Assembly: GCA_964437095.1 (NCBI GenBank)
Contig: CAYTFH010000015.1
Coordinates: 851-64,850 of the forward strand
Direction of reading: 5' to 3'
DNA length: 64,000 nucleotides
Source: an uncultured bacterium
Lineage (GTDB): Bacteria > Sysuimicrobiota > Sysuimicrobiia > Sysuimicrobiales > Sysuimicrobiaceae
Shown: piece by piece, positions 1 through 64,000 of the stretch
Numbering within the stretch: the stretch's first letter is position 1
How the letters are laid out: each line of letters begins with the position of its first letter
Program-made: the position numbers and the translations under genes
Notes under the pieces: generated by a model
What the model was told of the DNA's origin: nothing
Seen by the model: only the letters and a program-made list of their open reading frames with translations
Databases searched by the model: none

Positions 1-1506
1 AACGCCGGGCTGGTGGGCGTTCGGGCCCCGTACTTTGTGTCGTACATCCTTCCCTTCCTCGTGGAGCGCTACGGGGAGGAGGCGGTGTACAGCGGGGGCC
101 TGCAGGTGTACACCACCCTGGACCCCAGGCTCCAGGCCCTCGCCCAGCAGGTGGTCACCCAGGGCGTGGAGGAAGCCAGGCGCGCGGGGCTGCGGGTGAC
201 CCAGGGAGCCCTGGTGGCGGCGGAACCCCGCACCGGCCGCATCCTGGCCATGGTGGGCGGGGTGGACTTCCAGCGCTCCCAGTTCAACCGGGCCTGGCAG
301 GCCCGCCGGCAGCCGGGGTCCGCCTTTAAGCCGTTCATCTATACGGCGGCCCTGGAGCACGGCGTCTCTCCAGACCGGGTCCTCCTGGACGCGCCCGTGG
401 AGTACCGCATCGCGGGCTGGGGGTACTGGCGGCCGAAGAACTACGACGGCACGTACTGGGGCCCGATCCCCCTGCGGGTGGCCCTGGAGCACTCCCGCAA
501 CATCCCTGCCATCCGTATGCTCGCCGAGCTGGGGCCGCAGGCGGTGATCGACACCGCCCGCCGCATGGGCATCCGCAGCCCCTTGCAGCCCAACCTCTCC
601 TTGGCTCTGGGAACGTCCGAGGTGACACCCCTGGAGATGGCCGCGGCCTTCGCCACCCTGGCCGCGGGCGGAGTGTACGCGGAGCCCGTGGCCGTCACCA
701 AGGTGCTGGACGGCAAGGGGAGGGTCCTGGACGAGTTCCACCCCCGGCGCCAGATGGCCCTGCGGCCCGAGGTGGCCTATTTCATGACGGACCTGCTCCG
801 GGGCGTGATCCTGCGCGGCACGGGTCGGGCGGCGGACGTGGGCCGTCCCGCGGCGGGCAAGACGGGCACCACGGACGACTACCGGAACGCGTGGTTCGTG
901 GGCTACACCCCGGAGGTGGCGGTGGCCGTTTGGGTGGGCAACGACGACAACAGCCCCACGAACCGCGTGGTGGGAGGGTCCGTACCGGCCCGGCTGTGGG
1001 CCCGGTTCGTGAAGCGCGCCTTGGCGGGCAGACCCCCTTCGGAGTTTCCGGTTCCCGAAGGCGTGGTCCACCTGCCGGTGTGCGTCAAGTACGCGCCGGA
1101 CGGGACCTGCGAACGCCAAGGGTGGAGGGCCGTGCTCCGGAGCAGCGTACCCTCCCCTTCGCCCACGCCGGAGGCCCGCACCTCCCCGGCCCCCGAGGAC
1201 AGCACCCCCGGGACCACGCCGGTGGTGATCCTGCGGCCTCCCGACGGGGCCGAGGTGACGTCCCCCTTCCTGGTGGAAGGACGCACGAGCCCTGGTGCCC
1301 GGGTGCGGCTTTCGGTGATCATGGAAGGGGGGCCGGCGCCCGTGAAGGTGGTGGACGCGGAGCTCGCTGCGGGACCGGACGGCTCTTTCGGGTACACCGT
1401 GGAGTCCAGCCTGCGCTTTTCCGGTGCCCGGTACCGGGTCACGGTCACCGCCACGGGGCCCGAAGGCCAGACGGCCACGGCGGCGGTCACGGTGCAGGAG
1501 CGCTGA
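1..1506 (+). CDS. class A penicillin-binding protein (PBP1A family), transpeptidase and C-terminal part; 5' end cut by window edge
   Basis: SAFKPF (SxxK) and KTGTT transpeptidase motifs; ORF open to window start. Confidence 0.85.
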   Translation, partial: NAGLVGVRAPYFVSYILPFLVERYGEEAVYSGGLQVYTTLDPRLQALAQQVVTQGVEEARRAGLRVTQGALVAAEPRTGRILAMVGGVDFQRSQFNRAWQARRQPGSAFKPFIYTAALEHGVSPDRVLLDAPVEYRIAGWGYWRPKNYDGTYWGPIPLRVALEHSRNIPAIRMLAELGPQAVIDTARRMGIRSPLQPNLSLALGTSEVTPLEMAAAFATLAAGGVYAEPVAVTKVLDGKGRVLDEFHPRRQMALRPEVAYFMTDLLRGVILRGTGRAADVGRPAAGKTGTTDDYRNAWFVGYTPEVAVAVWVGNDDNSPTNRVVGGSVPARLWARFVKRALAGRPPSEFPVPEGVVHLPVCVKYAPDGTCERQGWRAVLRSSVPSPSPTPEARTSPAPEDSTPGTTPVVILRPPDGAEVTSPFLVEGRTSPGARVRLSVIMEGGPAPVKVVDAELAAGPDGSFGYTVESSLRFSGARYRVTVTATGPEGQTATAAVTVQER

Positions 1507-1534
1507 GCCCCAGGAAGGTTTGGGAGGGAAGGCC

Positions 1535-2281
1535 ATGGCGGGACACTCCAAGTGGCACAACATCCGGATCAAGAAGGAGAAGATGGACAAGGTCCGGGGC
1601 CGGCTGTTCAGCAAGCTGACCCGGGAGATCATCGTGGCCGCGCGGGAGGGCGGGGGCAACCCGGAGACCAACGGGCGGCTGCGCAACGCCATCGACCGGG
1701 CCCGGGACGCGGGGATGCCCAACGACAACATCCAGCGCGCCATCGCCCGCGGCACGGGCGCTGTGGCCGGGGAGCACTACGAGGAGGTGACCTACGAGGG
1801 CTACGGCCCCGGAGGGGTGGCCATCCTGGTGCGGGCCGCCACGGACAACCGCAACCGCACCGCGGCGGAGGTGCGGGCCGTGTTCAACCGCCACGAGGGC
1901 AGCCTGGCGGAAGCCGGCGCGGTGGCGTGGATGTTCGACCTCAAGGGCGTGATCCAGGTGGACCGGTCCAGGGTGTCCGAGGACGAGCTCATGCTTCAGG
2001 CCCTGGAGGCGGGAGCCGAGGACGTGCGGGCCGAGGGCGACACCTACGAGGTCATCACCGCCCCCGAGGATCTCGTCCGCGTGCGGGACACGTTGGCCAA
2101 GGCCGGGATCCCCGTCACCAGCGCGGAGCTCCAGCAGGTGCCTAAGACCACCGTGCCCCTGTCGGGACAGGAAGCGGAACGGGTCCTGAGGCTGCTGGAT
2201 GCCCTGGAGGACTTGGACGACGTCCAGCAGGTGTACGCCAACTTCGACATCCCCGAGGAGATCCTCCAGCGGGTGGGCTGA
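1535..2281 (+). CDS. yebC: YebC/PmpR family DNA-binding transcriptional regulator
   Basis: MAGHSKWHNIRIKK signature; ATG at 1535 preceded by GGGAGGGAAGG RBS. Confidence 0.9.
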   Translation: MAGHSKWHNIRIKKEKMDKVRGRLFSKLTREIIVAAREGGGNPETNGRLRNAIDRARDAGMPNDNIQRAIARGTGAVAGEHYEEVTYEGYGPGGVAILVRAATDNRNRTAAEVRAVFNRHEGSLAEAGAVAWMFDLKGVIQVDRSRVSEDELMLQALEAGAEDVRAEGDTYEVITAPEDLVRVRDTLAKAGIPVTSAELQQVPKTTVPLSGQEAERVLRLLDALEDLDDVQQVYANFDIPEEILQRVG

Positions 2282-2346
2282 CGGATTCCGAGGCACGGCC
2301 CGCCCAGCAGGCATCCGCGCGGGCCGCGGAGAATCCCTGTTCGACC

Positions 2347-2844
2347 GTGGTGGCCGTGGGTTTGGACCCAGGGTGGACGCAGACGGGCTACGCCGTGCTG
2401 GTGGGCTCCCGCGCAGGGCTGGTGGTGCGCGAGGTGGGGGTCCTGCGGGCGACCCAGCCGGACGTGCCCGGGCGGCTGTGCGAGCTGTACCGGGAGGCGG
2501 CGGCCCTGCTGCGGGAGTGCGGGCCTGACGTGGTGGTGCTGGAGGATCTCTTCAGCCACCCGCAGCACCCGGCCACCGCGGTCCGCCTGGGCCACGTGCG
2601 CGGGGTCCTGTGCCTGGCCGCGGCCCAGGCGGGCGCGCGGGTGGAGTCCCTGGCGCCCGCGGAGGTCAAGCGGGCCATCTGCGGGAACGGCCGGGCTCCC
2701 AAGCTCCAGGTACAGGCGGCAGTGCGGGCATCCCTGGGTCTGCGGTCCGACCTGGATACCCACGCCGCGGACGCCGTAGCCCTGGCGGCCACGGCTCTCG
2801 TGCGGGCGGGGCTCCCGCTGAAAGGGCCGGTGGCCGCCCGGTGA
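2347..2844 (+). CDS. ruvC: Holliday junction resolvase RuvC
   Basis: VGLDPGWTQTGYAVL RNaseH-like N-terminus, ~165 aa. Confidence 0.85.
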   Translation: MVAVGLDPGWTQTGYAVLVGSRAGLVVREVGVLRATQPDVPGRLCELYREAAALLRECGPDVVVLEDLFSHPQHPATAVRLGHVRGVLCLAAAQAGARVESLAPAEVKRAICGNGRAPKLQVQAAVRASLGLRSDLDTHAADAVALAATALVRAGLPLKGPVAAR

Positions 2845-3473
2845 TCGCGTACCTGCGGGGCCGCGTGGTGCAGCGCGGGGAGGGAAGCCTGGTGGTGGAG
2901 TGCGGGGGCGTGGGCTACGAGGTGGCCCTGCCCGCGTACCTCGCCGCCCAGTGGAGCCCGCAGGAAGGGGAGACGGTGGAGCTGCACGTGTCGTACCAGG
3001 CCAGCGCCAACCACCCCAAGCCCCTTCTGGTGGGCTTCCTCCGGCGGGCCGAGCAGGAGTTCTTCGAGCGGTTCATCACCGTGGACGGTATGGGACCCAC
3101 CCGGGCCGTGCGGGCCATGGCCCGGCCCGTGCACGAGATCGCGGACGCCATCGAGCGCAGGGACGTGAACTTCCTCAAGCGGCTGCCGGGGTTGGGCGAG
3201 CGCACCGCCCAGAAGGTCGTCGCCGCCCTGCACGGCAAGGTGGCCAAGTACGCCCTGCTGCGGGAGGGGCCGCCCGCACCGGCTCCCGCGGTGGACTTCC
3301 GAGAGGAGGTCCTGGAGGTCCTCACCCGCCAGCTGGGCCACCGCCCTGCGGAGGCCAGGCGTATGGTGGAGGAGGCCCTGCGCCGCAACCCCCACGTGGG
3401 CAGCGCGGAGGAGCTGTTCCAGGAGGTGTACCGGGTGCAGCGGAAGAACGTGGGTGAGGAGGAAGCTCCATGA
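2841..3473 (+). CDS. ruvA: Holliday junction branch migration protein RuvA
   Basis: VIAYLRGRV...[10 protein letters not shown]; GTG start overlapping ruvC stop (GTGA). Confidence 0.85.
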
Positions 3474-4498
3474 GCCGGCAGCCGTTCCGCACCGCCCAGG
3501 TGCCACCGGAGGAGGCCAGCCTGCTGCGCCAGCTTCGGCCGCGCAGCCTCGAGGAGTGCGTGGGCCAGACCAAGGTGCGGGAGGGGCTGCGCATCGCCAT
3601 CCAGGCCGCGCGGGCCCGGGGCGAACCCCTGGACCACGTCCTGCTGCACGGGCCGCCGGGCCTGGGCAAGACCACCCTGGCCAACGTGGTGGCGGCGGAG
3701 ATGGGCACCAACCTGGTCCACACCTCCGGGCCCGCCCTGGAGCGGGGCGGGGATCTCATGGGCATCCTCACCAACCTGGAGTACGGGGACGTCCTGTTCG
3801 TGGACGAGATCCACCGCCTGCCCCGCGCGGTGGAGGAGTTCCTGTACCCGGCCATGGAGGACTTCTGCGTGCACTTCGTCCTGGACCGGGGCGTGCACGC
3901 CCGCACCCTGCGGTACACCCTGAAGCCCTTCACCCTCATCGGCGCCACCACCCGGGCGGGCCTGCTCACCTCGCCCCTAAGGGAGCGGTTCGGGTTGTTC
4001 TACCACCTGGACTTCTACTCGGAGGACGAGCTGGTGCAGGTGGTGCGCCGCTCCGCGGGCATCCTCGGTGTCCCCATCACCGAGGACGGCGCCCGGGAGA
4101 TCGCCCGCCGGTCTCGCGGCACCCCTCGGGTGGCCAACCGGCTGCTCCGCCGGGTGCGGGACTACGCCCAGGTCCGGTGCGACGGACGGGTCACCGCGGA
4201 GGTCGCCCGGGAGGCCCTGGAGTTCGAGGGCGTGGACGAGGCTGGGTTGGACGCCTTCGACCGGGAACTGCTGCGGGTGATCGCGGAGGTGTACGGGGGC
4301 GGGCCCGTGGGCGTGGAAGCCCTGGCGGCCACCCTGAACGAGGAGGCGGACACCCTGGTGGAGGTGGTGGAACCCTACCTCCTGAAGATCGGCTTCCTCA
4401 CCCGGACCCCTGCGGGCCGGCGCATCACCCCTGCGGCGTACGCCCACCTGGGGCTGCGGCCTCCCGGCGACGGCCGAACTCAAGGTACCCTCTTCTGA
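3470..4498 (+). CDS. ruvB: Holliday junction helicase RuvB
   Basis: [12 protein letters not shown] Walker A and RuvB-specific N-terminus; ATGA overlap with ruvA. Confidence 0.95.
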
Positions 4499-4536
4499 GA
4501 GGCCGATCGAGGCAACACCTCTAGCAGGAGGGCGCC

Positions 4537-4755
4537 ATGACCGAGCTGGGTCGGATGCTGGTGGCGTTCGGCGTGGTCCTGGTGCTGGTGGGCCTGTTCC
4601 TCTTGCTGGTCCCCCGGGTCAGCCTGCCGCGCCTGCCCGGGGACATCCTCATCCAGCGGGACGGCTTCACCTTCTACTTCCCCGTGGTGACCAGCATCGT
4701 CGTCAGCGTGGTCCTGACCTTGCTCCTCAACGTCCTGTGGTGGGCAAGGCGGTGA
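4537..4755 (+). CDS. small membrane protein, DUF2905-like
   Basis: 72 aa, two hydrophobic helices, follows ruvB as in many Firmicutes. Confidence 0.6.
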   Translation: MTELGRMLVAFGVVLVLVGLFLLLVPRVSLPRLPGDILIQRDGFTFYFPVVTSIVVSVVLTLLLNVLWWARR

Positions 4756-5876
4756 GGTTCTTCCTGGCCCTGGGGGCTGTGGTCCTGGCGGTAGCCTCCG
4801 GCCCTGCCGCGGGCCAGCGAGTGCAGCTGGTCCGGGTGGGGTTATTGGTGGGTCGACCGGAGGTGACCCTGAGCGCGGACGTGCCCCTGCGGGTCCTGGA
4901 CGCGCAGCTGGGCCGTCAGGACCAGCTAGCCGTGGGTGCTTGGACGTTCCGCGCCGGACCCGGCGGCATCGAGATCCCGGGAGTGGTGCGGTACGGCACG
5001 GTTGTCCGGGTGTCCGCGGAAGCCGACCAGCCGGTGCGGGTGGAAGAGAAGCTGCGGGCCTACCGAGGGGTGGTCGAACTGCGCCGCACCGAGGCGGGCT
5101 TGACGGTGGTGAACGAGCTGGACCTGGAAGCGTACCTGTACGGGGTCCTCAAGCTGGAGATCAACCCGGCCTGGCCCGTGGAGGCGGTGAAGGCGCAGGC
5201 GGTGGCGGCCAGGACCCTGACGGTGGCCAGCCTCGGTCGGTTCGCCCGGGAAGGCTACGACGTCCGGGACACCACGGACTCCCAGGTGTACGGAGGGGCC
5301 ACCTTCGAGGACCCCAGGGCCACCGCGGCGGTGGACGCCACCCGGGGCCTGGTCATGCTGTACGCGGGCCAGCCCATCCTGGCCGTCTACCACGCGGACT
5401 CCGGGGGCAGGACGGAGTCCAGCGAGTACGTGTGGGGGCGTGCGTACCCGTACCTGCGGGGGGTGGAAGACCCCTACGTGTCCGGCTCTCCGTACGAGCG
5501 GTGGACTCTGGCCGTCCCGCTGACGCAGCTGGAGGAAACCCTCCGCAGGGCCGGCCTACCCGCTCGTGAGGTGAGGGCGGTGGAGGTGGCAGAGGCGAGC
5601 GAGTCCGGCAGGGCCCTGCGGGTGCGCTTTGCGGGTCCGGGAGGGAGCTGGGAGCTTTCCGGACACCGGCTGCGGATGCTGTTGGGGCCCGAGGTGCTCC
5701 GCAGCACGCTGTTCACCGTGCGGGTGGAGGGCACCACCGCGGTGTTCGAGGGCAGGGGCTGGGGTCACGGGGTGGGCATGTCCCAGTGGGGCGCCCGCGG
5801 AATGGCCCAGCGGGGCTGGGACTTCACCCGCATCCTGCAGCACTACTACGGGGGGGTCCAGGTAGCCCCAAGGTAG
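4737..5876 (+). CDS. SpoIID/LytB domain protein (peptidoglycan remodelling)
   Basis: N-terminal signal peptide; YHADSGGRTES SpoIID motif. Confidence 0.8.
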   Translation: MVGKAVRFFLALGAVVLAVASGPAAGQRVQLVRVGLLVGRPEVTLSADVPLRVLDAQLGRQDQLAVGAWTFRAGPGGIEIPGVVRYGTVVRVSAEADQPVRVEEKLRAYRGVVELRRTEAGLTVVNELDLEAYLYGVLKLEINPAWPVEAVKAQAVAARTLTVASLGRFAREGYDVRDTTDSQVYGGATFEDPRATAAVDATRGLVMLYAGQPILAVYHADSGGRTESSEYVWGRAYPYLRGVEDPYVSGSPYERWTLAVPLTQLEETLRRAGLPAREVRAVEVAEASESGRALRVRFAGPGGSWELSGHRLRMLLGPEVLRSTLFTVRVEGTTAVFEGRGWGHGVGMSQWGARGMAQRGWDFTRILQHYYGGVQVAPR

Positions 5877-5880
5877 AGGG

Positions 5881-6396
5881 CTACGCCTCCGCGCGGACCC
5901 AGCCTCGGGTTGTGGGGTCCCACTCGTCCAGGGGGCGGCCCATGTAGTCGCGGCCCTCCACCTTGTAGCCCGCGGCCTCCAGCCGTCGCTTGGCCTCCTT
6001 CCAGTACCGGTAGTCCACCTGCCACGCTCCCCGGCGGAGCGGGTTGGGGTAGGCGCCCAGCCCTCCCAGCAGCTTGCGCAGGTTGGCCTCTTCTGAAGGT
6101 TCCGCCCGGATCTCCACGGCCTGGTTGATGGTCCCGAGCGCCACGAGGTTGGGGTTGGACAGAGGCGCCAAGGGGCTCGCGCCGGGGTTGTGGGAGGCCA
6201 CGGGCACGGGGACGTTGGGAACCTGCGCCGCGGGCTTTGCCTCTGCGGCCTTGCCGGCTGCCCCCGCCTGCACTGCCCCACCGCCTTCGGCCTTCTTGGC
6301 GGCCCACCGGGCCTTGGCCTCCTCGATGAGGCGCTTGCGCTCCGCTTCCTTCTGCGGGTCCTGCGCCGCTGCCCGCCGGGGACGTTCCTCCGCCAC
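5881..6396 (-). CDS. hypothetical protein with Lys/Ala-rich N-terminus; only minus-strand gene in the window
   Basis: GTG start preceded on minus strand by GGGAGG 7 nt upstream; genome-typical codon usage; not R/P/G-rich like the antisense artefacts. Confidence 0.55.
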   Translation of the reverse strand: MAEERPRRAAAQDPQKEAERKRLIEEAKARWAAKKAEGGGAVQAGAAGKAAEAKPAAQVPNVPVPVASHNPGASPLAPLSNPNLVALGTINQAVEIRAEPSEEANLRKLLGGLGAYPNPLRRGAWQVDYRYWKEAKRRLEAAGYKVEGRDYMGRPLDEWDPTTRGWVRAEA

Positions 6397-6572
6397 CGCT
6401 CGCCTCCCGCTTCCGGTTGGGTCTAACCCGCATTATACGGCACCACCAGTGCCCTGCCGGCCGGGCCGGCCCGCCGTGCTATACTGCACCCGGCCTCCCC
6501 GCGGCGTCCGTGGCCCGGGGCACCCGGGGGAAGTGCGCGAGCGGGGGGCCGACCACGGGCGAAGGAGGCACC

Positions 6573-6911
6573 ATGATCTTCTTGCAGGCCCAGGGTGCCC
6601 AGGGGCAGACGACCCTAGTCCCCACTCTGATCGTGTGGGCGCTGTTGCTGGTGATGTTCTACGTCCTCCTCATCCGGCCCCAGCAGCAGCAGCAGAAGCG
6701 CCGCAAGGAGATGCTGAGCAAGCTGCGGAAGGGCGACCGGGTGGTGACCGTAGGCGGGCTGCACGCCACCATCACGGACGTCCAGGACGACATGCTGACC
6801 CTGGAGCTCGCGCCCAACGTGCGCGTGCGGGCGGACCGCGCGGCCGTGGCGTCCGTGCGCAGCCGGCGTGCGGAGGGGGAGGCCAAGGAAGCCAAGGCGA
6901 AGTCGGGCTAG
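6573..6911 (+). CDS. yajC: preprotein translocase subunit YajC
   Basis: TM helix then KGDRVVTVGGLHATI motif; GAAGGAGG RBS before ATG 6573. Confidence 0.85.
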   Translation: MIFLQAQGAQGQTTLVPTLIVWALLLVMFYVLLIRPQQQQQKRRKEMLSKLRKGDRVVTVGGLHATITDVQDDMLTLELAPNVRVRADRAAVASVRSRRAEGEAKEAKAKSG

Positions 6912-7013
6912 CAGCGGGGGTGGTGAGGATGGCCACGCAACGGGGCCGGACGCGGTGGCCGGGGTCCCCGAACGCGGCGGGAGCGGTGCTTCGGGCGGTG
7001 TAGGGGGTGCGGG

Positions 7014-8279
7014 ATGTCGGTGGTGCTGGAGGCGGAGCGGGAGAACCCCTTTGAGAGCGTGTGCCGGTGGATCGACCGCGCGTCCTCCATCCTCGGGTAC
7101 GACGAGTCCACGAGCAAGCCCCTCAAGCACCCGCGCCGGTGCATCATCGTGTCCCTGCCCGTGGAGATGGACGACGGCCGGGTGGAGGTGTTCACCGGCT
7201 ACCGGGTGCAGTACGACACCGCCCGTGGGCCGTGCAAGGGCGGGCTGCGCTACCACCCCAAGGTGAACCTGGACGAGATGAAGGCCCTGGCGGCCTGGAT
7301 GTCCCTGAAGTGCGCGGTGGTGGACGTGCCCTTCGGCGGGGGCAACGGCGGAGTGGCCTGCGACCCCGCGCGGCTGTCCCAGCGGGAGCTGGAGCGCATC
7401 ACCCGGCGGTACGTGGCGGAGATCTTCGACATCATCGGGCCCGACAAGGACATCCCCGCCCCCGACGTGGGCACCAACACCCAGGTCATGGCGTGGGTCA
7501 TGGACACCATCTCCATGAAGCGGGGCTACCTGGAGCCCGGCACCGTGACGGGCAAGCCCGTGGCCCTGGGAGGGTCCCGAGGCCGGGAGGAGGCCACGGG
7601 GCGCGGGATCCTGGTGGTGGCCGGGGAGGCCTTCGCCCACCTGGGCATCCCCTTGGAGGGGGCGCGGGTGGCCGTCCAGGGGTTCGGCCACGTGGGCTAC
7701 CACGCGGCGCGGCTCCTCCACGACGCGGGCGCCCGGGTGGTGGCGGTGAGCGACGCCCACGGGGCGGTCTACCACCCCGAGGGCTTGGTGCCCCGGGCGG
7801 TGCGGGAGCACCGGGACCGCACGGGCAGCGTGGTGGGCTTCCCCGGCGCGCAGACCATCACCAACGCGGAACTGTTGGAGCTAGACTGCGACCTCCTGGT
7901 GCCCGCGGCCATCGAGAACCAGATCACCCGCCACAACGCCGCCGCGGTCAAGGCCAAGGTGGTGGTGGAGGGCGCCAACGGCCCCACCACTCCCCAGGCG
8001 GACGAGATCCTGCGCCAGCGGGGGGTGTTCGTGGTCCCGGACATCCTGGCGAACGCGGGCGGGGTGGTGGTGAGCTACTTCGAGTGGGTCCAGGACCGCT
8101 ACGGCTACTTCTGGCGGGAGGACCAGGTGCGCACGCGCCTGGAGGGGAAGATGCGCCAAGCCTTCCACGACGTGCTGGAGCTGTCCACGCAGCTGGGCGT
8201 GGACCTGCGCACGGGCGCGTACTGCCTGGGCGTCCAGCGGATCGTGGAGGCGCGGCGGCTGCGGGGGCTGTATGCCTGA
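7014..8279 (+). CDS. gdhA: Glu/Leu/Phe/Val dehydrogenase family, likely glutamate dehydrogenase
   Basis: KGGLRYHP...DVPFGGGNGG catalytic region and GFGHVG Rossmann motif. Confidence 0.85.
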   Translation: MSVVLEAERENPFESVCRWIDRASSILGYDESTSKPLKHPRRCIIVSLPVEMDDGRVEVFTGYRVQYDTARGPCKGGLRYHPKVNLDEMKALAAWMSLKCAVVDVPFGGGNGGVACDPARLSQRELERITRRYVAEIFDIIGPDKDIPAPDVGTNTQVMAWVMDTISMKRGYLEPGTVTGKPVALGGSRGREEATGRGILVVAGEAFAHLGIPLEGARVAVQGFGHVGYHAARLLHDAGARVVAVSDAHGAVYHPEGLVPRAVREHRDRTGSVVGFPGAQTITNAELLELDCDLLVPAAIENQITRHNAAAVKAKVVVEGANGPTTPQADEILRQRGVFVVPDILANAGGVVVSYFEWVQDRYGYFWREDQVRTRLEGKMRQAFHDVLELSTQLGVDLRTGAYCLGVQRIVEARRLRGLYA

Positions 8280-8964
8280 GGAGACCTCCGCCCTGGTCCC
8301 CACCCGGGTCACCGTGGAGGTGGTCCGCCACGACCCCGAGGTGGTGGCGTACGTGGAGCGGGCCAACGAGTCCTTGGGCGTGCTGGGCTACACCGAGCAC
8401 GGGGTCCGGCACGCTTCCCTGACCAGCCGCATCGCGTACAACATCCTCCGCCGGCTGGGCTACCCGGAACGGGACTGCGAGCTGGCGGCCATCGCGGCCT
8501 ACCTGCACGACATCGGTAACCTCGTCAGCCGGCTGAACCACGAGCACACGGGGGCCCTCCTGGCCGGGGCCATCCTCCAGCGCCTGGGCATGGACCCCGC
8601 GGAGCGGGCGGTGGTGATGAGCGCCATCGGCAACCACGAGGAGTCCCACGGGCAGCCCGTGAGCGCGGTGGGAGCCGCGGTGATCTTGGCGGACAAGTCC
8701 GACGTCCACCGCAGCCGGGTCCGCAACCCCGACCCCGCCACCTTCGACATCCACGACCGGGTGAACTTCGCCGTGGAGCACTCCTTCCTCCGGGTGGACG
8801 AGCGGGCCCGGGAGATCACCCTGGAGCTCACCATCAATACGGAGAAGGCACCGGTGATGGAGTACTTCGAGATCTTCCTGTCCCGCATGGTCATGTGCCG
8901 CCGGGCTGCGGAGCACCTGGGCTGCGCCTTCAAGCTGCAGATCAACGGGGTGCGGTTCCTGTAA
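8272..8964 (+). CDS. HD-domain phosphohydrolase
   Basis: H...HDIG metal-binding motif (AAYLHDIGN); 8-nt overlap with gdh. Confidence 0.7.
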   Translation: MPEETSALVPTRVTVEVVRHDPEVVAYVERANESLGVLGYTEHGVRHASLTSRIAYNILRRLGYPERDCELAAIAAYLHDIGNLVSRLNHEHTGALLAGAILQRLGMDPAERAVVMSAIGNHEESHGQPVSAVGAAVILADKSDVHRSRVRNPDPATFDIHDRVNFAVEHSFLRVDERAREITLELTINTEKAPVMEYFEIFLSRMVMCRRAAEHLGCAFKLQINGVRFL

Positions 8965-9015
8965 GCGCGGTTTGACGGGGCCGGACCAGGGGGCTATCCT
9001 CGACCCGGAGCCGCC

Positions 9016-10302
9016 ATGGACATCCTCTGCGTGGGCACCAGCCACCGCACCGCGCCGGTGCAGGTTCGCGAGCGGGTCGCCTTTCTGGCGGGCCGCGTGG
9101 GGGCGGCGTCCGCCCTGCTCCGGGCCCGGGACGGGCTGCACGAGGCCGTCCTGCTGTCCACCTGCAACCGCACCGAGGCGTACGTGGTGGCCTCCGACCC
9201 ATCCGCGGGCGCACGGTCGGTGTTGGAGTTCTGGTGCGACTACCACGGGCTGGACGGCGCGGAGGTGGAGCCGTACGTGTACAACCTGTCGGGTACGGAC
9301 GCGGTCCGGCACCTGTTCCGGGTGGCCGCGGGGTTGGACTCCATGATGGTAGGCGAGCCCCAGATCCTCGGACAGGTGCGGGAGGCCTTCAGCGCAGCCC
9401 GCAGCGCCCACGCCACGGGCCCCCTCCTGGACGCCCTGTTCCGCCACGCCATCGCCACGGGCCGGAGGGTCCGGCAGCGCACGGGCATCGAGCGCGGTTC
9501 CCTTTCGGTGCCCGCGGCCGCGGTGACCCTAGCCCGCCAGCTCCTGGGCGGTCTCGCGGGCCGCCGGGTGCTGGTCCTGGGCGCGGGCGAGATGGCCGAG
9601 CTCACCGTCCGTCACCTCGTGGAGGCGGGCTGCGGGACGGTGGTGGTCTGTAACCGCACCCTGGAGCACGCCCGCCCCCTGGCGCAGCGGCTGGGCGGGG
9701 TGGCCGTGCGGTTCGACGAGCTGTCCGCCTCCCTGCGGGAAGCGGACATCCTGGTGACCTCCACCGCGGCCCCCCACCCCGTGGTGGAGCCGGAGCTGGT
9801 GGCGCCCGCGGTGGCGGGGCGGCGGGAGCCGTTGGTGATCGTGGACATCGCGGTGCCCCGGGACGTGCACCCGGCGGTGGGCGAGCTGCCGGGGGTACGG
9901 CTGTTCAACGTGGACGACCTGGAGGCCGTGAGCCAGGCCACACGCCAGGCGCGCCAGGCCGAGATCGCGCAGGCGGAGGCCATCGTGGCGGAGGAGACCG
10001 AGCGGTTCTCCGCTTGGCTGCGCTCCCTGAGGGTGGTCCCCCTCATCACCGCCCTCCGCTCTCGGGCGGAGGCGGTGGTGGAGGAAGAGTGGCGGCGGGC
10101 CCTGCCGCGCCTGCGCCACCTCCCGCAGGAGGACCAGGAGGTGGTGCGGGCTGTGCTGCAGGCCGTGGTGAACCGGCTCTTGCACGGCCCCATCGTGCGC
10201 CTCAAGGAGATCGCACGGCGCGAGGAGGCGGTGTACGTGGAGGCCGCCCGCTCCCTGCTCGGCGTGGACGAGGCGGCCGCGGAGTCCGAAGCCGGCCGTT
10301 GA
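9016..10302 (+). CDS. hemA: glutamyl-tRNA reductase
   Basis: LSTCNRTEAYV active-site Cys motif, NAD-binding GAGEMA. Confidence 0.9.
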   Translation: MDILCVGTSHRTAPVQVRERVAFLAGRVGAASALLRARDGLHEAVLLSTCNRTEAYVVASDPSAGARSVLEFWCDYHGLDGAEVEPYVYNLSGTDAVRHLFRVAAGLDSMMVGEPQILGQVREAFSAARSAHATGPLLDALFRHAIATGRRVRQRTGIERGSLSVPAAAVTLARQLLGGLAGRRVLVLGAGEMAELTVRHLVEAGCGTVVVCNRTLEHARPLAQRLGGVAVRFDELSASLREADILVTSTAAPHPVVEPELVAPAVAGRREPLVIVDIAVPRDVHPAVGELPGVRLFNVDDLEAVSQATRQARQAEIAQAEAIVAEETERFSAWLRSLRVVPLITALRSRAEAVVEEEWRRALPRLRHLPQEDQEVVRAVLQAVVNRLLHGPIVRLKEIARREEAVYVEAARSLLGVDEAAAESEAGR

Positions 10303-11210
10303 CCCTCCGCGTCGGGACCCGGACCAGTTCCTTGAGCCGCCAGCAGACGGATTGGGTCCTGCAGCGTCTGCGGGAGCACGACCCCCGCCTGCGCTTCGAG
10401 GTGCTGCCCATCCGCACCGCGGGCGACCGATCCCGTCGGCCCATCCCCCAGCTGGGCGGGACCGGGTGGTTCACCAAGGAGCTGGAGCGGGCCCTCCTGG
10501 GGGGTGCGGTGGACCTGGTGGTGCACAGCCTCAAGGACCTGCCCACGGCACCAACCCCGGGCCTGGTGGTGGCCGCGGTGCCTGTGCGGGAGGATCCCAG
10601 GGACGCCCTGGTGGGTCCGTGGCCGGGCCTGGACCGGCTGCCCGCGGAGGCTAGGGTGGGGACCTCCAGCCCCCGGCGGAGGGCGCAGCTTCTGGCGTAC
10701 CGCAGGGACCTTCGGATCCTGCCTCTGCGCGGCAACGTGGACACGCGCCTCAAAAAAGTCGCCGCGGGAGAGGTGGACGCGGCCGTGGTGGCCGCGGCGG
10801 GGTTGTTGCGGGGCGGGTGGCGGGACCACATCCGGCAGTACGTGGACCCCGACATCCTGCTGCCGGCCCCGGGGCAGGGGGCCCTGACGGTGCAGGTGCG
10901 GGAGGGCGACCGGAGCTTCGTGGAGCTGGTGGGTGTCCTGGACCACCCGCCCACCCGGGCCGCGGTGGAGTCGGAGCGAGCCTTCCTGAGGGGCCTGGGG
11001 GGCGGGTGCACGGTGCCCGCGGCGGCCCTGGGCACGGTGCAGGGAGACCGGCTGCGCCTGCGGGTGCGGGTTCTGTCCGAGGACGGAAGCCGGCAGGTTT
11101 CCGCGGTGCGGGAAGGCCCGCTGGTAGACGCGGAAAGGCTCGGCCGGGAGGCGGCGGAGGAGGTCCGCCCGTTCCTGGCCCTCATGGGAGCCGGGCCGTG
11201 GCGGGGGTAG
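10299..11210 (+). CDS. hemC: hydroxymethylbilane synthase (porphobilinogen deaminase)
   Basis: RVGTRTSSLSRQQT N-terminus, GGGCTVP cofactor loop; TTG start overlapping hemA stop. Confidence 0.85.
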   Translation: MTLRVGTRTSSLSRQQTDWVLQRLREHDPRLRFEVLPIRTAGDRSRRPIPQLGGTGWFTKELERALLGGAVDLVVHSLKDLPTAPTPGLVVAAVPVREDPRDALVGPWPGLDRLPAEARVGTSSPRRRAQLLAYRRDLRILPLRGNVDTRLKKVAAGEVDAAVVAAAGLLRGGWRDHIRQYVDPDILLPAPGQGALTVQVREGDRSFVELVGVLDHPPTRAAVESERAFLRGLGGGCTVPAAALGTVQGDRLRLRVRVLSEDGSRQVSAVREGPLVDAERLGREAAEEVRPFLALMGAGPWRG

Positions 11211-11983
11211 CGAGCCAGCCGTTGCGGGGCCGGCGGGTGCTGGTGACCCGCCCGCGCCACCAGGCGGAGGACCTTCGGGCGCGGCTGGAAGCCCTGGGGG
11301 CGGAGGTGTACGCGGTACCCGTGATCCAGATCCTGCCACCCGAAGACCCAGAGCCGCTGAAGCAGGCCGCGGGTCGCCTGGAGAGCTACCGGTGGGTGGT
11401 GTTCACCAGCCGCAACGGGGCTGAGTCCTTCGCCCGCGCGGCGGGCAGGCCCGCCCTGCCCAGCTCCACGCGGGTCGCGTGCATCGGGCCCGCCACCGCG
11501 CGGGCAGTCCGGCAGCTCCTGGGCTGGCCGGTGCACCTGCAGCCGCGGGCGTACGTGGCGGAGGCCCTGGTGGACGCCTTCCGGGAGGCGGGGGTCCAAG
11601 GGGCTGCGGTGCTGCTGGTGCGGGCGCAGGAAGCTCGCGACACCCTCCCGGAGGGGCTGCGGGCGTGGGGTGCGCGGGTGGACGTGGTGGCCGCCTACCG
11701 CACCCTGCCCGCGTACAATGAAGCCGAGCGGCTCCAGGACGTGTTGCGCCGCGGCGTGGACCTGGCGACCTTCGCCAGCCCCTCCGCGGTGCGGGCGGCG
11801 GTGCAGCTGTGCGGGGAGCTGGAGGTGCTGCGGGCCGTCCCCGCGGCGTGCATCGGCCCGGTGACCGCCGCGGCGGCGGAGCACCTGGGCCTTCGGGTGG
11901 TGGCGGTGGCGGAAGACTTCACCCAGCAGGGTTTGGTGGAAGCCGTGGTCCGCACCCTGACGGGAGGGGAGGGAGGACGGTGA
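11198..11983 (+). CDS. hemD: uroporphyrinogen-III synthase
   Basis: RVLVTRP...VVFTSRNG HemD pattern; start overlaps hemC 3' end (GTG at 11198 or 11207). Confidence 0.75.
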   Translation: MAGVASQPLRGRRVLVTRPRHQAEDLRARLEALGAEVYAVPVIQILPPEDPEPLKQAAGRLESYRWVVFTSRNGAESFARAAGRPALPSSTRVACIGPATARAVRQLLGWPVHLQPRAYVAEALVDAFREAGVQGAAVLLVRAQEARDTLPEGLRAWGARVDVVAAYRTLPAYNEAERLQDVLRRGVDLATFASPSAVRAAVQLCGELEVLRAVPAACIGPVTAAAAEHLGLRVVAVAEDFTQQGLVEAVVRTLTGGEGGR

Positions 11984-12963
11984 GCTTTCCCGCGTTCCGC
12001 AGCCGGCGCCTGCGGCGCACGGAGGCGCTGCGGCGGCTGTCCCAGGAGGTGGACCTGCTCCCCCGCCACTTCGTGGCACCCCTGTTCGTCAAGGAGGGGA
12101 TCTCGCAGCCCGTCCCCATCCCGTCGTTGCCCGGCCAGGTCCAGCACACGGTGTCCAGCGTGGTGGAGGAAGTGGGCGAGCTGGTGGACGCAGGGGTGGC
12201 CGCGGTGATCCTGTTCGGCATCCCCGCCCGCAAGGACCCCCTGGGCAGCGGGGCGTGGGACGACGGCGGGGTCGTACAGCAGGCCCTGCGGGCCCTGCGG
12301 TCGGAGTTCGAGGACCGCGTGGTGCTGGTGGCCGACCTGTGCTTGTGCGAGTACACCGACCACGGCCACTGCGGGGTGCTGGCGGACGGCCCCGAGACCG
12401 TGGACAACGACCGCACCCTGGAACTGTACGGGACGGTGGCCGTAACCCAGGCCCGGGCGGGTGCGGACGTGGTCGCGCCCAGCGGGGTCATGGACGGCCA
12501 GGTGGCGGCTATCCGGCGGGCCCTGGATGAGGCGGGGTTCCATCAGGTGGCCATCCTCAGCTACGCGGCCAAGTTCGCCTCCGCCTTCTACGGCCCCTTC
12601 CGCGAAGCGGCGGAGTCCGCGCCCCGCTTCGGCCACCGGCGGGCCTACCAGCTGCCCCCGGGGGGCTTGCGGGCCGCCCTGCGCCGTGTGGCGCAGGACG
12701 TGGCCGAGGGCGCGGACGCGGTGATGGTGAAGCCGGCCCTCCCGTACCTGGACGTGCTGCGGGAGGTCCGGCAGAGGTTCGACGTGCCGGTGGCGGCGTA
12801 CTGTGTGAGCGGGGAGTACGCCATGGTCCACGCCGCCGCCCAGCGGGGTTGGCTGGACCTTCCCGCGGCCATGCTGGAGGTGCTCACGTCCGTCCGCCGT
12901 GCGGGCGCGGATTGGATCCTCACGTACTTCGCCAAGGAGGCCGCAAGGCTCCTGAGGGGATGA
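11980..12963 (+). CDS. hemB: porphobilinogen synthase (ALA dehydratase)
   Basis: Cys-rich metal site DLCLCEYTDHGHCG; GTGA overlap with hemD. Confidence 0.9.
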   Translation: MSFPAFRSRRLRRTEALRRLSQEVDLLPRHFVAPLFVKEGISQPVPIPSLPGQVQHTVSSVVEEVGELVDAGVAAVILFGIPARKDPLGSGAWDDGGVVQQALRALRSEFEDRVVLVADLCLCEYTDHGHCGVLADGPETVDNDRTLELYGTVAVTQARAGADVVAPSGVMDGQVAAIRRALDEAGFHQVAILSYAAKFASAFYGPFREAAESAPRFGHRRAYQLPPGGLRAALRRVAQDVAEGADAVMVKPALPYLDVLREVRQRFDVPVAAYCVSGEYAMVHAAAQRGWLDLPAAMLEVLTSVRRAGADWILTYFAKEAARLLRG

Positions 12964-14240
12964 GCCGTTCGGAGGAGCTCTTCCGGCGGGCGCGCCGCGT
13001 GATGCCCGGCGGGGTCAGCAGCCCCGTGCGGGCGTTCCGCGCGGTGGGAGGCACACCGCCGTTCTTGGTCCGGGGCGAGGGCGCGTACGTCACCGACGCG
13101 GACGGCCGGCGGTACGTGGACTGCGTCATGTCCTGGGGCGCCCTGCTGCTGGGCCACGCCCACCCCCAGGTGGTGCAGGCGGCCCAGCACGCGGTGGCGG
13201 AGGGGAGCAGCTTCGGAGCGCCCACCCCGTGGGAGGTGGAGTTCTGCGAGCGGATTCGGGCCGCGGTCCCCTCCGTGGAGGTGGTGCGGCTGGTGAGCTC
13301 GGGCACGGAGGCGGTGATGAGCGCCCTGCGGGTGGCGCGGGCCGCCACGGGCCGCGAAGGGGTGGTGAAGTTCGACGGCGGCTACCACGGCCACGTGGAC
13401 AGCCTCCTGGTGCGGGCGGGCTCGGGGGTTGCCACCTTCGACCTGCCCGACAGCGCCGGAGTGCCTCCTCCCGCGGTGCGGTCCACCTTCTCCCTGCCGT
13501 ACAACGACCTGGACTCCGTGCGCCGCTTCTTCCAGGCGCGGGGGGAGGAGGTGGCGGCGGTGCTGGTGGAGCCCGTGGCGGGCAACATGGGCACGGTTGC
13601 CCCGGAGCCGGGCTTCCTGCAGGGGCTGCGGGAACTTTCGGAGCGGTGGGGTGCCCTGCTGGTGTTCGACGAGGTCATCACCGGGTTCCGCTTCCACTAC
13701 GGCGCGGCCCAAGACCTGTTCGGGGTGCCGCCGGACCTCACGTGCTTGGGGAAGGTCATCGGCGGCGGCTTCCCCCTGGCCGCGTACGGAGGGCGGGAGG
13801 ACCTGATGCGCCTGGTGGCCCCCGACGGCCCCGTCTACCAGGCGGGCACCCTGTCCGGAAACCCCGTGGCGGTGCGGGCGGGGCTCGCCACCCTGGCGGC
13901 ACTGGAAGACGGGGACGTGTACCGGCGGTTGGAAGCATTGGGTCAGGCTCTGGAAGAGGGGCTCCGGGACGCGGCGCGTCAGGCGGGAGTCCCGGCGTGC
14001 GTGAACCGGGTGGGATCCATGCTCACGGTGTTCTTCGGCGTGGAGCGGGTGACGGACTACGACAGCGCGAGGAGGTGCGACACCGCGGCGTTCGCGCGGT
14101 TCTTCCACGCCATGCTGGCCCGGGGCACCTACCTCCCCCCGTCCCCCTTCGAGGCGTGGTTCCTTTCCGCGGCCCACGGAGAGGAAGAAGTCGAGCAGAT
14201 CCTCCGGGCGGCCCGCGAGGCCTTCCGGGAGGCCGCATGA
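12960..14240 (+). CDS. hemL: glutamate-1-semialdehyde 2,1-aminomutase
   Basis: class-III aminotransferase fold, N-terminal MPGGVSSPVRAF; ATGA overlap with hemB. Confidence 0.9.
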   Translation: MSRSEELFRRARRVMPGGVSSPVRAFRAVGGTPPFLVRGEGAYVTDADGRRYVDCVMSWGALLLGHAHPQVVQAAQHAVAEGSSFGAPTPWEVEFCERIRAAVPSVEVVRLVSSGTEAVMSALRVARAATGREGVVKFDGGYHGHVDSLLVRAGSGVATFDLPDSAGVPPPAVRSTFSLPYNDLDSVRRFFQARGEEVAAVLVEPVAGNMGTVAPEPGFLQGLRELSERWGALLVFDEVITGFRFHYGAAQDLFGVPPDLTCLGKVIGGGFPLAAYGGREDLMRLVAPDGPVYQAGTLSGNPVAVRAGLATLAALEDGDVYRRLEALGQALEEGLRDAARQAGVPACVNRVGSMLTVFFGVERVTDYDSARRCDTAAFARFFHAMLARGTYLPPSPFEAWFLSAAHGEEEVEQILRAAREAFREAA

Positions 14241-14974
14241 CCCGCGTCCTGGTGGTCATGCCCCTGTACAACGAGGAGGCCACCCTGCAGGAGGTGCTGG
14301 AAGCGGTGCTGCGGTACGCACCTCCCGGTGCGGACGTGCTGGTGGTGGACGACGGCTCCACGGACCGGTCCGCCGAGATCCTGGCCCGGTTCCCGCAGGT
14401 GCGGGTGATCCGGCACCCCGAAAACCGGGGGTACGGGGCGTCCCTGATCGACGGCTTCCGCTACGCCCTGGAGCACGGCTACGACGTGGTGGTGACCATG
14501 GACTGCGACGCTCAGCACGAACCGTACCTCATCCCCGACCTGCTGAGCGCCCTGGAGGGCGCGGACATCGTGTCCGGGAGCCGCTACCTGCCCGGCTCCT
14601 CTCGAGGCCAGGAACCTCCTCCGGACCGGCTGCGCATCAACCGGGAGGTGACCCAGCGGGTGAACACCCTCACGGGCTACCAGCTCACCGACGCCTTCTG
14701 CGGGTTCAAGGCGTACCGGGCCGAGGCGCTGCGGAAGCTGCAGCTGGACGAGCCGTCGTACGGCATGCCCTTGCAGGTGTGGCTGCAGGCGGCGCGCTGG
14801 GGCTTGCGGGTGCGGGAGATCCCCATCGGCCGCATCTACAAGAACCCCCACCGCCGCTTCTGGGGCGGGCTGGACGACCCCGAGGTGCGGCTCCGGTACT
14901 ACCTGGACGTGCTGGAGCGGGAGGCGGCCCGCTGGCTCCAGCGGGCGGCGCCCTCCGGGGAGGGAGGGCCGTGA
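14237..14974 (+). CDS. family-2 glycosyltransferase (DPM1/GtrB-like)
   Basis: VVDDGSTD and DCD(xQH) GT-A motifs; ATGA overlap with hemL. Confidence 0.8.
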   Translation: MTRVLVVMPLYNEEATLQEVLEAVLRYAPPGADVLVVDDGSTDRSAEILARFPQVRVIRHPENRGYGASLIDGFRYALEHGYDVVVTMDCDAQHEPYLIPDLLSALEGADIVSGSRYLPGSSRGQEPPPDRLRINREVTQRVNTLTGYQLTDAFCGFKAYRAEALRKLQLDEPSYGMPLQVWLQAARWGLRVREIPIGRIYKNPHRRFWGGLDDPEVRLRYYLDVLEREAARWLQRAAPSGEGGP

Positions 14975-15651
14975 AGTCGGTCCTGGTCCTCGCCCCCCAC
15001 CCCGACGACGCGGAGATCGCCATGGGCGGCACCATGGCCGCGCTGGTGGCCCAGGGCTGGCGGGTGGTGGTGTGCGACCTCACGGACGGGGAGCCCACGC
15101 CCGTGGGCACCCCCGAACGCCGTAGGCAGGAAGCCGCCCAGGCCGCCCGCATCCTGGGCGTGGAGCGCCGCATCCTCGACCTGCCCAACCGGTTCCTCCT
15201 GGACGAGGTACAGGCGCGGAAGAAGGTGGCCGCGGTGATCCGGGAGGTGCGGCCGGACTGGCTGTTCGTGCCGTACTGGGAGGACGCCCACCCCGACCAC
15301 GTGCAGGCCGCGTCCCTGTGCGAGGCGGCTCGGTTCTACGCCAAGCTCACCCACACCGACATCCCCGGAGACCCCCACTACCCACGCCGGGTGGTGCACT
15401 TCTTCTCCACCCACTACCGCATGGTCCGCCGTCCGTCCTTCGTGTTCGACATCAGCGACACCCTGGAGCGCAAGATGGAGAGCCTGCGCGCCTACCAGAG
15501 CCAGTTCGGACCGGAGCGGGGGAACTCGTGGGTGCTGGACGCGGTGCGGGACGCCAACCGCTACTTCGGCCGCCTGGTGGGCGTGCAGTACGGCGAGCCC
15601 TTCCTCCTGCGGGAGGAGCTGGGGGTGCGCAGCCTGGAGGCGCTGGTGTGA
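14971..15651 (+). CDS. PIG-L/LmbE family N-acetylglucosaminyl deacetylase
   Basis: APHPDDAEIAMGG zinc-site motif; GTGA overlap with GT2 gene. Confidence 0.8.
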   Translation: MKSVLVLAPHPDDAEIAMGGTMAALVAQGWRVVVCDLTDGEPTPVGTPERRRQEAAQAARILGVERRILDLPNRFLLDEVQARKKVAAVIREVRPDWLFVPYWEDAHPDHVQAASLCEAARFYAKLTHTDIPGDPHYPRRVVHFFSTHYRMVRRPSFVFDISDTLERKMESLRAYQSQFGPERGNSWVLDAVRDANRYFGRLVGVQYGEPFLLREELGVRSLEALV

Positions 15652-17183
15652 CGGACCTGCAAATCCCCACGCGGCACGGGGAGGTGGCGTGCGTCCCGGA
15701 GCTGGGCCGGTGGCTGGAGGTGGCGGAAGCCAACGCCCGGCGGCTGGAGCAGGCGCAGATCCGGGGCCAACCCCTGGGGGCGGTGCGGGCGCAGGCCCGC
15801 CAGGAACTGGTGGCCTGCAGCCGCCAGCTGTTGGGCCGCTGGGGCCTGCCCGCGCCCGAGGTGTCCGCAGGACCGTGGGTGGCCACCGGCCACCAGCCGA
15901 CCCCGTTCCACCCGGGCATCTGGGTGAAGACGTGGGGCGTGGACGCGTGCTGCGCCCGCGGGGCGACGGGCCTGTACGTGGTGGTGGACTCTGACGAGTG
16001 CGAGCGGTGGACGGTGCGGGTCCCGCGGCGGGACGGCTCCCTGCAGGTGGCGGAGCGGGTGCTGGTCTCCTGCGGAGCCGAGGTACCCTTCGAGGCGGCT
16101 CCACCGCCGGAGGAGGCGGCCTGGCGGGGGTTCTGCGCCCAGCTGTCCCAGGACCTGGCAACCCTGCGGCTGCCCGAGCTGGTGGAGCGTCTATCCCGGG
16201 CGGAACGGGCGGGGCTGGAGAGCGTACGGTGCGCTCGGAACCTGGGCGAGTTCGGAGCCGCGCTGCGCAGGCGGCTGGAACTGGGCTGCGGGTCCGTGCG
16301 GTACCTGGAGGTGACCGTGTCGCAACTGGCGGGCACCGGCGCGTTCCGCCACTTCGCGGGCTGGATCGCGCAGCACGCGGAGCGCTTCTGGGAGTGCCAC
16401 AACCGGGCCCTGGACCAGTACCGCCGGGAGGAAGGTCTGAGGTCTGCCGCCCAGCCCTTCCCCAACCTGCGGAAAGAGGGCGACCTGGTGGAGCTGCCCT
16501 TCTGGCTCGTGTGGGGCGGGCGCCGGCGTCCGGTGTGGGCGCAGACGGGGAGGGGTGACCCCGTGCTGGTGTGCGACGGAAGGCCTGTGGGCACGGTTCA
16601 CGACCTGCCCCGGGAGCTGAGGCCGCGGGCCCTGACCCTCACCCTGTTCTTGCGGCTGGTGGTGTGCGACCTGTTCGTTCACGGCCTGGGCGGCGCCCGC
16701 TACGACCGCGTCACGGACCGGGTCATGCACGAGTTTTTCGGCACCCCGCCGCCCCCCTTCGCGGTCCTCACCGCCACCTTCCACCTGCCCCTGGCCCGCC
16801 ACCGGGACCCCCAGGCGGAGTACGCTGCCGCCCACCGGAAGTGGCTGGATCTGCACCACAACCCGGACCGCTACCTGCCCCGGGACGGCGAGGTGGCAGC
16901 ATTGGTGGAGGAAAAGTGGCGGTGCATCCAGGCCCTGAACGCCCCGGACCTGCCCCGCCGCAGCCGCCGGGAGCTCACCCAGCGCATCCGGGCCATCAAC
17001 GATTGCCTCCGGCAGCACCTCCAGGACGTGATCCGCGAGGCGGAAGCGGAGCTTGCGGCGTTGCGCCGCGAGGTGGAAGAGCACCAGGTGGCCACCGACC
17101 GCGGCTACCCGTTCTTCCTGTTCGAGCCCGAGGAGGTGCGGGCGTCCGTGGCGATGGCGGAGGGAGTGCGGTGCGGCCGGTAG
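15648..17183 (+). CDS. hypothetical soluble 511-aa protein, possibly distant BshC-like (speculative)
   Basis: GTG overlapping LmbE stop; coiled-coil C-terminus; weak GHQP...HPG resemblance to BshC GGQQ region; no TM segments. Confidence 0.5.
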   Translation: MTDLQIPTRHGEVACVPELGRWLEVAEANARRLEQAQIRGQPLGAVRAQARQELVACSRQLLGRWGLPAPEVSAGPWVATGHQPTPFHPGIWVKTWGVDACCARGATGLYVVVDSDECERWTVRVPRRDGSLQVAERVLVSCGAEVPFEAAPPPEEAAWRGFCAQLSQDLATLRLPELVERLSRAERAGLESVRCARNLGEFGAALRRRLELGCGSVRYLEVTVSQLAGTGAFRHFAGWIAQHAERFWECHNRALDQYRREEGLRSAAQPFPNLRKEGDLVELPFWLVWGGRRRPVWAQTGRGDPVLVCDGRPVGTVHDLPRELRPRALTLTLFLRLVVCDLFVHGLGGARYDRVTDRVMHEFFGTPPPPFAVLTATFHLPLARHRDPQAEYAAAHRKWLDLHHNPDRYLPRDGEVAALVEEKWRCIQALNAPDLPRRSRRELTQRIRAINDCLRQHLQDVIREAEAELAALRREVEEHQVATDRGYPFFLFEPEEVRASVAMAEGVRCGR

Positions 17184-17848
17184 ACCCCGTGGTCACGGAG
17201 GGCCTGGGACGTCGCTTCGGCCCCGTGGTGGCTCTCGAGAACGTGTGGCTGCGGGTCCACCAGGGCCAGGGCTTGCTGCTGGTGGGGCCCAACGGCTCGG
17301 GCAAGACCACCCTGCTGCGGGTGCTGGCCACCGCCTTGCGGCCCAGCCCGGGAAGGGCGTGGGTCTGCGGGTACGACGTGACTTCCGAGGGCCACCGGGT
17401 GCGGGAGGTCTGCGCGTACCTGGGTACTTCCCCGGGCCTGTACGGGGCCCTCACGGGGTGGGAGAACCTCTGCCTGGCCGCGGACCTGTGCGGCCGGCCC
17501 CGCGCCGCGGCCCGGGACGCGCTGGCGTGGGCCGGCATGGAGTCGGTGGCGGGTAGGCCCGTGGGGACGTACAGCCTGGGAATGCGGCGGCGGCTGGCGC
17601 TGGCCCGGGTGTACCTACAGCAGGCCCGCGTGCTGCTGCTGGACGAGCCCTTCGTGGGCCTGGACGACCCGGGCGTGCGCCTGGTGCGGGAACTCGTGGA
17701 AGACACAAAGCGCCGTGGCGGCGCCGTGGTGCTGGCCACCCACGACCGGGACCGGGCCCTCGGACTGTGCGAGGCCGTGGCGGAGCTGCAGTCGGGCCGT
17801 CTGCGACCCGCCCTTGCGGGTTTGGCCGCGGTGAGGGCCGAGCGGTGA
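17171..17848 (+). CDS. ccmA: haem exporter ATPase CcmA (ABC)
   Basis: Walker A GPNGSGKTT; degenerate signature YSLGMRRRLALAR; followed by ccmBCDE. Confidence 0.8.
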   Translation: MRPVDPVVTEGLGRRFGPVVALENVWLRVHQGQGLLLVGPNGSGKTTLLRVLATALRPSPGRAWVCGYDVTSEGHRVREVCAYLGTSPGLYGALTGWENLCLAADLCGRPRAAARDALAWAGMESVAGRPVGTYSLGMRRRLALARVYLQQARVLLLDEPFVGLDDPGVRLVRELVEDTKRRGGAVVLATHDRDRALGLCEAVAELQSGRLRPALAGLAAVRAER

Positions 17849-18498
17849 GGGCGTGGCGGCGGGCGGTGGCCCTGGCCCGCAAGGATCTGCTGCTGGAGTG
17901 GCGGGTGCGGGACGCCCTGCTGCCCGCGGGCACCTTCGGCCTTGCGGTGCTGCTGGTGCTGGGCTTGGCCTCCGGCGGAGGCCCCGAGGCCGCGGCACCC
18001 GTGCTGTGGGTGTCCGTGTCCTTGGCCGCGGTGCTGGCCGTGGGCCGCACCACCGAACGGGAAGGGGAAGAGGGGACCTTGGAGGCGCTGCTGTTGTACC
18101 CGGGAAGCCGGGAAGACCTGTTCTGGGGCAAGTGGATGGCCCTGGCGAGCCTGGTGGCGCTGCTGGCCGCGGCCCTGTGGTGCGCGCAGGCGGTCTTGTT
18201 CGGCGCGGGCGTGCGGGCGTGGGGACCCTTCGCCCTCACCGTCCTGCTGGCCGCGTCGGGCCTGGGGGCGGTGGGCACCTTGCTGGCGGCGGTGCTGTGG
18301 AGCGTGCGGGCTTCCCGCCTGTTGCTGCCCCTGTTGTTCCTGCCCACGGCGCTGCCGGTGCTGCTGGCGGGCGTGCGCCTCACGGAGGCCGCGTCGCTGG
18401 GGGCCCCCTCGGGCCCCTGGCTGGGGGTGCTGGCCGCGTTCGACCTTCTGTTCTTGCTGGTGGGACCCGCGCTGTTCGAGGCGGTGGTGGAGGGCTAA
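17845..18498 (+). CDS. ccmB: haem exporter membrane protein CcmB
   Basis: 6-TM ABC-2 permease at the ccmB position; GTGA overlap with ccmA. Confidence 0.75.
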   Translation: MRAWRRAVALARKDLLLEWRVRDALLPAGTFGLAVLLVLGLASGGGPEAAAPVLWVSVSLAAVLAVGRTTEREGEEGTLEALLLYPGSREDLFWGKWMALASLVALLAAALWCAQAVLFGAGVRAWGPFALTVLLAASGLGAVGTLLAAVLWSVRASRLLLPLLFLPTALPVLLAGVRLTEAASLGAPSGPWLGVLAAFDLLFLLVGPALFEAVVEG

Positions 18499-19137
18499 GT
18501 GAGAGCGTTCCTGACCGGCGGGACCATGGCCCTGCTGTGCGCGGGGCTGTTCCTGGGCCTGTGGGCGTCCCCGCCGGACGCGTACCAGGGAGAGTACGTG
18601 CGGATCATGTACGTGCACGTGCCCGCCGCCCTGGCCGCGTACGCCGCGGCGGCGGTGGCGTGCGCCACCGGAGCCCTGTACCTGTGGCGGCGGCGGGTAG
18701 ACTACGACCTCGTGTCGCACGCGGGTGCGGAGCTAGCGGCGTTGTTCAGCGCGCTGACGTTGCTCACGGGGATGCTGTGGGGAAGGCCCGTGTGGGGGGT
18801 CTGGTGGGCCTGGGACGCGCGCCTGGTGAGCACCGCGGTGCTGTTCTTCCTGTACGTGGGGTCGCTGCTGGTGCGGGGGCTGGCGGAGGACCCCGACCGC
18901 GGGCGCAGGCTCGGCGCGGCGGTGGCGGTGGTGGCGTTCCTGGACGTCCCCCTGGTGCACTACTCGGTGGTGTGGTTCCGCACCCTGCACCAGGGGCCTT
19001 CCATCAGCCTGCAGGGTGTGAGGATCGCGCCCGAACTCCTCCTGCCGCTCTCGGTGAACGTGGTGGCCTACCTGAGCCTGCTCAGCTGGCTGCTCGTGGA
19101 GCGCAGCCGCCTCGCTCGGGCGGAGGCACAACCGTGA
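18499..19137 (+). CDS. ccmC: haem exporter protein CcmC
   Basis: WWD domain WGVWWAWDARL plus conserved His-containing loops. Confidence 0.85.
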   Translation: MRAFLTGGTMALLCAGLFLGLWASPPDAYQGEYVRIMYVHVPAALAAYAAAAVACATGALYLWRRRVDYDLVSHAGAELAALFSALTLLTGMLWGRPVWGVWWAWDARLVSTAVLFFLYVGSLLVRGLAEDPDRGRRLGAAVAVVAFLDVPLVHYSVVWFRTLHQGPSISLQGVRIAPELLLPLSVNVVAYLSLLSWLLVERSRLARAEAQP

Positions 19138-19262
19138 GCCCATGGGTGTGGGTGGCGTCCGCTTACGGGTGCGCGGCCCTGCTGGTGGGCGGATACGTGT
19201 GGTGGCTGCGGCGCAGGCTGCGCCGCGCCGCCTCGCGCGGGAACCAGGAGGTGGAGGGGTGA
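19134..19262 (+). CDS. ccmD: haem exporter protein CcmD (42 aa)
   Basis: single TM plus RRRLRR tail; GTGA overlaps at both ends. Confidence 0.6.
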   Translation: MSPWVWVASAYGCAALLVGGYVWWLRRRLRRAASRGNQEVEG

Positions 19263-19642
19263 AGCGTCTGCGCCTGGTGGCTGCGGTGGCGGTGGTGGTG
19301 GGCGCCCTGGGCTACGTGGTGGCCGGTGGCCTGCGGGAGTCGGTGGTGTACTACGTCACCCCCACGGAGCTGCGCTCCGGCAGCGTGGACGTGCGTCGGC
19401 CCGTGCGGGTGGGAGGGCAGGTGGTACCCGGGTCCCTCCACCGGGACGGCGGCACGGGGGAGCTGCGCTTCGTCCTCTCCGACGGCCGCACCACCCTGCC
19501 CGTGCGGTTCCGCGGGGACGTGGCGGGGCTGTTGGTCCAAGGTCAGGGTGCGGTGGTGGAGGGCCGGCTGGACCCGGACGGATCCTTACGGGCCCACACG
19601 GTGGTGGTCAAGCACTCCGAGGAGTACCGGCCGCCGCGCTAG
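19259..19642 (+). CDS. ccmE: cytochrome c maturation haem chaperone CcmE
   Basis: N-terminal TM, OB-fold, C-terminal VKHSEEY haem-binding His/Tyr motif. Confidence 0.8.
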   Translation: MKRLRLVAAVAVVVGALGYVVAGGLRESVVYYVTPTELRSGSVDVRRPVRVGGQVVPGSLHRDGGTGELRFVLSDGRTTLPVRFRGDVAGLLVQGQGAVVEGRLDPDGSLRAHTVVVKHSEEYRPPR

Positions 19643-19800
19643 CGGCTTGACGCGGGGGCAGTCCGGTGCGGAAAATCGTGGCCGGACCTTCACGGCGGGG
19701 GCCCGGCGGGGCCCTTGCGCGTTTTTCGGGCTCGCGAGAGAGGAGTCCGGGTCCCGGAAGTCAAAAACACACGCCGAGTTCACGGGTTTCAGGAGGCACC

Positions 19801-20700
19801 TTGCGCCGACGCCAAGCCGGGCCCCTGTGCGGCCGGCGGCCCCGCGCGGCGGGCCCCGGCGGGTTGCTGCTGGTGGCCGTCCTGTTCCTGGCGGGCTGCC
19901 AGCCCTACGTCCGCGTCAGCACTGCGGCCCGGGAGGCCTACCAGCCCCTGGAGGGGTTCGCGGTGCGCATGAACTTCATGCCCCGTAAGCCCGACGCGGA
20001 CGCGGGCAAGAAGATCTACGAAGCCCGCTGCGCCGTCTGCCACGGGCCGGAAGGGCGCGGGGACGGCCCCATGGCCCAGCAGCTCACCGCGCCGGAGAAG
20101 AACCCGTACACGGACTTTCTGAGCCTGTTCCGGATCCACCCGAAGACGGAACCCCTGCCGAGCCGTCCCGCGCGGTTCAACAACCTGGACCAGATGCGGC
20201 TGAACGCGCCCTTTGCCATGTTCGAGACCATCGCCCGGGGCCGGCCCCACACCGCCATGCCGGGGTTCCAGCACCCCGCCTACGGGGCCGTGGACGGGGG
20301 CGAGCCGAGGTTGTCCGACCAGGAGATCTGGGGCGTGCTGTTCTGGGAGTGGAGCCGGACCACCAGCCGTGAGCGCCTGGCACAGGGGCGGCGGATCTAC
20401 AACGAGATGTGCGCCAGCTGCCATGGGGTCCGCGGCGACGGCAACGGCCCGGAGGCCGCGAAGATCCGGGAGGAAGTGTGGACGTGGGCGCGGGGCGTGG
20501 GCCCCGGTATTTTCACCGACCGGGACTGGATGGCGTACCGTAAGCCCACGGAGCTGTACCAGAAGGTGGCCGAAGGGGTCCGGCGCCGCGGGCTGGAGCT
20601 CATGCCCGCGTACGCGGACAAGCTCACCCCGGACCAGATCTGGACCGTGGTAGAGTACCTGTGGACGTTCGTGTACACGCCTCCCCGGGAGATGCGGTAG
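19801..20700 (+). CDS. dihaem cytochrome c lipoprotein
   Basis: two CxxCH motifs (CAVCHG, CASCHG); lipobox LAGC; TTG start after AGGAGG (alternative ATG at 19666). Confidence 0.75.
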   Translation: MRRRQAGPLCGRRPRAAGPGGLLLVAVLFLAGCQPYVRVSTAAREAYQPLEGFAVRMNFMPRKPDADAGKKIYEARCAVCHGPEGRGDGPMAQQLTAPEKNPYTDFLSLFRIHPKTEPLPSRPARFNNLDQMRLNAPFAMFETIARGRPHTAMPGFQHPAYGAVDGGEPRLSDQEIWGVLFWEWSRTTSRERLAQGRRIYNEMCASCHGVRGDGNGPEAAKIREEVWTWARGVGPGIFTDRDWMAYRKPTELYQKVAEGVRRRGLELMPAYADKLTPDQIWTVVEYLWTFVYTPPREMR

Positions 20701-20719
20701 GCGTGCCGAGGGTGAACGG

Positions 20720-21364
20720 GTGAACCGGAGGACGTTCCTCAAGCTCCTGAGCGCAGTGCCCGCGTTGGGGGCCCTGGGCGCGTTCCTGGCCCCGGTGCTG
20801 CGGTACCTCAAGCCGAACCTGGAAGCCGGCTTGGGCGTCCCCAAGGGTAAGGTGGTGCCGGACCTGGCCGAGGGCGACCTCCCCAAGGGGGAAGCCCTGC
20901 CCATCGCCACCCTGGAGGAGCTGCGGGAGCCGTGGTCCAGCAAGTTCTTCGTGTTCACGCAGAAGTACCCCCAGTACACGCCCGAGCAGGCGAAGGCGGC
21001 TACGGTACCCGGGGTGGCCGTCAAGCTGCCGTGGAAGCTGTCGTTCCCGGGCTACAAGGGGGGCAAGGAGCCCACGGACATCGTGGTCTTCTCCCGCATC
21101 TGTCCGCACCTGGGCTGCATCTTCAACTACGTGCCCAACTGGCGGGAGGTGACCGCGGGCTACGGCGGGTACGTGCCGCCGGAGGACCGCCGCCACGGGC
21201 TGATGGCCTGCCCGTGCCACCTGTCCATCTATGACCCCGCGGACCGGGAACTGCCCGGTCGGGTGCTGTCGGGCCCCGCGCCCCGCCCGCCCCGGTTCTT
21301 CACCTACGAGATCCGCGACGGGGTCATCGTGGTGACCGGCGCGGAGCCCGGCGGGATCGCCTGA
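20720..21364 (+). CDS. Rieske [2Fe-2S] subunit of a cytochrome bc/b6f-type complex
   Basis: Tat motif RRTFLK; CPHLGC...CPCHLS Rieske boxes. Confidence 0.9.
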   Translation: MNRRTFLKLLSAVPALGALGAFLAPVLRYLKPNLEAGLGVPKGKVVPDLAEGDLPKGEALPIATLEELREPWSSKFFVFTQKYPQYTPEQAKAATVPGVAVKLPWKLSFPGYKGGKEPTDIVVFSRICPHLGCIFNYVPNWREVTAGYGGYVPPEDRRHGLMACPCHLSIYDPADRELPGRVLSGPAPRPPRFFTYEIRDGVIVVTGAEPGGIA

Positions 21365-21376
21365 GGGGGCTTCGGG

Positions 21377-22525
21377 ATGTGGGACCGGCTGCGGGAGTGG
21401 TTCCGGGAGCGCAAGGAGAAGCTGGACCTGTTCGACGAGACCCGCGTGGACCGGCAGGACAACCCCCTCTACATCCTCGGGCAGATCGTGTACTTCTCCT
21501 GGATCGCGGTGGTGGTGAGCGGCATCCTGCTCATGATCTGGTACGAGCCCACCGCCCACGGCGCGTACAACTCCATCCTCCGGATCCAGCGGGAGATCCC
21601 CTTCGGCTGGCTCATCCGCGGCGTCCACAAGTACGGCGCGGACATGCTCATCCTGGCCATCACCCTCCGCATCTACCGGATGTACTTCCTCGGCGAGTAC
21701 AAGCGGCCCCACGAGCTGTCGTGGATGATCCTGTTCGGGTCCCTGGTCCTGGCCATGATCTCCGGCCTCACGGGCTACCTGCTCATCTGGAACCAGCGGG
21801 CCTTCTGGGCCGCCAAGGTGGTGCTCACCGTGGCGGTGTACCTGGACCAGTTGCCCCTGGTCGGCCAGACGCGGTTCGGCAGCGCCATCGCCTTCGCCTT
21901 CCTCGGTGGGCCCGCGGAGGGGCAGGGGACCCTCACCCGCTTCTACGCCATCCACTTCGGCATCTCCGCCCTGTTGCTGGTGGCCACGGAGGTGTACTTC
22001 TACTTCACCCGTAGGCGCCGGTTCGTGCTGTCGCCTGCGGCCCTGGTGATCCTCGCCCTCATGCTGGTGGTCACCAGCTACGTGTTCCCCGCGGAGATGG
22101 GCCGGCGCGCCGATCCCAACCGCACCCCGCTGCCCATCCTGTCGGACTGGTACTTCCTGGCCCTGTACCAGTACGTGAAGTACACCCCGCCCCTGTGGGC
22201 GGGCCTGGGGCCGGGCCTGCTCATCGCGTACGGCATGCTGGTCCCGTTCCTGGACCGCAGCAAGGGCCGCCGGCCCTCGGAGCGGCCCTTCTTCACCGTG
22301 GTGGGCGTGATGGCCCTCACCTACTTCCTGGTGTTTACCGCCCTGATCATGTTCAACATCGCGGTGATCGGCCGGGACCCGCACGTGGTGCTGCTGGTCA
22401 CCGCGGCCACCCTGACCTTGGGCCTGGCGCTGGAGCTGCGCTACCGGAAGCGCAGGAAGCTGGCGGAGGCCGCCGCTCCATCTCCCGCGCCGCGGCCCGC
22501 CCCGGCCCGGGCCACGGCGGGGTGA
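21377..22525 (+). CDS. cytochrome b (b6 fused to subunit IV), atypical: n-side haem ligands absent
   Basis: [14 protein letters not shown] and TLTRFYAIH align to PetB, but the second His of each pair is Arg and Tyr; SDWYF subunit-IV motif. Confidence 0.85.
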   Translation: [382 protein letters not shown]

Positions 22526-22529
22526 AGCG

Positions 22530-22793
22530 GTGGACGTGGCCCGGTTCGCTGCGTCCTTTCTGGCCGCGGTGCTGAGCCTGCACGAGACCGTGCGGGCCCT
22601 CCGGGGGGCGTGGCTGCACCCGGCGCCCGATCGGTGGCTGCTGGCGGCGGGCTGGCTGGTCCTGGCAGCGGCCTCCGGGCTGTGGGCGGGGTACGTGGTG
22701 TACGCGGCGGACCGCCGGTCCGGACGCGTCCGCCGCCGGGTGGCTCTGTACGAACGGTGGATGGCGGCGCAGCGGGGAGGGAGGTGGCCGTGA
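22530..22793 (+). CDS. small two-TM membrane protein (possible bc-complex small subunit)
   Basis: GTG start 5 nt after cyt b stop; two hydrophobic helices. Confidence 0.45.
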   Translation: MDVARFAASFLAAVLSLHETVRALRGAWLHPAPDRWLLAAGWLVLAAASGLWAGYVVYAADRRSGRVRRRVALYERWMAAQRGGRWP

Positions 22794-22984
22794 ACGGACC
22801 CGGCCGGTACCTGGCCCTGGCGGGCTTCCTGGCGGCGGTGGGCCTGGTGTGCGTGGCCCTCATGGTGTACGGCGAGTGGACCGACCGGCGCCTGGTGGCC
22901 TCCGGCGCCGTGGGCGTGCTCCTGGTGCTGTACGCGGCCATCGTGGTCCTGTTCCGGAAGGCGCACCTGACCGCGGAGGAGTGA
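22790..22984 (+). CDS. small two-TM membrane protein (64 aa)
   Basis: GTGA overlap with preceding ORF, GGGGAGGGAGG RBS; two TM helices. Confidence 0.45.
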   Translation: MNGPGRYLALAGFLAAVGLVCVALMVYGEWTDRRLVASGAVGVLLVLYAAIVVLFRKAHLTAEE

Positions 22985-22985
22985 G

Positions 22986-24161
22986 GTGTACCGGCGGATC
23001 CTGAGGGGACTGCAGAGCGCCACCCTGCGGGTGGACGTGTGGATCAACGGGGTCCTGCCGCAGGATTTCAACCCCCTGTACTACACGGGCGGTCTGAGCA
23101 ACCTGTTCCTGACCATCCTGGTGGTCTCCGGGATCCTCATCTTCCTGTACTACGAGCCCAGCCTGGAGGGGGCGTACGCCTCCGTGGAGTTCCTGACCCG
23201 GGACGTGCCCTACGGGGTGGTGTTCCGCGGCATCCACCGGTACGCCGCGGACGCCTACCTGGTGGCCATCCTCCTGCACCTGTTCCGGAACTGGTTCACC
23301 GACCGCTACCGGGAGGCCCGGGACAGCCAGTGGCTGTCGGGGATGTTCCTCCTGGTGGTGTCGGCCTTCACGGGCTTCACCGGGTACCTACTGGTGTGGG
23401 ACGAGCGGGCGCAGCTGCTGAGTAGCCTCACGGTGCAGGCCCTGCGGTCGGTGCCCCTGGTCGGGCCCTGGCTGGCCCAGGTGTTCCTGGGCGGCCCGGG
23501 GGTGAGCGACACCACCCTGCCGCGCTTCCTCTTCCTGCACATCGGGCCGGCCATGACCCTGTACGTGCTCCTGTGGTGGCACTACGTCCGGCTGCGCCAC
23601 CCCAAGATCTGGCCGCCCGCGGTGTGGGTCCTGTTCAGCCTGGGATTGCTGTTCATCCTGGCGTCCGCCCTGCCTGCGGCCAGCGGCCGGCCCGCGCAGC
23701 CCGGCGCTTCCCCCGAGGGGTTCCCGGTGGACTGGTTCTTCCTGTGGCCGTACGTGCTGGCCCGTTGGATGGCCCCGGGTTGGGCCCTGGCCCTGGTGGC
23801 GGCCCTGGTGGCGTACGGCATGGTGATCCCCTACACCCTGCGGGAGACCCCGGAGGAACGGGAGGTGCGGGCCCTGGGGCAGGCGGTGGTGGTGGAGGAG
23901 AACTGCACCGGCTGCGATCTGTGCTACTACGACTGCCCGTACAACGCCATCTACATGGTGCCCAGCCCCTACCCGGGCAAGAGCCGGGCCGCGGCCAACC
24001 GCAAGCTGCTGGCCGTGGTGGTGGACTCCCGGTGCGTGGAGTGCGGCATCTGCATCGGCGCATGCCCCTTCGAGGCTCTGGAACTTCCGAGGATGTTGGA
24101 CAAGGACGTGCAGGAACGCATCCGGCGGGGGGCCCAGGCACCGGCCCCCGCCACCCCGTGA
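22986..24161 (+). CDS. cytochrome b (b6 + subunit IV-like) fused to a C-terminal 2x[4Fe-4S] ferredoxin domain
   Basis: all four haem His retained (IHRYAADAYLVAILLH; LHIGPAMTLYVLLWWH); CTGCDLCYYDCP and CVECGICIGACP motifs. Confidence 0.85.
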   Translation: MYRRILRGLQSATLRVDVWINGVLPQDFNPLYYTGGLSNLFLTILVVSGILIFLYYEPSLEGAYASVEFLTRDVPYGVVFRGIHRYAADAYLVAILLHLFRNWFTDRYREARDSQWLSGMFLLVVSAFTGFTGYLLVWDERAQLLSSLTVQALRSVPLVGPWLAQVFLGGPGVSDTTLPRFLFLHIGPAMTLYVLLWWHYVRLRHPKIWPPAVWVLFSLGLLFILASALPAASGRPAQPGASPEGFPVDWFFLWPYVLARWMAPGWALALVAALVAYGMVIPYTLRETPEEREVRALGQAVVVEENCTGCDLCYYDCPYNAIYMVPSPYPGKSRAAANRKLLAVVVDSRCVECGICIGACPFEALELPRMLDKDVQERIRRGAQAPAPATP

Positions 24162-24170
24162 GGCAGGACC

Positions 24171-24596
24171 ATGGCCACCGTACCGGAGCGAACTCCCAGC
24201 CCTGACAGCCCGCCCCGGGTGGTGGGTTTCCTGTGCGACTGGGCGGTGCGCAGCGAGGGATTGCTGAACCCCGACGACACCCTGGTGGGCATGCCTCACG
24301 TGACCGTGATCCGGGTGCCGTGTTCGGGGTTCGTGAAGCCCAGCTGGCTGGAGCTGGCCCTCCGCAGCGGCGCCGCGGGGACCTTCGTGTGCGGTTGCCC
24401 CATGGGGGACTGCCTGAACCGGGAGGGCAACTGGATCATCGAGGACCGCATCGACCAGCTCCGCAAGCGGCTCAGCCGTCAGAAGGTGGACCCCGATCGG
24501 GTGGCCTTCTTCGCCTACGGCCTGCACGACCGGGAAGCCTTCCTGCAAGCGGTGGCGGAGTTCGTGGAGCGGCTGCGGTCGGGAGGGAAGCGGTGA
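24171..24596 (+). CDS. MvhD/FlpD-like iron-sulfur protein (hydrogenase delta-subunit family), standalone
   Basis: FLCDW...VIRVPCSG...VCGCPMGDCLNREGN matches the FlpD Cys pattern (5 of 6 Cys). Confidence 0.75.
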   Translation: MATVPERTPSPDSPPRVVGFLCDWAVRSEGLLNPDDTLVGMPHVTVIRVPCSGFVKPSWLELALRSGAAGTFVCGCPMGDCLNREGNWIIEDRIDQLRKRLSRQKVDPDRVAFFAYGLHDREAFLQAVAEFVERLRSGGKR

Positions 24597-24709
24597 CGCG
24601 GTTTGGCCCCAAGCGGTGGAGGACGTACCTGTGGTACGCGGTGTTCTACCTCCTGTTCTTCGCCCTGTTGCTGTTCGTGGCGGCCTTCGGCCTGGTGGCG
24701 GAGGCGTAG
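24593..24709 (+). CDS. 38-aa single-TM peptide (FixQ/CcoQ-like position)
   Basis: GTGA overlap with MvhD-like stop; YLWYAVFYLLFFALLLFVAAFGLV helix; directly precedes CcoN-like gene. Confidence 0.4.
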   Translation: MTRFGPKRWRTYLWYAVFYLLFFALLLFVAAFGLVAEA

Positions 24710-24723
24710 GCCCGGAGGGACGG

Positions 24724-26115
24724 ATGCTGGTGTGGATGTTCACGGACGAGCGGTGGAGTTCCGCCCGGCGCTTCCTGTACACGGGCGCCCTGTGGGGACT
24801 CGTGGCCCTGGCGTACGAGGTCCTGGTGGCCCTGCAGCGAGCCTGGCCCCAGCTGCTGGCGGACGTCCCCTGGGCTGCGCACGGGCGGGCGGTGGCGGCG
24901 GCCCACGACCTGTGGGTGTACGGGGTCCTCTCGAGCTTGCTGGTGGGAGCCGCCCTTCGGGTGGTGGGCCAGGGCGACCGGGAGGGGCTGTGGAGCGAGC
25001 CGCTGGCGAACCTGAGCGTCTGGCTGTGGAACCTGGCCCAGGTGTTGGGCTGGTGGTGGTTGTCCGTGGGCTGGACCCGGGGCCGGCCGGGGGCCGAAGC
25101 GCCCTGGCCGGTGGACCTGCTGCGGCTTGCGGCGGGGCTGCTGCTGCTGTGGGTGGTCCGCAGGACCCTCGCCCGCAATCCCCGCCGGGAGCCGGGGCTC
25201 GCCCTCCTCGCGGTCGCCTTCACCGCCTTCCCCTTGGTGCTGGTGCTCGGCAAGGGGCTGTTCTGGCCCTTCGACAACCCGTACCGGGGGGTCGTGGACG
25301 CCCTGGCGCAGGCCTTCCTGCGGGCGGGCTTGGTGTGGCTGTGGCTGGCGCCCCTGGCCAGCGGGGTTTCCCTGTACGTCCTGGCAGCCTTGGGCGGACG
25401 TCCGGGGCTGTCGGAGGGGCTGGGGATGGCCGCGGTGACGGGTTTTGCGGGGTTCGGCGCCCTCGCGGGCCCCTCGGCCTTCGTGTGGGGCCCGATCCTC
25501 TTCTGGGTGCAGACCCTGGGTGCGGTGGCGCAGGCCCTGTTGCTGCTGCCGGTGGCCACCGTGCTGACCGGTGCGGTGCGGTCCCTGGAGGGGAGCTGGC
25601 ACGGGCCCGGTGACCACCCCGGGGTGGCCCTGGTGCTGGCGGGGCTTGTGGCCGTGTTGTGCGGCGCCGCCGCCTCTGCGCTCGCCTCCGTGGCGGGCCC
25701 CAGCCGGGTCATCCACCTTTCCGCCTGGCTGGAGGGAACCAGAGCCCTGACGGTGGGCGGTCTGAGCGCGGTGGCGGCGGGGTGCACGTACCTGCTGACC
25801 CCGCACGTCCTGGGGCGGGCCCTGGCCAGCAGGAGCCTGGCGTGGCGGCACCTGTGGCTCGTGGTGGGTGGCTGGGCGGTGGGCGTTCCCGCGCTGCTGC
25901 TGGCGGGGTTGAGCCAGGGAGCGGTGTGGGCCACGGGCACGGTCCCCTTCGCCCACTCCGTGGAGGCCGCGCGGCCCCTGCTGGCGGCGGGCGTGACGTG
26001 GGCAGTGCTCGGGTGGGTCGGACAGGCGGTGTTCGCGTGGAACCTGTTCCTGACCGCGGACTCAGGGGAGCCGGTGCCCGCGGCGGAGCAGGAGCTGGCG
26101 CCCGTGGCGGGCTAG
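24724..26115 (+). CDS. cbb3-type oxidase subunit I (CcoN) homologue lacking the CuB/high-spin haem His ligands
   Basis: N-terminus ALQRAWP...PWAAHGRAVAAAHDLWVYG aligns to CcoN helix I-II; 12-TM hydrophobicity; no HH pair anywhere; WWYGHN region is WWWLSV. Confidence 0.7.
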   Translation: MLVWMFTDERWSSARRFLYTGALWGLVALAYEVLVALQRAWPQLLADVPWAAHGRAVAAAHDLWVYGVLSSLLVGAALRVVGQGDREGLWSEPLANLSVWLWNLAQVLGWWWLSVGWTRGRPGAEAPWPVDLLRLAAGLLLLWVVRRTLARNPRREPGLALLAVAFTAFPLVLVLGKGLFWPFDNPYRGVVDALAQAFLRAGLVWLWLAPLASGVSLYVLAALGGRPGLSEGLGMAAVTGFAGFGALAGPSAFVWGPILFWVQTLGAVAQALLLLPVATVLTGAVRSLEGSWHGPGDHPGVALVLAGLVAVLCGAAASALASVAGPSRVIHLSAWLEGTRALTVGGLSAVAAGCTYLLTPHVLGRALASRSLAWRHLWLVVGGWAVGVPALLLAGLSQGAVWATGTVPFAHSVEAARPLLAAGVTWAVLGWVGQAVFAWNLFLTADSGEPVPAAEQELAPVAG

Positions 26116-26125
26116 GAGGCGTCGG

Positions 26126-26587
26126 GTGAGGGACCCTGTGATCCCTGTGGTGCGGTTCGTGGTGGCCGCGGTGCTGTGCGGTTTTCTGGCCACGGTGCTG
26201 CTGCCGAGGCTGGACCCCGCCGTCCGACCCGCCCGCGCTGCGCCCCTCGGGCCGCAGATCCAGCGGGGCCGGTGGGTGTACGTCCGTGAGGGCTGTGTGG
26301 CCTGCCACACCCAGCAGGTGCGGGCGGTGGAGGCCCGGTTCGGGGTGGTGCGGGGTCAAGGGGACGTGGGAGAAGCTTCCGGGCCCGCCCAGTACGCGGG
26401 ACAGAACCCCGTTCTGCTGGGGTCCTTGCGGCTGGGCCCGGACCTATCCCACGTGGGGGCCCGCAGCCAGGACCCCAACCAGCTGCGGTCGTTGCTGCGG
26501 TCCGGCAGCGTGGGGATGCCGCCGGTCCGGTACCTTTCGGAGTCCGAGCTGTCGGACCTGGTGGCGTACCTGTTAAGCCTGCGCTAG
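26126..26587 (+). CDS. cbb3-type oxidase subunit II (CcoO/FixO)-like monohaem cytochrome c
   Basis: VYVREGCVACHTQQVR and RLGPDLSHVG match CcoO signatures. Confidence 0.8.
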   Translation: MRDPVIPVVRFVVAAVLCGFLATVLLPRLDPAVRPARAAPLGPQIQRGRWVYVREGCVACHTQQVRAVEARFGVVRGQGDVGEASGPAQYAGQNPVLLGSLRLGPDLSHVGARSQDPNQLRSLLRSGSVGMPPVRYLSESELSDLVAYLLSLR

Positions 26588-26623
26588 GACCATGTCCGAG
26601 AAAGGTTCGCGGTTGACGGAATT

Positions 26624-26664
26624 GGGGTCCCCGAGGATCGCGCCTGCGATTCTCGGGGCGGTCT
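26624..26664. repeat. copy 1 of a ~40-nt palindromic intergenic motif GGGGTCCCC..GCGATTCT.GGGGCGGTCT
   Basis: imperfect hairpin CCCCGAGGATCGC/GCGATTCTCGGGG; second copy at 45415..45453. Confidence 0.6.
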
Positions 26665-26674
26665 AGGAGGAACC

Positions 26675-27214
26675 ATGGCGGAGCAGGCCCAGACCGTCCG
26701 TCCCTCTCGGTGGCTGCTGGCCCTGTACGTCCTGCTGCCCCTGTGGGCCGTGGCGTACCTGTTCGTGGCGGGAGGCCTGGTGCAGCCGGAAGTTCAGCCC
26801 GTGGCCCGCACCGTGGAGGGGGTCTCCGTGGGAGCCGGGCCCGTGGTGGACGACCCCGAGCACGTCATGGGCATCCTGGCGGTGGTCCCCGAGGACGCCC
26901 GGGACGACCGGCCGCCGCGGCCCATGACCGAGGCCATGCTGGCCCAGGCCAAGACCCAGTACGACACCCTGTGCGCCGTGTGCCACGGTCCGGAGGGCCG
27001 GGGCGACGGGCCCGCGGGCGCGGCGCTGAACCCCAAGCCCATGAACTTCCACTACCGGTCCTTCCAGGAGCGCATGCCCGTGGGCGCCACCCACTGGGTG
27101 ATCAAGAACGGCCTCGGCAACACCCCGCGGCGCAGCGGCATGCCCGCCTTCGGCCAGCTGCCCGACGACCAGATCTGGGCCCTGGTGGAGTACGTGCGCC
27201 GGCTGGGCCGCTAA
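26675..27214 (+). CDS. membrane-anchored monohaem cytochrome c
   Basis: N-terminal TM, CAVCHG, distal Met (SGMPAF); AGGAGG RBS. Confidence 0.8.
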   Translation: MAEQAQTVRPSRWLLALYVLLPLWAVAYLFVAGGLVQPEVQPVARTVEGVSVGAGPVVDDPEHVMGILAVVPEDARDDRPPRPMTEAMLAQAKTQYDTLCAVCHGPEGRGDGPAGAALNPKPMNFHYRSFQERMPVGATHWVIKNGLGNTPRRSGMPAFGQLPDDQIWALVEYVRRLGR

Positions 27215-27280
27215 GACTGTGTCCGGGAAGACCGTGGCCGTTGGCGATCCCGCCACCGGTGTGACCTGAGGAGGTCTGAC

Positions 27281-28273
27281 GTGGTGGAGCCGCAAGCTCA
27301 GGCGGCCGCGGACCAAGCCCTGGCCGCGGCGTACGCGCCGGTCCGGGAGGACCTGGAACGGCTCCAGCACCTGCTGCGGCGGGAGCTGGCGGCCCACGAC
27401 CCCTTCCTCATGGAGCTGGTCTCCCACGTCCTGCGGACGCGGGGGAAGATGGTGCGGCCCGCCCTGGCGTTCCTGTGCGCCCGGCTGGCGGGTGGGGGCG
27501 GCCCGCACCGGGACCTGGTGGCCGGAGCCGTGGAGCTGATCCACGTGGCCAGCCTGATCCACGACGACGTCATCGACGAGGCGGACCGCCGGCGGGGGCA
27601 GGTGACCCCCAACGCGCGGTGGGGCAACCACGTGGCGGTTCTGCTGGGCGACTACCTGTTCAGCAAGGCCTTCCACATGCTGGCCCGCATCGGCCGGGAC
27701 GACGTGGCCAGCCGGGTGGCCTTCGCCACGGTGCGCATGAGCCAGGCGGAGCTGCTGCAGATCAAGTACGGCAACGCTCCCCACACGGACGAGACCGTGT
27801 ACTTCGCCATCGTGGAGGGTAAGACCGCGCAGCTGGTGTCGTCCGCGTGTGCCGGCGGGGCCCTGGTGGGCGGAGGGCACGGCGACCTGGCAGAGCGCCT
27901 GGGGGAGTTCGGGCTCCACTGGGGCGTGGCCTTCCAGATCACCGACGACACCCTGGACCTCACCAGCGACCCCGAGGTGCTGGGCAAGCCCATCGGCAGC
28001 GACGTGCGGGGCGGCAAGGTGACCCTGCCCCTCATCCACGCCCTGCGGCAGGCGGACGAGGAGGGCCGCAGGAAGCTGGAGGGGTGGATCCGCACGGGGC
28101 AGCTGGAACCCCTGCGGGAGGCCCTGCAGGCGTCCGGGTCGCTGCAGTACGCCCTGGAGGTGGCCCGCCAGCACGCCCAGCGCGCCCTGCAGATCCTGGA
28201 AGGTCTGCCGCCCGGCCCCGAGCGGGACAGCCTCACCACCCTCACGGAGTTCGTGGTGTCCCGGAGGCACTGA
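27281..28273 (+). CDS. trans-polyprenyl diphosphate synthase (hepta/octaprenyl type, quinone side chain)
   Basis: two Asp-rich motifs (LIHDDVIDEAD, ITDDTLD); GTG after GGAGG. Confidence 0.85.
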   Translation: MVEPQAQAAADQALAAAYAPVREDLERLQHLLRRELAAHDPFLMELVSHVLRTRGKMVRPALAFLCARLAGGGGPHRDLVAGAVELIHVASLIHDDVIDEADRRRGQVTPNARWGNHVAVLLGDYLFSKAFHMLARIGRDDVASRVAFATVRMSQAELLQIKYGNAPHTDETVYFAIVEGKTAQLVSSACAGGALVGGGHGDLAERLGEFGLHWGVAFQITDDTLDLTSDPEVLGKPIGSDVRGGKVTLPLIHALRQADEEGRRKLEGWIRTGQLEPLREALQASGSLQYALEVARQHAQRALQILEGLPPGPERDSLTTLTEFVVSRRH

Positions 28274-28356
28274 CCCACCCCGCTCCGTCCACGGGGACGT
28301 TCGTGGGACGCGCTCCGAACTAGCCCGGCCCTGCCCGCTCCGGTACACTGCCCTCG

Positions 28357-29565
28357 GTGGGCTCGGTGCGGGGCGCGGCGGAACTGGTGTGGGCGCTGGC
28401 GGTGCGGGTGCGGGAGGCCATGGTGCGGTTCGCGGTGGCCACCACCTCCCGGCACCTGGAGCGTCACCGGGACGCGGTGCTGGCCCGCTGGCGTGCGGCC
28501 CTGCGCCGCCGGGTGGCCCGCTACGCGGAACACCAGGAGCTGGCGCAGCGCTGGGGCCAGCAGACCGTGGACCTGTTGGTCCAGGTCATGCGGGCGTGGG
28601 GGGAGGCGCAGAGCCTGGAGGCCCGGGACCAGGTGTTCGCCCACGCCCACCGGGTGGCGGCGGAGCAGCTGGAGCTGGGGTTCCGCCTGGAGGAGATCCT
28701 GCAGGCCCTCAGCCTGCTGCGCAGCAGCCTGTCCGCGCAGGTGCAGGTGATGCTGAGCCGCCGCCTGTGGGTGGCGTTCCCCCCGGATGTGATGCGGGCC
28801 ACGGAGCGCGTGCACGAGGCCATCGACCTGCAGATGCTGGCCATCGGGCAGGCCTACCTGGACGCCCGGGACCGGGTGATCCGGCAGAAGCAGCAGGACC
28901 TGGAGGAGAGCAACGAGAAGCTGCGGACCCTGCTGCGGGAGATGCACCACCGGATCAAGAACAATCTGCAGACCCTGGCGGACCTGCTGTACCTGGAGAC
29001 CCTGGACGCGGAGGGGCCCGCCCGCAAGAGCCTGCTGGACAGCATCGGCCGGGTGAAGAGCATCGCCGCGGTGCACCACATGCTCTCCGCGGACCGCATC
29101 GAGGCCGTGGAGGTCCGGCGGCTGGCGGAGCGCATCGGGGAGACCATGGGGCGGGACCTGGTGCGGGGCGGGCGGGCGGTGCAGGTGGAGGTCCGGGGAC
29201 CGGAGGTCTGGCTGCCGAGCAAGCAGGCCACGGCCCTGGCCCTGGTACTCAGCGAGCTGCTGCACAACGCCCTGGAGCACGCCTTCCCCGACGGCCGGGG
29301 GCGGGTGGAGGTGGAGCTGGGGCGGGCGGGGCCGCAGGTGTGGGTGCGGGTGAAGGACGACGGGGTGGGGCTGCCGCCGGGGTTCTCCGTGGAGCAGCAC
29401 GGCCACCTGGGCCTGCGCATCGTCCGGGACCTGGTGGCCCGGGACCTGCAGGGGGTCTTCGCGCTGCGCACGGAGGGCGGGACGGTGGCGGAGGTGAGGT
29501 TCCGGCTCCCGGAGGGCGAAGGGTGGCAGGAGGTGCGGCGGACGAGCGGGGAGGTGACGGTGTGA
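28357..29565 (+). CDS. sensor histidine kinase, HisKA_2 type, with RsbR-N/globin-like N-terminal sensor domain
   Basis: EMHHRIKNNLQTL H-box; HATPase C-terminus; no TM helices. Confidence 0.75.
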   Translation: MGSVRGAAELVWALAVRVREAMVRFAVATTSRHLERHRDAVLARWRAALRRRVARYAEHQELAQRWGQQTVDLLVQVMRAWGEAQSLEARDQVFAHAHRVAAEQLELGFRLEEILQALSLLRSSLSAQVQVMLSRRLWVAFPPDVMRATERVHEAIDLQMLAIGQAYLDARDRVIRQKQQDLEESNEKLRTLLREMHHRIKNNLQTLADLLYLETLDAEGPARKSLLDSIGRVKSIAAVHHMLSADRIEAVEVRRLAERIGETMGRDLVRGGRAVQVEVRGPEVWLPSKQATALALVLSELLHNALEHAFPDGRGRVEVELGRAGPQVWVRVKDDGVGLPPGFSVEQHGHLGLRIVRDLVARDLQGVFALRTEGGTVAEVRFRLPEGEGWQEVRRTSGEVTV

Positions 29566-30143
29566 AGGACCGGCTCCGCATCCTTATCGCGGACGACGAG
29601 GCCATCCGGGTCATGACCCTCAGGACCCAGCTGCGGGCCCTGGGGTTCGAGGTGGTGGCGGAAGCCACCAACGGCCGGGAGGCGGTGGAGCTGGCGGCCC
29701 GGTGTGAGCCGGACCTGGCCATCCTGGACATCAAGATGCCGGAGCTGGACGGTATTGCGGCCGCCCGGCAGATCACCGCGCGGCGGCCCATTCCCGTGAT
29801 CCTCCTCACCGCCTACAGCGAGCCGGAGCTGGTAGAGCGGGCCACCGAGGCGGGCGTGTTCGCGTACCTGGTGAAGCCCGTGAGCGAGGAGGACCTGCTG
29901 CCCACCATCCTCCTGGCGCGGGCCCGGTTCGAGGAGTTCCGCCTGCTCCAGCGGGAGGTGGCGGACCTGCGGGAGGCCCTGGAGGCCCGCAAGATCATCG
30001 AGCGGGCCAAGGGGATCCTGATGAAGCGGCTGGGCATCAGCGAGGCGGAGGCCTTCCGCCGCATGCAGGTGCAGAGCCAGAAGGAGAACAAGAAGCTGGT
30101 GGAGATCGCCCGGGCCATCGTCACCGCCCACGGGGTGCTGTAG
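29562..30143 (+). CDS. response regulator with ANTAR RNA-binding output domain
   Basis: receiver (ILIADDE...DIKMP...KP) plus ANTAR (KIIERAKGILMKRLGISEAEAFRRMQ); GTGA overlap with kinase. Confidence 0.85.
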   Translation: MKDRLRILIADDEAIRVMTLRTQLRALGFEVVAEATNGREAVELAARCEPDLAILDIKMPELDGIAAARQITARRPIPVILLTAYSEPELVERATEAGVFAYLVKPVSEEDLLPTILLARARFEEFRLLQREVADLREALEARKIIERAKGILMKRLGISEAEAFRRMQVQSQKENKKLVEIARAIVTAHGVL

Positions 30144-30556
30144 TGCGGGAGCCCGACAGCCAACAGACTTGGGAGGACCTTTTGGAGGACCTGGTCCGGC
30201 TGGCCCGGGCCCACGCGGAGCTGGTGGAGCTGGAGAGCCGGCAGGCGGTCCAGGACCTGTTCCGGGGAGGCATAGGGTTGGTGGCGGGGGTGGCGGCTGT
30301 GGCAGGTGCTCTGCTGTTCCTGCCCGTGCTGGTGGCCCTGGTGCTGTCCGCGTGGCTCGAGCCCTGGGCCGCGGGTCTGGTGAGCTGGGGTGCCGTGGCG
30401 GGGGCTGGGGCGGCGGCGGCGTGGTGGGGCTGGCGCCGGTTGCGCAGGCCCAAGCTGGCCCGGGTGCGGGAGGCGTTGCAGGAGGACGTCCGGTGGATCC
30501 GCGAGCTGACCGCGTCCGTGCGGAGCTCCGGGCGACCCGGCTCCGGGTCGCCCTGA
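30143..30556 (+). CDS. Holin-X-like (Phage_holin_3_6 family) two-TM membrane protein
   Basis: amphipathic N-terminus, two TM helices, basic tail; GTG overlaps the regulator stop by 1 nt (TAGTG). Confidence 0.5.
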   Translation: MREPDSQQTWEDLLEDLVRLARAHAELVELESRQAVQDLFRGGIGLVAGVAAVAGALLFLPVLVALVLSAWLEPWAAGLVSWGAVAGAGAAAAWWGWRRLRRPKLARVREALQEDVRWIRELTASVRSSGRPGSGSP

Positions 30557-30719
30557 AGGTGGCGCACCTCCTGGAGCACCGAGCGCCTCATGCGCTGCCG
30601 CCGGGGCCGGTGCTCCTGGCCACGGCGCTGGTGGCGACGGTGGTGGTGGCCTGCGCCGCCCTGCAGCGGTGGGCGGACGGGCGCCGGAAGAGCTGATACA
30701 ATGCCCGTGGAGGTGGCGG

Positions 30720-30887
30720 ATGCCCTTCGGGATCGGGACCACCGAACTCGTCATCATCCTCATCATCGCCCTGCTGATCTTCGGCCCGTCCCGCCTCGCC
30801 GGCATCGGGAGTTCCCTGGGCAAAGCCATCCGGGACTTCCGCAAGTCGGTCAAGGAAGAGGACACCGACGAGGCGGCCAAGACCTAG
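30720..30887 (+). CDS. tatA: twin-arginine translocase subunit TatA/E
   Basis: MPFGIGTTELVIILIIALLIFGP...LGKAIRDFRK. Confidence 0.9.
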   Translation: MPFGIGTTELVIILIIALLIFGPSRLAGIGSSLGKAIRDFRKSVKEEDTDEAAKT

Positions 30888-30944
30888 GCCGCGGGCGCGG
30901 GTGAGGCAGCTGAGCGGACCCTGGGGCGCCGCGGAGGCCTGCGG

Positions 30945-31205
30945 GTGACCCGGCGCAGCCGGCGTTCGTGGCTTCCTCTGCTGTTCGTGGTCCTGGCGGG
31001 GGGCGTGCTGGGGCACGTGGTGGCGGAGGCCACCTCCACCGTGACTGCTCTCGCGTTTCTCGCGCGGTCCGTGGAATCCGGGCTGGACCCCGCCCTGCAC
31101 CTGGACCTGGGCCTGTTCACCTTCACCCTCGGCTTCACCGTGCGCCTCAACCTGGCCGTGGCGTTGGGGGTGCTGTTCGCCCTGTGGGTCTGGCGGTGGG
31201 TGTAG
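30945..31205 (+). CDS. small integral membrane protein (DUF4321-like)
   Basis: 86 aa, two or three hydrophobic segments, follows tatA. Confidence 0.5.
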   Translation: MTRRSRRSWLPLLFVVLAGGVLGHVVAEATSTVTALAFLARSVESGLDPALHLDLGLFTFTLGFTVRLNLAVALGVLFALWVWRWV

Positions 31206-31247
31206 CCGTGGCCCGTTCAAAACCGCCCTGGTGGCGCGTTCAATTGA

Positions 31248-33026
<1,779 letters not shown>

Positions 33027-33041
33027 CCGGGCGGAGCAGGG

Positions 33042-33872
33042 ATGATCCTTGCGGGTTCCCGCAGGCGCGTGGGGGTGCTGGCGGCCCTGCTGGTGCTGGC
33101 GGCGTCCCTACTCACGCTCCAGCTGCGCGCGCCCGAACGCCGCGCGGTGGGGGTCTTGGGCCGCCTGGTGCTTTCCGTGGTGCTTCCGGCTCAGCTGTCC
33201 CTGAGTCGGGCCGCAGACGCGGTGGCGGGCCTGTGGCGGGCCCTCAACGAGATCGGCCAGCTGCGCATGGAGAACGCGCGGCTCCGAGAGGAAGTGGAGC
33301 GCCTGCGCCGGGAGCTGGCCCAGCTGGAGGAGTCCTCTGCGGAGGTCCACCGGCTCCGCCGCCTGCTGGGGTTCCGGTCGCCGCCCTCCTACGCGGTGGT
33401 GGCCGCCCGGGTGGTGACCCGGGACCCCAGCCGTTGGTACACCACCCTGACCGTGGACCGGGGCGCTCAGGACGGCGTGGCCCGCAACGACCCCGTGGTC
33501 ACCGCGGACGGGCTGGTGGGGCGGGTGTTCGAGGTCTACCCCACCACGTCCCGGGTCCTGCTGGTCACCGACCCGCGCAGCTCCGTGGGGGTGCTGGTGC
33601 AGAGCTCCCGGGACGCGGGGGTGGTGCAGGGGACGGGCACGGAGTTCCTCCGGCTTCGGTACCTGTCCCGCTCCTCGCCCCTCGCGGAAGGCGACGTGCT
33701 GGTGACCTCCGGCCTGGGCGGGGTCTTCCCGAGGGGGTTGAGGGTGGGCGTGGTCCGGAAGGTAGTCCGCACCCCGGGCGCCCTCTTCCAGGAGGCGGAG
33801 GTGGAGCCCGCCGCGGAGCTGGCCCGGCTGGAGGAGGTGTTGGTGATGGTCCGGCCAGGTCCCGGGAGGTGA
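33042..33872 (+). CDS. mreC: rod-shape protein MreC
   Basis: N-terminal TM, coiled coil, beta-rich C-terminus; position after mreB. Confidence 0.8.
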   Translation: MILAGSRRRVGVLAALLVLAASLLTLQLRAPERRAVGVLGRLVLSVVLPAQLSLSRAADAVAGLWRALNEIGQLRMENARLREEVERLRRELAQLEESSAEVHRLRRLLGFRSPPSYAVVAARVVTRDPSRWYTTLTVDRGAQDGVARNDPVVTADGLVGRVFEVYPTTSRVLLVTDPRSSVGVLVQSSRDAGVVQGTGTEFLRLRYLSRSSPLAEGDVLVTSGLGGVFPRGLRVGVVRKVVRTPGALFQEAEVEPAAELARLEEVLVMVRPGPGR

Positions 33873-33878
33873 GCGGCC

Positions 33879-34424
33879 GTGAGCGCTTGGCACCGGGTGG
33901 GAGCGGCCGTGGGCTTCGGCCTGCTCCTGCTGGCCGCGGTGGCCGTGGAGGGCGCGTGGGGGTGGCGGCTGGCGGGATGGGGCGGGTCGCCGGACCTGGT
34001 GCTGGCCCTGGTCCTGGCGGCGAGCCTGCGGGCCGGGCCAGAGGCCGGGGCGCTAGCGGGCTTCGCCGGCGGGTTGCTGCAGGACCTGGCCGGGGGAGGG
34101 CCTCTCGGGATTTTGGCCGTGGCCAAGCTGGTGGTGGGCTTCGGTGTGGGCTCGGCGGCGCGCGCGGTGGCCCTGGACGGGGTGTGGGTCCCCACGGCGC
34201 TGGCCTTGGCCGCCACCGCCGCGGGCGGGGTGGCGGAGCTGGGGGTTGTGTGGGTGGTGGGGGAGAGTACTCCGCACCCCTCCGTGTGGGCCCGGAGCGT
34301 GGCGGCGACCGCGTGCTATAATGTACTGATCGCGCCCCTGGTCTTCGCCGCCTTCCGCAAAGCGCAACGATGGAAGCGAAGTCAAACCTCACGACCCGGC
34401 TTGCGTCTCTGGCCGCAGCCCTGA
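33879..34424 (+). CDS. mreD: rod-shape protein MreD
   Basis: polytopic small membrane protein at the mreD position; 3' end overlaps PBP2 start. Confidence 0.65.
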   Translation: MSAWHRVGAAVGFGLLLLAAVAVEGAWGWRLAGWGGSPDLVLALVLAASLRAGPEAGALAGFAGGLLQDLAGGGPLGILAVAKLVVGFGVGSAARAVALDGVWVPTALALAATAAGGVAELGVVWVVGESTPHPSVWARSVAATACYNVLIAPLVFAAFRKAQRWKRSQTSRPGLRLWPQP

Positions 34425-36145
34425 CTCTGGCCCTCGGGGCCCTGGGCGTCCGCCTGTGGCAGCTGCAGATCCTCCAGGGCGAGTACTACGCGCAGCTGGC
34501 GGACACCAACCGGCTTCGGGTTCACCGGCTGAGCGCCCCCCGCGGGCTGGTGGTGGACCGCAGGGGAGTTCCCCTCGTCACCAACCGGCCCGCGTTCTCC
34601 GTGTCCGTCCTGCCCATGGAACTCCGCGAACCCGGCCGGGTGCTCCCGGAGCTGGCCCGCCTGCTGGACGTGCCGGAGCAGGAGCTGCGGGCCCGGTGGG
34701 AGCGCGGCCGTAAGCGGCCCTTCGAGCCCTTCAGGGTCCGCCGGGACGTGGGGATCCGGGTGGTGACGGTCCTGGAGGAGCGGCGGGAGGAGCTGCGCGG
34801 TGTGCTGGTGGAGGCGGAGCCCGTGAGGGTGTACCCCTTCGGCACGGCCGCCGCCCACGTGCTGGGCTACCTCGGAGAGGTCAGCGCGGAGGAGCTGGAG
34901 GTCCTGCGGGCCAAGGGCTACCGGGCGGGGGACCTGGTGGGCAAGGCCGGGGTGGAACGGCAGTACGACGCGGTCCTGCGCGGCGACGACGGCGAGCACG
35001 TGGTGGAGGTGGACGCCGCGGGCCGGCCCCTGAGAGTTCTGCGGGAACAGCCGGCGAGGCCGGGCGACACCCTGGTTCTCTCCCTGGACTGGGAACTGCA
35101 GCGGGAAGCCGAGCGACAGCTCCAGGGGCTTTCCGGCGCGGTGGTGGCCATGGATCCGCGCACCGGAGAGGTCCTGGCCATGGCCAACAGCCCGTCCTTC
35201 GACCCCAACCTGTTCTCAGTGGGGATCTCCCAGCGCGACTGGGAGAAGCTGTCCGGCGACCGCCGGAACCCCCTGCTGAACCGCGCCACCGCCGCCGCGG
35301 TGGAGCCCGGGTCGGTGTTCAAGATCGTCACGGGGCTGGCAGCCCTGCAGGAGGGCAAAGCCAACGCTTCCTCCACCTTTCTGTGCACCGGCTCCCTGCA
35401 GCTCGGCCGGTGGGTGTTCCGAGACCTGCAGGCGCACGGGCGCGTGGACTTCACCTCGGGCGTGGCCCAGTCGTGCAACGTGATGTTCTGGCTGCTGGGC
35501 CGTTCCGTGGGGCCGGAGGTGCTGTCGGAGTACGCGCGCCGGCTGGGGTTCGGGCAGCTCACCGGCGTGGACCTGCCCCAGGAGACGGAGGGGGTGATCC
35601 CGGATCGGGGCTACAAGGAGCGGGTGTGGAAGGAGCCGTGGTACCCCGGGGACACCCTGAACATGGCCATCGGCCAGGGATTCGTGCTGGTGACCCCCAT
35701 CCAGGTGGCGCGGGCGGTGAGCGCGGTGGCCAACGGTGGCGTCTTGTTGAGGCCTCAGGTGGCCCGGGCCGTGCTGGCTCCTGACGGCCGCGTGCTGCGC
35801 ACCTTCCCGCCCGCGGTACAGGGTCGCCTGGGGCTTTCGCCCTCCGCCCTGGCAGCCCTGCGCCGAGGCCTGGAGGCGGTGGTGGAGCGGGGCACGGGGC
35901 AGGCCGCCCGGGTGGACGGGCTGCGGGTGGCGGGCAAGACGGGCAGCGCGGAGGTGCCCCGGGGCCGGCCCCACGCGTGGTTCGCGGGCTACGCGCCCGC
36001 GGACGACCCCCGGGTGGTGGTGGTGGTTCTGGTGGAGCACGGCTACCGGGGAGGGCTGACCGCAGCACCCATCGCCAGGGCGGTGCTGTCCCGGTGGTGG
36101 GAGGGCCAGAAGCTGGCGGGAGGTGCGGTGTGGTCCGGCCGGTGA
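34370..36145 (+). CDS. mrdA: penicillin-binding protein 2 (elongasome transpeptidase)
   Basis: N-terminal anchor, SVFK (SxxK), SxN, KTGS-like (KTGSAE) motifs. Confidence 0.85.
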   Translation: MEAKSNLTTRLASLAAALTLALGALGVRLWQLQILQGEYYAQLADTNRLRVHRLSAPRGLVVDRRGVPLVTNRPAFSVSVLPMELREPGRVLPELARLLDVPEQELRARWERGRKRPFEPFRVRRDVGIRVVTVLEERREELRGVLVEAEPVRVYPFGTAAAHVLGYLGEVSAEELEVLRAKGYRAGDLVGKAGVERQYDAVLRGDDGEHVVEVDAAGRPLRVLREQPARPGDTLVLSLDWELQREAERQLQGLSGAVVAMDPRTGEVLAMANSPSFDPNLFSVGISQRDWEKLSGDRRNPLLNRATAAAVEPGSVFKIVTGLAALQEGKANASSTFLCTGSLQLGRWVFRDLQAHGRVDFTSGVAQSCNVMFWLLGRSVGPEVLSEYARRLGFGQLTGVDLPQETEGVIPDRGYKERVWKEPWYPGDTLNMAIGQGFVLVTPIQVARAVSAVANGGVLLRPQVARAVLAPDGRVLRTFPPAVQGRLGLSPSALAALRRGLEAVVERGTGQAARVDGLRVAGKTGSAEVPRGRPHAWFAGYAPADDPRVVVVVLVEHGYRGGLTAAPIARAVLSRWWEGQKLAGGAVWSGR

Positions 36146-37263
36146 GCCCACCCGCTCCGAGCCTCTCCACCGTGCGCCGGCGGCTGCGGCAGGTGGACTG
36201 GGTGCTGGCAGGTTGTACGGTAGCCCTCGTGGCCGTGGGAACGGTGGTCATCGCCAGCGCCACCAGCACCCCGGACCAGCCGCTGGGCCTGTTGCGGCCG
36301 AGGCTGGTGCACGTGGCCGTGGGGATGGTGGCCATGGTGGGCCTTGCCGCGCTGCCCTACCGGTCCGTGGGGGAGGTTTGGAAGCTCCTGTACGTGGGCA
36401 GCCTGGCCCTCCTGGCCCTCACGGATCTGGTGGGTCGCACGGCCCTGGGCGCCCAGCGGTGGTTGAGCCTGGGCCCGGTGAGCCTGCAGCCCTCGGAGCT
36501 GGCCAAGCTCTCCCTGATCGTCACCCTGGCGTGGTCGCTGAGCCGGCGGAAGGAGCCGCCGAGGCGATGGACCGAGCTGGCCCCCTACCTTCTCCAGGCT
36601 GCGCCCTTCGTGGTGCTGGTGTTCCTGCAACCCGACCTGGGAAGCGCCCTGAGCTTTGTGGCCATCCTGCTCGGGATGCTTTGGGCCGCAGGGGTGCCCA
36701 CGGCTCAACTGGCGGGCCTCCTGTTCGCCGGGCTGTTGGCGTCGCCTCTCGTGTGGCCGCTCCTGAAACCCTACCAGAGGGCGCGCCTGCTGGTGTTCCT
36801 GGACCCCGGCGTGGACCCCCTGGGAGCCGGCTACAACCTCATCCAGTCCAAGATCGCCATCGGCTCCGGAGGCTTCTGGGGCAAGGGCCTGTTCGCGGGA
36901 ACCCAGAACACCCTGCAGTTCCTCCCCATGCAGCACACGGACTTCATGTTCGCGGTCATCGGGGAGGAGCTGGGGTTCGTGGGAGCCGTGGGCGTGCTGC
37001 TCCTGTTCTGGATGTGGCTGATGCGGGTCCTGCAGGTGGCCCGCTCCGCGCGGGACGCCTTCGGCGCGTACCTGTGCGTGGGGGTGGCCAGCGCGGTGGC
37101 CTTCCACGTGCTGGTGAACGTGGGGATGACCGTGGGTCTCGCACCCGCCACGGGGATCCCCCTCCCCTTCGTGTCCTACGGGGGCACGGCCCTGGTGAGC
37201 CAGCTGGCGGCGGTGGGGGTGGTGCTCAGCGTGGCGGCGCGCGGGCCCAAGATCTCCTTCTGA
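36142..37263 (+). CDS. rodA: SEDS glycosyltransferase RodA
   Basis: FtsW/RodA family 10-TM profile, GSGGFWGKG..., PLPFVSYGGT; GTGA overlap with PBP2. Confidence 0.85.
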   Translation: MSPPAPSLSTVRRRLRQVDWVLAGCTVALVAVGTVVIASATSTPDQPLGLLRPRLVHVAVGMVAMVGLAALPYRSVGEVWKLLYVGSLALLALTDLVGRTALGAQRWLSLGPVSLQPSELAKLSLIVTLAWSLSRRKEPPRRWTELAPYLLQAAPFVVLVFLQPDLGSALSFVAILLGMLWAAGVPTAQLAGLLFAGLLASPLVWPLLKPYQRARLLVFLDPGVDPLGAGYNLIQSKIAIGSGGFWGKGLFAGTQNTLQFLPMQHTDFMFAVIGEELGFVGAVGVLLLFWMWLMRVLQVARSARDAFGAYLCVGVASAVAFHVLVNVGMTVGLAPATGIPLPFVSYGGTALVSQLAAVGVVLSVAARGPKISF

Positions 37264-37276
37264 GCGCGGAGGACCC

Positions 37277-38932
37277 ATGCGAAGGCAGATCGTGGCCAAC
37301 GTGGAGCCCTTCGAGACCCGGGTGGCCGTGTTCGAGGACGGGCAGGTGGTGAACCTGTTCGTGGAACGGGGCGAGCCGCTGGCGGGCAACGTGTACAAGG
37401 CCCGGGTGGCCAACGTGATCCGGGGCATGGACGCGGCCTTCGTCGACATCGGGCTGGAACGCAACGCCTTCCTGCAGGTGGGGGACGTGCGCAGCCAGCG
37501 CATCGGCGGCGAGGAGCTGGAGGACGCCATCGGACGGGGCGCCATCCAGCAGCGGCTGCGGGTGGGCCAGGAGATCCTGGTGCAGGTCACCAAGGAGCCC
37601 ATGGGCACCAAGGGAGCCCGGGTCACCACTTACATCGCCATCCCCGCCCACTACCTGGTCCTCATGCCCACGGTGAACTACGTGGGCGTGTCCCGGAAGA
37701 TCGAGAGCGAGAGCGAGCGGCGCCGGCTGCGGGAGATCGCTCAGCGCGTGCGGCCGGAGGGGATGGGGCTCATCGTGCGCACCGCGGCCGAGGGTGCCAC
37801 GGAGAAGGACCTGCAGGACGACCTCCGGTACCTGCTGAGCGTGTGGAACCGGGTGACGGAGCGGGCCCGCACCAGCCGTGCCCCCGCCCTCCTGTACCAG
37901 GACCTGCGGCTGCTCCGCCGGGTGGCCCGGGACCTGTTCACGGGCGAGGTGGAGCGGTTCGTGGTGGACTCCCCGCGGGAGTACGAGCGCCTGGTGGACC
38001 TGGTGAGCTCCTACGCCCCGCACCTGCGGGACCGCCTGGAGCTGTACCGGGGGCCGCAGCCCATCTTCGAACACTACGGGGTGGAGGGGGAGATCGAGAA
38101 CGCCCTGCGCCGCAAGGTGTGGCTGCCCTCGGGCGGCACCCTGGTGGTGGACCGCACCGAGGCCCTCACGGTGATCGACGTGAACACGGGCCGGTACGTA
38201 GGCGGCCGGGACCTGGCGGCCACCATCCTCCACACGAACCTGGAGGCGGTGCAGGAAGTGGTCCGGCAGATCCGCCTGCGCGACATCGGGGGCATCATCC
38301 TGGTGGACTTCATCGACATGGAGGACCCCAAGCACCGGCAGCAGGTGCTGCGGGTCCTGCAGGAGGCGGTGCGGCGCGACCGGTCCAAGACCCACGTCAT
38401 CGACCTCACCCAGCTGGGGCTGGTGGAGATCACCCGCAAGCGGGTGCACCAGGACCTGGAGACGGTGCTGCGCATGCCCTGCCCGTACTGCGACGGCCGG
38501 GGCCGGGTGCTGTCCCCGGAGACGGTGGCCAACCGCCTCCGCCGGGAGCTGCGGAGGCTCTGCGAGGCGTGCAAGGACCCCGTGCTGGTGCTGCGGGTCC
38601 ACCCCCAGGTGCACGCGGAGCTCGTGCGGGACGGGGCGTGGCTGCGGAAGGTGGAGGAGCAAACGGGTCGGACGGTGCGGCTGGTGCCCAAGGAGGGGTT
38701 GCACATCGAACAGTACGAGACGGCCTCCGCCCGCAGCCCCGAGGAGGTGGAGGTCCCTCCCGGCGCGCCGGTGCGGGCGTACCCGTGGGGTTCGGAGGAG
38801 GTCCTGGACGTGGGCGCGGAACGTGACGAGGAGATGGAGAGAGCGTTGGCGGCTGGGCCCGTGGGGTGGTGGGAGCGGGTCCGCCGGTGGCTCGCGGCCC
38901 GGAGGGCGGCCGCGCCCGGCCCGCGGATATAA
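37277..38932 (+). CDS. rng: ribonuclease E/G family (RNase G-like)
   Basis: S1 domain N-terminus; DxD catalytic region (VIDVNTGR...ILVDFIDM). Confidence 0.85.
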   Translation: MRRQIVANVEPFETRVAVFEDGQVVNLFVERGEPLAGNVYKARVANVIRGMDAAFVDIGLERNAFLQVGDVRSQRIGGEELEDAIGRGAIQQRLRVGQEILVQVTKEPMGTKGARVTTYIAIPAHYLVLMPTVNYVGVSRKIESESERRRLREIAQRVRPEGMGLIVRTAAEGATEKDLQDDLRYLLSVWNRVTERARTSRAPALLYQDLRLLRRVARDLFTGEVERFVVDSPREYERLVDLVSSYAPHLRDRLELYRGPQPIFEHYGVEGEIENALRRKVWLPSGGTLVVDRTEALTVIDVNTGRYVGGRDLAATILHTNLEAVQEVVRQIRLRDIGGIILVDFIDMEDPKHRQQVLRVLQEAVRRDRSKTHVIDLTQLGLVEITRKRVHQDLETVLRMPCPYCDGRGRVLSPETVANRLRRELRRLCEACKDPVLVLRVHPQVHAELVRDGAWLRKVEEQTGRTVRLVPKEGLHIEQYETASARSPEEVEVPPGAPVRAYPWGSEEVLDVGAERDEEMERALAAGPVGWWERVRRWLAARRAAAPGPRI

Positions 38933-38947
38933 TCGTGGTGCCGACGG

Positions 38948-41644
38948 GTGAGGAGGGAGCGCGTGAGGTCCGCCAACGAGGTCCGGGAGACCTTCCTACG
39001 GTTCTTCGAGGAGCGGGGCCACGTGCGGGTGCCCAGCATGTCCCTGGTCCCCCAGGACCCCACCCTGCTGTTCACCAACTCCGGGATGGTGCAGTTCAAG
39101 GACGTGTTCCTGGGGGTGGGCACCCGGCCCTACCGCCGCGCGGTGGACGTGCAGAAGTGCATGCGGGTGGCGGGCAAGCACAACGACCTGGAGGACGTGG
39201 GCCGGGACGGCTACCACCACACCTTCTTCGAAATGCTGGGCAACTGGTCCTTCGGGGACTACTACAAGCGCGAGGCCATCGCGTGGGCGTGGGAGCTGCT
39301 CACCCAGGTGTGGGGCCTTCCCCCGGACCGGCTGTGGGCCACCTGCTTCGAGGACGAGTACGGGGAGATCCCCCGGGACGACGAGGCGGCGGAGATCTGG
39401 CTCCAGCAACCGGGGTTCGACCCCTCCCACGTGCTGTTCTTCGGCCGCAGGGAGAACTTCTGGGAGATGGCGGAGGTGGGCCCCTGCGGGCCCGACAGCG
39501 AGATCCACATCGACCGGGGGCCTGAGTTCTGCGACCGGAAGGGCGAGCTGGGGCACACCTGCCGGGTGAACGGGGGCTGCGCGCGGTTCTTGGAGCTGTG
39601 GAACCTGGTGTTCATCCAGTACAACCGCACCGGCCCCACCACCCTGGAGCCCCTGCCCAGCAAGCACGTGGACACGGGGATGGGGTTCGAGCGGCTGCTG
39701 GCGGTGCTGCAGGGCGCCCCGGACAACTACGGCACCGACCTGTTCACGCCCCTCATGGACCGGGTGCAGGAGCTGTGCGGCCAGTGCCACGCGGAGCGGG
39801 CGCGGGACGTGGTGGCCTACCGGGTCATCGCGGACCACGGCCGCGCCGCGGCCTTCCTGGTCGCGGACGGCGTGGTGCCCGGCAACGAGGGCCGCGGGTA
39901 CGTGCTGCGCATGATCCTGCGGCGGGCCGCGCGGTTCGGCAGGAAGCTCGGGTTGACGCGGCCCTTCCTAGCGGAGGTCACGGACGTGGTGGCCGAGCGC
40001 ATGGGGCAGGCGTACCCGGAACTGACTGCCCAGCGGGAGTTCATCCGCCGGGTGGTCACCGCGGAGGAAGAGCGCTTCGCCCGCACCCTGGAGAGCGGTC
40101 TGCTGCGCCTGGAGGAACTCATCCAGGCGGCCAAGGCCCAGGGCCGCACCTGGCTGCGGGGCGAGGACGTGTTCCGGCTGTACGACACCTACGGGTTCCC
40201 GCGGGAGATGACCCTGGACGTGGCCCGGGAGGCCGGTCTGGAGGTGGACTGGGCGGGGTTCGACCGGGAGATGGAGCGCCAGCGGCAGCGGGCCAGGGCG
40301 CGGTCGGCCTTCACCGTGGTGCAGGCTCCCCCCTCCCTGCAGGCGCTGGCGGAGCGGGGCGTGCGCACGGAGTTCGTGGGCTACCGGCGGCTGCGGGCTG
40401 TGGGGAAGGTGGTGGCCATCCTCCGGGACGGCGCGGGGGTGGACGCCGCAGGCCCCGGGGAGACGGTGGACGTGGTCCTGGACCGCACCCCCTTCTACGC
40501 GGAGGCCGGTGGCCAGGTGGGGGACACCGGCTGGCTGGTGGGCAAGGCCTTGCGCTTCGAGGTCACGGACACCCAGCGGCCTGCGGGGCAGGTGGTGGTG
40601 CACCGGGGCGTGGTGCGGCACGGGACCCTGCGGGTGGGGGACCGGGTGCGGGCCGAGGTGGACGCCGCGAGGCGCAGGGAGATCATGCGGCACCACACCG
40701 CCACCCACCTGCTGCACAAAGCCCTGCGGGAGGTCTTGGGGGAGCACGCGCGACAGGCGGGGTCCCTGGTGGCCCCGGACCGGCTGCGGTTCGACTTCCT
40801 GCACCTGCAGCCCCTCACCCCGGACCAGCTGGAGGCGGTGGAGCGCCGGGTGAACGAGAAGGTCCTGGAGGCCATCCCCGTGCGGGTGGCCTTCATGTCC
40901 TACGGGGAAGCCCTACGGCGCGGCGCCGTGGCCCTGTTCGAAGAGAAGTACGGGGACGTGGTGCGGGTGGTGTCCGTGGGGGACTACAGCCGGGAGCTCT
41001 GCGGCGGCACCCACCTGCGGAACACCAGCGAGGTGGGGCTGTTCCGCATCGTGCAGGAGACGGGAGTGGCCTCCGGTGTGCGGCGCATCGAGGCGGTGGC
41101 GGGCTGGGCCGCGTACCGGTGGGCCAGGGCCCAGGGGGAGTTGCTGCAGGCAGCGGCCCAGAAGCTGCGGGCTTCGCCCGAGGAGTTCCCCGGCCGCGTG
41201 GACCGGCTGCTACACCAGTTGCGGGAGCTGGAACGCCAGTTGTCAGCCCTGCAGCAGGGCGTGGGCGCCGCGGAGCTGGACCGGGTGCTGCAGGGCGTGC
41301 GGGAAGTGGGCGGCGTCCGCGTGGTGAGCGCACGGTTCGACGGACTGCGGGAGGAAGCCCTGCGGGCCATCGGGGACCGGCTGAGGGAGCGGCTGCGCAC
41401 CGGGGCGGTGGTGCTGGGCAGCGCCCTGGACGGCCGCGTGGCCCTGGTGGCCATGGTCACCCGCGACCTCACGGACCGCCTGAAGGCGGCGGACCTCATC
41501 CAGCCCGTGGCGGAGCTGGTGGGAGGCCGGGGCGGCGGGCGTCCGGAGCTGGCCCACGCCGGCGGCAGACACCCCGACCGGCTGGACGAGGCTCTGCAGA
41601 GGGTCCCCGAGTTCGTCCAGAAGCTGCTGGAGCGCGGCCGGTGA
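38948..41644 (+). CDS. alaS: alanine--tRNA ligase
   Basis: class II core, editing-domain HxxxH/CGGTH motif, 898 aa. Confidence 0.95.
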   Translation: MRRERVRSANEVRETFLRFFEERGHVRVPSMSLVPQDPTLLFTNSGMVQFKDVFLGVGTRPYRRAVDVQKCMRVAGKHNDLEDVGRDGYHHTFFEMLGNWSFGDYYKREAIAWAWELLTQVWGLPPDRLWATCFEDEYGEIPRDDEAAEIWLQQPGFDPSHVLFFGRRENFWEMAEVGPCGPDSEIHIDRGPEFCDRKGELGHTCRVNGGCARFLELWNLVFIQYNRTGPTTLEPLPSKHVDTGMGFERLLAVLQGAPDNYGTDLFTPLMDRVQELCGQCHAERARDVVAYRVIADHGRAAAFLVADGVVPGNEGRGYVLRMILRRAARFGRKLGLTRPFLAEVTDVVAERMGQAYPELTAQREFIRRVVTAEEERFARTLESGLLRLEELIQAAKAQGRTWLRGEDVFRLYDTYGFPREMTLDVAREAGLEVDWAGFDREMERQRQRARARSAFTVVQAPPSLQALAERGVRTEFVGYRRLRAVGKVVAILRDGAGVDAAGPGETVDVVLDRTPFYAEAGGQVGDTGWLVGKALRFEVTDTQRPAGQVVVHRGVVRHGTLRVGDRVRAEVDAARRREIMRHHTATHLLHKALREVLGEHARQAGSLVAPDRLRFDFLHLQPLTPDQLEAVERRVNEKVLEAIPVRVAFMSYGEALRRGAVALFEEKYGDVVRVVSVGDYSRELCGGTHLRNTSEVGLFRIVQETGVASGVRRIEAVAGWAAYRWARAQGELLQAAAQKLRASPEEFPGRVDRLLHQLRELERQLSALQQGVGAAELDRVLQGVREVGGVRVVSARFDGLREEALRAIGDRLRERLRTGAVVLGSALDGRVALVAMVTRDLTDRLKAADLIQPVAELVGGRGGGRPELAHAGGRHPDRLDEALQRVPEFVQKLLERGR

Positions 41645-42063
41645 GGGCGCGGGTCTTGGCGGTGGACTACGGCGCCCGGCGCATCGGTCTGGCCCTCAGT
41701 GACCCCACCGGGACCGCCACGGAGCCCCTGGCCAACGTACAGCGGCGGGGCGACGACCAGGCCGCCCGGGACGTGGCAGCGGTGGCGCGGGCCCGCGGTG
41801 CGTCCGCCATCGTGGTGGGCCTGCCCCTGAGGATGGACGGCACGGAGGGGCCTCAGGCCGAGGCGGCGCGGCGGTTCGCGGACCGGCTGCGCCGCTACAC
41901 GGGGCTGCCCGTGTACCTGTGGGACGAGCGGCTGACCACGGTCCAGGTGGAGCGGATGCTGGCCGCGGGAGGCCTGAGGCACGAGCGGCGCAAGGCGGTG
42001 CGGGACGGCCTCAGCGCCGCGCTGCTGCTCCGGAGCTTCCTGGAAGCCCACCCCGACCCCTGA
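41641..42063 (+). CDS. ruvX: YqgF/RuvX Holliday-junction resolvase-like pre-16S rRNA nuclease
   Basis: VLAVDYGARRIGLALSD RNaseH-like start; GTGA overlap with alaS. Confidence 0.85.
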   Translation: MRARVLAVDYGARRIGLALSDPTGTATEPLANVQRRGDDQAARDVAAVARARGASAIVVGLPLRMDGTEGPQAEAARRFADRLRRYTGLPVYLWDERLTTVQVERMLAAGGLRHERRKAVRDGLSAALLLRSFLEAHPDP

Positions 42064-42198
42064 AGGTTCTCCCGGGAGACGGCGGCCGGCCCGGCGCGGT
42101 ACCATAGGTGGGCAAGGAGCCGGGGTGCCGCGCGCCGTGCGCCGCGGCCGCGACGGGTGGCCCTCCTGCTCTTGCCAACCCCTGGGGGAGGTGCAGAC

Positions 42199-42477
42199 GT
42201 GGGCCGCGCGGACGGCACGGAACTGGACGTCATCACCGTGAGCGACGAGGAGGGCCGCCAGCACGAGTTCACCGTGCTGGAGTACGTGGAGGTGGACGAC
42301 CGCCGGTACGTGGTGGTGGTGCCCACCGACGCGCCGGAGGACGAAGCAGCAGTGATCCTCCGGGTGGAAGGAGACACCCTCGTGAGCGTGGACGACGAGG
42401 ACGAGTTCGACCGGGTGGTGGCCGCCCTCGAGAGCGAGCAGGAGGACGTCGAGGTCGAGGTGGAGGAAGACGGGTAA
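42199..42477 (+). CDS. DUF1292 family acidic protein
   Basis: DEEGRQHEFTVLEYVEVDDRRYVV motif; GGAGG then 7 nt then GTG; position after ruvX as in Firmicutes. Confidence 0.7.
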   Translation: MGRADGTELDVITVSDEEGRQHEFTVLEYVEVDDRRYVVVVPTDAPEDEAAVILRVEGDTLVSVDDEDEFDRVVAALESEQEDVEVEVEEDG

Positions 42478-42485
42478 CGCTTCCG

Positions 42486-43469
42486 GTGAAGGGGAGGGCT
42501 TGGCTGGGTGCAGCCGCCGCGGCCGCGGCCCTGGCCGGCTTTTCCGCGTGGCTGGTGGCGCCTGCAGGCGGTGGGGGGCCGGTGGTGGTGGAGATCCCGG
42601 CGGGGGCCGACGCCTCCCGCGTGGCCGCGCTGCTGCACCGCCACGGCCTCGTCCGCAGCCCCCTGGCTTTCCGCGTATGGGCTCGGTGGCAGGGCGCAGA
42701 GGGCCGCATCCAGGCGGGTGAGTACCGGTTCTCCCCGCAGGAAGGCCTTCCGTCGATCCTGCGCCGGCTGGTCACCGGCGACGTGGTACGCCACGGGGTC
42801 ACCATCCCCGAGGGGTTCTCCGCCCGGGACGTGGCCCGGCGGCTGGCGGACCTGCGCCTAGCGGACGAGCGTGCGTTCCTGGAAGAGGTGGGCCGGGCGG
42901 ACCGGTACTGGATCCCGGAGATGGAGGGGAACGCCACCGGCAGCGTGGAGGGTTACCTGTTTCCCGACACCTACTGGTTCCCCAGAGGACTGCCGCCGGA
43001 GAGGCTGGTGGCGGCCATGCTGGCCCGCTTCCGGCAAGCCACCGCACCCCTGTGGTCGCTGCCCCGGCCCTGGGGCCTCACGCCCCACGAGGTGGTGACC
43101 GTGGCGTCGCTGGTGGAGCGGGAAGCGCGGTGGGACTCAGAGCGCGCCCGCATCGCAGGGGTGCTGTACAACCGCCTGCGCCGGGGGATGCCGTTGCAGG
43201 TGGATGCCACGGTGCTGTACGCCCTGGGGCAGCACAAGGAACGGGTGCTGTACCAGGACCTGGAGGTGGACTCTCCCTACAACACGTACCGGAGGGCGGG
43301 GCTGCCCCCCGGCCCCATCGCCAACCCGGGCCTGGCGAGCCTGCGCGCCGCCCTGCAGCCGGAGGCCCACGACTACCTGTACTACGTGGCCCGCCCGGAC
43401 GGCACCCACGCCTTCACCCGCACCCTGGCAGAACACGAGCGGGCGCGGCGGGCCCTCCAGCGGCCCTAG
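42486..43469 (+). CDS. mltG: endolytic murein transglycosylase MltG (YceG-like)
   Basis: N-terminal TM; YLFPDTYWF and SPYNTY YceG motifs. Confidence 0.85.
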   Translation: MKGRAWLGAAAAAAALAGFSAWLVAPAGGGGPVVVEIPAGADASRVAALLHRHGLVRSPLAFRVWARWQGAEGRIQAGEYRFSPQEGLPSILRRLVTGDVVRHGVTIPEGFSARDVARRLADLRLADERAFLEEVGRADRYWIPEMEGNATGSVEGYLFPDTYWFPRGLPPERLVAAMLARFRQATAPLWSLPRPWGLTPHEVVTVASLVEREARWDSERARIAGVLYNRLRRGMPLQVDATVLYALGQHKERVLYQDLEVDSPYNTYRRAGLPPGPIANPGLASLRAALQPEAHDYLYYVARPDGTHAFTRTLAEHERARRALQRP

Positions 43470-43472
43470 CCC

Positions 43473-44018
43473 ATGCGGCCGGGCCACAGCTGGGTCCCCC
43501 ACATGGCGGTGCGACGTGTGAGCGACATCCCCTTGGAGTTGCTGGTCCTCCGGGGAATCCGGGCTGTGGTGTTCGACCTGGACAACACCCTGGTGCCCTA
43601 CGGATCTTCGGAAGTCCCCGAGGATGTGGCCCGGTGGCTGGAGGAGTTCCGGCGGCGCGGCCTCGCAGGGGCGTTGGTGTCCAACACCCTGCCCGGCAGG
43701 GCGAGGGCCTTGGCGTCGCGCCTGGGCTGGCCCGCGGTCGGGGGCTGGCCCAAGCCCAACCCGGGCAGGCTCCGGCGGGCCATGGCCCTACTGGGCACAA
43801 CACCCGCCACCACGGCCTCCGTGGGGGACCAGCTGTTCACGGACGTCTGGCCGGCGAACCTCCTGGGGCTGTTCACCATCCTGGTGGAGCCCCTGCACCC
43901 CCGGGAGTTCCCCACCACCCGGCTGGTCCGCTGGCTGGAGCGCCTGGCCGGCCGGGGCAGAATCGTCCGGCAGCGTTCGGGCAGGATTTCCCCGCAGGTC
44001 GGTGGAACCAACTCCTAG
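43473..44018 (+). CDS. HAD-IIIA phosphatase, YqeG-like
   Basis: VVFDLDNTLV motif I, VSNT motif II, GDQLFTD motif IV. Confidence 0.75.
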   Translation: MRPGHSWVPHMAVRRVSDIPLELLVLRGIRAVVFDLDNTLVPYGSSEVPEDVARWLEEFRRRGLAGALVSNTLPGRARALASRLGWPAVGGWPKPNPGRLRRAMALLGTTPATTASVGDQLFTDVWPANLLGLFTILVEPLHPREFPTTRLVRWLERLAGRGRIVRQRSGRISPQVGGTNS

Positions 44019-44046
44019 TCCGGCGGGTGCGCGGGGAACAAGGGCG

Positions 44047-44418
44047 ATGTCGCTGCGGGACGTTCTGCGGGAGATCCTCTCCAGCGTGGAAGGAGCCCTG
44101 GGGGTGGCGGTGGTGCGCCTGGACGGTCAGGTGGTGGACAGCTACAGCTTGGACGGCGGGTTACGGATCGAGAAGGTGGCCCCGGATCTGGGGATCCTGG
44201 CCAAGGTGTCCGCGTACGCCGCCCGCAAGCTCAGCGCCGGGCCCGTGGACTACTCCGTGGTGTCCGCGGAGAAGTACGTCCTGTTGCTCTCCGCGGTGGA
44301 GGTGGACTACGCCCTGGTGATCGCCCTCCGCCAGGGAGGCAACCTGGGCAAGGCCCGCCTGCAGATGAAGAAGAACCTGGACCGGGTGGCCGCACAGCTG
44401 CGTACTTCGGTCTCGTGA
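44047..44418 (+). CDS. roadblock/LC7 (MglB-like) domain protein
   Basis: 123 aa; alpha-beta-alpha roadblock pattern GALGVAVVRLDGQVVDS... Confidence 0.65.
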   Translation: MSLRDVLREILSSVEGALGVAVVRLDGQVVDSYSLDGGLRIEKVAPDLGILAKVSAYAARKLSAGPVDYSVVSAEKYVLLLSAVEVDYALVIALRQGGNLGKARLQMKKNLDRVAAQLRTSVS

Positions 44419-45323
44419 AGCCCGCCCTGCGTCCCTGGCCGGTGAGCGTGGTGGCCGTGTGCGTGTGCGCTCTGGCCGCCTCCGCTGCAGGGGCGTCCCC
44501 TGACCCCGGCGCCGCAGGAAGATCCCTCTACCAGGCCGGCCGGTACCGGGAGGCCGCTCAAGCCTTCAGGGAGGCCACCCTGCGCCGGCCGTCCGACCCC
44601 GCGGCGTGGCTGTGGTACGGCGCGGCCCTGCTCATGGCGGGCCGCGCGGGGGAGGCGCTGGAGCCCCTGCGCCGCGCCGCCCACGGGCCTGGGGCGGCCC
44701 ACGCGTGGCTGTGGGCGGGGGTCGCCTACGAGCAGCTGGGCCAGGACGCCGCGGCCAGGACGGCTTACCAGACCGTCCTACGCCTACACCCCGCCAGCGA
44801 GGCCGCGTATTGGGCCGCCCGCCGCCTCCGGGCCCTGCGCGCCGCGGAGCAAGCTCAGGCCCTCGCCACGGACCCCGGTACCTACGAGAAGCTCGCGCTT
44901 CAGCACAACCCGCGCCTTGCACCCCACGAAGCCCGGCGCATCGGCCAGGCCCTGGTGCACTACGGCCGTGCCTTCGACGTGGACCCCAGGTTCGTCAGCG
45001 CCGTGGTGCTGGTGGAGTCGGGCTTCAATCCCCGCGCCGTCTCCCCCGCGGGAGCCCTGGGCCTGGGCCAGCTGATGCCCGAGGTGGCCCGGTCCGCGGG
45101 GGTGCGGGACCCCTTCTCCATCGAGGACAACCTGTACGGCACCGTGCGGGTTCTGCGGGGCCACCTGGACCGGTTCGGCTACCACTGGGTGCAGCTGGCC
45201 CTAGCCGCCTACAACGCGGGAACGGGGGCGGTGAGCCGCCACGGCGGGGTCCCGCCGTACCCGGAGACGGGGTGGTACGTGTACCACGTGAGCCGGCTTT
45301 ACCTGCGCTTCCTCGGGCCGTAG
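44415..45323 (+). CDS. secreted lytic transglycosylase (SLT domain) with N-terminal TPR repeats
   Basis: signal peptide, TPR-like repeats, SLT motifs VESGFNP...GLGQLMP...AAYNAG. Confidence 0.8.
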   Translation: MKPALRPWPVSVVAVCVCALAASAAGASPDPGAAGRSLYQAGRYREAAQAFREATLRRPSDPAAWLWYGAALLMAGRAGEALEPLRRAAHGPGAAHAWLWAGVAYEQLGQDAAARTAYQTVLRLHPASEAAYWAARRLRALRAAEQAQALATDPGTYEKLALQHNPRLAPHEARRIGQALVHYGRAFDVDPRFVSAVVLVESGFNPRAVSPAGALGLGQLMPEVARSAGVRDPFSIEDNLYGTVRVLRGHLDRFGYHWVQLALAAYNAGTGAVSRHGGVPPYPETGWYVYHVSRLYLRFLGP

Positions 45324-45414
45324 ACCACCCCGGTCCCCTTTTCGCGAAGGTGTAAGGTCTCTCGGACACCCTCCTCGGAGCGTGTCCGAAGAACGCCCGA
45401 AGTCAATGACGACC

Positions 45415-45453
45415 GGGGTCCCCAAAATCCCGCGAGCGATTCTGGGGCGGTCT
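45415..45453. repeat. copy 2 of the palindromic intergenic motif
   Basis: GGGGTCCCCAAAATCCCGCGAGCGATTCTGGGGCGGTCT; stem retains pairing through changed bases (GAGG/CTC versus AAA/TCTG). Confidence 0.6.
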
Positions 45454-45460
45454 CGTGACT

Positions 45461-45476
45461 GGCCTGGAAGTTGCTC
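45461..45476 (+). repeat. 16-mer GGCCTGGAAGTTGCTC upstream of the LivJ-like binding-protein gene
   Basis: identical 16-mer recurs at 46657..46672 upstream of the TAXI binding-protein gene. Confidence 0.55.
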
Positions 45477-45521
45477 CGCAGGAGGCCGCAGGCCGGCGTC
45501 CTCAGAAAGGGGGGAACGAGC

Positions 45522-46649
45522 GTGGTGCGACACGCGTTGCGGTGGGTTTTGGTGCTGTGGGTGCTGCTCGCCCTGGCCGGGTGCGGCGGGTCGAGCTCGT
45601 CCCAGGTGACCGTGCGGGTCGGGGTGATCCTGCCCACCACCAGCGGGATGGCCGCGGCGGCGGCCAGCGCCCTGCGGGGAGCCCAGATGGCGGCGGACGA
45701 GGTGAACGCGGAACGGCGGGTGCGCCTGGTCCTGGTCACCCACGACGACTACGGCTCGCCCCAGAAGGCCATCGAGCTGTTCCAGCGGCTGAGCTCCGAC
45801 CCGGGGGTGGCCGCGGTGATCGGGGGGGTCACGGACGCGGTGGCGGTCCAGCTGTCCGCGGTGGCCTCCGCCACCCAAACCCCCCTGTTGAGCCCGGGTG
45901 CCACCGGCCCCATCCCCTTCGCTGGCCAGTACTTCTTCCGCACGTCCTTGCCCTCTTCGGTGCAGGGCAAAGCCTTGGCGGAGTACGCCCTGAGCAAGGG
46001 GATGGGTCAGGCGTCGGTGGTCCAGGACACCAACGAATACGGCAGCGCGGTGGCCGAGGGGTTCTCCCAGGCCATGCGGGCGGGAGGGGGCACGGTGCTG
46101 AGCCAGCACCTGTTCACCGACGGCACCCGGGACTTCTCGCCCGTGGTGCGTGCCCTGCAGCGGGAGAGGCCGGACGTGGTCCTGTTCGCAGGCTACCCCG
46201 ACGAGGGGGTGATCTTCGTCCAGCAGCTGGCCCAGGCGGGCGTCCCGACGGCTCTTCTGGCGCCGGACTCGTTCGCCAGCCCGGAGCTGGCAGCCGCAGT
46301 CCCACGGCGGGGGATGGTGGTGGCCTCCGTGTTCTTCGCCGACAGCCCCATGCCGCGGGTCCGGGCCTTTGTGCGGGAGTTCCGCAGCCGCTACGGCCAG
46401 AGCCCGGACGCATTCGCCGCCCAGGCGTACGACGCGGTGAAGCTGGTGGCCGTGGCCGTGAAGCGCCTGGGCCCGGGCGCCTACCAGTCCCAGGACCGCG
46501 TGGACCGCGCCAAGCTGAGGGACGCGTTGGCCGCCACCCAGGACTTCCCCGGGGTCACGGGGACCATCACCTTCGACCGCCTAGGTAACCCGGCCCGGGA
46601 CGTGCAGCTCCTGCGGGTGGACGGGGGCAGGCTGGTGGTCCTGCCGTGA
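45522..46649 (+). CDS. lipoprotein; LivJ/LivK-type (PBP type I) ABC substrate-binding protein, orphan
   Basis: LAGCGG lipobox; Leu/Ile/Val-binding-fold pattern; no permease or ATPase adjacent. Confidence 0.75.
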   Translation: MVRHALRWVLVLWVLLALAGCGGSSSSQVTVRVGVILPTTSGMAAAAASALRGAQMAADEVNAERRVRLVLVTHDDYGSPQKAIELFQRLSSDPGVAAVIGGVTDAVAVQLSAVASATQTPLLSPGATGPIPFAGQYFFRTSLPSSVQGKALAEYALSKGMGQASVVQDTNEYGSAVAEGFSQAMRAGGGTVLSQHLFTDGTRDFSPVVRALQRERPDVVLFAGYPDEGVIFVQQLAQAGVPTALLAPDSFASPELAAAVPRRGMVVASVFFADSPMPRVRAFVREFRSRYGQSPDAFAAQAYDAVKLVAVAVKRLGPGAYQSQDRVDRAKLRDALAATQDFPGVTGTITFDRLGNPARDVQLLRVDGGRLVVLP

Positions 46650-46656
46650 ACCCGGT

Positions 46657-46672
46657 GGCCTGGAAGTTGCTC
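46657..46672 (+). repeat. 16-mer GGCCTGGAAGTTGCTC upstream of the TAXI binding-protein gene
   Basis: exact repeat of 45461..45476. Confidence 0.55.
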
Positions 46673-46776
46673 TGAAGCTTTCAGGCAGGTTCGCTGGAGC
46701 TCCCCGGAAGGATCTCGCGGGCCCAGGGGGAAAGCCTACCGGTGCGATGCAATCCAACCCGAGGGGAGGGATTCGC

Positions 46777-47757
46777 GTGAGGGCTCGGTGGGTCGTCGCT
46801 CTGGTGGGGCTGGTGCTGGGGGTGGCGGCGGTGGGGACCGCTCAGCCCCGCCGGTTCGTGAACTTGGCCACGGGCGGGACCGCGGGCGTGTACTTCCCCC
46901 TGGGTAGCGCCCTCGCCCGCCTGTGGACGGAGCGGGTCCCGGGCGTTCAGGCCACCGCGCAGACCACCGGTGCATCCGTGGCCAACGTGCGGCTGCTGCA
47001 GCGGGGCGACGTGGAGGTGGCCTTCGCGCAGAACGACATCGTGTACTACGCGTACAACGGGATCGAGATGTTCAGCCGGGACCCCCAGACCCGGCTCCGG
47101 GGCATGGCCATGCTGTACCCGGAGACCATCCAGATCGTCACCCTGCGGCAGAAGAACATCAACTCCGTGGCGGACCTGGCGGGCAAGCGGGTGGCGGTGG
47201 GGGCGCCCGGGAGCGGCACGGAGGTGAACGCCCGCCAGATCCTCCGGCTGTACGACATCGGCTACGTGCAGACCCGGCAGACCCACGGTTTGCCGCGCAC
47301 GGTGCAGGCGGACTTCCTCAGCTTCGCGGAGGCCGCGGACCAGCTCAAGGACGGGGTCATCGACGCCGCCTTCCTCACCGCGGGGGTCCCCACCGCGGCG
47401 GTGCAGGACATCGCGGCCGCCCGGGACCTCAAGATCGTGCCCATCCCGGCTCAGGACGCGGCGCGGCTGCGGGAGCGCTACCCGTACTACACGCCCGTGA
47501 CCATCCCCGCCAACAGCTACCGCGGGCAGACGGAGGCCGTGCCCACGGTGGCGGTGATGGCCATGTTGGTCACCCGGTCCGACCTACCCGAGGACCTGGT
47601 GTACGAACTCACCAAGGCCATGTGGGAGAACGTGGCCACACTCCACCAGGCCCACGCCCGGGGACGGGACGTCCGCCTGGAGACGGCGCGGGCGGGGATG
47701 CCCATCCCCGTGCACGCCGGCGCCCTGCGGTACTACCGGGAGCGGGGCGCCCGGTGA
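46777..47757 (+). CDS. TAXI-family TRAP transporter solute receptor, orphan
   Basis: signal peptide; GGTAGVYFPLG...AQND TAXI signature; GGGAGGGA then 5 nt then GTG. Confidence 0.75.
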   Translation: MRARWVVALVGLVLGVAAVGTAQPRRFVNLATGGTAGVYFPLGSALARLWTERVPGVQATAQTTGASVANVRLLQRGDVEVAFAQNDIVYYAYNGIEMFSRDPQTRLRGMAMLYPETIQIVTLRQKNINSVADLAGKRVAVGAPGSGTEVNARQILRLYDIGYVQTRQTHGLPRTVQADFLSFAEAADQLKDGVIDAAFLTAGVPTAAVQDIAAARDLKIVPIPAQDAARLRERYPYYTPVTIPANSYRGQTEAVPTVAVMAMLVTRSDLPEDLVYELTKAMWENVATLHQAHARGRDVRLETARAGMPIPVHAGALRYYRERGAR

Positions 47758-47794
47758 GGGCCGGGGGGGCGGCCCCGGGGGAGGCGGTGGACCG

Positions 47795-48082
47795 GTGAGG
47801 CGCGCTTCCGTCAGGCAGGCCCAAGGGACGGACCGTACGACGCCCATCTACCCCATCCGCACCGTGGCGCAGATGACGCAGCTTTCGCCGCAGCGGATCC
47901 GGTCGTGGGAGAGGCAGTACGGCCTCGTGCGGCCCCACCGGACGGATGGCGGGCACCGGCTGTACAGCCAGCAGGACGTGGAGCGCCTGTTGTGGATCAA
48001 GCGGATGGTTCAGGAACAGGGCCTGAGCCTCCAGGGCGTGAGGAGGCTGCTGGAGGAGAGCACCCGACGGTGGGGGCGGTGA
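47795..48082 (+). CDS. MerR-family HTH transcriptional regulator (short, DNA-binding domain only)
   Basis: YPIRTVAQMTQLSPQRIRSWERQYGL...HRLYSQQDVERL. Confidence 0.75.
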   Translation: MRRASVRQAQGTDRTTPIYPIRTVAQMTQLSPQRIRSWERQYGLVRPHRTDGGHRLYSQQDVERLLWIKRMVQEQGLSLQGVRRLLEESTRRWGR

Positions 48083-48957
48083 AGTTGGTGCAGGGCACGT
48101 GGGAGGGAGAGGACCTGGTGGCGGAAGCCCTGGAAGCCCCCGCCCTATACCGGGGGCTTTCCACGGAGTACGCGGACGTGGGGCGGCTGGTGGACTACTT
48201 GGGCGACCGGCTCTTCTCCGGACTGGTCCGGGTCACCTTGCCCGGACGGGAGGGCCACGTGCTGCTGTTCCGGGGCCGGCCTCAGGCGGCCCGCTACCGG
48301 GTGGAGGGAAGGCAGCTGGAAGCCGCGGAGGCGGTGCGGGCCCTGCTGGCGGACAGCCGGTGGATGGACGGAGAGATGTGGGTCCACCAGCTCCCGGAGG
48401 AGCTGTTCCCGGAGGACTGGGAGGATCGCCAGCCTCTGCCGTGGGACGCGGTGGAGGCGGTGCACGCCCACCCGGAGGAGGTGGACGCGAAAGCGGGGCC
48501 CGCTGAGTTGGCCGTGGACGTGCCGGCACCCGAGGTGGTGGTGCACGAGCCGACGCCGGCGCAAGAGGTCTCGGCCCCGGCCGGGCCGGTCGGGGAGCAG
48601 GTGCAGGCCCCGCACGAGGCCGCTGCCCCGGCCCAGCAGACCGTGGACGCGCTGCCGTGGGTGCGGGTGCTGGAAGGCCTCGTGGCGCGGTTCAAGCGGT
48701 ACCGGGGGCCGAGCGCGGCGAGCCGCCTGGAAGCGGAGGTGAACGCGGCGTTGCAGGGCAGCGGGCTGCGGTTGCAACGGGGGCGGGTGGAAGGCGAGGT
48801 CAGGGACCCGGAGGCCTTGAGGCTCGCCACGGTGCGGGCGGTGGGGTTCATCAAGGGGATGGCGGGTCAGACCTTCGCGGAGCAGACTCTGGCGGTGGCC
48901 ATGACGGACGCGGGCATCAAGGACCAGACAGCCCTCAGGAGCCTGTTGGGCTCGTAA
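48079..48957 (+). CDS. PATAN/DUF4388-like domain protein 1
   Basis: GTGA overlap with MerR gene; N-terminal FSGLVRVTLPGREGHVLLFRGR...EAVRALL pattern typical of DUF4388. Confidence 0.55.
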   Translation: MKLVQGTWEGEDLVAEALEAPALYRGLSTEYADVGRLVDYLGDRLFSGLVRVTLPGREGHVLLFRGRPQAARYRVEGRQLEAAEAVRALLADSRWMDGEMWVHQLPEELFPEDWEDRQPLPWDAVEAVHAHPEEVDAKAGPAELAVDVPAPEVVVHEPTPAQEVSAPAGPVGEQVQAPHEAAAPAQQTVDALPWVRVLEGLVARFKRYRGPSAASRLEAEVNAALQGSGLRLQRGRVEGEVRDPEALRLATVRAVGFIKGMAGQTFAEQTLAVAMTDAGIKDQTALRSLLGS

Positions 48958-48969
48958 GGAGGTCGACGG

Positions 48970-49746
48970 GTGCGGACGGCAGCGTGGGTCGCCGGGATCC
49001 TGCTGGTGCTGGTGGTGGCGGCGGCGGTGGTGGTGGCGCAGCGGCCGGTGCGCGCCGCGCACGTGCAGGTGCAGCACACGGCCGTGAGCGCCGCCCTGGT
49101 CCTGTTCCCTCTGGTGGCCGCGGCCGCCAGCTTCGGCGCCGCCAGCGAGTACCGGCCCGGGGACCGGGAGCGGACGGTGTGGAACAGCCTGGGAGCTGCG
49201 TGCGTGCTGTGGTCTGTGGGCCGCGCGGTGTTCTGGTACACCCAGGCCACGGGTCATCCGGCCTCCTTCCCCTCCGTGCCGGAGCTGCTCACCGCGGGCT
49301 TCTTCGCCTTGGGGCTGTGGGCCGTGTACCAGGAGTACCAGGCGGTACGGGAGCTGGTGGGACCCGCCCACCGCCTGACCATGGGCGCGGTGGCCGCGGC
49401 GGTCCTGGGGGTGGGCTACGTCCTGTTCCTCCGGCCGGTGGTGGCGGGGGGCCTGGGAGGGGCCGCGGAGTCGGTGAGCGTCGCCCTTTCCCTGGCCGGT
49501 CTGGCCATGATCCCTCTGGCCATCGCGCCGGCCTTGGCGTTCTTCGGGGGTCTGGTGGGCTACGTGTGGCTGGTGCTGTCCGCCTCCCTGGTGTGCATCG
49601 CCGTGGCGGTCATGTGGCTGAGCAACGCGGTGTTCTTCGACGTGTGGTTCGCAGGCCACCGCAGCAACGTGTTGCAGATGGTGGGGTTCGCCCTGCTGGC
49701 GGTGGGAGCCGCCTGGCACCGGGACCTCATGCGGGAGGGCGGATGA
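48970..49746 (+). CDS. polytopic membrane protein (about 6-7 TM), hypothetical
   Basis: GGAGG RBS then GTG; hydrophobic helices throughout. Confidence 0.6.
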   Translation: MRTAAWVAGILLVLVVAAAVVVAQRPVRAAHVQVQHTAVSAALVLFPLVAAAASFGAASEYRPGDRERTVWNSLGAACVLWSVGRAVFWYTQATGHPASFPSVPELLTAGFFALGLWAVYQEYQAVRELVGPAHRLTMGAVAAAVLGVGYVLFLRPVVAGGLGGAAESVSVALSLAGLAMIPLAIAPALAFFGGLVGYVWLVLSASLVCIAVAVMWLSNAVFFDVWFAGHRSNVLQMVGFALLAVGAAWHRDLMREGG

Positions 49747-50726
49747 TCCACCGACTGCCTGCCGGCGACGTGCGGGAGGAGTGGAGCAGCATCTCCTCCG
49801 CGGAGTTGCGTGCCCTGGCGGACAGCCTACGCCGCCGGGACTTCTGCGGCTACGTGGAGCTGCGCTGGCCCGACTGTGAGGGTGCCCTGATCCTGTCCGG
49901 CGACGGCAAGGTGTTCGCGGTGTTCCAGGCGGACGCGGCGGACCTCCGGGGGTCGGAGGCCCTGCGGCACATCCTGACTCGGGCGGAGCGGCTGCCCCCG
50001 CGGGCCCGGGTGGTGGCCCTGCCCCACAGCCTGGGGCCCTTGCTGGGCTCTCTGAGCGAGCTGCACCCGTTGCACACGGGCCTGCATACCCGGTTCGTGG
50101 ACCTGGACAAGCTGGCCACGCGGCTGGTGCGGGACGGGTTCTCCGGCCTGCTGATCCTGGAGGGGGAAGGTTGGTGGGCCTTCCTCCCCTTCGGCGAGGA
50201 AGGCAACGGCGCCGTGTACTACGACGGCCACACCGTCCTGGGCCGCGACCGCGGGGAGCTGGTGGACCAGCTGGTGGGGGTCGGGGCCGAGGTGGAGGTG
50301 TGGGTCAGCCCTGCGGTGCCGCCGAGCACGGTGGACCTGGAGGCCCCGCCCGCGGAGGCCGCGCCCCCCCTACCCTCGCAGCCTGCCCCGCCCGCGGAGG
50401 AAGTTGCACTGGCCCCTCCGCCGCCCCGACCGGAGGAGGCGGGGGAAGCACCGCCGGCGGACTGGTCGGCGTACAAAGGTTCGGACACCTTCGTGGTGGT
50501 CCCCGCGGTGGACGTGGAAGACCCGGACTGCGGGCCCGTACGGGAGCTGCGCCATCAGTTCGGGGAGCTGGCCGTGGAGTTGGCCCGTCGGCTGGACGGG
50601 ACCCACACCCTGGAGGAGGTTCGGCGAGAACTCGGTCGCTCCGCCCAGGAGTTGGAACCGATCTTGCTCTACCTCCAGCAGCGGAAGTGGATGGCCCGTT
50701 ACTTCCGCCGACGGGGGCAGCGGTGA
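49743..50726 (+). CDS. tandem PATAN/DUF4388-like domain protein 2 with Pro-rich linker
   Basis: ATGA overlap; two repeats of the G(F/C)xGxLxL...G.(A/G)xxYxxG...GxEAL pattern; PPAEAAPPLPSQPAPP linker. Confidence 0.55.
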   Translation: MIHRLPAGDVREEWSSISSAELRALADSLRRRDFCGYVELRWPDCEGALILSGDGKVFAVFQADAADLRGSEALRHILTRAERLPPRARVVALPHSLGPLLGSLSELHPLHTGLHTRFVDLDKLATRLVRDGFSGLLILEGEGWWAFLPFGEEGNGAVYYDGHTVLGRDRGELVDQLVGVGAEVEVWVSPAVPPSTVDLEAPPAEAAPPLPSQPAPPAEEVALAPPPPRPEEAGEAPPADWSAYKGSDTFVVVPAVDVEDPDCGPVRELRHQFGELAVELARRLDGTHTLEEVRRELGRSAQELEPILLYLQQRKWMARYFRRRGQR

Positions 50727-51484
50727 CCGGACGTGCGGCCAAGGACCTACCCGACGACGCCGAGGCGCTGGCGTTGTTCCGGGAGTACCGCGCCACCGCG
50801 GACCCGGTCCTCCACGCCCGTATCTGCGCCGCCTACGCGCCCCTGGTGGAGCGCATCGCGCGGGCGTACCGGGGGAGCGGCGAGCTGCTGGAGGACCTGG
50901 TGCAGGTGGGGTACGTGGGCCTGCTGCTGGCCGTCAACCGCTTCGACCCCGACCGCGGGGTGAAGTTCCACACGTACGCGTCCCACGTGATCGCGGGGGA
51001 GATCCGGCACTACCTCCGGGACCAGGTGGGCGTGGTGCGCCGGCCCCGGTGGCTGAGCAAGCTGAGCCGGGAGCTGGAGGCGGCGGTGGAGCGCCTGCAG
51101 CACCGGCTGGGCCGGCTGCCCACGGTGGACGAGATCGCCCAGGAGATGAACGTCACGCCGGAGGGGGTGCGGGAGATCCTGCAGGCCCGGGCCGCGTCCT
51201 CGCCCCTGTCTCTGGACGGGGCGCAGGGGGAGCGGGTGCGCCGGATCCGGCACCTGCGCTACCAGACCCTGCAGCTCCCGGTGGAGGACCGCATCGCGGT
51301 GCAGCAGGCCATGGAGCGCCTGAGCGAGCTGCAGCGCAAGGTCCTGTACTTGCTCTTCTACCGGGACCTCACGGAGACCGAAGCCGCCCGCCGGCTGCGG
51401 GTCTCCCAGAAGCACGTGTCGCGGGTGATGCACAAGGCGTTGCGGCAGATGGCGCAGCTCCTGCGGGGGGCGGCGCGCTCCTAG
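50723..51484 (+). CDS. group-3 sigma-70 factor (SigB/SigF/SigG-like)
   Basis: region 2 (LVQVGYVGLLLAVNRFDPDRGVKFHTYASHVIAGEI), region 3 and region 4 HTH (TETEAARRLRVSQKHVSR); GTGA overlap. Confidence 0.85.
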   Translation: MTGRAAKDLPDDAEALALFREYRATADPVLHARICAAYAPLVERIARAYRGSGELLEDLVQVGYVGLLLAVNRFDPDRGVKFHTYASHVIAGEIRHYLRDQVGVVRRPRWLSKLSRELEAAVERLQHRLGRLPTVDEIAQEMNVTPEGVREILQARAASSPLSLDGAQGERVRRIRHLRYQTLQLPVEDRIAVQQAMERLSELQRKVLYLLFYRDLTETEAARRLRVSQKHVSRVMHKALRQMAQLLRGAARS

Positions 51485-51521
51485 CCGCACGGAGACCGAA
51501 GGGGGAGGAGGGTCGGAGCCC

Positions 51522-51875
51522 ATGTCGGACCTTCGGAAGGTGCTGGGGGAGTTCACCCAGCTGGACGGTGTGGTGGCCGCCCTGGTGGTGGGCCGCGACG
51601 GCTTCGTCATCGAGGGCGCCGCCACCGAGGACGTGGACCTGGAGGCCCTGGGCGCGGTCACCGCCAGCAGCTTGGCCGCCTCCGACGCCCTGTCCACGGA
51701 CCTGGGGCGGGGCAAGCTGTTCGGCCTGATGCTGGAGTACGAAGGGGGTCCCCTGGTGGTGGCGCCCGTGGGTTCCGAGGCGATGCTGGTGGTGGTGGGC
51801 AACGGGACCGCCAACCTGGGCCGCATCCGCCTGGAGCTGAAGAAGCGGCACCACCTGGTGGCCGACGCCCTATAG
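51522..51875 (+). CDS. roadblock/LC7 (MglB-like) domain protein
   Basis: 117 aa; GVVAALVVGRDGFVIEGAA...GKLFGLMLEYEGGPLVVAPV roadblock pattern. Confidence 0.7.
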   Translation: MSDLRKVLGEFTQLDGVVAALVVGRDGFVIEGAATEDVDLEALGAVTASSLAASDALSTDLGRGKLFGLMLEYEGGPLVVAPVGSEAMLVVVGNGTANLGRIRLELKKRHHLVADAL

Positions 51876-51896
51876 GGCCCCCGTACAATTGAGGGC

Positions 51897-52622
51897 GTGA
51901 GGGGTGAAGGCCCGGGCGGGGAGGAGCGTCGCACCGCCTGGCGCGTGGACCTGCGGGGTCTTGCGGACTACGAGACCACCTGGCGGCTCCAGCGCCAGCT
52001 GGTGGTATGCCGCCAGCAAGGTGCAGTCCCCGATGTGCTGCTGTTGGTGGAGCACCCGCCGGTGGTCACGTGCGGCCGGGCCACCCGGCCCGAGCATCTG
52101 TTGACGCCCCGCGAGACCCTCCAGCGCCTGGGGTTCGGGGTGTTCGACGTGGAGCGGGGTGGCAGCGTCACCTACCACGGCCCCGGTCAGCTGGTGGGCT
52201 ACCCCATCGTGGACCTGCGCGCCTACGGCGAGAACGTGGTGGGCTACGTGCGGATGCTGGAGGAGAGTGTGATCCGCACCCTGGCCAGCTACGGCGTAGC
52301 CGCCGGGCGTCGGCCCGGCTTTCCCGGGGTGTGGGTGGGCGACCAGAAGATCGCGGCGGTGGGTGTGGCGGTCAAGCGCCGGGTTACCCTACACGGGTTC
52401 GCCCTCAACGTATCCACGGACTTGGACGCCTTCCGGGTCATCAACCCGTGCGGCATCGGGTACACCCCCACGTCCCTGGAACGGCTGCTGGGCCGTGGGG
52501 TGGCCCTGGAGGAGGTTCGGGATCGCTACGCCCGCAGCTTCGAGGAGGTGTTCCGGGTCCGCCTCGAGTCGGTGAGCCCGGGCCGGCTCCGGGCCGCCTG
52601 CGGACTGCCCGCCGTGGGCTAG
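51897..52622 (+). CDS. lipB: lipoyl(octanoyl) transferase
   Basis: LLLVEHPPVVTCGRAT...GGSVTYHGPGQLVGYP...KIAAVGVAVKR motifs. Confidence 0.9.
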   Translation: MRGEGPGGEERRTAWRVDLRGLADYETTWRLQRQLVVCRQQGAVPDVLLLVEHPPVVTCGRATRPEHLLTPRETLQRLGFGVFDVERGGSVTYHGPGQLVGYPIVDLRAYGENVVGYVRMLEESVIRTLASYGVAAGRRPGFPGVWVGDQKIAAVGVAVKRRVTLHGFALNVSTDLDAFRVINPCGIGYTPTSLERLLGRGVALEEVRDRYARSFEEVFRVRLESVSPGRLRAACGLPAVG

Positions 52623-52718
52623 AGTTTCCAGCTCCACCCTCCGGCCGTGATAGACTGCTGCGTAGGCGCCCGGTGGAACTCCCGGCGCCGGACGCGGTCG
52701 CGAGGAGGTGCGTTCGGA

Positions 52719-53015
52719 ATGCCCACCGTCTACCTGCCCGCACCCCTGCGCCGCCTCACGGGCGGCGCATCCCGGGTGGAAGTCCCGCCGGGGACCGTGG
52801 AGGACGTGCTGCGAGCCCTGGACGAGCGGTACCCAGGCATGCGGGCGCAGCTGTGCGAGCCGGACGGCTCGGTGCGGGCGTTCATCAACGTGTTCGTGAA
52901 CGGCTCGGAGATCCGCACCCTGCAGGGCCCGCAGACCCCCGTGGGGGAAGCCGACGAGGTGTCCATCATCCCCGCCATGGCCGGCGGGGCGGCTCGGAGG
53001 TGCCTTTGTCGGTGA
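52719..53015 (+). CDS. ThiS/MoaD/CysO-like ubiquitin-fold sulfur-carrier protein with 8-aa extension after the GG
   Basis: beta-grasp pattern ending ...IIPAMAGG followed by AARRCLCR and stop; GAGGAGG RBS. Confidence 0.7.
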   Translation: MPTVYLPAPLRRLTGGASRVEVPPGTVEDVLRALDERYPGMRAQLCEPDGSVRAFINVFVNGSEIRTLQGPQTPVGEADEVSIIPAMAGGAARRCLCR

Positions 53016-53084
53016 CCCGCAGCACCTCCACGGCCCGCGCCTGAAGCGGGCCGGTTGCGCCCGGCCTACCGGAGGGCTGGGCCG

Positions 53085-53939
53085 GTGAGCTCGCAGGGCC
53101 GAGCCGGCGCGCCGGGAGCCCAGGCCGGTGTCCTGCTGCCGGACCTGCGGTTCTTCCCCGCATCCAGCGTGCTCCTGCACGAGGAGGAGGACCCGCCGCG
53201 CGTAGACCGCCTGGTGGGCCGGCTTCGGGAAGAGGGGGTACTGCGCAACCCTCCGCTGGCCGCGGAGCTGGGCGACGGCCGCGTGGTGATCCTGGACGGT
53301 GCCAACCGGGTGACCGCCCTGCAGCGCATGGGAGCGGTCTTCGTGCTGGTGCAGGTGGTGCCCTACCACGACCCCGGGGTGGTCCTGGACCGCTGGCACC
53401 ACCTCCTGCAGGAGGTGCCGGACGGGCTGGTGGAGCACCTCCGCCGCGAGATCCCCCTGCAGCCCGAGCGTCCCGAGCGGGCTCCGGAACGGCTGGCGAG
53501 GGGCGAGCTGCTGGCCTACCTGCGGCAGGGTGAAGGCGCGTGGGCCGTCCCGCGGTCGGAAGCCCTCACGGAGGGGGCTTGGTGGCTGCGGAGCTTGGTG
53601 GCCTCGTACCGGGGACGCGTCCCGTACCACCGGGTGGACTCCGAGGACGTGGAGCTTTTGTCCGCCCGGTACGGCCAGGTGCGGGCCCTGGTGGCCTTCG
53701 GCCGGTTCAGTAAGTCCGACATCCTGGAGCTGGCGCGCAACGCCGCGAAGCTGCCCGCGGGGGTGACCCGCCACGTGGTGCCGGGCAGGGCCCTGCGGGT
53801 GAACCTGCCCCTGAAAGTGGCCTTCGGTGCGGGGACGTTGGAGGAGAAGAACGCTTGGCTGGCGGACTGGGTGCGCTGGCAGGTGCGGGAAGGGCGGGTG
53901 CGGTACTACCCCGAGCCCACGGTGCTGTTCGACGAGTGA
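53085..53939 (+). CDS. ParB/Sulfiredoxin (DGQHR-like) domain protein, function unknown
   Basis: LLPDLRF...VDRLVGRLREEGVLRNPP...VVILDGANRVTALQRMG ParB N-domain pattern; GTG after GGAGGG (alternative ATG at 53055). Confidence 0.55.
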   Translation: MSSQGRAGAPGAQAGVLLPDLRFFPASSVLLHEEEDPPRVDRLVGRLREEGVLRNPPLAAELGDGRVVILDGANRVTALQRMGAVFVLVQVVPYHDPGVVLDRWHHLLQEVPDGLVEHLRREIPLQPERPERAPERLARGELLAYLRQGEGAWAVPRSEALTEGAWWLRSLVASYRGRVPYHRVDSEDVELLSARYGQVRALVAFGRFSKSDILELARNAAKLPAGVTRHVVPGRALRVNLPLKVAFGAGTLEEKNAWLADWVRWQVREGRVRYYPEPTVLFDE

Positions 53940-53959
53940 CCAGAAGGAGCGTGTGGAGC

Positions 53960-54898
53960 GTGGCTTACCGGTTCGAGACCAAACTCCCGAGGATCGGGGA
54001 AGACCTGCTGCAACGCATCGGCAACACGCCCTTGCTGCGCCTCCGGCGGGTGACCCGGGGCCTGCCGGAGGGCGTGGAGGTGTGCGTGAAGGCGGAATGG
54101 TTCAACCCCGGCGGGTCGGTAAAGGACCGGCCCGTGCTGTGCATGATCGAGGACGCGGAGCGGGCGGGCCTGCTGACCCCCGACAAGGTCCTCCTGGACT
54201 CCACCTCGGGCAACGCGGGCATCGCGTACGCCATGATCGGCGCGGCCAAGGGCTACCGGGTGAAGCTGGTCATGCCCGCCAACGCCAGCGAGGAGCGCAA
54301 GCGCATGATCCGCGCCTACGGTGCGGAGCTGGTGTTCAGCGACCCCCTGGAGGGCTCTGACGGCGCCATCCTCCTGGCCCGCCGCATCCAGGAGGAAGAC
54401 CCCGACCGCTACTTCAAGCCCGACCAGTACAACAACCCCTCCAACTGGAAGGCCCACTACGACACCACGGGCCCGGAGATCCTGGCCCAGACCGAGGGCC
54501 GCATCACCCACTTCGTGGGCACTCTGGGCACCACGGGGACCGTGGTGGGGGTGGGCCGGCGGCTGCGGGAGTTCAACCCCGAGATCCAGATCGTGGCGGT
54601 GGAGCCCGACAGCCCCCTGCACGGCATCGAGGGGCTCAAGCACATCGCCAGCTCCATCCGTCCGGGCATCTACGACCCCTCCGTCCACCACCGCAAGTTG
54701 GGCGTGAGCACCGAGGCCGCGTACGCCATGGCCCGCCGCCTGGCCCGGGAGGAGGGGATGTTCGTGGGAGCCTCCGCGGGGGCCGCGGTGTGGGCGGCCC
54801 TGCAGGTGGCCCGGGAGCTCCGGGAGGGGCTGGTGGTGGCCCTGGCCCCGGACGGGGGCGACCGGTACCTCAGCACCGCCCTGTGGCGGGACGTGTAG
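53960..54898 (+). CDS. cysM: PLP-dependent cysteine synthase (CysM/CysK family)
   Basis: KAEWFNPGGSVKDR PLP-lysine motif; SGNAGIA; GTG 10 nt after AGAAGGAG. Confidence 0.85.
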   Translation: MAYRFETKLPRIGEDLLQRIGNTPLLRLRRVTRGLPEGVEVCVKAEWFNPGGSVKDRPVLCMIEDAERAGLLTPDKVLLDSTSGNAGIAYAMIGAAKGYRVKLVMPANASEERKRMIRAYGAELVFSDPLEGSDGAILLARRIQEEDPDRYFKPDQYNNPSNWKAHYDTTGPEILAQTEGRITHFVGTLGTTGTVVGVGRRLREFNPEIQIVAVEPDSPLHGIEGLKHIASSIRPGIYDPSVHHRKLGVSTEAAYAMARRLAREEGMFVGASAGAAVWAALQVARELREGLVVALAPDGGDRYLSTALWRDV

Positions 54899-54912
54899 TA
54901 TCCTGGGTGGGG

Positions 54913-55332
54913 ATGGGGACGCTGCGGGAGACGGAGAGCCTCCGGGTGAGCCCGGAGCACGTGCAGGCCATGGTGGAGCACGCGCGGGCGGAGGCGCCCA
55001 ACGAGTGCTGCGGCGTGCTCACCGGGCGCGACGGCCGCGTGGAGCAGGTGGTCCCGGTGGCCAACGCGGACCGCAGCCCGTACACGTACCGCATGGATCC
55101 GCGGGAGCTGTTGCGGGTGTACCAGCGGGCGGACGCGGAGGGCCTGGAGGTCCTGGGCTACTACCACTCCCACCCCTCCACCCCTGCCGTGCCGTCCCGC
55201 ACGGACGTGGCCCGGGCGGTGGACCCCTTCGCGGTGTACGTGATCGTGTCGCTGGCCACCGAGCCCCCTGAGGTCCGCGCGTACCGCATCCTGGACGGAG
55301 GGTACCGGGAGCTGGAGCTGAGCGTGCGATGA
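54913..55332 (+). CDS. JAMM/MPN+ metalloprotease (Mec+/QbsD-like)
   Basis: E...HSHPSTPAVPSRTD JAMM motif; 140 aa. Confidence 0.8.
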   Translation: MGTLRETESLRVSPEHVQAMVEHARAEAPNECCGVLTGRDGRVEQVVPVANADRSPYTYRMDPRELLRVYQRADAEGLEVLGYYHSHPSTPAVPSRTDVARAVDPFAVYVIVSLATEPPEVRAYRILDGGYRELELSVR

Positions 55333-55787
55333 GGTTCTCCACCCGAGCGGAGTACGGGTTGCGCGCCCTCATCGACCTGGCGCTGTTCGGCCATGAGGGT
55401 CCGGTGCAGACCCACGACATCGGCCGCCGCCAGGGGCTGCCCGAACCCTACCTGAACCAGCTGCTGGCCCAGCTGCGGCGGGCGGGCCTGGTGGTGAGCA
55501 AGCGCGGCCCCCACGGCGGCCACCGCCTGGCCCGGCCTCCCGAGGCCATCCGGCTGCACGAGGTGTTCCTGGTCCTGGAGGGAAGCACCTCCCCGTGGGA
55601 GTGCGTGGACCGGGACGACCCCGACTGCACGTACGCCCACGGCTGCGGCCTGCGGCCCCTCTGGCTGCGCCTCAAGGAGGCCACCGACCAGGTCCTGCGC
55701 AACACCACCCTGGCGGACCTGCTGCCCCCCTTCGTGCCCGCGGCTCCTTCCCTGGGGGAGGGACACCGGGCCCGCCCGGTGCTATAA
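55329..55787 (+). CDS. Rrf2-family transcriptional regulator (IscR/CymR-like)
   Basis: RFSTRAEYGLRALIDLA...GPHGGHRLARPP wHTH; Cys cluster CVDRDDPDCTYAHGC; ATGA overlap. Confidence 0.8.
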   Translation: MRFSTRAEYGLRALIDLALFGHEGPVQTHDIGRRQGLPEPYLNQLLAQLRRAGLVVSKRGPHGGHRLARPPEAIRLHEVFLVLEGSTSPWECVDRDDPDCTYAHGCGLRPLWLRLKEATDQVLRNTTLADLLPPFVPAAPSLGEGHRARPVL

Positions 55788-55967
55788 TCGACCCGGAAGG
55801 AGCGACCGGTCCGGTACACCATCGGGAACAGGGTTTTCCTGGAAACGCGGGTCGTGCCCGACCGAGTGGGCTTCGGGGGACAGAGCCCCACAGGTGCGTG
55901 GTCCAGGAGGGCCCTGTTCCCCTGTTTGTTGCGAGCGGGCATGCGGGCCAAGGAAGGAGTTGCGAGC

Positions 55968-56594
55968 GTGGCGGACCGGCCCGGGGCGGACGGGCAGACC
56001 GGGAGGGAGCGGGACCGCGCCCGGTTCGAGGCGCTGGTGCGGGAGCACCTGGACAGCCTGTACGGCGCGGCCCTGCGCCTCACCCGCAACCGCAGCGACG
56101 CGGAGGACCTGCTGCAGGAGACCCTCCTGAAAGCGTGGCGGTCCTTCCACACGTTCGCGGAGGGGACCAACGCCCGGGCCTGGCTGTTCCGGATCCTTAT
56201 GAACGCCCACATCGACCGCTACCGCAAGAGCGCCCGCGAGCCGGAGACCACGGACGTGGAGGACGTGGGCGACTTCTACCTGTACAGCAAGGTGCAGGAG
56301 TCCGAGCTCCTGCGGCGGGTGGGGGATCCCGAGAAGCTGCTGGAACGGGTCATGGAGCACGAGGTGCGGGAGGCCCTGGAGTCCCTGCCGGACCACTTCC
56401 GCAGCGTGGTGATCCTCGCGGACCTGCAGGGCTTCTCGTACAAGGAGATCGCGGACATCCTGGGGATCCCCCTCGGCACCGTGATGTCCCGGCTGTTCCG
56501 CGGCCGACGGCTGCTGCAGCGGAAGCTGTGGGACTACGTACGGTCCCACCACCGGATCACCACCGCGGGGGAGGGTGCCGCCCTTGGACTGTAG
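55968..56594 (+). CDS. ECF (group 4) sigma-70 factor
   Basis: region 2 ([14 protein letters not shown]) and region 4 ([26 protein letters not shown]); AAGGAAGGAG then 8 nt then GTG. Confidence 0.85.
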
Positions 56595-56811
56595 GGAGTT
56601 CGAGGCCAGGCTGTGGGCGTTCCTGGACGGGGAGCTGGACGAGGCCGTCTGCGCGGAGTTGCGGGCCCACCTGGAGCGGTGCCCCGGCTGCCTGGACCAC
56701 TACCGGTTCGAGGGCGCCCTGCGGGTGTTCGTGCGCCGCTGCTGCCACGAAACCGTCCCCGAATCGCTCCGCCACCGCCTGCACTCCCTGATCGCACGCC
56801 TCGAAGACTGA
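56575..56811 (+). CDS. zinc-binding anti-sigma factor (ZAS, RsrA-like)
   Basis: C...HLERCPGC (HxxxCxxC) motif; overlaps 3' end of the sigma gene; start may be TTG 56584. Confidence 0.7.
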
Positions 56812-56821
56812 GCTTCCGGCC

Positions 56822-57712
56822 GTGCGCCGGGCCGCCATCGACGTGGGGACCCACTCCGTGCGCCTGCTGGTGGCGGAGGTGGAAGGCAGGTCCGTGAGGC
56901 CCGTGCTGCGCCGCCTGGAGGTCACCCAGCTGGGGGAAGGGGTCGACCGCTCCCGCGTCCTCCTGCCGCAGGCCATCGGCCGCACCGTGCGGGCGGTGCG
57001 GGAGTTCTGGCAGCTGGCCCGCCAGCACGCCGCGGACGTGGTGGTGGTGGGCACCAGCGCCGTCCGGGAGGCGGCCAACCGCGCCACCCTGGTGCGCGAC
57101 CTGCACCCCATCCCCCTGCGGGTCCTGTCCGGGGAACAGGAGGCGGAACTGGGCTACCGGGGGGTGCGGGCGGGCCTGCCGGACCTTCCGGACCCCGTCC
57201 TGGTGGTGGACGTGGGCGGCGGCAGCACGGAGCTCGTCCTGGGCGTTCAGGACGAGGTGGTGGAGAAGGCGAGCCTGCCCGTGGGCTCCGTGCGGCTGAC
57301 GGAGCGCTACCTGCACGCGGACCCGCCCGCGGAGGTGGAGCTGGAAGCCGCCCGGCGGGAGGTGGCGGAGCTGTTGCGCCCTTACCGCCAGGCGTTCTCC
57401 AGCGCCCGCACCGCGGTGGGCGTGGGCGGCACGGTCACGTCGCTGGCGGCGGTGGACCTGGGCCTGGAGCCCTACGACCCCGACCGGGTGCACGGTCACA
57501 GGCTCACCGCCGCGCGGTTGTTGGACCTGTGCCGGGGCCTGTGTTCCATGCCCGCCGCCCTGCGCCGGTGCGTGCCGGGCCTGCTGCCGGAGCGGGCGGA
57601 CGTAATCTGCGGCGGCGCCCTGGTGGTACGCACGGCGCTGGAGGTGTTCCGGATCCCGGAGCTGGTGGCCAGCGAGAGCGACCTCCTGTGGGGCGCGGTG
57701 CTGCACCTGTAG
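56822..57712 (+). CDS. Ppx/GppA-family phosphatase
   Basis: AAIDVGTHSVRLLVAE actin-like ATPase fold N-terminus, VVGTSAVREAAN, DVGGGSTE. Confidence 0.75.
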   Translation: MRRAAIDVGTHSVRLLVAEVEGRSVRPVLRRLEVTQLGEGVDRSRVLLPQAIGRTVRAVREFWQLARQHAADVVVVGTSAVREAANRATLVRDLHPIPLRVLSGEQEAELGYRGVRAGLPDLPDPVLVVDVGGGSTELVLGVQDEVVEKASLPVGSVRLTERYLHADPPAEVELEAARREVAELLRPYRQAFSSARTAVGVGGTVTSLAAVDLGLEPYDPDRVHGHRLTAARLLDLCRGLCSMPAALRRCVPGLLPERADVICGGALVVRTALEVFRIPELVASESDLLWGAVLHL

Positions 57713-57721
57713 GGGACTGAA

Positions 57722-59194
57722 GTGAGGACCAAGCTCGGACTGCTGCTGGTGGTGTTGAGCGCCGTGGCTGGGCTGCTGTGGTCCCTGGGCCTGGGCTTCC
57801 CGCGGGCTCCGCAGCCCGTGGACGCCTTCCGCGTGCGCCGTGGCGACCTGGAGGTGACCCTGGCGGTAAGCGGGGTGGTGGAGGCCCGGGCCGTGGACCT
57901 GGCCTTCCCGCTGCCCGGCCGGCTCCGGGCGGTGGTGGCGGAGGGCCAGCGGGTGGCCGCAGGCCAGCTTCTGGCGGAGCTGGACGCCGGGGAGCTCCAG
58001 GCGGACGTGGCGCAGGCCCGCCAGGCCCGCCTGGCCGCGGAGGAGGAGCGGGCCCGCGCCCGGGCCCAGGTGGAGGCCAGCGTGCAGGAGCTCCGCAGGG
58101 CCCGGGCTGCCGTGGAGGCGGCTCGGGCGCAGGTGGAGCAGACCCGCGCGGCCTGGGCCGCGGCCAGGGCGAGGCTCGACGAGCTCCTGGCCTCTCCCCG
58201 GGAGGAGGACCTGCGTCAGGCGCAGGCGGCCTTGGAAGCGGCCCGCGCCGCCTGGGAGCAGGCGCGGCAGGCCCTGGAACTGCAGGAGCGGCTGTACCGG
58301 CAAGGTGCCACGAGCCGGGCGCAGGTGGATACGGCCAGAAGCCAGCACGAGGCCGCCCGGGCCCAGTACGAGCAGGCCCGGGCGGAGCTGGACCGGGTGC
58401 GCCAAGGCCCCCGCAAGGAAGCGGTGGCCGCGGCGCAGGCGCAGGTGCGGCAGGCACAGGGTGCCTACCGCGCCGCCCTGGTGCAGGTGCAGCAGGCCCA
58501 GGCCGCCGCCGCCGCGGCGGAAGCCGCGGTGGCGCAGGCCAGGGCCGTGGAGCGGGCGGCAGTTGCCCGCGCCGCGCAGGCGGCGGCCGCCCTGCAGGCC
58601 GCGCAGGAGCGCCTGGCCCGGGCCGCCCTGCGGGCTCCCTTTGCCGGCGAGGTGACGCGCGTGTACTTCCGGGAGGGTGCGTCGGTCTCCCCGGGAGTGC
58701 CCGTGGTGAGCCTGGCGGCGGCGGAGCGCTGGGCCACCGCGGAGGTGGAGGAAGCGGACGTGGGCCGGATCCGGGTCGGCCAGCGCGCCCGGGTCACCGC
58801 GGACGCCTATCCCGGCGTGGTGGTCCCCGCTCGCGTGACCCGCCTGGCGGGCCAGGTGGAGACGCGGGTAGGGAGCCGCGTGGTGCGGGTCCGCCTGGAC
58901 TTCGACCAGCCCGCGCCCTTCCGCGTGGGTACTGGGGTGGACGTGGACGTGGTCCTGCAGGTGGTCCCGCACGCGCTGCTGGTGCCCGTGGAGGCCGTGG
59001 CGTCCGCGGCGGACGGAGCAAGCCAGGTGTACGTGGTGGAGGGCGGGGTGGTGAGGGTGCGCCAGGTGCGCACCGCGGAGCGCAACGAGGACTACGTGGT
59101 GGTCGAAGGCCTGCGGGAGGGCGACCTGGTGGCCCTGGTGGAGCCCGGCTGGCTGCGGGACGGGCAGAGGGTGCAGGCGAGGTCCGTGCGATGA
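57722..59194 (+). CDS. efflux transporter periplasmic adaptor (HlyD/MacA family) with very long Ala/Gln/Arg coiled coil
   Basis: N-terminal TM, extended coiled coil, C-terminal beta-barrel ([19 protein letters not shown]). Confidence 0.8.
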
Positions 59195-59940
59195 CCCCCG
59201 TGGTGGACCTGCAGGACGTCAGCAAGGTCTACCGGCTGGGAGCGGTGGAGGTGCGGGCCCTGCGGGGTGTCCGGCTGCAGGTGTACCCGGGCGAGTTCGT
59301 GGCCATCATGGGACCTTCGGGCTCCGGCAAGTCCACCCTCCTGAACTTGGTGGGCTGCCTGGACCGGCCCACCAGCGGCGTCTACCGGTTGGACGGGCAG
59401 GACACCAGCCGGCTCAGCGACGACGCCCTCAGCGAGGTGCGCAACCGAAAGGTGGGGTTCGTGTTCCAGACCTTCAACCTGCTCCCGCGCCTGACCGCCC
59501 TGCAGAACGTGGAGCTCCCCATGCTGTACGCGGGGCTGCCCAGGCTCGCCCGCCGGCGGCGGGCCGCGGAGCTGCTGGCGCGGGTGGGCTTGGCGGACCG
59601 CATGCACCACCGCCCCCGAGAGCTCTCCGGGGGCCAGCAGCAACGGGTGGCCATCGCGCGGGCCCTGGCCAACGACCCGGCGATCCTCTTGGCGGACGAG
59701 CCCACGGGCAACCTGGACAGCCGGTCGGGGGAGGAAGTCCTGGCCGTGTTCCAGGAGCTTAACGACGCTGGAGTCACCATCGCCATGGTCACCCACGACC
59801 GGGAGGTGGCCGAGCACGCCCGGCGCATCGTGACCATCCGGGACGGCCGCGTGGTCCGGGACGAGTCCGTCCCCTCGCCCCGACGGGCCCGCGACGTCCT
59901 CCGCCAGCTTCCCTCGGAGCCCGAGCTCACTTCGCCGTGA
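59191..59940 (+). CDS. ABC transporter ATP-binding protein, MacB/LolD type
   Basis: [37 protein letters not shown]; ATGA overlap. Confidence 0.9.
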
Positions 59941-61145
59941 GCCTCCTGGAAGCCCTCCTAGCCGCCCTCGAAGCCCTCCGGGCCAATCCCCTGCGTTCCG
60001 TGCTCACCACCCTGGGGGTCGTCATCGGCGTGGCCGCGGTGATCACCCTGGTGTCCGTGGGCCAGGCAGCGCGAACCCGGGTGGTGGGCGAGTTCGCCAG
60101 CCTCGGCCCCGACCTGCTGTGGGTGCTGCCGGGGAAGGCGGAGGAAGGCCAGCAGTTCGCCACCCAGGAGGGGCGCTTCACCCTCACCTTCGAGGACGCC
60201 CAGGCCATCGAGCGGGAGGCCCGCGCGGTGGCAGGGGTGGCGCCGTGGCTGCAGACCTCCATCGAGGTCACGGGAGGCGGAAGGCGAGAGGTCACCACGG
60301 TGATCGGCACCACCGCGAGCTACCTGCAGGTCCGGGCCCTGCAGCTGCAGCACGGGCGGTTCCTGTCGGAAGCGGACCACCAGCGGCGCAAGCGGGTGGT
60401 GGTCCTGGGCCCGGTCCTGGCCCGCCAGCTGTTCCGCTCGCCGGAGCTGGCCCTGGGTCGCCGGGTGGTGATCAACGGTCGCGCCTTCGAGGTGGTGGGG
60501 GTTCTCCGCCCCCAGGGGCAGGTGCTGGGCGTGGACCTGGACGACCGCGCCTACATCCCCTTCGGCACCGCGCAGCTGCTGTTCTCCGTGAACTACGCGT
60601 CGTTCCTGTTCGTGAAGGCCCAGGACACCGCCTCCGTGCTCCGGGCCCAGCGGGAGGTGGAGAGGGTCCTGCGCCGGGAGCACGGGGAGGAGGACTTCAC
60701 GGTCCTCACCCAGAGCCAGTTCCTGGGCGCCCTGGACGCCATCCTGCGGGTCCTGACCATCGCCCTGTCGTCCATCGCGGCCATCTCCCTGGTGGTGGGC
60801 GGGATCGGGATCATGAACATCATGCTGGTGTCCGTGACCGAGCGGACCCGGGAGATCGGCATCCGCAAGGCGGTGGGCGCCAAGCGGTGGGACATCCTGG
60901 CCCAGTTCCTCATCGAGGCGGTGGCCGTCAGCCTGGTGGGCGGGGTCCTGGGGATGGCCGTGGGGTTGGGGGCGTCGTGGGCTTTGGCCGCGCGTCTGCT
61001 GGACCAGCCCCCCACCGCCTCCGGGGCGCTGCCCGTGGTGGTCCTGGCCTTCAGCTTCTCGGTCCTGGTGGGGGTGGCCTTCGGAGTGTACCCGGCTTGG
61101 CGTGCCGCCCGCCTGGATCCCATCGAGGCCCTGCGGTACGAGTGA
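59937..61145 (+). CDS. ABC transporter permease, FtsX/MacB type
   Basis: MacB_PCD periplasmic domain plus FtsX 4-TM C-terminus; GTGA overlap. Confidence 0.85.
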
Positions 61146-61155
61146 CCCGCCCCGT

Positions 61156-61183
61156 TTGACGAGTGCCGCGGACTCGCTATACT
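61156..61183 (+). promoter_or_regulatory. sigma-A-type promoter for the tRNA: TTGACG, 16 nt, TATACT
   Basis: -35 at 61156..61161 and -10 at 61178..61183, 12 nt upstream of tRNA 5' end. Confidence 0.55.
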
Positions 61184-61195
61184 AAGGGTTGGCGA

Positions 61196-61272
61196 CGCGG
61201 GGTGGAGCAGCCAGGTAGCTCGCCGGGCTCATAACCCGGAGGTCGCAGGTTCAAATCCTGCCCCCGCTACCA
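61196..61272 (+). tRNA. tRNA-Met (CAU), initiator-type
   Basis: near-identical to E. coli tRNA-fMet (CGCGGGGTGGAGCAGC...CTCATAACCCG...TTCAAATCC...CCCCCGC.ACCA); three G:C pairs in anticodon stem; C1/U72 unpaired; encoded CCA. Confidence 0.85.
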
Positions 61273-61300
61273 TTCCCCTGAGGCTTGCACAACGAGGGGT

Positions 61301-61339
61301 GGCCTGTGTCTTGCAGGCCCAGGGGTGGGGCTGTAGGCT
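61301..61339 (+). promoter_or_regulatory. candidate promoter and operator for the XRE gene: inverted repeat GGCCTG..CAGGCC overlapping TTGCAG, 17 nt, TAGGCT
   Basis: IR at 61301..61319; -35-like TTGCAG at 61311..61316; -10-like TAGGCT at 61334..61339, 12 nt before ATG 61351 (near-leaderless). Confidence 0.35.
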
Positions 61340-61350
61340 TGTGAGCGGAC

Positions 61351-61719
61351 ATGGGAACGCAGGAGGCGCCTCCGACCCTCGGGGAGTACGTGCGCCAGGC
61401 GCGGAAGCGGTCCCAGCGTACGCTGCGGGAGCTGGCGGACGCGCTGGGGATCACGCCCTCGTACCTCAGCGACATCGAGAACGATCGCCGCGTCCCCTCC
61501 CAGGAAGTCCTGGAAGGCCTCGCCAAGCACCTGCGGCTGGACCTGGACGAGCTGCTGGCCCGGGCCGGCCGCCTGGACCCGCAGACCCAGGCGTACCTGA
61601 AACGCTCCCCTGCGGCCGTCCGCCTGTTGCGCAGGGTCGCCGCCCGCCGCCTGTCGGAAGCGGACCTGGAGGAGCTCCAGCAGCGGGTGGAGAGGCTCGC
61701 GCAGCGCAAGAAGCCGTGA
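61351..61719 (+). CDS. XRE-family HTH transcriptional regulator (DdrO/phage-repressor-like)
   Basis: LRELADALGITPSYLSDIENDRRVPSQEVLEGLAKHL HTH resembles DdrO-type repressors. Confidence 0.8.
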   Translation: MGTQEAPPTLGEYVRQARKRSQRTLRELADALGITPSYLSDIENDRRVPSQEVLEGLAKHLRLDLDELLARAGRLDPQTQAYLKRSPAAVRLLRRVAARRLSEADLEELQQRVERLAQRKKP

Positions 61720-62453
61720 GACAGTACCGGGGACCGGACGGCTCTCTGCGGGTCTGGTTCGACCCTGCGGAGATCGACGCCGTCGCGGAGGACGAGTTGC
61801 AGCGGGCCGGCCTCCTGTCCACCCTTGACGCGCCCGCGGTGGACGTGGAGCGGTTCGTGGAGGTCCACCTGCAGGCGGACCTCGACCCGTACGCGCCCCT
61901 GCCGGAGGACGTGCTCGGGGCCACGGAGTTCCGTCCGGGGTTGCCGCCCCTGGTACTGGTGAACAAGGCCCTGACGGAGGCGGCGTGCGACGACCCGAGT
62001 CCTCCCCGCGGCGCGCGGGGCCGCTGGCGGGCCACCCTCGCCCACGAAGCGGCCCACATCCTCCTGCACCGAGCCCTCTCCGAGCCGGACCCCATGCAGA
62101 CACCCCTGCTCGACACGTCCTCCCTGGAGGCTGCGCCCGTCCAGCTCTTCCGGTGCCTGAAGCGCGAGGTGGTCTTCGGCGGCGGCAGCGACTGGCGGGA
62201 GTTCCAGGCGAACCGGTGCATGGCCGCCCTTCTCATGCCGCGCTCGGTCTTCCTGAAGGCCGTGGCCCGGGCCAGGGAGCAGGTGGGCCTGTTCTCCGAG
62301 GAGCCGCTGCGCGCCGAAACTCTGCCGCAGGTGGTTCGGCGGCTGGCCACCTGGTTCGACGTCTCCCGGGAGGCCGCTCGGATCCGGTTGGTGGAACTGG
62401 GTCTGGTCAGGTCCCCCGGGCAGGGGAGCCTGTACCCCGGGCGCTTCCTCTGA
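61716..62453 (+). CDS. ImmA/IrrE-family (DUF955) zinc metallopeptidase
   Basis: HEAAH zinc motif (LAHEAAHILLH); GTGA overlap with XRE gene. Confidence 0.75.
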   Translation: MRQYRGPDGSLRVWFDPAEIDAVAEDELQRAGLLSTLDAPAVDVERFVEVHLQADLDPYAPLPEDVLGATEFRPGLPPLVLVNKALTEAACDDPSPPRGARGRWRATLAHEAAHILLHRALSEPDPMQTPLLDTSSLEAAPVQLFRCLKREVVFGGGSDWREFQANRCMAALLMPRSVFLKAVARAREQVGLFSEEPLRAETLPQVVRRLATWFDVSREAARIRLVELGLVRSPGQGSLYPGRFL

Positions 62454-62503
62454 TAGGGTCCCAACCCCACTTGGACCGGCCCGCGACCTTCGGGCCGTGG
62501 TGG

Positions 62504-62532
62504 TTGACAAAGTAAGCCGACCGGCGTATTCT
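62504..62532 (+). promoter_or_regulatory. candidate sigma-A promoter: TTGACA, 17 nt, TATTCT
   Basis: consensus -35 at 62504..62509 and -10 at 62527..62532; about 330 nt upstream of rmuC ATG. Confidence 0.4.
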
Positions 62533-62866
62533 ACGACCGTGGTCTGAACGCGCCGTGCTCCTGGGTATAGCGTCCGGGGGGCCTGCGGGTACGGCAGCGC
62601 TCCGCAGGGGTTGGTGGTGTTCCGCGAGATGGTCAGAGGGGTCGGGGTGGCCTCCAAGGGGGGCTCGGGAGCCGGCACCCGCCGGCCGCGGCGGTCGGGA
62701 CCCCACGCTTAGGGACTGCGCGGGAGAGCGGCTGCGTGTGGGCGAACAACCAGGGCCGCCCGGCTGCGAAACGCCGCCTCTGCTCCGTTCAATCTGTGGG
62801 ATCGGTCCACCCAGGCGTGCTGGGGCCGAGGTCTTGCAGCACCCCCGGCCTCTGTGGGGGTAGGCG

Positions 62867-64000
62867 ATGGGCGCGTGGGTTGAGTTCGCGACAGGAGTCC
62901 TGCTGGGCGCGGCGGTGGCGGCGGCCGCTGTGGCCGCCTGGGCCGGGGCCCGCCGGCGGCACGCCGAAGCCGAGCTCGCGGCGGTACGCGAGCGGGTCCG
63001 CACCATGGAAACGGAACGCGCGGACCAAGCCCGCCGGCTGGAGGAGTCCATGCGCCGGGAGGAGGCGGCCCGGCACGAGTTGCAGCAGGAGGCGGCGCGG
63101 CGGGCCGCGGCCGAAGCCGCCGCAGCCCGGGTCCCGGACCTGGAGCAGAAGCTCGCCGACCGCGACCTCCGGCTGGCGGACCTGCAGGCCCGGGTGGCCG
63201 CGTTGCAAGCGCAGCTGGAGGAGGAGCGGCGCGCGGCGGAGGAGAAGCTGCGGCTGCTGGACGAAGCGCAAGCCAAGCTGGCCGACACCTTCCGGGCCCT
63301 GTCCGCGGAGGCCCTCACCCACAACAGCCACGCCTTCCTGCAGCTCGCCCGGGAGAGCCTGGAGAGGTTCCACCAGCTGGCCCGGGCGGACCTGGACCAG
63401 CGCCAGAGGGCGGTGGAGGAGGTCGTCCGTCCGCTGCACGAGCAGGTGGACCGGATCCGCACGTACCTGACGGAGGTGGAGAAGCAGCGGGCGGAGGCCT
63501 ACGGCGCGCTGAGCCAGCAGCTGCGGGAGCTGGCAGAGTCGCACCTCCCGCGGCTGCACCAGGAGACGGCGAACCTGGTGAAGGCCCTGCGCCAGCCCAC
63601 CGCCCGCGGCCGGTGGGGTGAGCTACAGCTGCGGCGGGTGGTGGAGATGGCCGGCATGCAGCCCCACTGCGACTTCGTGGAGCAGGCCACGGGTCAGGGG
63701 GAGGACGGCCGCCTGCGTCCGGACCTCGTGGTGCAGCTCCCGGGCGGCCGGTGCCTGGTGGTGGACGCGAAGGCGCCGGTGGACGCCTACCTGAGCGCGG
63801 TGGAGGCGGCGGACGAGGACAGCCGACGGCGATACCTGGCGCAGCACGCGAGCCAGGTGCGGACCCACATGGCCAACCTGGGGAAGAAGCAGTACTTCGA
63901 GCAGTTCGACGTGGCGCCCGACTTCGTGGTCATGTTCATCCCGGGCGAGGCGTTCTTCAGCGCCGCCCTGGAGGTGGACCCCGGCCTGATCGAGTTCGGC
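62867..64000 (+). CDS. rmuC: DNA recombination protein RmuC (3' end beyond window)
   Basis: own translation: N-terminal TM, long coiled coil, then RPDLVVQLPGGRCLVVDAKAPVDAY and DFVVMFIPGEAFF RmuC core motifs; open to window end (absent from ORF table because no stop). Confidence 0.75.
   Translation, partial: MGAWVEFATGVLLGAAVAAAAVAAWAGARRRHAEAELAAVRERVRTMETERADQARRLEESMRREEAARHELQQEAARRAAAEAAAARVPDLEQKLADRDLRLADLQARVAALQAQLEEERRAAEEKLRLLDEAQAKLADTFRALSAEALTHNSHAFLQLARESLERFHQLARADLDQRQRAVEEVVRPLHEQVDRIRTYLTEVEKQRAEAYGALSQQLRELAESHLPRLHQETANLVKALRQPTARGRWGELQLRRVVEMAGMQPHCDFVEQATGQGEDGRLRPDLVVQLPGGRCLVVDAKAPVDAYLSAVEAADEDSRRRYLAQHASQVRTHMANLGKKQYFEQFDVAPDFVVMFIPGEAFFSAALEVDPGLIEFG

What the first reader, a model, noticed from the sequence alone, without database searches (positions are those of the whole stretch)
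14237..17183. GT2 - LmbE deacetylase - 511-aa unknown trio wedged between hemL and ccmA
A DPM1-like family-2 glycosyltransferase, a PIG-L/LmbE N-acetylglucosaminyl deacetylase and a large soluble protein of unknown function are each start/stop-overlapped with their neighbours. Glycosyltransferase plus LmbE deacetylase plus a third enzyme is the logic of mycothiol (MshA/B/C) and bacillithiol (BshA/B/C) synthesis, but here the glycosyltransferase is GT2 rather than GT4. The third protein shows only a faint GHQP...HPG resemblance to the BshC GGQQ region. Placement directly in front of ccmABCDE, in a cluster with no CcmG/CcmH thiol-reductant genes in the window, raises the hypothesis of a glyco-thiol or glycolipid cofactor tied to cytochrome c maturation.
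Basis: inference. Interest (0 to 1): 0.6.

Follow-up and report, generated by a model that had tools for sequence, protein, structure and literature searches.

The report
BshC-fold, GT2 and deacetylase thiol-like cassette
Three tightly coupled genes inside a heme/cytochrome operon look like an undescribed variant of the pathways that make the protective thiols bacillithiol and mycothiol, and the same cassette occurs in several bacterial phyla for which no such thiol is known.

Summary
Three + strand genes at 14237-17183 overlap start-to-stop (ATGA, GTGA, GTGA). They encode a 245-aa soluble GT2, a 226-aa LmbE deacetylase and a 511-aa protein with no Pfam or NCBIfam hit.

The deacetylase passes NCBI's BshB1 equivalog cutoff and is 42% identical to a solved BshB1. 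A confident AlphaFold model of the 511-aa protein (pLDDT 94.8) finds BshC (4WBD) as its top PDB match (E 3e-12), followed by class-I aaRSs. Sequence profiles show no significant similarity to BshC.

The family is large: about 3,900 clusters at 50% identity and at least 575 matching stretches in species-representative genomes. It occurs in Armatimonadota, Coriobacteriia, Planctomycetota, Nitrospinota, Atribacterota and others. An orthologous GT2 lies directly upstream in 82 of 87 loci. The LmbE sits between them in 53 loci. Planctomycetota lack it there and have an Eis-like GNAT after X instead.

The ccm/heme linkage is confined to the Armatimonadota-like clade. Other clades place the cassette next to OsmC or Bcp peroxidases.

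Best reading: a bacillithiol/mycothiol-like aminoacyl-glucosaminide (probably thiol) pathway using a non-homologous glycosyltransferase. It is probably not a dedicated cytochrome c maturation factor. The product is inferred, not shown.

The parts
8972..9000 (+). sigma-70-like promoter match 16 nt upstream of hemA; possible start of the transcription unit
   Evidence: TTGACG-17-TATCCT, 9 of 12 matches. Two sites were found against 0.3 expected. This is a consensus match only.
9016..14240 (+). hemA, hemC, hemD, hemB and hemL (glutamyl-tRNA reductase to uroporphyrinogen III synthase, plus GSA aminomutase); consecutive genes with overlapping or abutting ends
   Evidence: Gene map. In one search the window hemA, hemB and hemL proteins match the corresponding L001 genes. 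Those L001 genes, and the hemC and hemD genes that sit syntenically between them, carry GlutR, Porphobil_deam, HEM4, ALAD and Aminotran_3 Pfam hits.
14237..14974 (+). Soluble family-2 glycosyltransferase (245 aa) of the DPM1/ArnC/GtrB-like branch. It has DCD(A)QHEP, SGSRY and TDAFCGFKAYR motifs, no TM segment, and a family-specific C-terminal motif RIYxxxxRxFxGGLDD...YY.
   Evidence: PF00535, E 3.1e-34; best NCBIfam hits are Dol-P hexose transferase (78 bits) and PpgS (72 bits), all far below their cutoffs. PDB 5MLZ, E 1.9e-18; orthologues lie directly upstream of X in 82 of 87 loci; no TM segment.
14971..15651 (+). LmbE/PIG-L zinc deacetylase (226 aa) of BshB1 type; HPDD and HPDH metal-site motifs present; no TM anchor
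   Evidence: PF02585, E 5.9e-28. TIGR04001 BshB1, 206.8 bits against a cutoff of 182.5; 6P2T E 2.8e-42, 2IXD E 1.4e-37, 1UAN E 5.4e-37; 42% identity to 6P2T over 211 columns.
15648..17183 (+). 'X': 511-aa protein of a large family not covered by Pfam or NCBIfam. The predicted fold is BshC-like: a class-I-aaRS-type Rossmann core plus a C-terminal helical hairpin. Invariant motifs are TGHQPxxxHPGxWxK, VVDSD, RRxxE, RPxALTLTxFxRxxxxDLFxHGxGGxxYDxxTD, HNPD and RxYPF.
   Evidence: no family hit; 258 and 3,912 relatives; alignment A1 with its invariant columns. AF2 model, pLDDT 94.8, pTM 0.90. Foldseek top hit is 4WBD BshC, E 3.4e-12.
17171..19642 (+). ccmA, ccmB, ccmC, (ccmD) and ccmE: heme export and chaperone half of System I. 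No ccmF, ccmG or ccmH follows.
   Evidence: TIGR01189. (CcmB, Cytochrom_C_asm, CcmE); the WGVWWAWD motif occurs only in ccmC, and no thioredoxin CxxC protein was found.
19695..19718 (+). G+C-rich hairpin followed by a T run, 53 nt after the ccmE stop; possible end of the hemA...ccmE transcription unit
   Evidence: 10-pair stem with 8 GC pairs, tail GCGTTTTTCG. This is a consensus match only.

Best explanation
GT2, LmbE and X form a self-contained, translationally coupled biosynthetic cassette for a small soluble N-aminoacyl-glucosamine glycoside. The product is most likely a cysteine-bearing low-molecular-weight thiol of the bacillithiol/mycothiol type. It is built with a non-homologous first enzyme.

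Proposed steps:
1. The soluble GT2 transfers GlcNAc from UDP-GlcNAc to a common small acceptor. GT2 enzymes invert, so the product would be beta-linked, unlike the alpha-linked product of GT4 BshA or MshA. This step is inferred.
2. The BshB1-type zinc deacetylase removes the N-acetyl group and frees the 2-amine. The family assignment is shown; the substrate is inferred.
3. X, a BshC-fold enzyme of class-I-aaRS type, acylates that amine with cysteine or another amino acid. The fold is shown from a predicted model; the reaction is inferred.

In Planctomycetota the cassette is GT2-X followed by an Eis-like GNAT. That GNAT would N-acylate the added amino acid, as MshD does in mycothiol synthesis.

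In this genome the cassette is inserted in an apparent hemACDBL-...-ccmABC(D)E operon. It would therefore be co-expressed with heme and cytochrome biogenesis. This looks like a lineage-specific regulatory coupling, with a thiol buffer made together with the respiratory chain. It does not look like a dedicated step of cytochrome c maturation.
For: - Fold of X. The AF2 model has pLDDT 94.8. Its best PDB match is BshC 4WBD (E 3.4e-12, prob 1.0, TM 0.52/0.50 over 579 columns). The next matches are class-I LysRS (2.4e-5) and TyrRS.
- Motif parallels in the same order along the chain. TGHQPxLxHPG corresponds to GGQQAGLLTGP and VVDSD to AGEDHD. By direct reading, RP...HGxGGxxY corresponds to RP...AGPGExxY.
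- Deacetylase. It passes the BshB1 equivalog cutoff. It is 42% identical to solved GlcNAc-malate deacetylase 6P2T.
- Module conservation. The GT2 lies directly upstream of X in 82 of 87 loci. LmbE lies between them in 53 loci. These span Armatimonadota, Actinomycetota, Firmicutes, Nitrospinota/Nitrospirae, Atribacterota and Planctomycetota.
- Solubility. None of the three proteins has a membrane anchor. No conserved flippase, GT-C or small membrane partner is adjacent in any clade examined.
- Thiol-related neighbours in different clades. OsmC precedes the trio in 20 loci. A Bcp/PrxQ peroxiredoxin follows X in L007, L018 and L019. An Eis-like GNAT follows X in 13 planctomycete loci.
- Literature. 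[quoted passage not shown] The mycothiol pathway is absent from non-actinomycete actinobacteria (PMC4255298). These are lineages where the cassette occurs.
Against: - No significant sequence similarity of X to BshC was found. This covers Pfam PF10079 and NCBIfam, a PDB profile search and hhalign (Prob 0.2%).
- The structural match rests on a predicted model. TM is only about 0.5 and rmsd is 9.7 A.
- Nothing shows that the added group is cysteine, or that the donor sugar is GlcNAc.
- The GT2's closest characterised relatives all use polyprenyl phosphate acceptors.
- Twenty-nine loci have no LmbE within 10 kb.
- No disulfide reductase, redoxin or S-transferase was seen consistently next to the cassette.
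- The OsmC association comes from one clade with extended synteny, so it counts as roughly one event.
- Whether this genome also has canonical bshA and bshC is unknown.
Confidence: 0.5

Rival explanations
1. Lipid-linked aminosugar pathway. The GT2 makes polyprenyl-phosphate-GlcNAc at the membrane surface, as DPM1, PpgS, ArnC, GacI and CsbB do. LmbE deacetylates it, following ArnC/ArnD logic. X aminoacylates the lipid-linked GlcN. The product is then flipped outward to modify an envelope polymer or to act outside the cell.
For: - All the best characterised matches of the GT2 are polyprenyl-phosphate glycosyltransferases. These are the Dol-P hexose transferase, PpgS, PgfS, ArnC and AglJ models, and the PDB entries 5MLZ, ArnC and GtrB.
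- The DxD-x-QH-x-P signature is typical of that branch (direct reading combined with my own knowledge).
- TM-less members of the branch exist, such as human DPM1 and mycobacterial PpgS/Ppm1 (my own knowledge).
Against: - No flippase, GT-C transferase or small membrane partner is conserved next to the cassette in any of the clades examined.
- The GT2 family lacks TM or clearly hydrophobic segments (median maximal KD19 of 1.1).
- In place of the usual C-terminal segment it has its own motif, RIYxDxxRxFGGxLDD.
- The deacetylase is of the BshB1 type, which acts on a soluble substrate, and it has no N-terminal anchor.
Confidence: 0.15
2. The product is a dedicated glyco-thiol or glycolipid reductant for cytochrome c maturation. 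It would replace the CcmG/CcmH/DsbD route that keeps the apocytochrome CXXCH cysteines reduced.
For: - The trio sits inside an apparent hemACDBL-trio-ccmABC(D)E unit bounded by promoter-like and terminator-like sites.
- The trio keeps a ccm or cytochrome bc neighbourhood in 25 loci of the Armatimonadota-like clade. This holds down to about 40% X identity and survives rearrangements (L023 with ccm inverted; L007, L018, L019 and L022 without ccm).
- No thioredoxin-like or CcmH gene lies in the window.
- E. coli CydDC exports thiols to the periplasm, which is a precedent (my own knowledge).
Against: - Most loci carrying the cassette have no cytochrome or ccm genes nearby: the Coriobacteriia-like clade, Planctomycetota, Nitrospinota, Atribacterota and Firmicutes.
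- L023 has the trio beside ccmABCE-CcmF plus a thioredoxin-like protein, so the two coexist.
- ccmF is also missing from the window. The ccm set here is simply split, and ccmF/G/H may lie elsewhere in the genome.
- No exporter specific to the product is apparent.
Confidence: 0.08
3. Non-thiol product. The cassette makes an N-acyl- or N-aminoacyl-glucosaminide that is not a redox thiol. Examples would be a compatible solute, a metal-binding metabolite or a precursor of a secondary metabolite. X would attach a residue other than cysteine.
For: - GT plus LmbE deacetylase is a general module for installing GlcN, as in aminoglycoside and teicoplanin pathways (my own knowledge).
- X's conserved residues differ from those of BshC, so its substrate may differ too.
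- Twenty-nine loci lack LmbE.
- Neighbours in Nitrospinota, Atribacterota and Firmicutes give no redox hint.
Against: - The only enzymes known with this fold-plus-context combination, BshC and functionally MshC, add cysteine.
- OsmC and Bcp peroxidases are adjacent in two clades.
- The carrier lineages lack any known LMW thiol (PMC6282198, PMC4255298).
- The cassette behaves as a housekeeping-like, single-copy, three-gene module, not as part of larger secondary-metabolite clusters.
Confidence: 0.2
4. Authentic bacillithiol made by non-orthologous displacement. The GT2 makes GlcNAc-malate, and X is simply a very divergent BshC.
For: - The deacetylase scores as a BshB1 equivalog and resembles GlcNAc-malate deacetylase at 42% identity.
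- X has the BshC fold.
Against: - GT2 enzymes invert the anomeric configuration, whereas bacillithiol carries the alpha-linkage made by retaining GT4 BshA (PMC5790435 plus my own knowledge). A GT2 using UDP-alpha-GlcNAc would give the beta-anomer.
- X is unrecognisable to the BshC models.
- In planctomycetes X is followed by a GNAT, which suggests an N-acylated product unlike bacillithiol.
Confidence: 0.07

Closest known systems
Bacillithiol biosynthesis (BshA GT4, BshB1/B2 LmbE deacetylase, BshC)
   Same: - Same three-step logic: glycosyltransferase, LmbE-type deacetylase, then a BshC-fold enzyme.
- The deacetylase meets the BshB1 equivalog cutoff.
- BshC is the best structural match of X.
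- All three proteins are soluble.
   Different: - The first enzyme is an inverting GT-A-fold GT2 of the DPM1-like branch. BshA is a retaining GT-B-fold GT4.
- X has no detectable sequence similarity to PF10079/PF24850 or to the NCBIfam BshC model.
- X has its own invariant motifs (H82, Q83, H88, G90, D114, D116, H345 and others).
- Here the three genes form one overlapping unit. In Bacillus, bshC is unlinked from bshA-bshB1 (PMC5790435).
- The taxa are different.
Mycothiol biosynthesis (MshA GT4, MshB LmbE, MshC CysRS paralogue, MshD GNAT)
   Same: - A GlcNAc glycoside is deacetylated by an LmbE enzyme.
- The amine is then acylated with cysteine by a class-I-aaRS-fold ligase.
- The planctomycete version of the cassette adds a multi-domain GNAT after X. 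This mirrors the final MshD acetylation.
   Different: - X is not a CysRS paralogue and has no tRNA-synthetase Pfam hit.
- The GT is GT2, not GT4.
- The deacetylase is closer to BshB1 than to MshB (40 bits against TIGR03445).
- No inositol-phosphate genes are nearby.
Polyprenyl-phosphate aminosugar pathways (ArnC/ArnD; PpgS Rv3631; GacI; CsbB)
   Same: The GT2 belongs to the same sequence branch. GT2 followed by de-N-acylation of the transferred aminosugar is the ArnC/ArnD logic.
   Different: - No TM domain and no membrane partner.
- No flippase and no GT-C transferase in the neighbourhood.
- The deacetylase is LmbE/BshB1-type. ArnD is a CE4 enzyme.
- A BshC-fold enzyme has no counterpart in those pathways.
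GPI-anchor initiation (PIG-A GT4 complex, PIG-L deacetylase)
   Same: GlcNAc transfer followed by a PIG-L-family de-N-acetylase.
   Different: - PIG-A is GT4 and acts on phosphatidylinositol.
- PIG-L is membrane-anchored.
- GPI initiation has no third, ligase-like step.
- It is a eukaryotic/archaeal system.

Membership tests
BshC (Pfam PF10079 + PF24850; NCBIfam BshC equivalog) | Sequence match to the family models | tested here: not met
   X has no hit in Pfam or NCBIfam at E up to 1. None of the 33 family members hits PF10079 at E up to 10. A PDB profile search does not find 4WBD. hhalign against an 18-sequence BshC alignment gives Prob 0.2%. True BshC proteins all carry PF10079 and PF24850.
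BshC (Pfam PF10079 + PF24850; NCBIfam BshC equivalog) | Fold: class-I-aaRS-like Rossmann core with a C-terminal helical coiled-coil region | tested here: met
   The AF2 model has pLDDT 94.8. Foldseek's top PDB hit is 4WBD (E 3.4e-12, TM 0.52/0.50), followed by class-I LysRS and TyrRS. Long C-terminal helices span residues 437-482. This rests on a predicted model, not an experimental structure.
BshC (Pfam PF10079 + PF24850; NCBIfam BshC equivalog) | Genomic association with bshA (GT4) and bshB | tested here: inconclusive
   A BshB1-type gene is adjacent. The adjacent glycosyltransferase is GT2, not GT4. The rest of the genome could not be searched.
BshC (Pfam PF10079 + PF24850; NCBIfam BshC equivalog) | Required for adding cysteine to GlcN-malate in vivo | not testable with these tools
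   This needs genetics or metabolomics. Even for BshC itself the reaction has never been reconstituted in vitro (PMC5790435).
BshB1 (NCBIfam TIGR04001, LmbE/PIG-L superfamily) | Score above the curated equivalog cutoff | tested here: met
   206.8 bits against a cutoff of 182.5, covering model positions 4-226 of 226.
BshB1 (NCBIfam TIGR04001, LmbE/PIG-L superfamily) | Zinc-site motifs (HPDD near the N-terminus, HPDH about 100 residues later) and similarity to solved BshB enzymes | tested here: met
   AHPDDAEIAMGG and EDAHPDH align with the same motifs of 6P2T and 2IXD. Identity to 6P2T is 42%.
BshB1 (NCBIfam TIGR04001, LmbE/PIG-L superfamily) | Substrate is GlcNAc-alpha-L-malate | not testable with these tools
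   This needs an enzyme assay. The upstream GT is of a different family, so the substrate may differ.
BshA / MshA (GT4 retaining glycosyltransferases) | GT4 (GT-B fold) domain | tested here: not met
   Only GT2-family Pfam models hit, led by PF00535 at E 3.1e-34. There is no Glycos_transf_1 or Glyco_trans_4 hit.
DPM1/ArnC/GtrB-like polyprenyl-phosphate GT2 | GT-A catalytic domain with DxD followed by QH/D-x-P, and closest similarity to this branch | tested here: met
   The motif is MDCDAQHEP. Best PDB hits are 5MLZ (E 1.9e-18), ArnC and GtrB. Best NCBIfam hits are the Dol-P hexose transferase and PpgS models, though all fall far below the equivalog cutoffs.
DPM1/ArnC/GtrB-like polyprenyl-phosphate GT2 | Membrane association (C-terminal TM helices or a dedicated small membrane partner) | tested here: not met
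   The GT2 has no hydrophobic segment (maximal KD19 of 0.94). The 81-member family is 235-260 aa with a median maximum of 1.1. No conserved small membrane gene is adjacent.
MshC (mycothiol ligase, CysRS paralogue) | Sequence homology to cysteinyl-tRNA synthetase | tested here: not met
   X has no tRNA-synthetase family hit in Pfam or NCBIfam. Only fold-level similarity to class-I aaRSs is seen. By direct reading, the HIGH and KMSKS motifs are not present as such; there is only a loosely HIGH-like H-x5-HPG.
System I cytochrome c maturation thiol-reduction branch (CcmG/CcmH/DsbD) | Thioredoxin-fold or CcmH protein with a CxxC motif | tested here: not met
   None of the three proteins has such a domain. 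A CcmG-like protein coexists with the trio in L023.

The most novel reading that the evidence does not exclude
The GT2 + X pair, with LmbE or a GNAT, is the missing low-molecular-weight-thiol pathway of Planctomycetota, Armatimonadota, Coriobacteriia-type Actinomycetota, Nitrospinota, Atribacterota and others. It would make a chemically new thiol: a beta-linked cysteinyl-glucosaminide with an unknown aglycone, N-acylated in planctomycetes.

X keeps a HIGH-like H-x5-HPG loop at the position where BshC has GGQQ...GP. It may therefore be a conventional ATP-dependent ligase that can be reconstituted in vitro. That would also give a handle on the unsolved BshC reaction.

In Armatimonadota the thiol would be co-produced with heme and c-type cytochromes.
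Probability: 0.35. Interest if true: 0.85.

Novelty: new variant of a known kind. Interest (0 to 1): 0.7.

Why it matters
- Low-molecular-weight thiols (glutathione, mycothiol, bacillithiol) are central to redox balance, detoxification and metal handling. Several large phyla have none documented or predicted (PMC6282198).
- This cassette is a concrete, widely distributed candidate for that gap. It is found in at least 575 matching stretches of species-representative genomes and in about 3,900 protein clusters at 50% identity. One carrier, the planctomycete Lacipirellula limnantheis I41, has a named strain and a complete chromosome in the collection, so the prediction should be testable in culture.
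- It would show that the glycosyltransferase step can be taken over by an unrelated, inverting enzyme family.
- It defines a protein family that sequence models do not connect to BshC. That family may help resolve what BshC-type enzymes actually use as the activated cysteine donor (PMC5790435).
- For annotation: the LmbE gene will be named 'BshB1' automatically in genomes where the other genes of the cassette are not the canonical bacillithiol enzymes.

Tried and rejected
- **PDB sequence/profile search with the X alignment.** Only weak CarD-type hits (best E 0.049) and no BshC.
- **hhalign of the X alignment against the BshC sequence.** Not significant.
- **hhalign of a 301-sequence X alignment against an 18-sequence BshC alignment.** Not significant (Prob 0.2%). 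The BshC set was limited to Bacillaceae because the search lists only its 120 best hits.
- **Pfam scan of all 33 aligned X members at E up to 10.** Only coiled-coil-type noise (FliT and similar).
- **BshC structure paper PMC4303302.** Not held, so active-site residues could not be compared.
- **P0036, listed as an LmbE-X 'fusion'.** This is a frameshift-ridden gene call, not a Rosetta-stone fusion.
- **Single-sequence AlphaFold of the GT2.** The model is unusable (pLDDT 51) and was not searched.
- **Unbiased neighbour clustering.** Noisy because of antisense ORFs in high-GC DNA. I replaced it with targeted phmmer and HMM counts.
- **Checks for paralogues in the window.** I looked for a second copy of X, LmbE or GT2, or a homologue of the planctomycete GNAT, and found none.
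- **Literature searches.** 'BshC-like' returned no paper. BshC plus Planctomycetes, bacillithiol plus Armatimonadota, and LMW thiol plus Planctomycetes found no description of this cassette.

Full report
**1. What is in the sequence**

The window is 72% G+C, and 72 of the 73 genes I called lie on the + strand. The reported interval holds three genes whose ends overlap.
- GT2: 14237-14974, 245 aa. Its ATG overlaps the hemL stop as ATGA.
- LmbE: 14971-15651, 226 aa, with a GTGA overlap.
- A third gene, here called X: 15648-17183, 511 aa, with a GTGA overlap.
- ccmA begins at GTG 17171, 13 nt inside X. An independent gene call on an identical contig uses that start. The alternative start at 17189 would leave a 5-nt gap.

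Upstream lie hemA, hemC, hemD, hemB and hemL. Downstream lie:
- ccmA, ccmB, ccmC and ccmE;
- a di-heme cytochrome c, a Rieske protein and cytochrome b;
- a cytochrome b fused to ferredoxin domains, and an FlpD-like protein;
- a cbb3-like oxidase;
- a trans-polyprenyl synthase.

A promoter-like site lies just before hemA (8972-9000). A hairpin with a T run lies just after ccmE (19695-19718). Together they suggest one hemA-to-ccmE transcription unit, but these are consensus matches only.

**2. The three proteins**

*GT2.*
- It hits PF00535 at E 3.1e-34.
- Its best characterised relatives are polyprenyl-phosphate glycosyltransferases. In NCBIfam these are the Dol-P hexose transferase (78 bits) and PpgS (72 bits) models, all far below their cutoffs. 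In the PDB they are P. furiosus DPMS 5MLZ (E 1.9e-18), ArnC and GtrB.
- It has no hydrophobic segment.

*LmbE.*
- It hits PIG-L at E 5.9e-28.
- It passes the curated BshB1 equivalog cutoff, with 206.8 bits against 182.5.
- It is 42% identical to the solved GlcNAc-malate deacetylase 6P2T, with the HPDD and HPDH metal-site motifs in place.

*X.*
- It has no Pfam or NCBIfam hit. This holds when 33 family members are each scanned at E up to 10.
- A profile of the family finds nothing meaningful among PDB sequences.

**3. X has the BshC fold**

An AlphaFold2 model built on a 33-sequence alignment is very confident: pLDDT 94.8, pTM 0.90, and all five models score 93.5 or higher. Foldseek against the PDB gives these matches:
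- BshC of B. subtilis (4WBD) at rank 1: E 3.4e-12, probability 1.0, TM 0.52/0.50 over 579 columns.
- Class-I lysyl-tRNA synthetase next, at E 2.4e-5.
- Then many tyrosyl-tRNA synthetases.

I recalled the BshC sequence from memory and confirmed it as identical to 4WBD over 539 residues. I then collected true BshC proteins, all of which carry PF10079 and PF24850. Profile-profile comparison of the two families is not significant (Prob 0.2%). Even so, its best path puts TGHQPxLxHPG opposite GGQQAGLLTGP, and VVDSD opposite AGEDHD. Further along, both families have RP followed 16-20 residues later by a G-x-G-(G/E)-x-x-Y loop (direct reading).

**4. Size and spread of the family**

An exhaustive HMMER search finds 3,912 clusters at 50% identity with E up to 1e-3, of which 2,330 reach E up to 1e-30. 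The lineages include:
- Armatimonadota, and the candidate genera Sysuimicrobium and Fervidifonticultor;
- Coriobacteriia and other Actinomycetota;
- Firmicutes MAGs;
- Nitrospinota and Nitrospirae;
- Atribacterota and Brocadiia;
- many Planctomycetota, including Lacipirellula limnantheis I41, for which a complete chromosome is held.

Every source name I saw for these proteins reads 'hypothetical protein'.

**5. Gene neighbourhoods in 87 loci**

HMM-based counting gives the following:
- An orthologous, TM-less GT2 of 235-260 aa lies directly upstream of X on the same strand in 82 loci. Its conserved motifs are DCDGQHEP, DIVSGSRYL, LTDAFCGFKAYR and a private C-terminal RIYxDxxRxFGGxLDD...YY.
- The LmbE gene lies between GT2 and X in 53 loci.
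- 29 loci, mostly Planctomycetota, have GT2-X with no LmbE within 10 kb.
- 5 loci have X alone, one of them truncated by a contig end.

In 13 planctomycete loci a roughly 420-aa Eis-like acetyltransferase (Acetyltransf_9 plus SCP2_2) accompanies X. It follows X directly in 12 of them.

The conserved core is therefore GT2 plus X. LmbE or a GNAT is a lineage-dependent third member.

**6. The cytochrome link**

- ccmABCE, or a cytochrome c/Rieske/cytochrome b set, lies next to the trio in 25 loci, all in the Armatimonadota-like clade. hem genes often lie upstream.
- That association survives rearrangements. ccm is inverted in L023, and ccm is absent in L007, L018, L019 and L022.
- It does not extend to other clades. 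Twenty Coriobacteriia-like loci read OsmC-GT2-LmbE-X-ferredoxin. Loci from Planctomycetota, Nitrospinota, Nitrospirae, Atribacterota and Firmicutes have unrelated neighbours.
- In L007, L018 and L019 the gene after X is a Bcp/PrxQ-type peroxiredoxin, with the motif FYPKDNTPGCTTEAC.
- Relatives L012 and L013 have CcmF after ccmE. L023 has CcmF plus a thioredoxin-like protein beside the trio.
- The window's ccm set is therefore just incomplete locally, and the trio coexists with a CcmG-like protein elsewhere.

I read the hem/ccm placement as lineage-specific co-expression, not as evidence that the product is part of the maturation machinery.

**7. Mechanism proposed**

*Shown:*
- a translationally coupled module;
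- a BshB1-type deacetylase;
- a BshC-fold third enzyme (from a predicted model);
- a soluble GT2 that always accompanies X.

*Inferred:*
- The GT2 puts GlcNAc on a common small acceptor. GT2 enzymes invert, so the linkage should be beta. This differs from the alpha-linkage made by GT4 BshA (PMC5790435).
- LmbE frees the amine.
- X acylates the amine with cysteine, giving a bacillithiol/mycothiol-type thiol.
- The planctomycete GNAT would then play the MshD role.

*Support for a thiol:*
- the nature of the only known enzymes of this fold and context;
- the peroxidase neighbours in two clades;
- the absence of the mycothiol pathway from non-actinomycete actinobacteria (PMC4255298).

*Against:*
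- no sequence-level link to BshC;
- no evidence for cysteine specificity;
- the GT2's nearest relatives use lipid phosphate acceptors;
- LmbE is missing from 29 loci;
- the rest of this genome could not be searched for canonical bshA and bshC.

I put about 0.5 on the soluble aminoacyl-glucosaminide/thiol model and about 0.15 on a lipid-linked version. A non-thiol product gets about 0.2. A dedicated cytochrome c maturation reductant and authentic bacillithiol get under 0.1 each.

**8. Comparison with known systems, and novelty**

The cassette works like BshABC or MshABCD, but it is not a member set.
- The GT is GT2, so the GT4 membership test fails.
- X fails every BshC sequence model while passing the fold test.
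- Only the deacetylase qualifies as a family member (BshB1).

I found no paper describing this cassette or a 'BshC-like' family. I classify it as a new variant of a known kind of system.

It would matter for four reasons:
- It gives a testable candidate for the unknown thiols of several phyla.
- It is an example of non-homologous replacement of the glycosyltransferase step.
- It provides a second, differently equipped branch of the BshC fold, whose chemistry is still unresolved (PMC5790435).
- It warns that automatic 'BshB1' annotations in these genomes do not imply the canonical bacillithiol pathway.

Noticed in passing
window 20720-24596 (also L001, L003, L007): The respiratory cluster after ccmE holds a Rieske protein, a cytochrome b, two small ORFs, and a second cytochrome b fused to a C-terminal 2x[4Fe-4S] ferredoxin domain (22986-24161). 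An FlpD/MvhD-like protein follows (24219-24596). This unusual cytochrome b-ferredoxin plus FlpD pairing is conserved in related Armatimonadota-type loci.
   Followed up: partly
window 24724-27214: A cbb3-like oxidase set lies directly downstream: a COX1-family subunit (83.8 bits), a FixO-like mono-heme subunit and a further cytochrome c. A trans-polyprenyl diphosphate synthase follows at 27281-28273.
   Followed up: no
window 17171-19642 versus L012, L013, L023: The window's ccm cluster stops at ccmE. Relatives carry ccmF right after ccmE, and L023 adds a thioredoxin-like (CcmG/ResA-like) gene. An unassigned protein of about 215 aa follows CcmF in L012 and L013. It has no Pfam hit and might be a CcmH substitute.
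   Followed up: partly
L087 9128-13115 and 12 other Planctomycetota loci (L055, L056, L058, L064, L066, L069, L072, L075, L077, L078, L083, L086): In Planctomycetota the cassette is GT2-X with no LmbE. X is followed by an Eis-like acetyltransferase (GNAT Acetyltransf_9 plus SCP2_2), which in L087 starts inside the end of X. This is reminiscent of MshD.
   Followed up: partly
L002, L004, L005 and 17 further Coriobacteriia-like loci: These loci share a fixed five-gene arrangement: OsmC-GT2-LmbE-X followed by a 58-aa 2x[4Fe-4S] ferredoxin. Broader synteny is also conserved, including a NiFe hydrogenase small subunit, DUF2249, a cyt-b5-like protein and an RnfC-like protein.
   Followed up: partly
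window 52719-55787: A sulfur-carrier type cysteine biosynthesis cluster is present. It consists of a ThiS/CysO-like protein whose GG is followed by an 8-residue tail, an unassigned 294-aa protein, a PLP-dependent CysM/CysK-like enzyme, a Prok-JAB (Mec+-like) protease and an Rrf2-family regulator. It lies 36 kb from the cassette, and no link was established.
   Followed up: partly
window, whole: 72 of the 73 called genes are on the + strand, and cumulative GC skew rises monotonically across all 64 kb. This is consistent with a long, strongly co-oriented leading-strand segment.
   Followed up: no
P0036 (JGI metagenome protein, 543 aa): This protein is annotated 'N-acetylglucosamine malate deacetylase 1' and looks like an LmbE-X fusion. 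It is really two gene fragments joined by out-of-frame stretches, so it is a frameshifted assembly and not a real fusion.
   Followed up: yes
L007 9549-10007, L018, L019: A cytoplasmic Bcp/PrxQ-type peroxiredoxin is inserted between X and the cytochrome bc genes in trio loci that lack ccm.
   Followed up: partly

Follow-up and report, generated by a model that had tools for sequence, protein, structure and literature searches.

Results

Genes surrounding the cytochrome b gene b1

The window, i.e. the whole stretch of 64,000 nucleotides that was analyzed, carries on its forward strand a cluster of genes spaced 1–20 nt apart, in which a full-length cytochrome b gene (b1, 21377–22525) is accompanied by genes for a Rieske protein, c-type cytochromes, and other redox proteins. 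Against NCBIfam, all proteins of the cluster stay below the curated cut-offs. Directly upstream lie the cytochrome c maturation genes ccmB, ccmC, (ccmD), and ccmE (17767–19642), assigned from Pfam (Cytochrom_C_asm at 18499–19137) and from a 93%-identical locus, L004, in which CcmA/B/C/E are annotated. They are followed by the gene of a di-haem c-type cytochrome (19666–20700; two Pfam Cytochrom_C matches, CAVCH at residue 122 and CASCH at residue 249). Its translation contains an LFLAGC lipobox, so that the protein is probably a lipoprotein, and translation probably begins further downstream than 19666. Related loci have kept a di-haem c-type cytochrome gene immediately before the Rieske gene.

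The Rieske [2Fe-2S] protein (20720–21364), encoded 12 nt upstream of b1, has a TAT signal and was recognized through weak Pfam matches to TAT_signal and Rieske. Its two boxes, CPHLGC (residues 128–133) and CPCHLSIY (164–171), are conserved in 82 loci, and it carries the Ser/Tyr pair typical of high-potential Rieske proteins (PMC12954380).

Downstream of b1 are two small genes, which separate it from a second cytochrome b gene (b2) in all annotated relatives as well. The first (22530–22793) encodes a membrane protein of 87 amino acids with no Pfam match; a gene of the same size occupies the same place in relatives, with tblastn identities of 33–66%. The second (22784–22984), whose start was placed according to a nearby upstream GGAGG, encodes a membrane protein of about 66 amino acids with two hydrophobic helices. 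Beyond b2 and a gene for an MvhD/FlpD-type protein, the cluster continues with a homologue of CcoN, the haem-copper oxidase subunit I of cbb3 oxidases (24616–26115; PDB 3mk7_A, 7e-24), a CcoO/FixO-like mono-haem cytochrome c (26126–26587; Pfam FixO, CVACH), and a mono-haem membrane-anchored cytochrome c (26675–27214; assigned by Pfam, CAVCH). None of the seven metal-centre residues is left in the CcoN homologue: in the window and close relatives, the six His ligands of haem b, haem b3, and CuB and the cross-linked Tyr are all substituted, and a single His is invariant in the window lineage. The orthologues of Melainabacteria and Fimbriimonadaceae keep all seven positions. The dN/dS of the CcoN homologue is 0.23–0.35.

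b1 keeps the p-side haem ligands and Qo features and has lost both n-side ligands

The b1 protein has 382 amino acids and scores above threshold with both family profiles, PF00033 (108 bits, cut-off 27.2; Cytochrome_B, 5e-31) and PF00032 (32 bits, cut-off 20.7; Cytochrom_B_C, 1.5e-7). Its phmmer matches in the PDB are cytochrome b6 and bc1 cytochrome b chains, the best at 1.5e-34. An AF2 model (pLDDT 82) shows eight transmembrane helices in one fused protein, unlike the split gene arrangement of b6 and subunit IV. The best Foldseek match of the model is a bc1 cytochrome b with a TM score of 0.67, a value that confirms the fold only. Together, the model and the structural match indicate that b1 folds as a complete bc1-type cytochrome b.

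There are five His residues in b1 (61, 84, 112, 193, and 336). H84 in helix B (codon CAC, 21626–21628) and H193 in helix D (21953–21955) align with the ligands of the p-side haem bp (bL) and are invariant in the 86 genomic loci that we compared. The corresponding positions for the n-side haem bn (bH) are occupied by R98 (codon CGC, 21668–21670) and Y207 (codon TAC, 21995–21997). In the HMMER alignment to spinach b6, the helix-D stretch around residue 207 reads EVYFY in b1 opposite LMHFL, and the 14 residues from H193 to residue 207 correspond to the spacing in bc1. A previous sequence-only reading of the gene had proposed just this pattern, with the first His of helices B and D kept and Arg and Tyr in place of the second, and the alignment to spinach b6 reproduces it. 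It had also placed Ile at the position of b6 Cys35; this residue is I33, the position is Ile/Leu among homologues, and there is no CxGG.

Three independent alignments (phmmer against the PDB, MAFFT with 150 representatives, and MAFFT with the 86 loci) agree on the placement of R98 and Y207, which rules out an alignment artefact. The placement is anchored by an invariant H-x13-[H/R]-x2-R motif and is thus no accident of alignment.

The p-side Gly49 and Gly133 are invariant in the 86 loci, as is the Qo-site motif S256-D257-W258-Y259 (22142–22153), which replaces PEWY/PDWY. Canonical representatives have P-[ED]-W-Y here in the MAFFT alignment with 150 representatives, and SDWY keeps an Asp at the position of Glu272, the same as in PDWY enzymes. 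The canonical-like cd1 helix, WNQRAFWA, and helices E–H are likewise invariant across the clade.

The ligand loss is a selected trait of the b1 family

The 86 b1 loci come from Sysuimicrobiota (the phylum of the window), Armatimonadota, Symbiobacterium, Anaerolineae, and Melainabacteria; the Melainabacteria loci (L074–L085) are 43–47% identical to b1. At the helix-B position of the bn ligand, Arg is found in 85 loci and Lys in one, and all 121 close homologues have R98, while all 116 canonical representatives have His. Position 207 is variable (F in 40 loci, Y in 28, L in 12, H in 4, M in 1, and W in 1), so that a few members of the clade retain His. Of the Arg/Tyr pair for which a survey of homologues had been suggested, the Arg is therefore fixed and the Tyr is not. 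Tyr207 was dismissed as a new axial ligand common to the family, since Phe and Leu predominate here. Glu205, two residues before it (E205-V206-Y207, 21989–21997), is specific to the clade and present in 86/86 loci. The n-side Gly119 of helix C, which is Gly in at least 80% of the 116 canonical sequences, varies as A/L/S/G/F, and the conserved Arg of PRE is lost; constraint on the n-side haem features is thus relaxed beyond the ligands. Longer members of the clade have C-terminal or internal extensions in which no Pfam domain and no CxxCH motif were found. P0204 and P0237, a different system among multihaem cytochromes, have Arg in helix B, His in helix D, and a PPWY motif.

Each of the two substitutions in the window requires a single nucleotide change (CAC to CGC for Arg, CAC to TAC for Tyr), as might be expected of an assembly or sequencing error or of a decaying, non-functional duplicate. 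Yet the same residues are found in hundreds of independent assemblies, and 305 of the 333 pattern-matching stretches in a collection of species-representative genomes encode a relative, with relatives in at least five phyla. The dN/dS of b1 (0.05–0.12) is the lowest of the cluster. A pseudogene or sequencing error is effectively refuted by this value together with the conservation of the Arg, and we consider any such explanation extremely improbable. The ligand loss is a trait of the b1 family that is under strong purifying selection.

None of the other three His residues (61, 112, and 336) is conserved among close homologues, which leaves b1 with no alternative His ligand, and for the n-side half the homologue alignments offer no conserved His, Met, Cys, or Lys as a substitute. 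With this, the profile and alignment check proposed along with the sequence-only reading comes out in its favor over the 86 loci. The n-side half does keep Gly35 of helix A, which accommodates the n-side haem, as well as R101 and R212, all three invariant in the 86 loci; R101 corresponds to the Arg by which canonical enzymes hold a propionate of bH. These residues leave room for a cofactor bound in a non-canonical way, and the invariant Glu205 and Arg98, which appear together, could organize a new site. The n-side of b1 might then still hold a second haem or another cofactor through non-His contacts (residue 207 in those members where it is Tyr or His, water, an Arg–propionate contact), comparable to haem cn, which has no axial ligand from the protein. 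Against such a site, residue 207 is Phe or Leu in most members, Gly119 is lost, and no Cys is available to attach a haem covalently (I33, no CxGG); non-covalent b haems that lack all axial ligands are not known in the cytochrome b fold. We regard an n-side cofactor of this kind as improbable. Since both n-side His are lost family-wide and under selection and no conserved residue could substitute for them, b1 is most likely, judging from its sequence, a cytochrome b with haem bp only that could not run a Q cycle alone, in line with the mono-haem protein that had been predicted.

b1 is always accompanied by a four-His cytochrome b with an iron–sulfur domain

The b2 gene (22986–24161) encodes a paralogous cytochrome b with helices A–F and a C-terminal domain for two [4Fe-4S] clusters (Pfam Cytochrome_B and Fer4 families). 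It is 33% identical to b1 over b1 residues 15–303, and its best PDB match is cytochrome b6 (6e-28). It has the full set of four haem ligands (H84, H98, H185, and H199, with the 14-residue spacing in helices B and D); none of them varies in 20 homologues, and across 75 loci their conservation is 95% or more. The C-terminal domain has two CxxCxxCxxxCP motifs with invariant cysteines (Cys307/310/313/317 and Cys350/353/356/360). Topology would place this domain on the n-side, i.e. in the cytoplasm, in a poor AF2 model (pLDDT 49) whose secondary structure has six transmembrane helices. b2 retains the n-side Gly and Arg and a strongly conserved n-side D–E loop, HYxRxRHPKxWPPxxW; it lacks helices G and H and the Cys of CxGG. 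Only the Asp is conserved in its equivalent of the PEWY motif, and in one locus of a distant subclade, L088, the cd (Qo) region is deleted. As far as sequence can tell, b2 is thus complementary to b1, with an invariant set of four His and the n-side Gly and Arg on the one hand and reduced Qo features on the other.

The next gene (24171–24596) encodes an MvhD/FlpD-type cytoplasmic [2Fe-2S] protein (Pfam FlpD, 1e-24; PF02662, 87 bits), which matches MvhD of the Hdr-Mvh complex (PDB 5odc_D, 6e-15). Its Cys22, 51, 76, and 81 are conserved in 73 loci and are predicted to bind the cluster. The Fer4 domain of b2 and FlpD together match residues 571–777 of HdrA2, in the same order, and the pair resembles the portion of HdrA2 and MvhD at the end of their electron wire.

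All 74 loci that extend past b1, from at least five phyla, carry b2, and b2, Fer4, and FlpD occur together in each of the 72 whose sequence is long enough. The description of the locus as an otherwise intact Rieske/cytochrome b operon therefore did not survive: besides b1, whose Tyr207 is not a conserved feature, the operon contains a second four-His cytochrome b with 2x[4Fe-4S], an MvhD/FlpD protein, and an oxidase subunit without metal ligands. After FlpD, the window operon contains no cytoplasmic acceptor enzyme, and Pfam finds in it neither an FAD/NAD(P)-binding oxidoreductase subunit nor multihaem c subunits. A conserved cytoplasmic partner gene after FlpD was likewise not found in type-I operons of the low-GC Melainabacteria loci, L004, L091, and L092. 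The distant subclade of L088 and L089 is the only one with a HydG/AsrB-like NAD(P) subunit. There, Rieske, b2-Fer4, FlpD, and b1 are joined by HydB/AsrA-like and HydG/AsrB-like FAD/NAD(P)-binding subunits, which suggests that the electron wire of this type ends in a cytoplasmic redox enzyme.

The shared operon might also house two separate machines. A b1 homodimer with the Rieske protein and cytochrome c would then be a non-bifurcating quinol:cytochrome c oxidoreductase, sending both electrons via the Rieske protein and using bp as a structural element or safety valve. b2-Fer4-FlpD would be a quinone-linked, membrane-anchored Fe-S oxidoreductase following the logic of DsrMK/HdrDE. In favor of this, b2 with its Fe-S domain resembles the architecture of a small cytochrome b anchoring a cytoplasmic oxidoreductase (Dibrova et al., PMC5600118), b2 might bind quinol itself given its helices E–F and the conserved Asp, and the contact between b1 and b2 is deduced from genomes. 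We nevertheless consider two separate machines unlikely. The two genes co-occur strictly and are tightly linked across phyla and in two different gene orders (in L088, the Rieske gene adjoins b2 and b1 comes last), and b1 has the Qo architecture of a classical bifurcating enzyme. A bp haem from which electrons had no way out would stall or leak, and bc1 monomers with bH knocked out are essentially inactive unless the bL–bL bridge is used (PMC4330944).

Discussion

A proposed bp–bp wire to the cytoplasm

We favor, with a probability of about 55%, a single complex in which b1 is a one-haem Qo subunit and b2 provides an outward wire to the cytoplasm; the absence of the n-side haem, the heterodimer, the path, and its direction are what we infer from the genomic data. 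b1 would bind haem bp alone, with no n-side haem and no Qi site, and its Qo quinol-oxidation site would be served by the adjacent Rieske protein. The simplest arrangement would be a b1:b2 heterodimer formed through the normal dimer interface of cytochrome b, to which the strict co-occurrence and tight linkage of the two genes point. Quinol would be oxidized at the Qo site of b1, the first electron passing to the Rieske cluster, the c-type cytochromes, and a terminal acceptor. The other would go from bp of b1 over a bp–bp bridge to bp and then bn of b2, and from there through the two [4Fe-4S] clusters of b2 to the MvhD-like [2Fe-2S] protein on the cytoplasmic side. Removal of the n-side haem from the subunit that bears the Qo site would prevent an electron short circuit into the quinone pool. 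A bridge of this kind is plausible, since among the haems of bc1 none but the two bL are near enough for transfer between monomers (PMC7908018) and engineered cross-inactivated dimers turn over via the bL–bL bridge on the catalytic timescale (PMC4330944; PMC7908018). The stronger version, in which the heterodimer is natural and obligate and all low-potential electrons cross the bp–bp bridge to a cytoplasmic acceptor (NAD(P)+ in the L088 type, ferredoxin or another partner in the window) and not to quinone, we put forward tentatively and with clearly less confidence.

To deliver a quinol electron to Fe-S clusters of low potential, the complex would have to work against the membrane potential at a high energetic cost, which counts against an outward direction. 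The same two-cytochrome-b complex could also work inward, with a reductant at the level of ferredoxin or NAD(P)H feeding FlpD, Fer4, and bn of b2, and quinone being reduced at a Qi-like site in an asymmetric Q cycle with extra dehydrogenase input. This direction is thermodynamically downhill, the conserved D–E loop of b2 could form the quinone site, and the NAD(P)-binding module of L088 might just as well act as an NAD(P)H dehydrogenase. It does not explain, however, why b1 should have given up a bn haem and a Qi site of its own. Workers on anammox complexes name a block of n-side quinone reduction as a key requirement for outward bifurcation (PMC12954380), and b1 shows exactly that block. We judge an inward wire to be rather improbable, slightly more so than two separate machines.

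Significance

The four His of cytochrome b count as invariant, and sequences without them are left out of large surveys (PMC4122944); this may be why so widespread a clade has gone unremarked. In the literature covered, we found only generic mentions of the b1 clade and no description of it; an earlier mention outside that literature is possible. The clade includes the Melainabacteria "complex III/IV" used in arguments on how aerobic respiration arose.

If b1 is indeed a mono-haem subunit working with b2, the complexes annotated as bc1 or b6f in the organisms of this clade run no textbook Q cycle, and their H+/e− yield and role need to be re-evaluated. The pair would be nature's own version of the cross-inactivated dimer, which was engineered as proof of bL–bL electron transfer, a process whose physiological meaning "remains unclear" (PMC7908018). 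It would also be a simple answer to the problem of avoiding n-side quinone reduction while feeding cytoplasmic Fe-S/NAD(P) modules. In the stronger version given above, the long-debated bL–bL bridge would gain a physiological role, and the complex would be a second, mechanistically cleaner case of quinone-based electron bifurcation that yields cytoplasmic reducing power. A b1/b2/FlpD cluster is also carried by a metagenome-assembled genome assigned to Symbiobacterium thermophilum, a cultivable species, which makes the idea experimentally testable.

Comparison with known systems

b1 shares with canonical bc1/b6f cytochrome b the fold, the Pfam families, the bp ligands, the p-side glycines, the cd1 helix, and the position of the Qo motif in the ef loop, and the Rieske gene with its CxHxGC and CxCH boxes is adjacent to it. 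It differs in missing two of the four "invariant" His and the n-side Gly of helix C and in having SDWY as the Qo motif. Because b1 is encoded together with a different second cytochrome b, the usual homodimer of identical Q-cycle units is not expected.

In the proposed arrangement, b1 and b2 would resemble the engineered cross-inactivated bc1 dimers (B-B and BS-B fusions; Czapla et al. 2013, PMC4330944; PMC7908018), in which a Qo half without its own n-side route depends on bL–bL transfer to the other half, which supplies the route. Those dimers were built in the laboratory by point mutation of identical subunits, whereas the asymmetry of a putative b1–b2 pair would be natural, ancient, and based on two paralogous genes.

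Natural loss of an n-side His, with suspected loss of the haem, has precedents in a Pyrobaculum cytochrome b without the fourth His (PMC4122944) and in subfamily K of cyanobacterial PetB-like proteins, where Glu or Gln replaces the His of helix 2 (PMC5600118). The characterization of b1 as very unusual is thus fair but has to be read alongside these cases. They concern one ligand and have no described b2-Fer4/FlpD partner; in b1 both ligands are lost and the partner is always present.

The "complex III/IV" operon of Melainabacteria, in which petB/petC adjoin a type-C haem-copper oxidase (PMC6349859), belongs to the same gene family and operon type. The gene order in L074–L085 is CcoN-CcoO/c-cyt c-Rieske-b1-b2Fer4-FlpD. 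In the passages of PMC6349859 that we searched, the genes are annotated as b6f subunits, and those passages do not mention missing ligands, a second cytochrome b, an Fe-S fusion, or FlpD. The Melainabacteria oxidase retains all its ligands, in contrast to the CcoN homologue of the window.

FlpD is homologous to MvhD and to the C-terminal part of HdrA2 from the bifurcating Hdr-Mvh complexes, with the Cys conserved and with b2-Fer4 and FlpD matching in order. Unlike Hdr-Mvh, the operon has no HdrA flavoprotein, HdrBC, or hydrogenase, and it is a membrane cytochrome b that carries the module.

The NAD(P)-linked complexes of anammox bacteria (Kuste4569–4574 and Kustd1480–1485; PMC12954380) likewise combine a Rieske/cytochrome b core with a cytoplasmic Fe-S chain, and share with the L088/L089 subclade an FAD/NAD(P)-binding subunit. 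A Rieske protein of the high-potential type (with the Ser/Tyr pair in the window) and a proposed quinol bifurcation delivering low-potential electrons to the cytoplasm are further common points. The anammox complexes differ in having a four-His b6 and a subunit IV with haem cn, multihaem c subunits, no second cytochrome b, and no MvhD. How n-side quinone reduction is prevented is the stated problem for them (PMC12954380); in b1, the ligands of the n-side haem are gone.

Loss of the n-side haem ligands in b1

The cytochrome b encoded at 21377-22525 (forward strand; b1) is 382 amino acids long, matches the Pfam families Cytochrome_B (5e-31) and Cytochrom_B_C (1.5e-7), and retrieves cytochrome b6 and bc1 cytochrome b chains from the PDB (best 1.5e-34). 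Its AF2 model (pLDDT 82), with eight transmembrane helices, resembles bc1 cytochrome b (TM score 0.67). The b6 alignment of the sequence-only reading was reproduced by HMMER alignment to spinach b6, and both losses claimed there were borne out: the n-side haem (bn) ligand positions are occupied by R98 (codon CGC) and Y207 (codon TAC), and the cysteine that bears haem cn in b6 (Cys35) is Ile33. H84 and H193 occupy the ligand positions of the p-side haem (bp), and the 14-residue spacing between H193 and position 207 in helix D is that of bc1. The n-side features Gly35, R101 and R212 are still present. G+C content of the window is 72%.

Besides H84 and H193, b1 contains only H61, H112 and H336, none of which is conserved in a set of 121 close homologues (identity 66% or higher). 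In that set, H84, H193, R98 and E205 vary little or not at all and position 207 is Phe, Leu or Tyr. No conserved substitute for the n-side ligands was found in the homologue alignments. Across 86 b1 loci, H84, H193, R101, E205, G35, G49, G133 and the motif S256-D-W-Y259 are invariant and R98 is retained in 85, with position 119, the helix-C glycine contacting the n-side haem, being Ala, Leu, Ser, Gly or Phe. Of the two substitutions, Arg98 is kept family-wide but Tyr207 is variable (F40/Y28/L12/H4/M1/W1), a few clade members still having His207.

Searching 1.84 billion cluster representatives delimited a sharply bounded clade of approximately 25 clusters (33-55% identity), all with Arg at the helix-B position (Lys once), beyond which the next matches were canonical four-His cytochromes b. 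Scanning a single genome per species gave 305 relatives, the best 94-96% identical; distant members occur in Symbiobacterium thermophilum (51%) and in Fimbriimonadaceae, Anaerolineae and Melainabacteria/Vampirovibrionales (43-49%). The host phylum, Candidatus Sysuimicrobiota (formerly CSP1-3 or "Armatimonadetes"), is known through hot-spring MAGs. The dN/dS of b1 (0.05-0.12) is the lowest in the cluster. Judged by these data, loss of the n-side ligands is a family trait and no accident, and haem bp is very probably the only haem that b1 binds.

An acidic stretch, L-D-L-F-D-E-T (residues 16-22), lies in the N-terminal amphipathic n-side helix of b1, with D17, F19, D20 and E21 invariant clade-wide; it might offer a docking site to the cytoplasmic Fe-S domain or to FlpD, the [2Fe-2S] protein encoded downstream.

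Gene context and the second cytochrome b

The genes of the cluster all lie on the forward strand with gaps of 1-20 nt, in the order ccm genes, di-haem cytochrome c, Rieske protein, b1, two small membrane proteins, b2, FlpD, CcoN homologue, CcoO/FixO-like cytochrome c and cytochrome c. No acceptor enzyme is encoded in the window operon, and no cluster protein reached the curated cut-off of any NCBIfam model. Whereas the mono-haem assignment of the sequence-only reading is likely to hold, its description of the operon as otherwise intact was wrong, having missed b2 and FlpD.

b2 (22986-24161, forward strand) is a paralogue of b1, with 33% identity over b1 residues 15-303. It has six helices (A-F; the AF2 model is poor), four invariant histidines (H84, H98, H185 and H199) and the n-side Gly and Arg. 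Helices G and H are absent, the cd1 helix is non-canonical, and only the Asp of its PEWY equivalent is conserved. By sequence, b2 is complementary to b1, retaining n-side haem features while the features of the quinol-oxidation (Qo) site are eroded. Its C-terminal domain, predicted from topology to be cytoplasmic, carries two invariant CxxCxxCxxxCP motifs. The n-side stretch after the bn ligand (residues 199-214, H-Y-x-R-x-R-H-P-K-x-W-P-P-x-x-W) is strongly conserved and could form a quinone site or an electron-transfer contact with the first [4Fe-4S] cluster.

FlpD (24171-24596, forward strand) has four conserved cysteines and is a homologue of MvhD in the Hdr-Mvh complex (5odc_D, 6e-15); the b2 Fe-S domain and FlpD match, in this order, the last 200 residues of HdrA2. 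When 85 related loci were searched by tblastn, b2 lay directly downstream in all 74 that extend past b1 (the 11 without it stop within ~1 kb of b1), and b2, its Fe-S domain and FlpD were present together in all 72 reaching far enough. Further members with 44-49% identity share the gene order.

In the cbb3 CcoN homologue (24616-26115, forward strand), none of the seven metal-centre residues survives: where P. stutzeri has H60, H207, Y251, H257, H258, H345 and H347, it shows A, A, G, S, A, a gap and R. Close relatives (L004-L012, L014 and L067) share this loss; degeneration is partial in the Symbiobacterium copy, and the Melainabacteria/Fimbriimonadaceae copies keep all seven. With an intact reading frame, a dN/dS of 0.23-0.35 and 139 invariant columns, many of them Trp or Gly, the protein looks like a cofactor-less scaffold, not a pseudogene.

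Directly 5' of the complex, 9016-19642 holds haem biosynthesis genes, namely hemA (9016-10302), hemD (10817-11983), hemL (12849-14240) and hemB (assigned via synteny with the related locus L004), together with ccmABCDE. Surrounded by chromosomal core genes (RuvAB, SpoIID, MreBCD, PBP2, RNase G, AlaRS), this region is a haem/respiration island and no mobile element. The stretch from ccmE to the di-haem cytochrome c gene (19647-19718) holds a sigma-70-like promoter match (TTGACG-18-GAAAAT) and, after it, a GC-rich hairpin with a T tract. The cytochrome c reading frame, whose product has an LFLAGC lipobox, probably begins further downstream than the GTG listed for it (19666).

A proposed electron path

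In bc1 and b6f, the bL/bp haems are the only inter-monomer cofactors within electron-exchange distance, and engineered dimers with one half lacking bH and the other lacking Qo turn over on the millisecond scale via the bL-bL bridge (PMC7908018, PMC4330944), whose physiological meaning has been described as unclear (PMC7908018). In a b1 homodimer, an electron on bp would have no exit; a b1:b2 heterodimer would supply one. We prefer, at a probability of roughly 0.55, a model in which mono-haem b1 works through b2: the electron would pass from bp of b1 to bp of b2, then via bn of b2 and two [4Fe-4S] clusters to the [2Fe-2S] cluster of FlpD. The model is weakened by the retention of Gly35, R101 and R212 in b1, by the His207 of a few members and by the lack of an acceptor enzyme in the window operon.

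Net flow along this path could run inward, with a cytoplasmic donor feeding a site on b2 resembling the n-side quinone (Qi) site, which would be energetically easier. We favour outward flow, in which quinol bifurcation would send electrons to the cytoplasm, since deletion of the n-side haem in the Qo subunit is what a bifurcating machine needs against quinone re-reduction, the avoidance of which has been named the main unsolved problem for anammox Rieske/cytochrome b complexes (PMC12954380). The Rieske protein (20720-21364, forward strand) also points this way: its box II, CPCHLSIY (residues 164-171), has the Ser/Tyr pair (conserved in at least 95% and at least 75%, respectively, of 82 loci) to which Rieske proteins of bc1/b6f and anammox complexes owe a raised midpoint potential (PMC12954380).

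Variants of the operon

A second operon type (L088 946-8471; L089 3053-10578) encodes a Rieske protein, a b2-like cytochrome b bearing an Fe-S domain, FlpD, an Fe-S protein, a HydB/ShyB/AsrA-like [4Fe-4S] subunit, a HydG/ShyC/AsrB-like FAD/NAD(P)-binding [2Fe-2S] subunit, a b1-type cytochrome b and a pair of small membrane proteins, with no c-type cytochrome or oxidase. Here the b1-type proteins are the remotest cytochromes b of the Arg98/Glu205 type (P0141 and P0143; 36% identity), with a 290-residue charged insertion in the A-B loop. The b2-like protein keeps the four histidines, but little of its cd (Qo) region is left; the Rieske box II, CRCHDGVF, is without the Ser/Tyr pair. In at least one branch, the b2/FlpD wire thus ends on the cytoplasmic side in an NAD(P)(H) flavoprotein. 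Both types keep the Rieske protein, b1, b2 and FlpD in one cluster despite the reshuffled gene order.

In more distant Sysuimicrobiota (L001-L003, 68% identical), CcoN and CcoO are missing, FlpD is followed by a cupredoxin, and genes for a cytochrome P460 and a second cupredoxin are interspersed with the upstream ccm genes, which suggests that the b1/b2 core there serves a different electron acceptor. A separate family (P0204, L086 7550-9110; also P0237) has the helix-B n-side Arg, the helix-D His and a PPWY motif, so the His-to-Arg change seems to have multiple origins; the P0204 gene adjoins a Rieske gene amid multihaem cytochromes c and Ni_hydr_CYTB-type cytochromes b.

Comparison with known cytochromes b

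Kao and Hunte took the four histidines as invariable and removed sequences that lacked any one of them, the one such case they noted being Pyrobaculum, where the fourth is absent (PMC4122944). Glu/Gln replaces the helix-2 His in a cyanobacterial subfamily K described by Dibrova et al., who also report a clade G' encoded in large operons whose function is unknown (PMC5600118). The Melainabacteria operon had been noticed as [quoted passage not shown]; the passages of that paper searched do not mention the missing ligands, second cytochrome b, Fe-S fusion or FlpD (PMC6349859). In the Sysuimicrobiota description (PMC11604079), complex III, cytochrome b, Rieske, bc1 and cbb3 never occur as terms. 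The b1 clade is widespread and apparently overlooked, in genomes used for arguments on the evolution of respiration, and the proposed b1:b2 heterodimer makes the old question of inter-monomer electron transfer directly testable.

Compared with 116 representative canonical cytochromes b, the clade carries H98R, has lost Gly119 and the PRE Arg, has substituted the helix prolines at 137 and 197 and has gained E205, and the p-side haem environment and the cd1/ef-loop elements of Qo are kept.

Follow-up and report, generated by a model that had tools for sequence, protein, structure and literature searches.

The window, by which we mean the whole 64,000-nucleotide stretch of DNA analysed here, carries a gene cluster that lies entirely on its forward strand. 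The first gene (19666 to 20700) encodes a membrane-anchored dihaem cytochrome c, matched by the Pfam families Cytochrom_C and Cytochrome_CBB3 in two stretches; it is likely to be the electron acceptor of the Rieske protein encoded next to it. The latter (20720 to 21364) was identified as a [2Fe-2S] protein with a TAT signal by Pfam (TAT_signal, and a weak match to Rieske) and by the NCBIfam model Rieske_proteo (4e-10), and has the motifs CPHLGC at nt 21101 and CPCH at nt 21209. A cytochrome b, here called b1, follows at 21377 to 22525. Between b1 and the gene of main interest are two small membrane proteins. The first is an 87-residue ORF (22530 to 22793), whose counterpart, a gene for 81 to 86 residues, occupies the same position in the related loci L087 and L088. 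The second, of about 64 residues with two transmembrane (TM) segments (22790 to 22984), was recognized from tblastn frame conservation, start candidates, and its TM segments; its GTG start overlaps the stop of the preceding ORF, its frame is conserved in L001 to L004, L021, and L065 (tblastn), and a gene for 62 to 66 residues is found at this position in L087 and L088.

The ORF at 22986 to 24161, about 1.6 kb downstream of the Rieske gene in the same operon, starts with GTG, with GGAGGAG just 5', and encodes a protein of 391 residues. It was originally predicted to be another paralogue of cytochrome b, with a 2x[4Fe-4S] domain joined to it, and both halves of that description were borne out. 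The cytochrome b2 domain (22986 to 23855) was delimited by Pfam (Cytochrome_B, PF00033, residues 24 to 204, E=7.7e-31), by alignment to cytochrome b6, and by an AF2 model and its Foldseek matches. The ferredoxin domain (23877 to 24095), with two predicted clusters, is supported by Fer4, Fer4_7, Fer4_21, and related Pfam families at residues 300 to 370 (Fer4, E=5.9e-11; Fer4_7, E=5.6e-10), by its eight Cys residues, by dN/dS, and by the NCBIfam model HdrA2, which matches it at model positions 571 to 639. The four predicted haem-ligating His residues, with their +14 spacing, are indeed present: IHRYAADAYLVAILLH (residues 83 to 98) carries H84 (nt 23235) and H98 (nt 23277), and LHIGPAMTLYVLLWWH (residues 184 to 199) carries H185 (nt 23538) and H199 (nt 23580). 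They align on the haem ligands His86, His100, His187, and His202 of solved cytochrome b6 chains, giving the two predicted bis-His haem sites, with His pairs on helices B and D, of the four-helix bundle typical of the PF00033/COG1290 family. The two C-terminal CxxCxxCxxxCP motifs were likewise found where they had been placed, CTGCDLCYYDCP at residues 307 to 318 (nt 23904 to 23939; C307, C310, C313, C317) and CVECGICIGACP at residues 350 to 361 (nt 24033 to 24068; C350, C353, C356, C360), and the region fits a bacterial-type ferredoxin domain (Pfam Fer4 clan), which has two such motifs in an alpha/beta fold of approximately 55 to 70 residues. An exact-sequence look-up of the fusion protein found no record.

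The b2 model (pLDDT 84) has helices at residues 30 to 54, 77 to 104, 110 to 137, 177 to 200, 212 to 228, and 264 to 283, and its top Foldseek matches are bc1 cytochromes b, over 280 to 350 columns. These six TM helices correspond to helices A to F, and the ferredoxin domain takes the place of helices G and H. A segment resembling subunit IV had been predicted; this holds in so far as helices E and F and the ef-loop motif PVDWF (nt 23724 to 23738; PVDWFF, residues 247 to 252) are present, but Pfam Cytochrom_B_C, which the same scan matched in b1, gave no match in b2. The Qo-like motif varies among homologues, in which the Asp and Phe alone are conserved. The cd1 helix of the b6 type is absent (WDERAQLLSSLT versus WDQ(I/V)GYWAVKIV). 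Assignment of b2 to the b6f type was ruled out: it has no haem ci cysteine, with Thr at the position of b6 Cys35, and the His spacing in helix D is 14 residues, as in bc1, versus 15 in b6. The NCBIfam equivalog "ExtP" was rejected as well, since its score of 152 bits is far below the 290-bit cut-off and the model spans the four-helix part only.

Because b2 has six TM helices, its ferredoxin domain is predicted to lie on the cytoplasmic (n) side, as originally proposed; the model, with an n-side N terminus and an even number of helices, supports this placement. In dual Sec/Tat-inserted proteins, a twin-arginine motif right before the last TM helix puts an FeS domain outside (Tooke et al. 2017, PMC5449189). 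The stretch upstream of helix F in b2, PYVLARWMAPGW, is without RR, and the next gene encodes a protein of cytoplasmic type; helix count, lack of the twin-arginine motif, and this partner all speak against a periplasmic, Tat-exported ferredoxin domain, which was therefore rejected. The partner (24171 to 24596) is a [2Fe-2S] protein of the MvhD/FlpD type with no TM segment (Pfam FlpD, PF02662, 1.3e-24). It matches MvhD (5odc_D) with E=6e-15, placing Cys22, Cys51, Cys76, and Cys81 on the MvhD cysteines, and its structure matches include the solved Mvh-Hdr complexes 5odc, 7bkb, and 9sw2. The ferredoxin domain of b2 and FlpD are collinear with the C terminus of HdrA2 (NCBIfam positions 571 to 639 and 635 to 770, respectively).

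A search for homologues of the fusion gave 538 at E<=1e-5, and the best 120 of the 538 all combine PF00033 with Fer4 in 381 to 407 residues; 273 representative clusters match at E<1e-30. All four His and eight Cys residues are kept in 85 of 87 aligned b2 sequences, and the other two are incomplete. Compared with close relatives, dN/dS is 0.12 to 0.14 for the whole b2 gene and 0.07 to 0.11 for its ferredoxin part; all components of the proposed complex are under purifying selection. A frameshift or assembly artefact joining two genes, the possibility against which the original prediction was to be checked, has nothing in its favor and is hardly conceivable given a continuous ORF, orthologues with 91 to 93% identity and a length equal to that of the window protein, the fused architecture of the homologues, and the low dN/dS of the ferredoxin part.

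Cytochrome b1 is an eight-TM, bc-type protein with both N- and C-terminal domains (Pfam Cytochrome_B, 5e-31; Cytochrom_B_C, 1.5e-7). Alignment to b6 (6rqf_I, 1q90_B) showed that the ligands of the p-side haem bL (bp), H84 and H193, are kept, and that the bH (bn) positions are occupied by Arg98 in helix B and Tyr207 in helix D. The expectation that the first cytochrome b lacks haem bn was thus correct, and the loss extends to all 58 b1 orthologues (HRHY in 38, HRHF in 12, HKHY in 5, HRHL in 2, and HRHH in 1). The Qo motif LSDWY (nt 22139 to 22153) is kept in 58 of 59 aligned b1 sequences, the window included, and the cd1 helix is b6-like (WNQRAFWAAKVV versus WDQ(I/V)GYWAVKIV). As with b2, the alignment to b6 shows no haem ci cysteine in b1.

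The order dihaem cytochrome c, Rieske protein, b1, two small membrane proteins, b2::Fer4, MvhD/FlpD is conserved. We refer to loci in which MvhD/FlpD is a separate gene as split type, and counted upstream genes in those with enough upstream DNA. Rieske and b1 genes lie upstream of b2::Fer4 in 50 of 50 such loci, the dihaem cytochrome c gene is syntenic in the same proportion (50/50, tblastn), and, of 64 split-type loci, 62 have FlpD immediately 3' of b2::Fer4. Carriers of the operon are Ca. Sysuimicrobiota (the lineage of the window), Melainabacteria, Deinococcales, and a metagenome-assembled genome labelled Symbiobacterium. In the window, L033, L087, and L088, its end is marked by FlpD or a cupredoxin, and what follows FlpD is a cupredoxin or a CcoN-like gene; in Melainabacteria and Deinococcales, the operon includes a fully liganded cbb3 oxidase. 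Searches of the downstream regions in the window, L033, L087, and L088 revealed no linked genes for a cytoplasmic acceptor (Hdr, hydrogenase, or flavoprotein).

In the window, FlpD is followed by a CcoN-like protein with 12 TM segments (24616 to 26115; Pfam COX1, 1e-23). Alignment to 3mk7_A showed that all six His ligands of the haems and CuB, as well as Tyr251, are missing, which rules it out as the terminal oxidase of the module; with a dN/dS of 0.28 to 0.33, this pseudo-CcoN is a lineage-specific accessory outside the conserved core. Neither this ligand loss nor MvhD/FlpD as part of the module had been mentioned in the original prediction. Two further genes encode a CcoO/FixO-like monohaem cytochrome c in which CVACH is present (26126 to 26587; Pfam FixO, 5.8e-15) and a membrane-anchored monohaem cytochrome c (26675 to 27214; Pfam Cytochrom_C; NCBIfam cytochrome579, 3.6e-17, below its cut-off).

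Textbooks illustrate quinol-based electron bifurcation with Rieske/cytochrome b complexes, of which, to our knowledge, every characterized member returns the low-potential electron to quinone at the Qi site. A b1 without bH, together with a b2 hard-wired to two [4Fe-4S] clusters and MvhD in at least four labelled lineages, suggests another fate for this electron. From the domains, conserved ligands, and topology observed here, and from how strictly the genes are linked, we propose with moderate confidence that b2::Fer4 would act as the electron-exit subunit of a b1/b2 Rieske/cytochrome b quinol oxidoreductase, delivering the low-potential electron to cytoplasmic FeS clusters. With its haem bL, LSDWY motif, and canonical cd1 helix, b1 would supply the quinol-oxidizing Qo site that cooperates with the Rieske protein and dihaem cytochrome c. 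As bH is missing from b1, the low-potential electron would have to exit via a neighboring subunit; its path would run from bL of b1 to bL of b2, to bH of b2, to the two [4Fe-4S] clusters at the b2 C terminus, which would face the cytoplasm, and from there to the [2Fe-2S] cluster in MvhD/FlpD. In bc1, electrons are known to pass between the bL haems of the two cytochromes b (cited in PMC5600118). The Qi site of bc1 and b6f would be replaced or supplemented by an FeS wire, and half of the quinol electrons would be sent into the cytoplasm rather than back to quinone. Candidates for the final acceptor are a ferredoxin-like carrier, a flavoprotein, and a quinone at an n-side site. The earlier suggestion that n-side electrons pass to FeS clusters rather than to a Qi-site quinone is plausible on this evidence. 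We infer the b1/b2 heterodimer from two features, complementary cofactor loss and operon linkage; which way the electrons flow, and that there is a cytoplasmic acceptor, are inferences too. Forward flow from quinol to O2 is consistent with the intact cbb3 oxidase in the Melainabacteria and Deinococcales operons. A stronger version, which we put forward only tentatively, holds that the heterodimer is obligate and bL-bL transfer the sole low-potential route; bifurcation would then charge a cytoplasmic FeS/MvhD terminus that reduces a soluble low-potential carrier, such as ferredoxin, or a flavoprotein, with no Q cycle, in aerobic bacteria. Two considerations weigh against FeS exit: half of the respiratory electrons would need an abundant cytoplasmic acceptor, and the operon encodes none; and reduction of low-potential FeS clusters against the membrane potential is thermodynamically tight.

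The absence of nearby genes for a stoichiometric acceptor also fits a different arrangement, in which b2 takes part in an ordinary Q cycle through a functional Qi site. Fer4/MvhD would then be an accessory instead of the main exit: it might, for example, sense redox state, buffer electrons, or let them in from ferredoxin at the side, the last modelled on a proposal for cyclic flow into b6f. Retention in b2 of the ligands for both haems, and of the elements of helices A, D, and E that normally build Qi, agrees with it. We nevertheless consider it unlikely, given that an FeS domain stands in place of helices G and H, that the haem ci cysteine is missing, and that the FeS and MvhD ligands are invariant across very wide divergence, which would be unusual for a dispensable accessory.

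The same complex might also run in reverse, with the MvhD/Fer4 chain as electron entry from a cytoplasmic donor, either reduced ferredoxin or a hydrogenase or Hdr-like partner that docks on MvhD, through FeS to bH and bL. Electrons would then end on quinone at a p-side site or in the Rieske/cytochrome c branch (confurcation, or a reverse bc complex). MvhD connects dehydrogenase modules to HdrA in the solved Mvh-Hdr complexes, Sysuimicrobiota have been described as H2- or sulfide-oxidizing facultative autotrophs (PMC11604079), and di-haem cytochromes b often anchor FeS "wires" that run either way (PMC5600118). The Rieske protein, the c-type cytochromes, and the intact cbb3 oxidase of Melainabacteria and Deinococcales form a forward, quinol-oxidizing set, however; the four downstream regions searched contain no linked hydrogenase or Hdr genes, and n-to-p electron transfer would dissipate the membrane potential. 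We regard reversed flow as less likely still.

More distant relatives bear on a further possibility. Over its full length, b2 matches tri-domain cytochrome b-Fer4-MvhD proteins with 30 to 39% identity (E values of 1e-40 to 1e-64), and, of 20 distant relatives scanned, 17 have MvhD/FlpD and the Fer4 domain joined in one chain. The C terminus of these fused members adds one TM helix and a periplasmic β-rich domain with conserved His, Met, and Cys residues, sometimes with a cytochrome c domain. None of nine fused-type loci has a Rieske or b1 gene. Instead, SCO1/SenC and a COX1/COX2 pair (haem-copper oxidase) invariably precede the fused gene, which often adjoins UbiA; the operon comprises a COX2-like gene with a CuA motif, COX1, SCO1/SenC, and cytochrome b-Fer4-FlpD, preceded by an Rrf2 regulator. 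One protein, P0147, is an SCO1::cytochrome b::Fer4 fusion. The context of SCO1/SenC, oxidase, and UbiA, the P0147 fusion, and the periplasmic domain are what one would expect if cytochrome b-Fer4-MvhD were a transmembrane reductase for the biogenesis or maintenance of haem-copper oxidases, rather than a catalytic subunit of complex III. It could, for example, pass cytoplasmic electrons outward to Cu(II) or to the thiols of Sco, which would make it a counterpart of CcoG, an FeS cupric reductase. For the window protein, we rate this as improbable, below reversed flow: its clade has neither the periplasmic domain nor a linked Sco gene, and it is strictly linked to Rieske and bH-less cytochrome b genes in all 50 loci. 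Strong purifying selection on b2 persists where CcoN is ligand-less or replaced by a cupredoxin, so that b2 there cannot serve to insert copper into that neighboring oxidase. A further point against the electron-exit proposal is that the fused clade does without Rieske and adjoins SCO1/SenC and an oxidase; the cytochrome b-Fer4-MvhD module may originally have had a different function.

Fusions of cytochrome b, 4Fe-4S, and MvhD were catalogued as the "PDWF-FeS clade," whose gene cluster is stated to contain no Rieske protein (Kao & Hunte 2014, PMC4122944), in agreement with our nine fused-type loci. Its members share with b2 a bc-type, two-haem cytochrome b that has a Qo-like motif of the xDWF kind and precedes 2x[4Fe-4S] and MvhD; in the clade, MvhD is fused and followed by the TM helix and periplasmic domain, whereas in the window MvhD is separate, and Rieske and bH-less cytochrome b genes are linked. 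With MvhD/FlpD encoded by its own gene next door and Rieske encoded in the same operon, the window protein represents a distinct sub-type of this clade. The fused-type operon matches the sNOR cluster norS-norY-senC-orf1 of nitrifiers (PMC4940428; bioRxiv 10.1101/765727) in gene order, and our literature search did not reveal the product of orf1 (NE0686). Unlike the sNOR-type cluster, that of the window lacks both Sco and a B-type oxidase.

The electron-exit complex proposed here shares with bc1 and b6f the Rieske motifs (CPHLGC, CPCH), the cytochrome b fold with bis-His haems, the Qo motif, and a c-type cytochrome acceptor, and the best sequence and fold matches of its cytochromes b are b6 and bc1 cytochrome b. 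Whereas bc1 and b6f contain a cytochrome b homodimer, the window encodes two non-equivalent paralogues, one without bH, plus an MvhD subunit; it also differs in lacking the haem ci cysteine and in the replacement of b2 helices G and H by the ferredoxin domain. The original statement that the arrangement is not that of described complexes was too strong, in view of the PDWF-FeS clade (PMC4122944), a Melainabacteria version of the operon already noted as a "complex III/IV" fusion (PMC6349859), and a proposal for anammox bacteria (PMC12954380). In the literature searched, we found no description of the pairing of cytochrome b::Fer4 with Rieske and a bH-less cytochrome b; the fusion itself has been known since 2014.

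The anammox complexes Kuste4569-4574 and Kustd1480-1485 (PMC12954380; Kartal et al. cited there) also combine Rieske/cytochrome b with FeS clusters on the n side. For these, an n-side FeS/NAD(P) reductase has been proposed and, independently of our work, an FeS path leading from haem bN into the cytoplasm; an acceptor there would receive the low-potential electron that bifurcation of quinol yields (PMC12954380). In anammox, FeS clusters reside in a separate FAD/NAD(P) oxidoreductase subunit, the cytochrome b homodimer carries bN and cN, and multihaem cytochromes c are bound; in the window, FeS is fused to cytochrome b, MvhD forms the end of the chain, and the cluster has no gene for a flavoprotein. 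If correct, our proposal provides a simpler, independent counterpart to the still unproven anammox idea that reducing power is exported to the cytoplasm. By analogy, the putative FeS wire resembles the feeding of NarH by NarI and of QmoB by QmoC, and QmoABC, NarGHI, HdrDE, and DsrMK-type complexes likewise connect di-haem b quinol/quinone chemistry by FeS to the cytoplasm. QmoC is itself a cytochrome b::FeS fusion, and QmoB bears an MvhD-like domain. The cytochromes b of these complexes differ from b2, however, in belonging to the NarI/HdrE family, with no bc-type Qo motif and no known Rieske partner.

Cross-dimer bL-bL electron transfer has hitherto been studied with engineered bc1 heterodimers, and the operon offers a natural test of it. 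It is also relevant to models of how bc and b6f complexes arose. Dibrova et al. reportedly postulated a stage in the origin of the bc complex consisting of cytochrome b with a cytoplasmic oxidoreductase plus Rieske; if the heterodimer, carrier-reducing reading is true, the operon would be a living example of that stage. It is present in Melainabacteria, the non-photosynthetic sister lineage of Cyanobacteria. The reading of "complex III" changes in genomes of Melainabacteria, Deinococcales, and Sysuimicrobiota, where the genes of the cluster at present go by the names petB/petC or "hydrogenase iron-sulfur subunit."

The ORF at 22986-24161 (+ strand) encodes b2::Fer4, a protein of 391 amino acids, with a GTG start and a Shine-Dalgarno-like GGAGGAG sequence 9 nt upstream, in a window of ~72% G+C. 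Pfam placed a Cytochrome_B domain (PF00033) at residues 24 to 204 (E = 7.7e-31) and overlapping 4Fe-4S dicluster models at residues 300 to 370 (Fer4, E = 5.9e-11; Fer4_7, E = 5.6e-10). The four haem ligands of solved cytochrome b6 chains aligned with H84, H98, H185, and H199; these histidines, their +14 spacing, the VDWFFLWPY segment, and the Cys motifs were each found where the original prediction had quoted them. On helix D, the two His stand 14 residues apart, the bc1 spacing, and, unlike cytochrome b6, b2 has Thr at the haem-ci cysteine position. An AlphaFold2 model built from 20 homologues (mean pLDDT 84, pTM 0.83) has six long membrane helices, A to F, the surface helices cd and ef, and, at the C terminus, a small α/β domain, and bc1 cytochrome b chains matched it over 280 to 350 columns in Foldseek. 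From these helices and this match, b2::Fer4 is a cytochrome b through helix F, with a ferredoxin domain replacing helices G and H.

A word-indexed search identified 538 homologues; the best 120 of these (59 to 93% identity, 381 to 407 amino acids) all contain PF00033 and Fer4. Against 1.84 billion cluster representatives, searched exhaustively with HMMER, there were 5,463 matches, 273 of them below 1e-30. When the b2-type ORFs of the fetched loci and the window were aligned (87 sequences), the 4 His and 8 Cys were kept in 85, the remaining two being truncated. Compared with the close relatives L001 and L004, dN/dS was 0.12 to 0.14 for the gene and 0.07 to 0.11 for its Fer4 part, a constraint no weaker than that on the cytochrome part. 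Because the fusion is conserved among homologues and its Fer4 part is constrained, the original prediction does not fall on either of the grounds it had named: homologue architecture, ligand conservation, and dN/dS rule out both a frameshift artefact and an unrelated, separate ferredoxin gene.

All genes of the surrounding cluster lie on the + strand. System I cytochrome c maturation genes, ccmABC(D)E (ccmA, B, C, and E; 16500-19650), stand directly upstream of the Rieske/cytochrome b cluster, which opens with a dihaem cytochrome c (19666-20700) and continues with a TAT-Rieske protein (20720-21364), cytochrome b1 (21377-22525; 382 amino acids, with the N- and C-domain models of Pfam), a pair of small membrane proteins (22530-22793 and about 22790-22984), b2::Fer4, and MvhD/FlpD (24171-24596), the last identified by Pfam and by alignment to MvhD. 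A CcoN-like protein (24616-26115), a CcoO-like cytochrome c with its CxxCH kept (26126-26587), and a further cytochrome c (26675-27214) follow. TatA, RadC, and MreB are found downstream, and the same housekeeping-like surroundings recur in L087 and L088, loci from other Sysuimicrobiota. FlpD aligns with MvhD from solved Mvh-Hdr complexes (5odc_D, E = 6e-15), four of its cysteines coinciding with MvhD cysteines. On the NCBIfam HdrA2 model, b2's Fer4 domain and the FlpD gene cover successive stretches (571-639 and 635-770), which suggests that they were recruited jointly.

The second His of helices B and D ligates the n-side haem, bH or bn. Cytochrome b1 has eight predicted helices and both cytochrome b domains, with Arg98 and Tyr207, respectively, at these two positions, and can therefore bind the p-side haem only. 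The claim that the first cytochrome b lacks bn was borne out in the window, and the loss is kept in orthologues: the ligand pattern is HRHY in 38 of 58, HRHF in 12, HKHY in 5, HRHL in 2, and HRHH in 1, and none restores the bH pair. Of 59 aligned b1 sequences, window included, 58 have the Qo motif LSDWY; the Qo-like motif of b2 is variable save for Asp and Phe. The b6/bc1 cd1 helix pattern is retained by b1 and diverged in b2. The b1 orthologue of Ca. Obscuribacter phosphatis (L033, 5309-7210) has 633 amino acids; past its cytochrome b part, an extension of ~250 residues, with a soluble-looking region and a terminal TM helix, is missing from window b1. Ser and Tyr together are the usual mark of higher-potential clusters in Rieske proteins, and the window Rieske, with CPCHLSIYD, carries both. 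It is paired with a b1 bearing an Asp-type (xDWY) Qo motif, a type linked to menaquinol and low-potential Rieske proteins (Kao & Hunte, PMC4122944).

With one genome scanned per species, 80 loci were obtained. The closest (91 to 92% identity) are labeled Candidatus Sysuimicrobiota (CSP1-3); other labels are Armatimonadota, Symbiobacterium thermophilum (a MAG), Melainabacteria/Obscuribacterales, Deinococcales, 'Deltaproteobacteria', Nitrospinota, Aquificaceae, and Thermodesulfobacteriota. This survey of fusions and their neighbors, typed by tblastn and blastp synteny mapping, distinguished two locus types: split (71 loci), with FlpD as its own gene, and fused (15 loci), with FlpD on the same chain. 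Rieske and b1-like genes were both present in all 50 split-type loci whose upstream DNA spans 3.5 kb or more, FlpD directly followed b2::Fer4 in 62 of 64, and a CcoN-like gene was nearby in 38; neither Rieske nor b1 was found in the nine fused-type loci with enough flank. The L033 operon reads CcoN, CcoO, two cytochromes c, Rieske, b1, two small membrane proteins, b2::Fer4, and FlpD, where it ends; in L087 and L088, a cupredoxin gene after FlpD replaces the CcoN-like set. A 'delta proteobacterium' MAG contig (L074) carries the cytochrome b::Fer4 and FlpD pair twice in tandem (8001-9464 and 10322-11791).

The CcoN-like ORF of the window matches Pseudomonas stutzeri CcoN over ~440 residues and lacks all six histidines that ligate haem b, haem b3, and CuB; the cross-linked Tyr251 is also gone. 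The ligand-free gene occurs in L001 to L004 and L017 as well, and Melainabacteria and Deinococcales orthologues retain all seven residues. Since the ORF is intact, with a dN/dS of 0.28 to 0.33, it looks like a structural relic without cofactors, not a dead pseudogene.

Judged from its genes, the complex combines a single Rieske protein and c-type cytochromes with two cytochromes b that are not equivalent: b1, whose Qo region looks intact but which has no bH, and b2, with both haems and two cytoplasmic-side [4Fe-4S] clusters. The gene beside b2 consistently encodes an MvhD-type [2Fe-2S] protein. This complementary arrangement would be best explained by a b1/b2 heterodimer, since a b1 homodimer would leave the bL electron no exit. 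The electron on bL of b1 would cross to bL of b2, a transfer established for bc1 dimers (as cited in PMC5600118), and continue through bH of b2 and the two [4Fe-4S] clusters to MvhD. Such a redox loop would release protons outside at Qo and carry the electron inward without a Qi site; it would work like NarI/NarH and QmoC/QmoB, but, unlike these, with a bc-type cytochrome b coupled to the Rieske high-potential branch. An n-side electron route into FeS clusters is plausible. No terminal cytoplasmic acceptor is encoded near the b2::Fer4 operon, which is the main gap in this electron-exit explanation. Flow might instead run in reverse, from a cytoplasmic donor; the cbb3 oxidase with all ligands in Melainabacteria and Deinococcales operons favors forward, quinol-to-oxygen operation. 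Alternatively, b2, with its four haem ligands, might have a normal Qi site, the conserved FeS domain being accessory.

Of the original interpretation, the architecture, the cytoplasmic FeS domain, and the bn-less partner stand; complete novelty does not, as cytochromes b carrying a fused 4Fe-4S domain and MvhD have been on record since 2014 as the 'PDWF-FeS clade', whose clusters are reported to have no Rieske protein (Kao and Hunte 2014, PMC4122944). The same study reports Pyrobaculum cytochromes b that miss a bH ligand. Melainabacteria petB/petC beside a type C oxidase were described as a 'complex III/IV combination' (Matheus Carnevali et al. 2019, PMC6349859), with no mention of a second cytochrome b, FeS domain, or MvhD, and complex III is not a topic of the paper on Sysuimicrobiota (PMC11604079). 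An n-side FeS/FAD route has been modeled for anammox complexes (Hauser et al. 2025, PMC12954380), and a four-helix cytochrome b, together with a cytoplasmic oxidoreductase and a Rieske protein, has been proposed as the origin of bc complexes (Dibrova et al. 2017, PMC5600118). No description of Rieske, a bH-less cytochrome b, cytochrome b::Fer4, and MvhD as one conserved set was found in the literature searched, subscription journals lying outside it. The arrangement is widespread, uncharacterized, and open to direct testing.

In the wider family, most of the best 150 representatives have 480 to 790 amino acids, and FlpD is fused behind Fer4 in 17 of 20 scanned. Many members are predicted to add one TM helix and a β-rich periplasmic domain of ~150 residues; three (P0192, P0196, and P0206) end in a periplasmic cytochrome c domain, P0147 has an N-terminal SCO1/SenC, and P0149 a C-terminal pyridine-nucleotide-disulfide oxidoreductase dimerisation domain. 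Named members, from Verrucomicrobiota, Calditrichota, Myxococcota, Rhodothermales, and cultured Fodinibius halophilus, are annotated 'hydrogenase iron-sulfur subunit' or 'cytochrome b N-terminal domain-containing protein'. In all six neighborhoods read (L081 to L086), the fused gene adjoins SCO1/SenC and COX1, and a cytochrome b-Fer4-MvhD reductase for oxidase biogenesis is an attractive reading for this clade, though hard to square with the window's. Four (L081, L083, L084, and L085; Balneolota [F. halophilus], Calditrichota, Myxococcota, and one further MAG, L081) have the full order: a ~480-residue protein (weak COX1 match, in L083 only), a 48-residue protein, a 174-residue COX2-like protein with a CuA motif, COX1, SCO1/SenC, and cytochrome b-Fer4-FlpD-TM-β domain. 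L082 and L086 are partial; L086 (Verrucomicrobiota) has only COX1, SCO1/SenC, and the fused gene because its contig ends there. Three of the six have a UbiA gene nearby, and in two an Rrf2 regulator stands ahead of the operon. The order of these genes resembles that of the nitrifier sNOR cluster 'norSY-senC-orf1' (PMC4940428).
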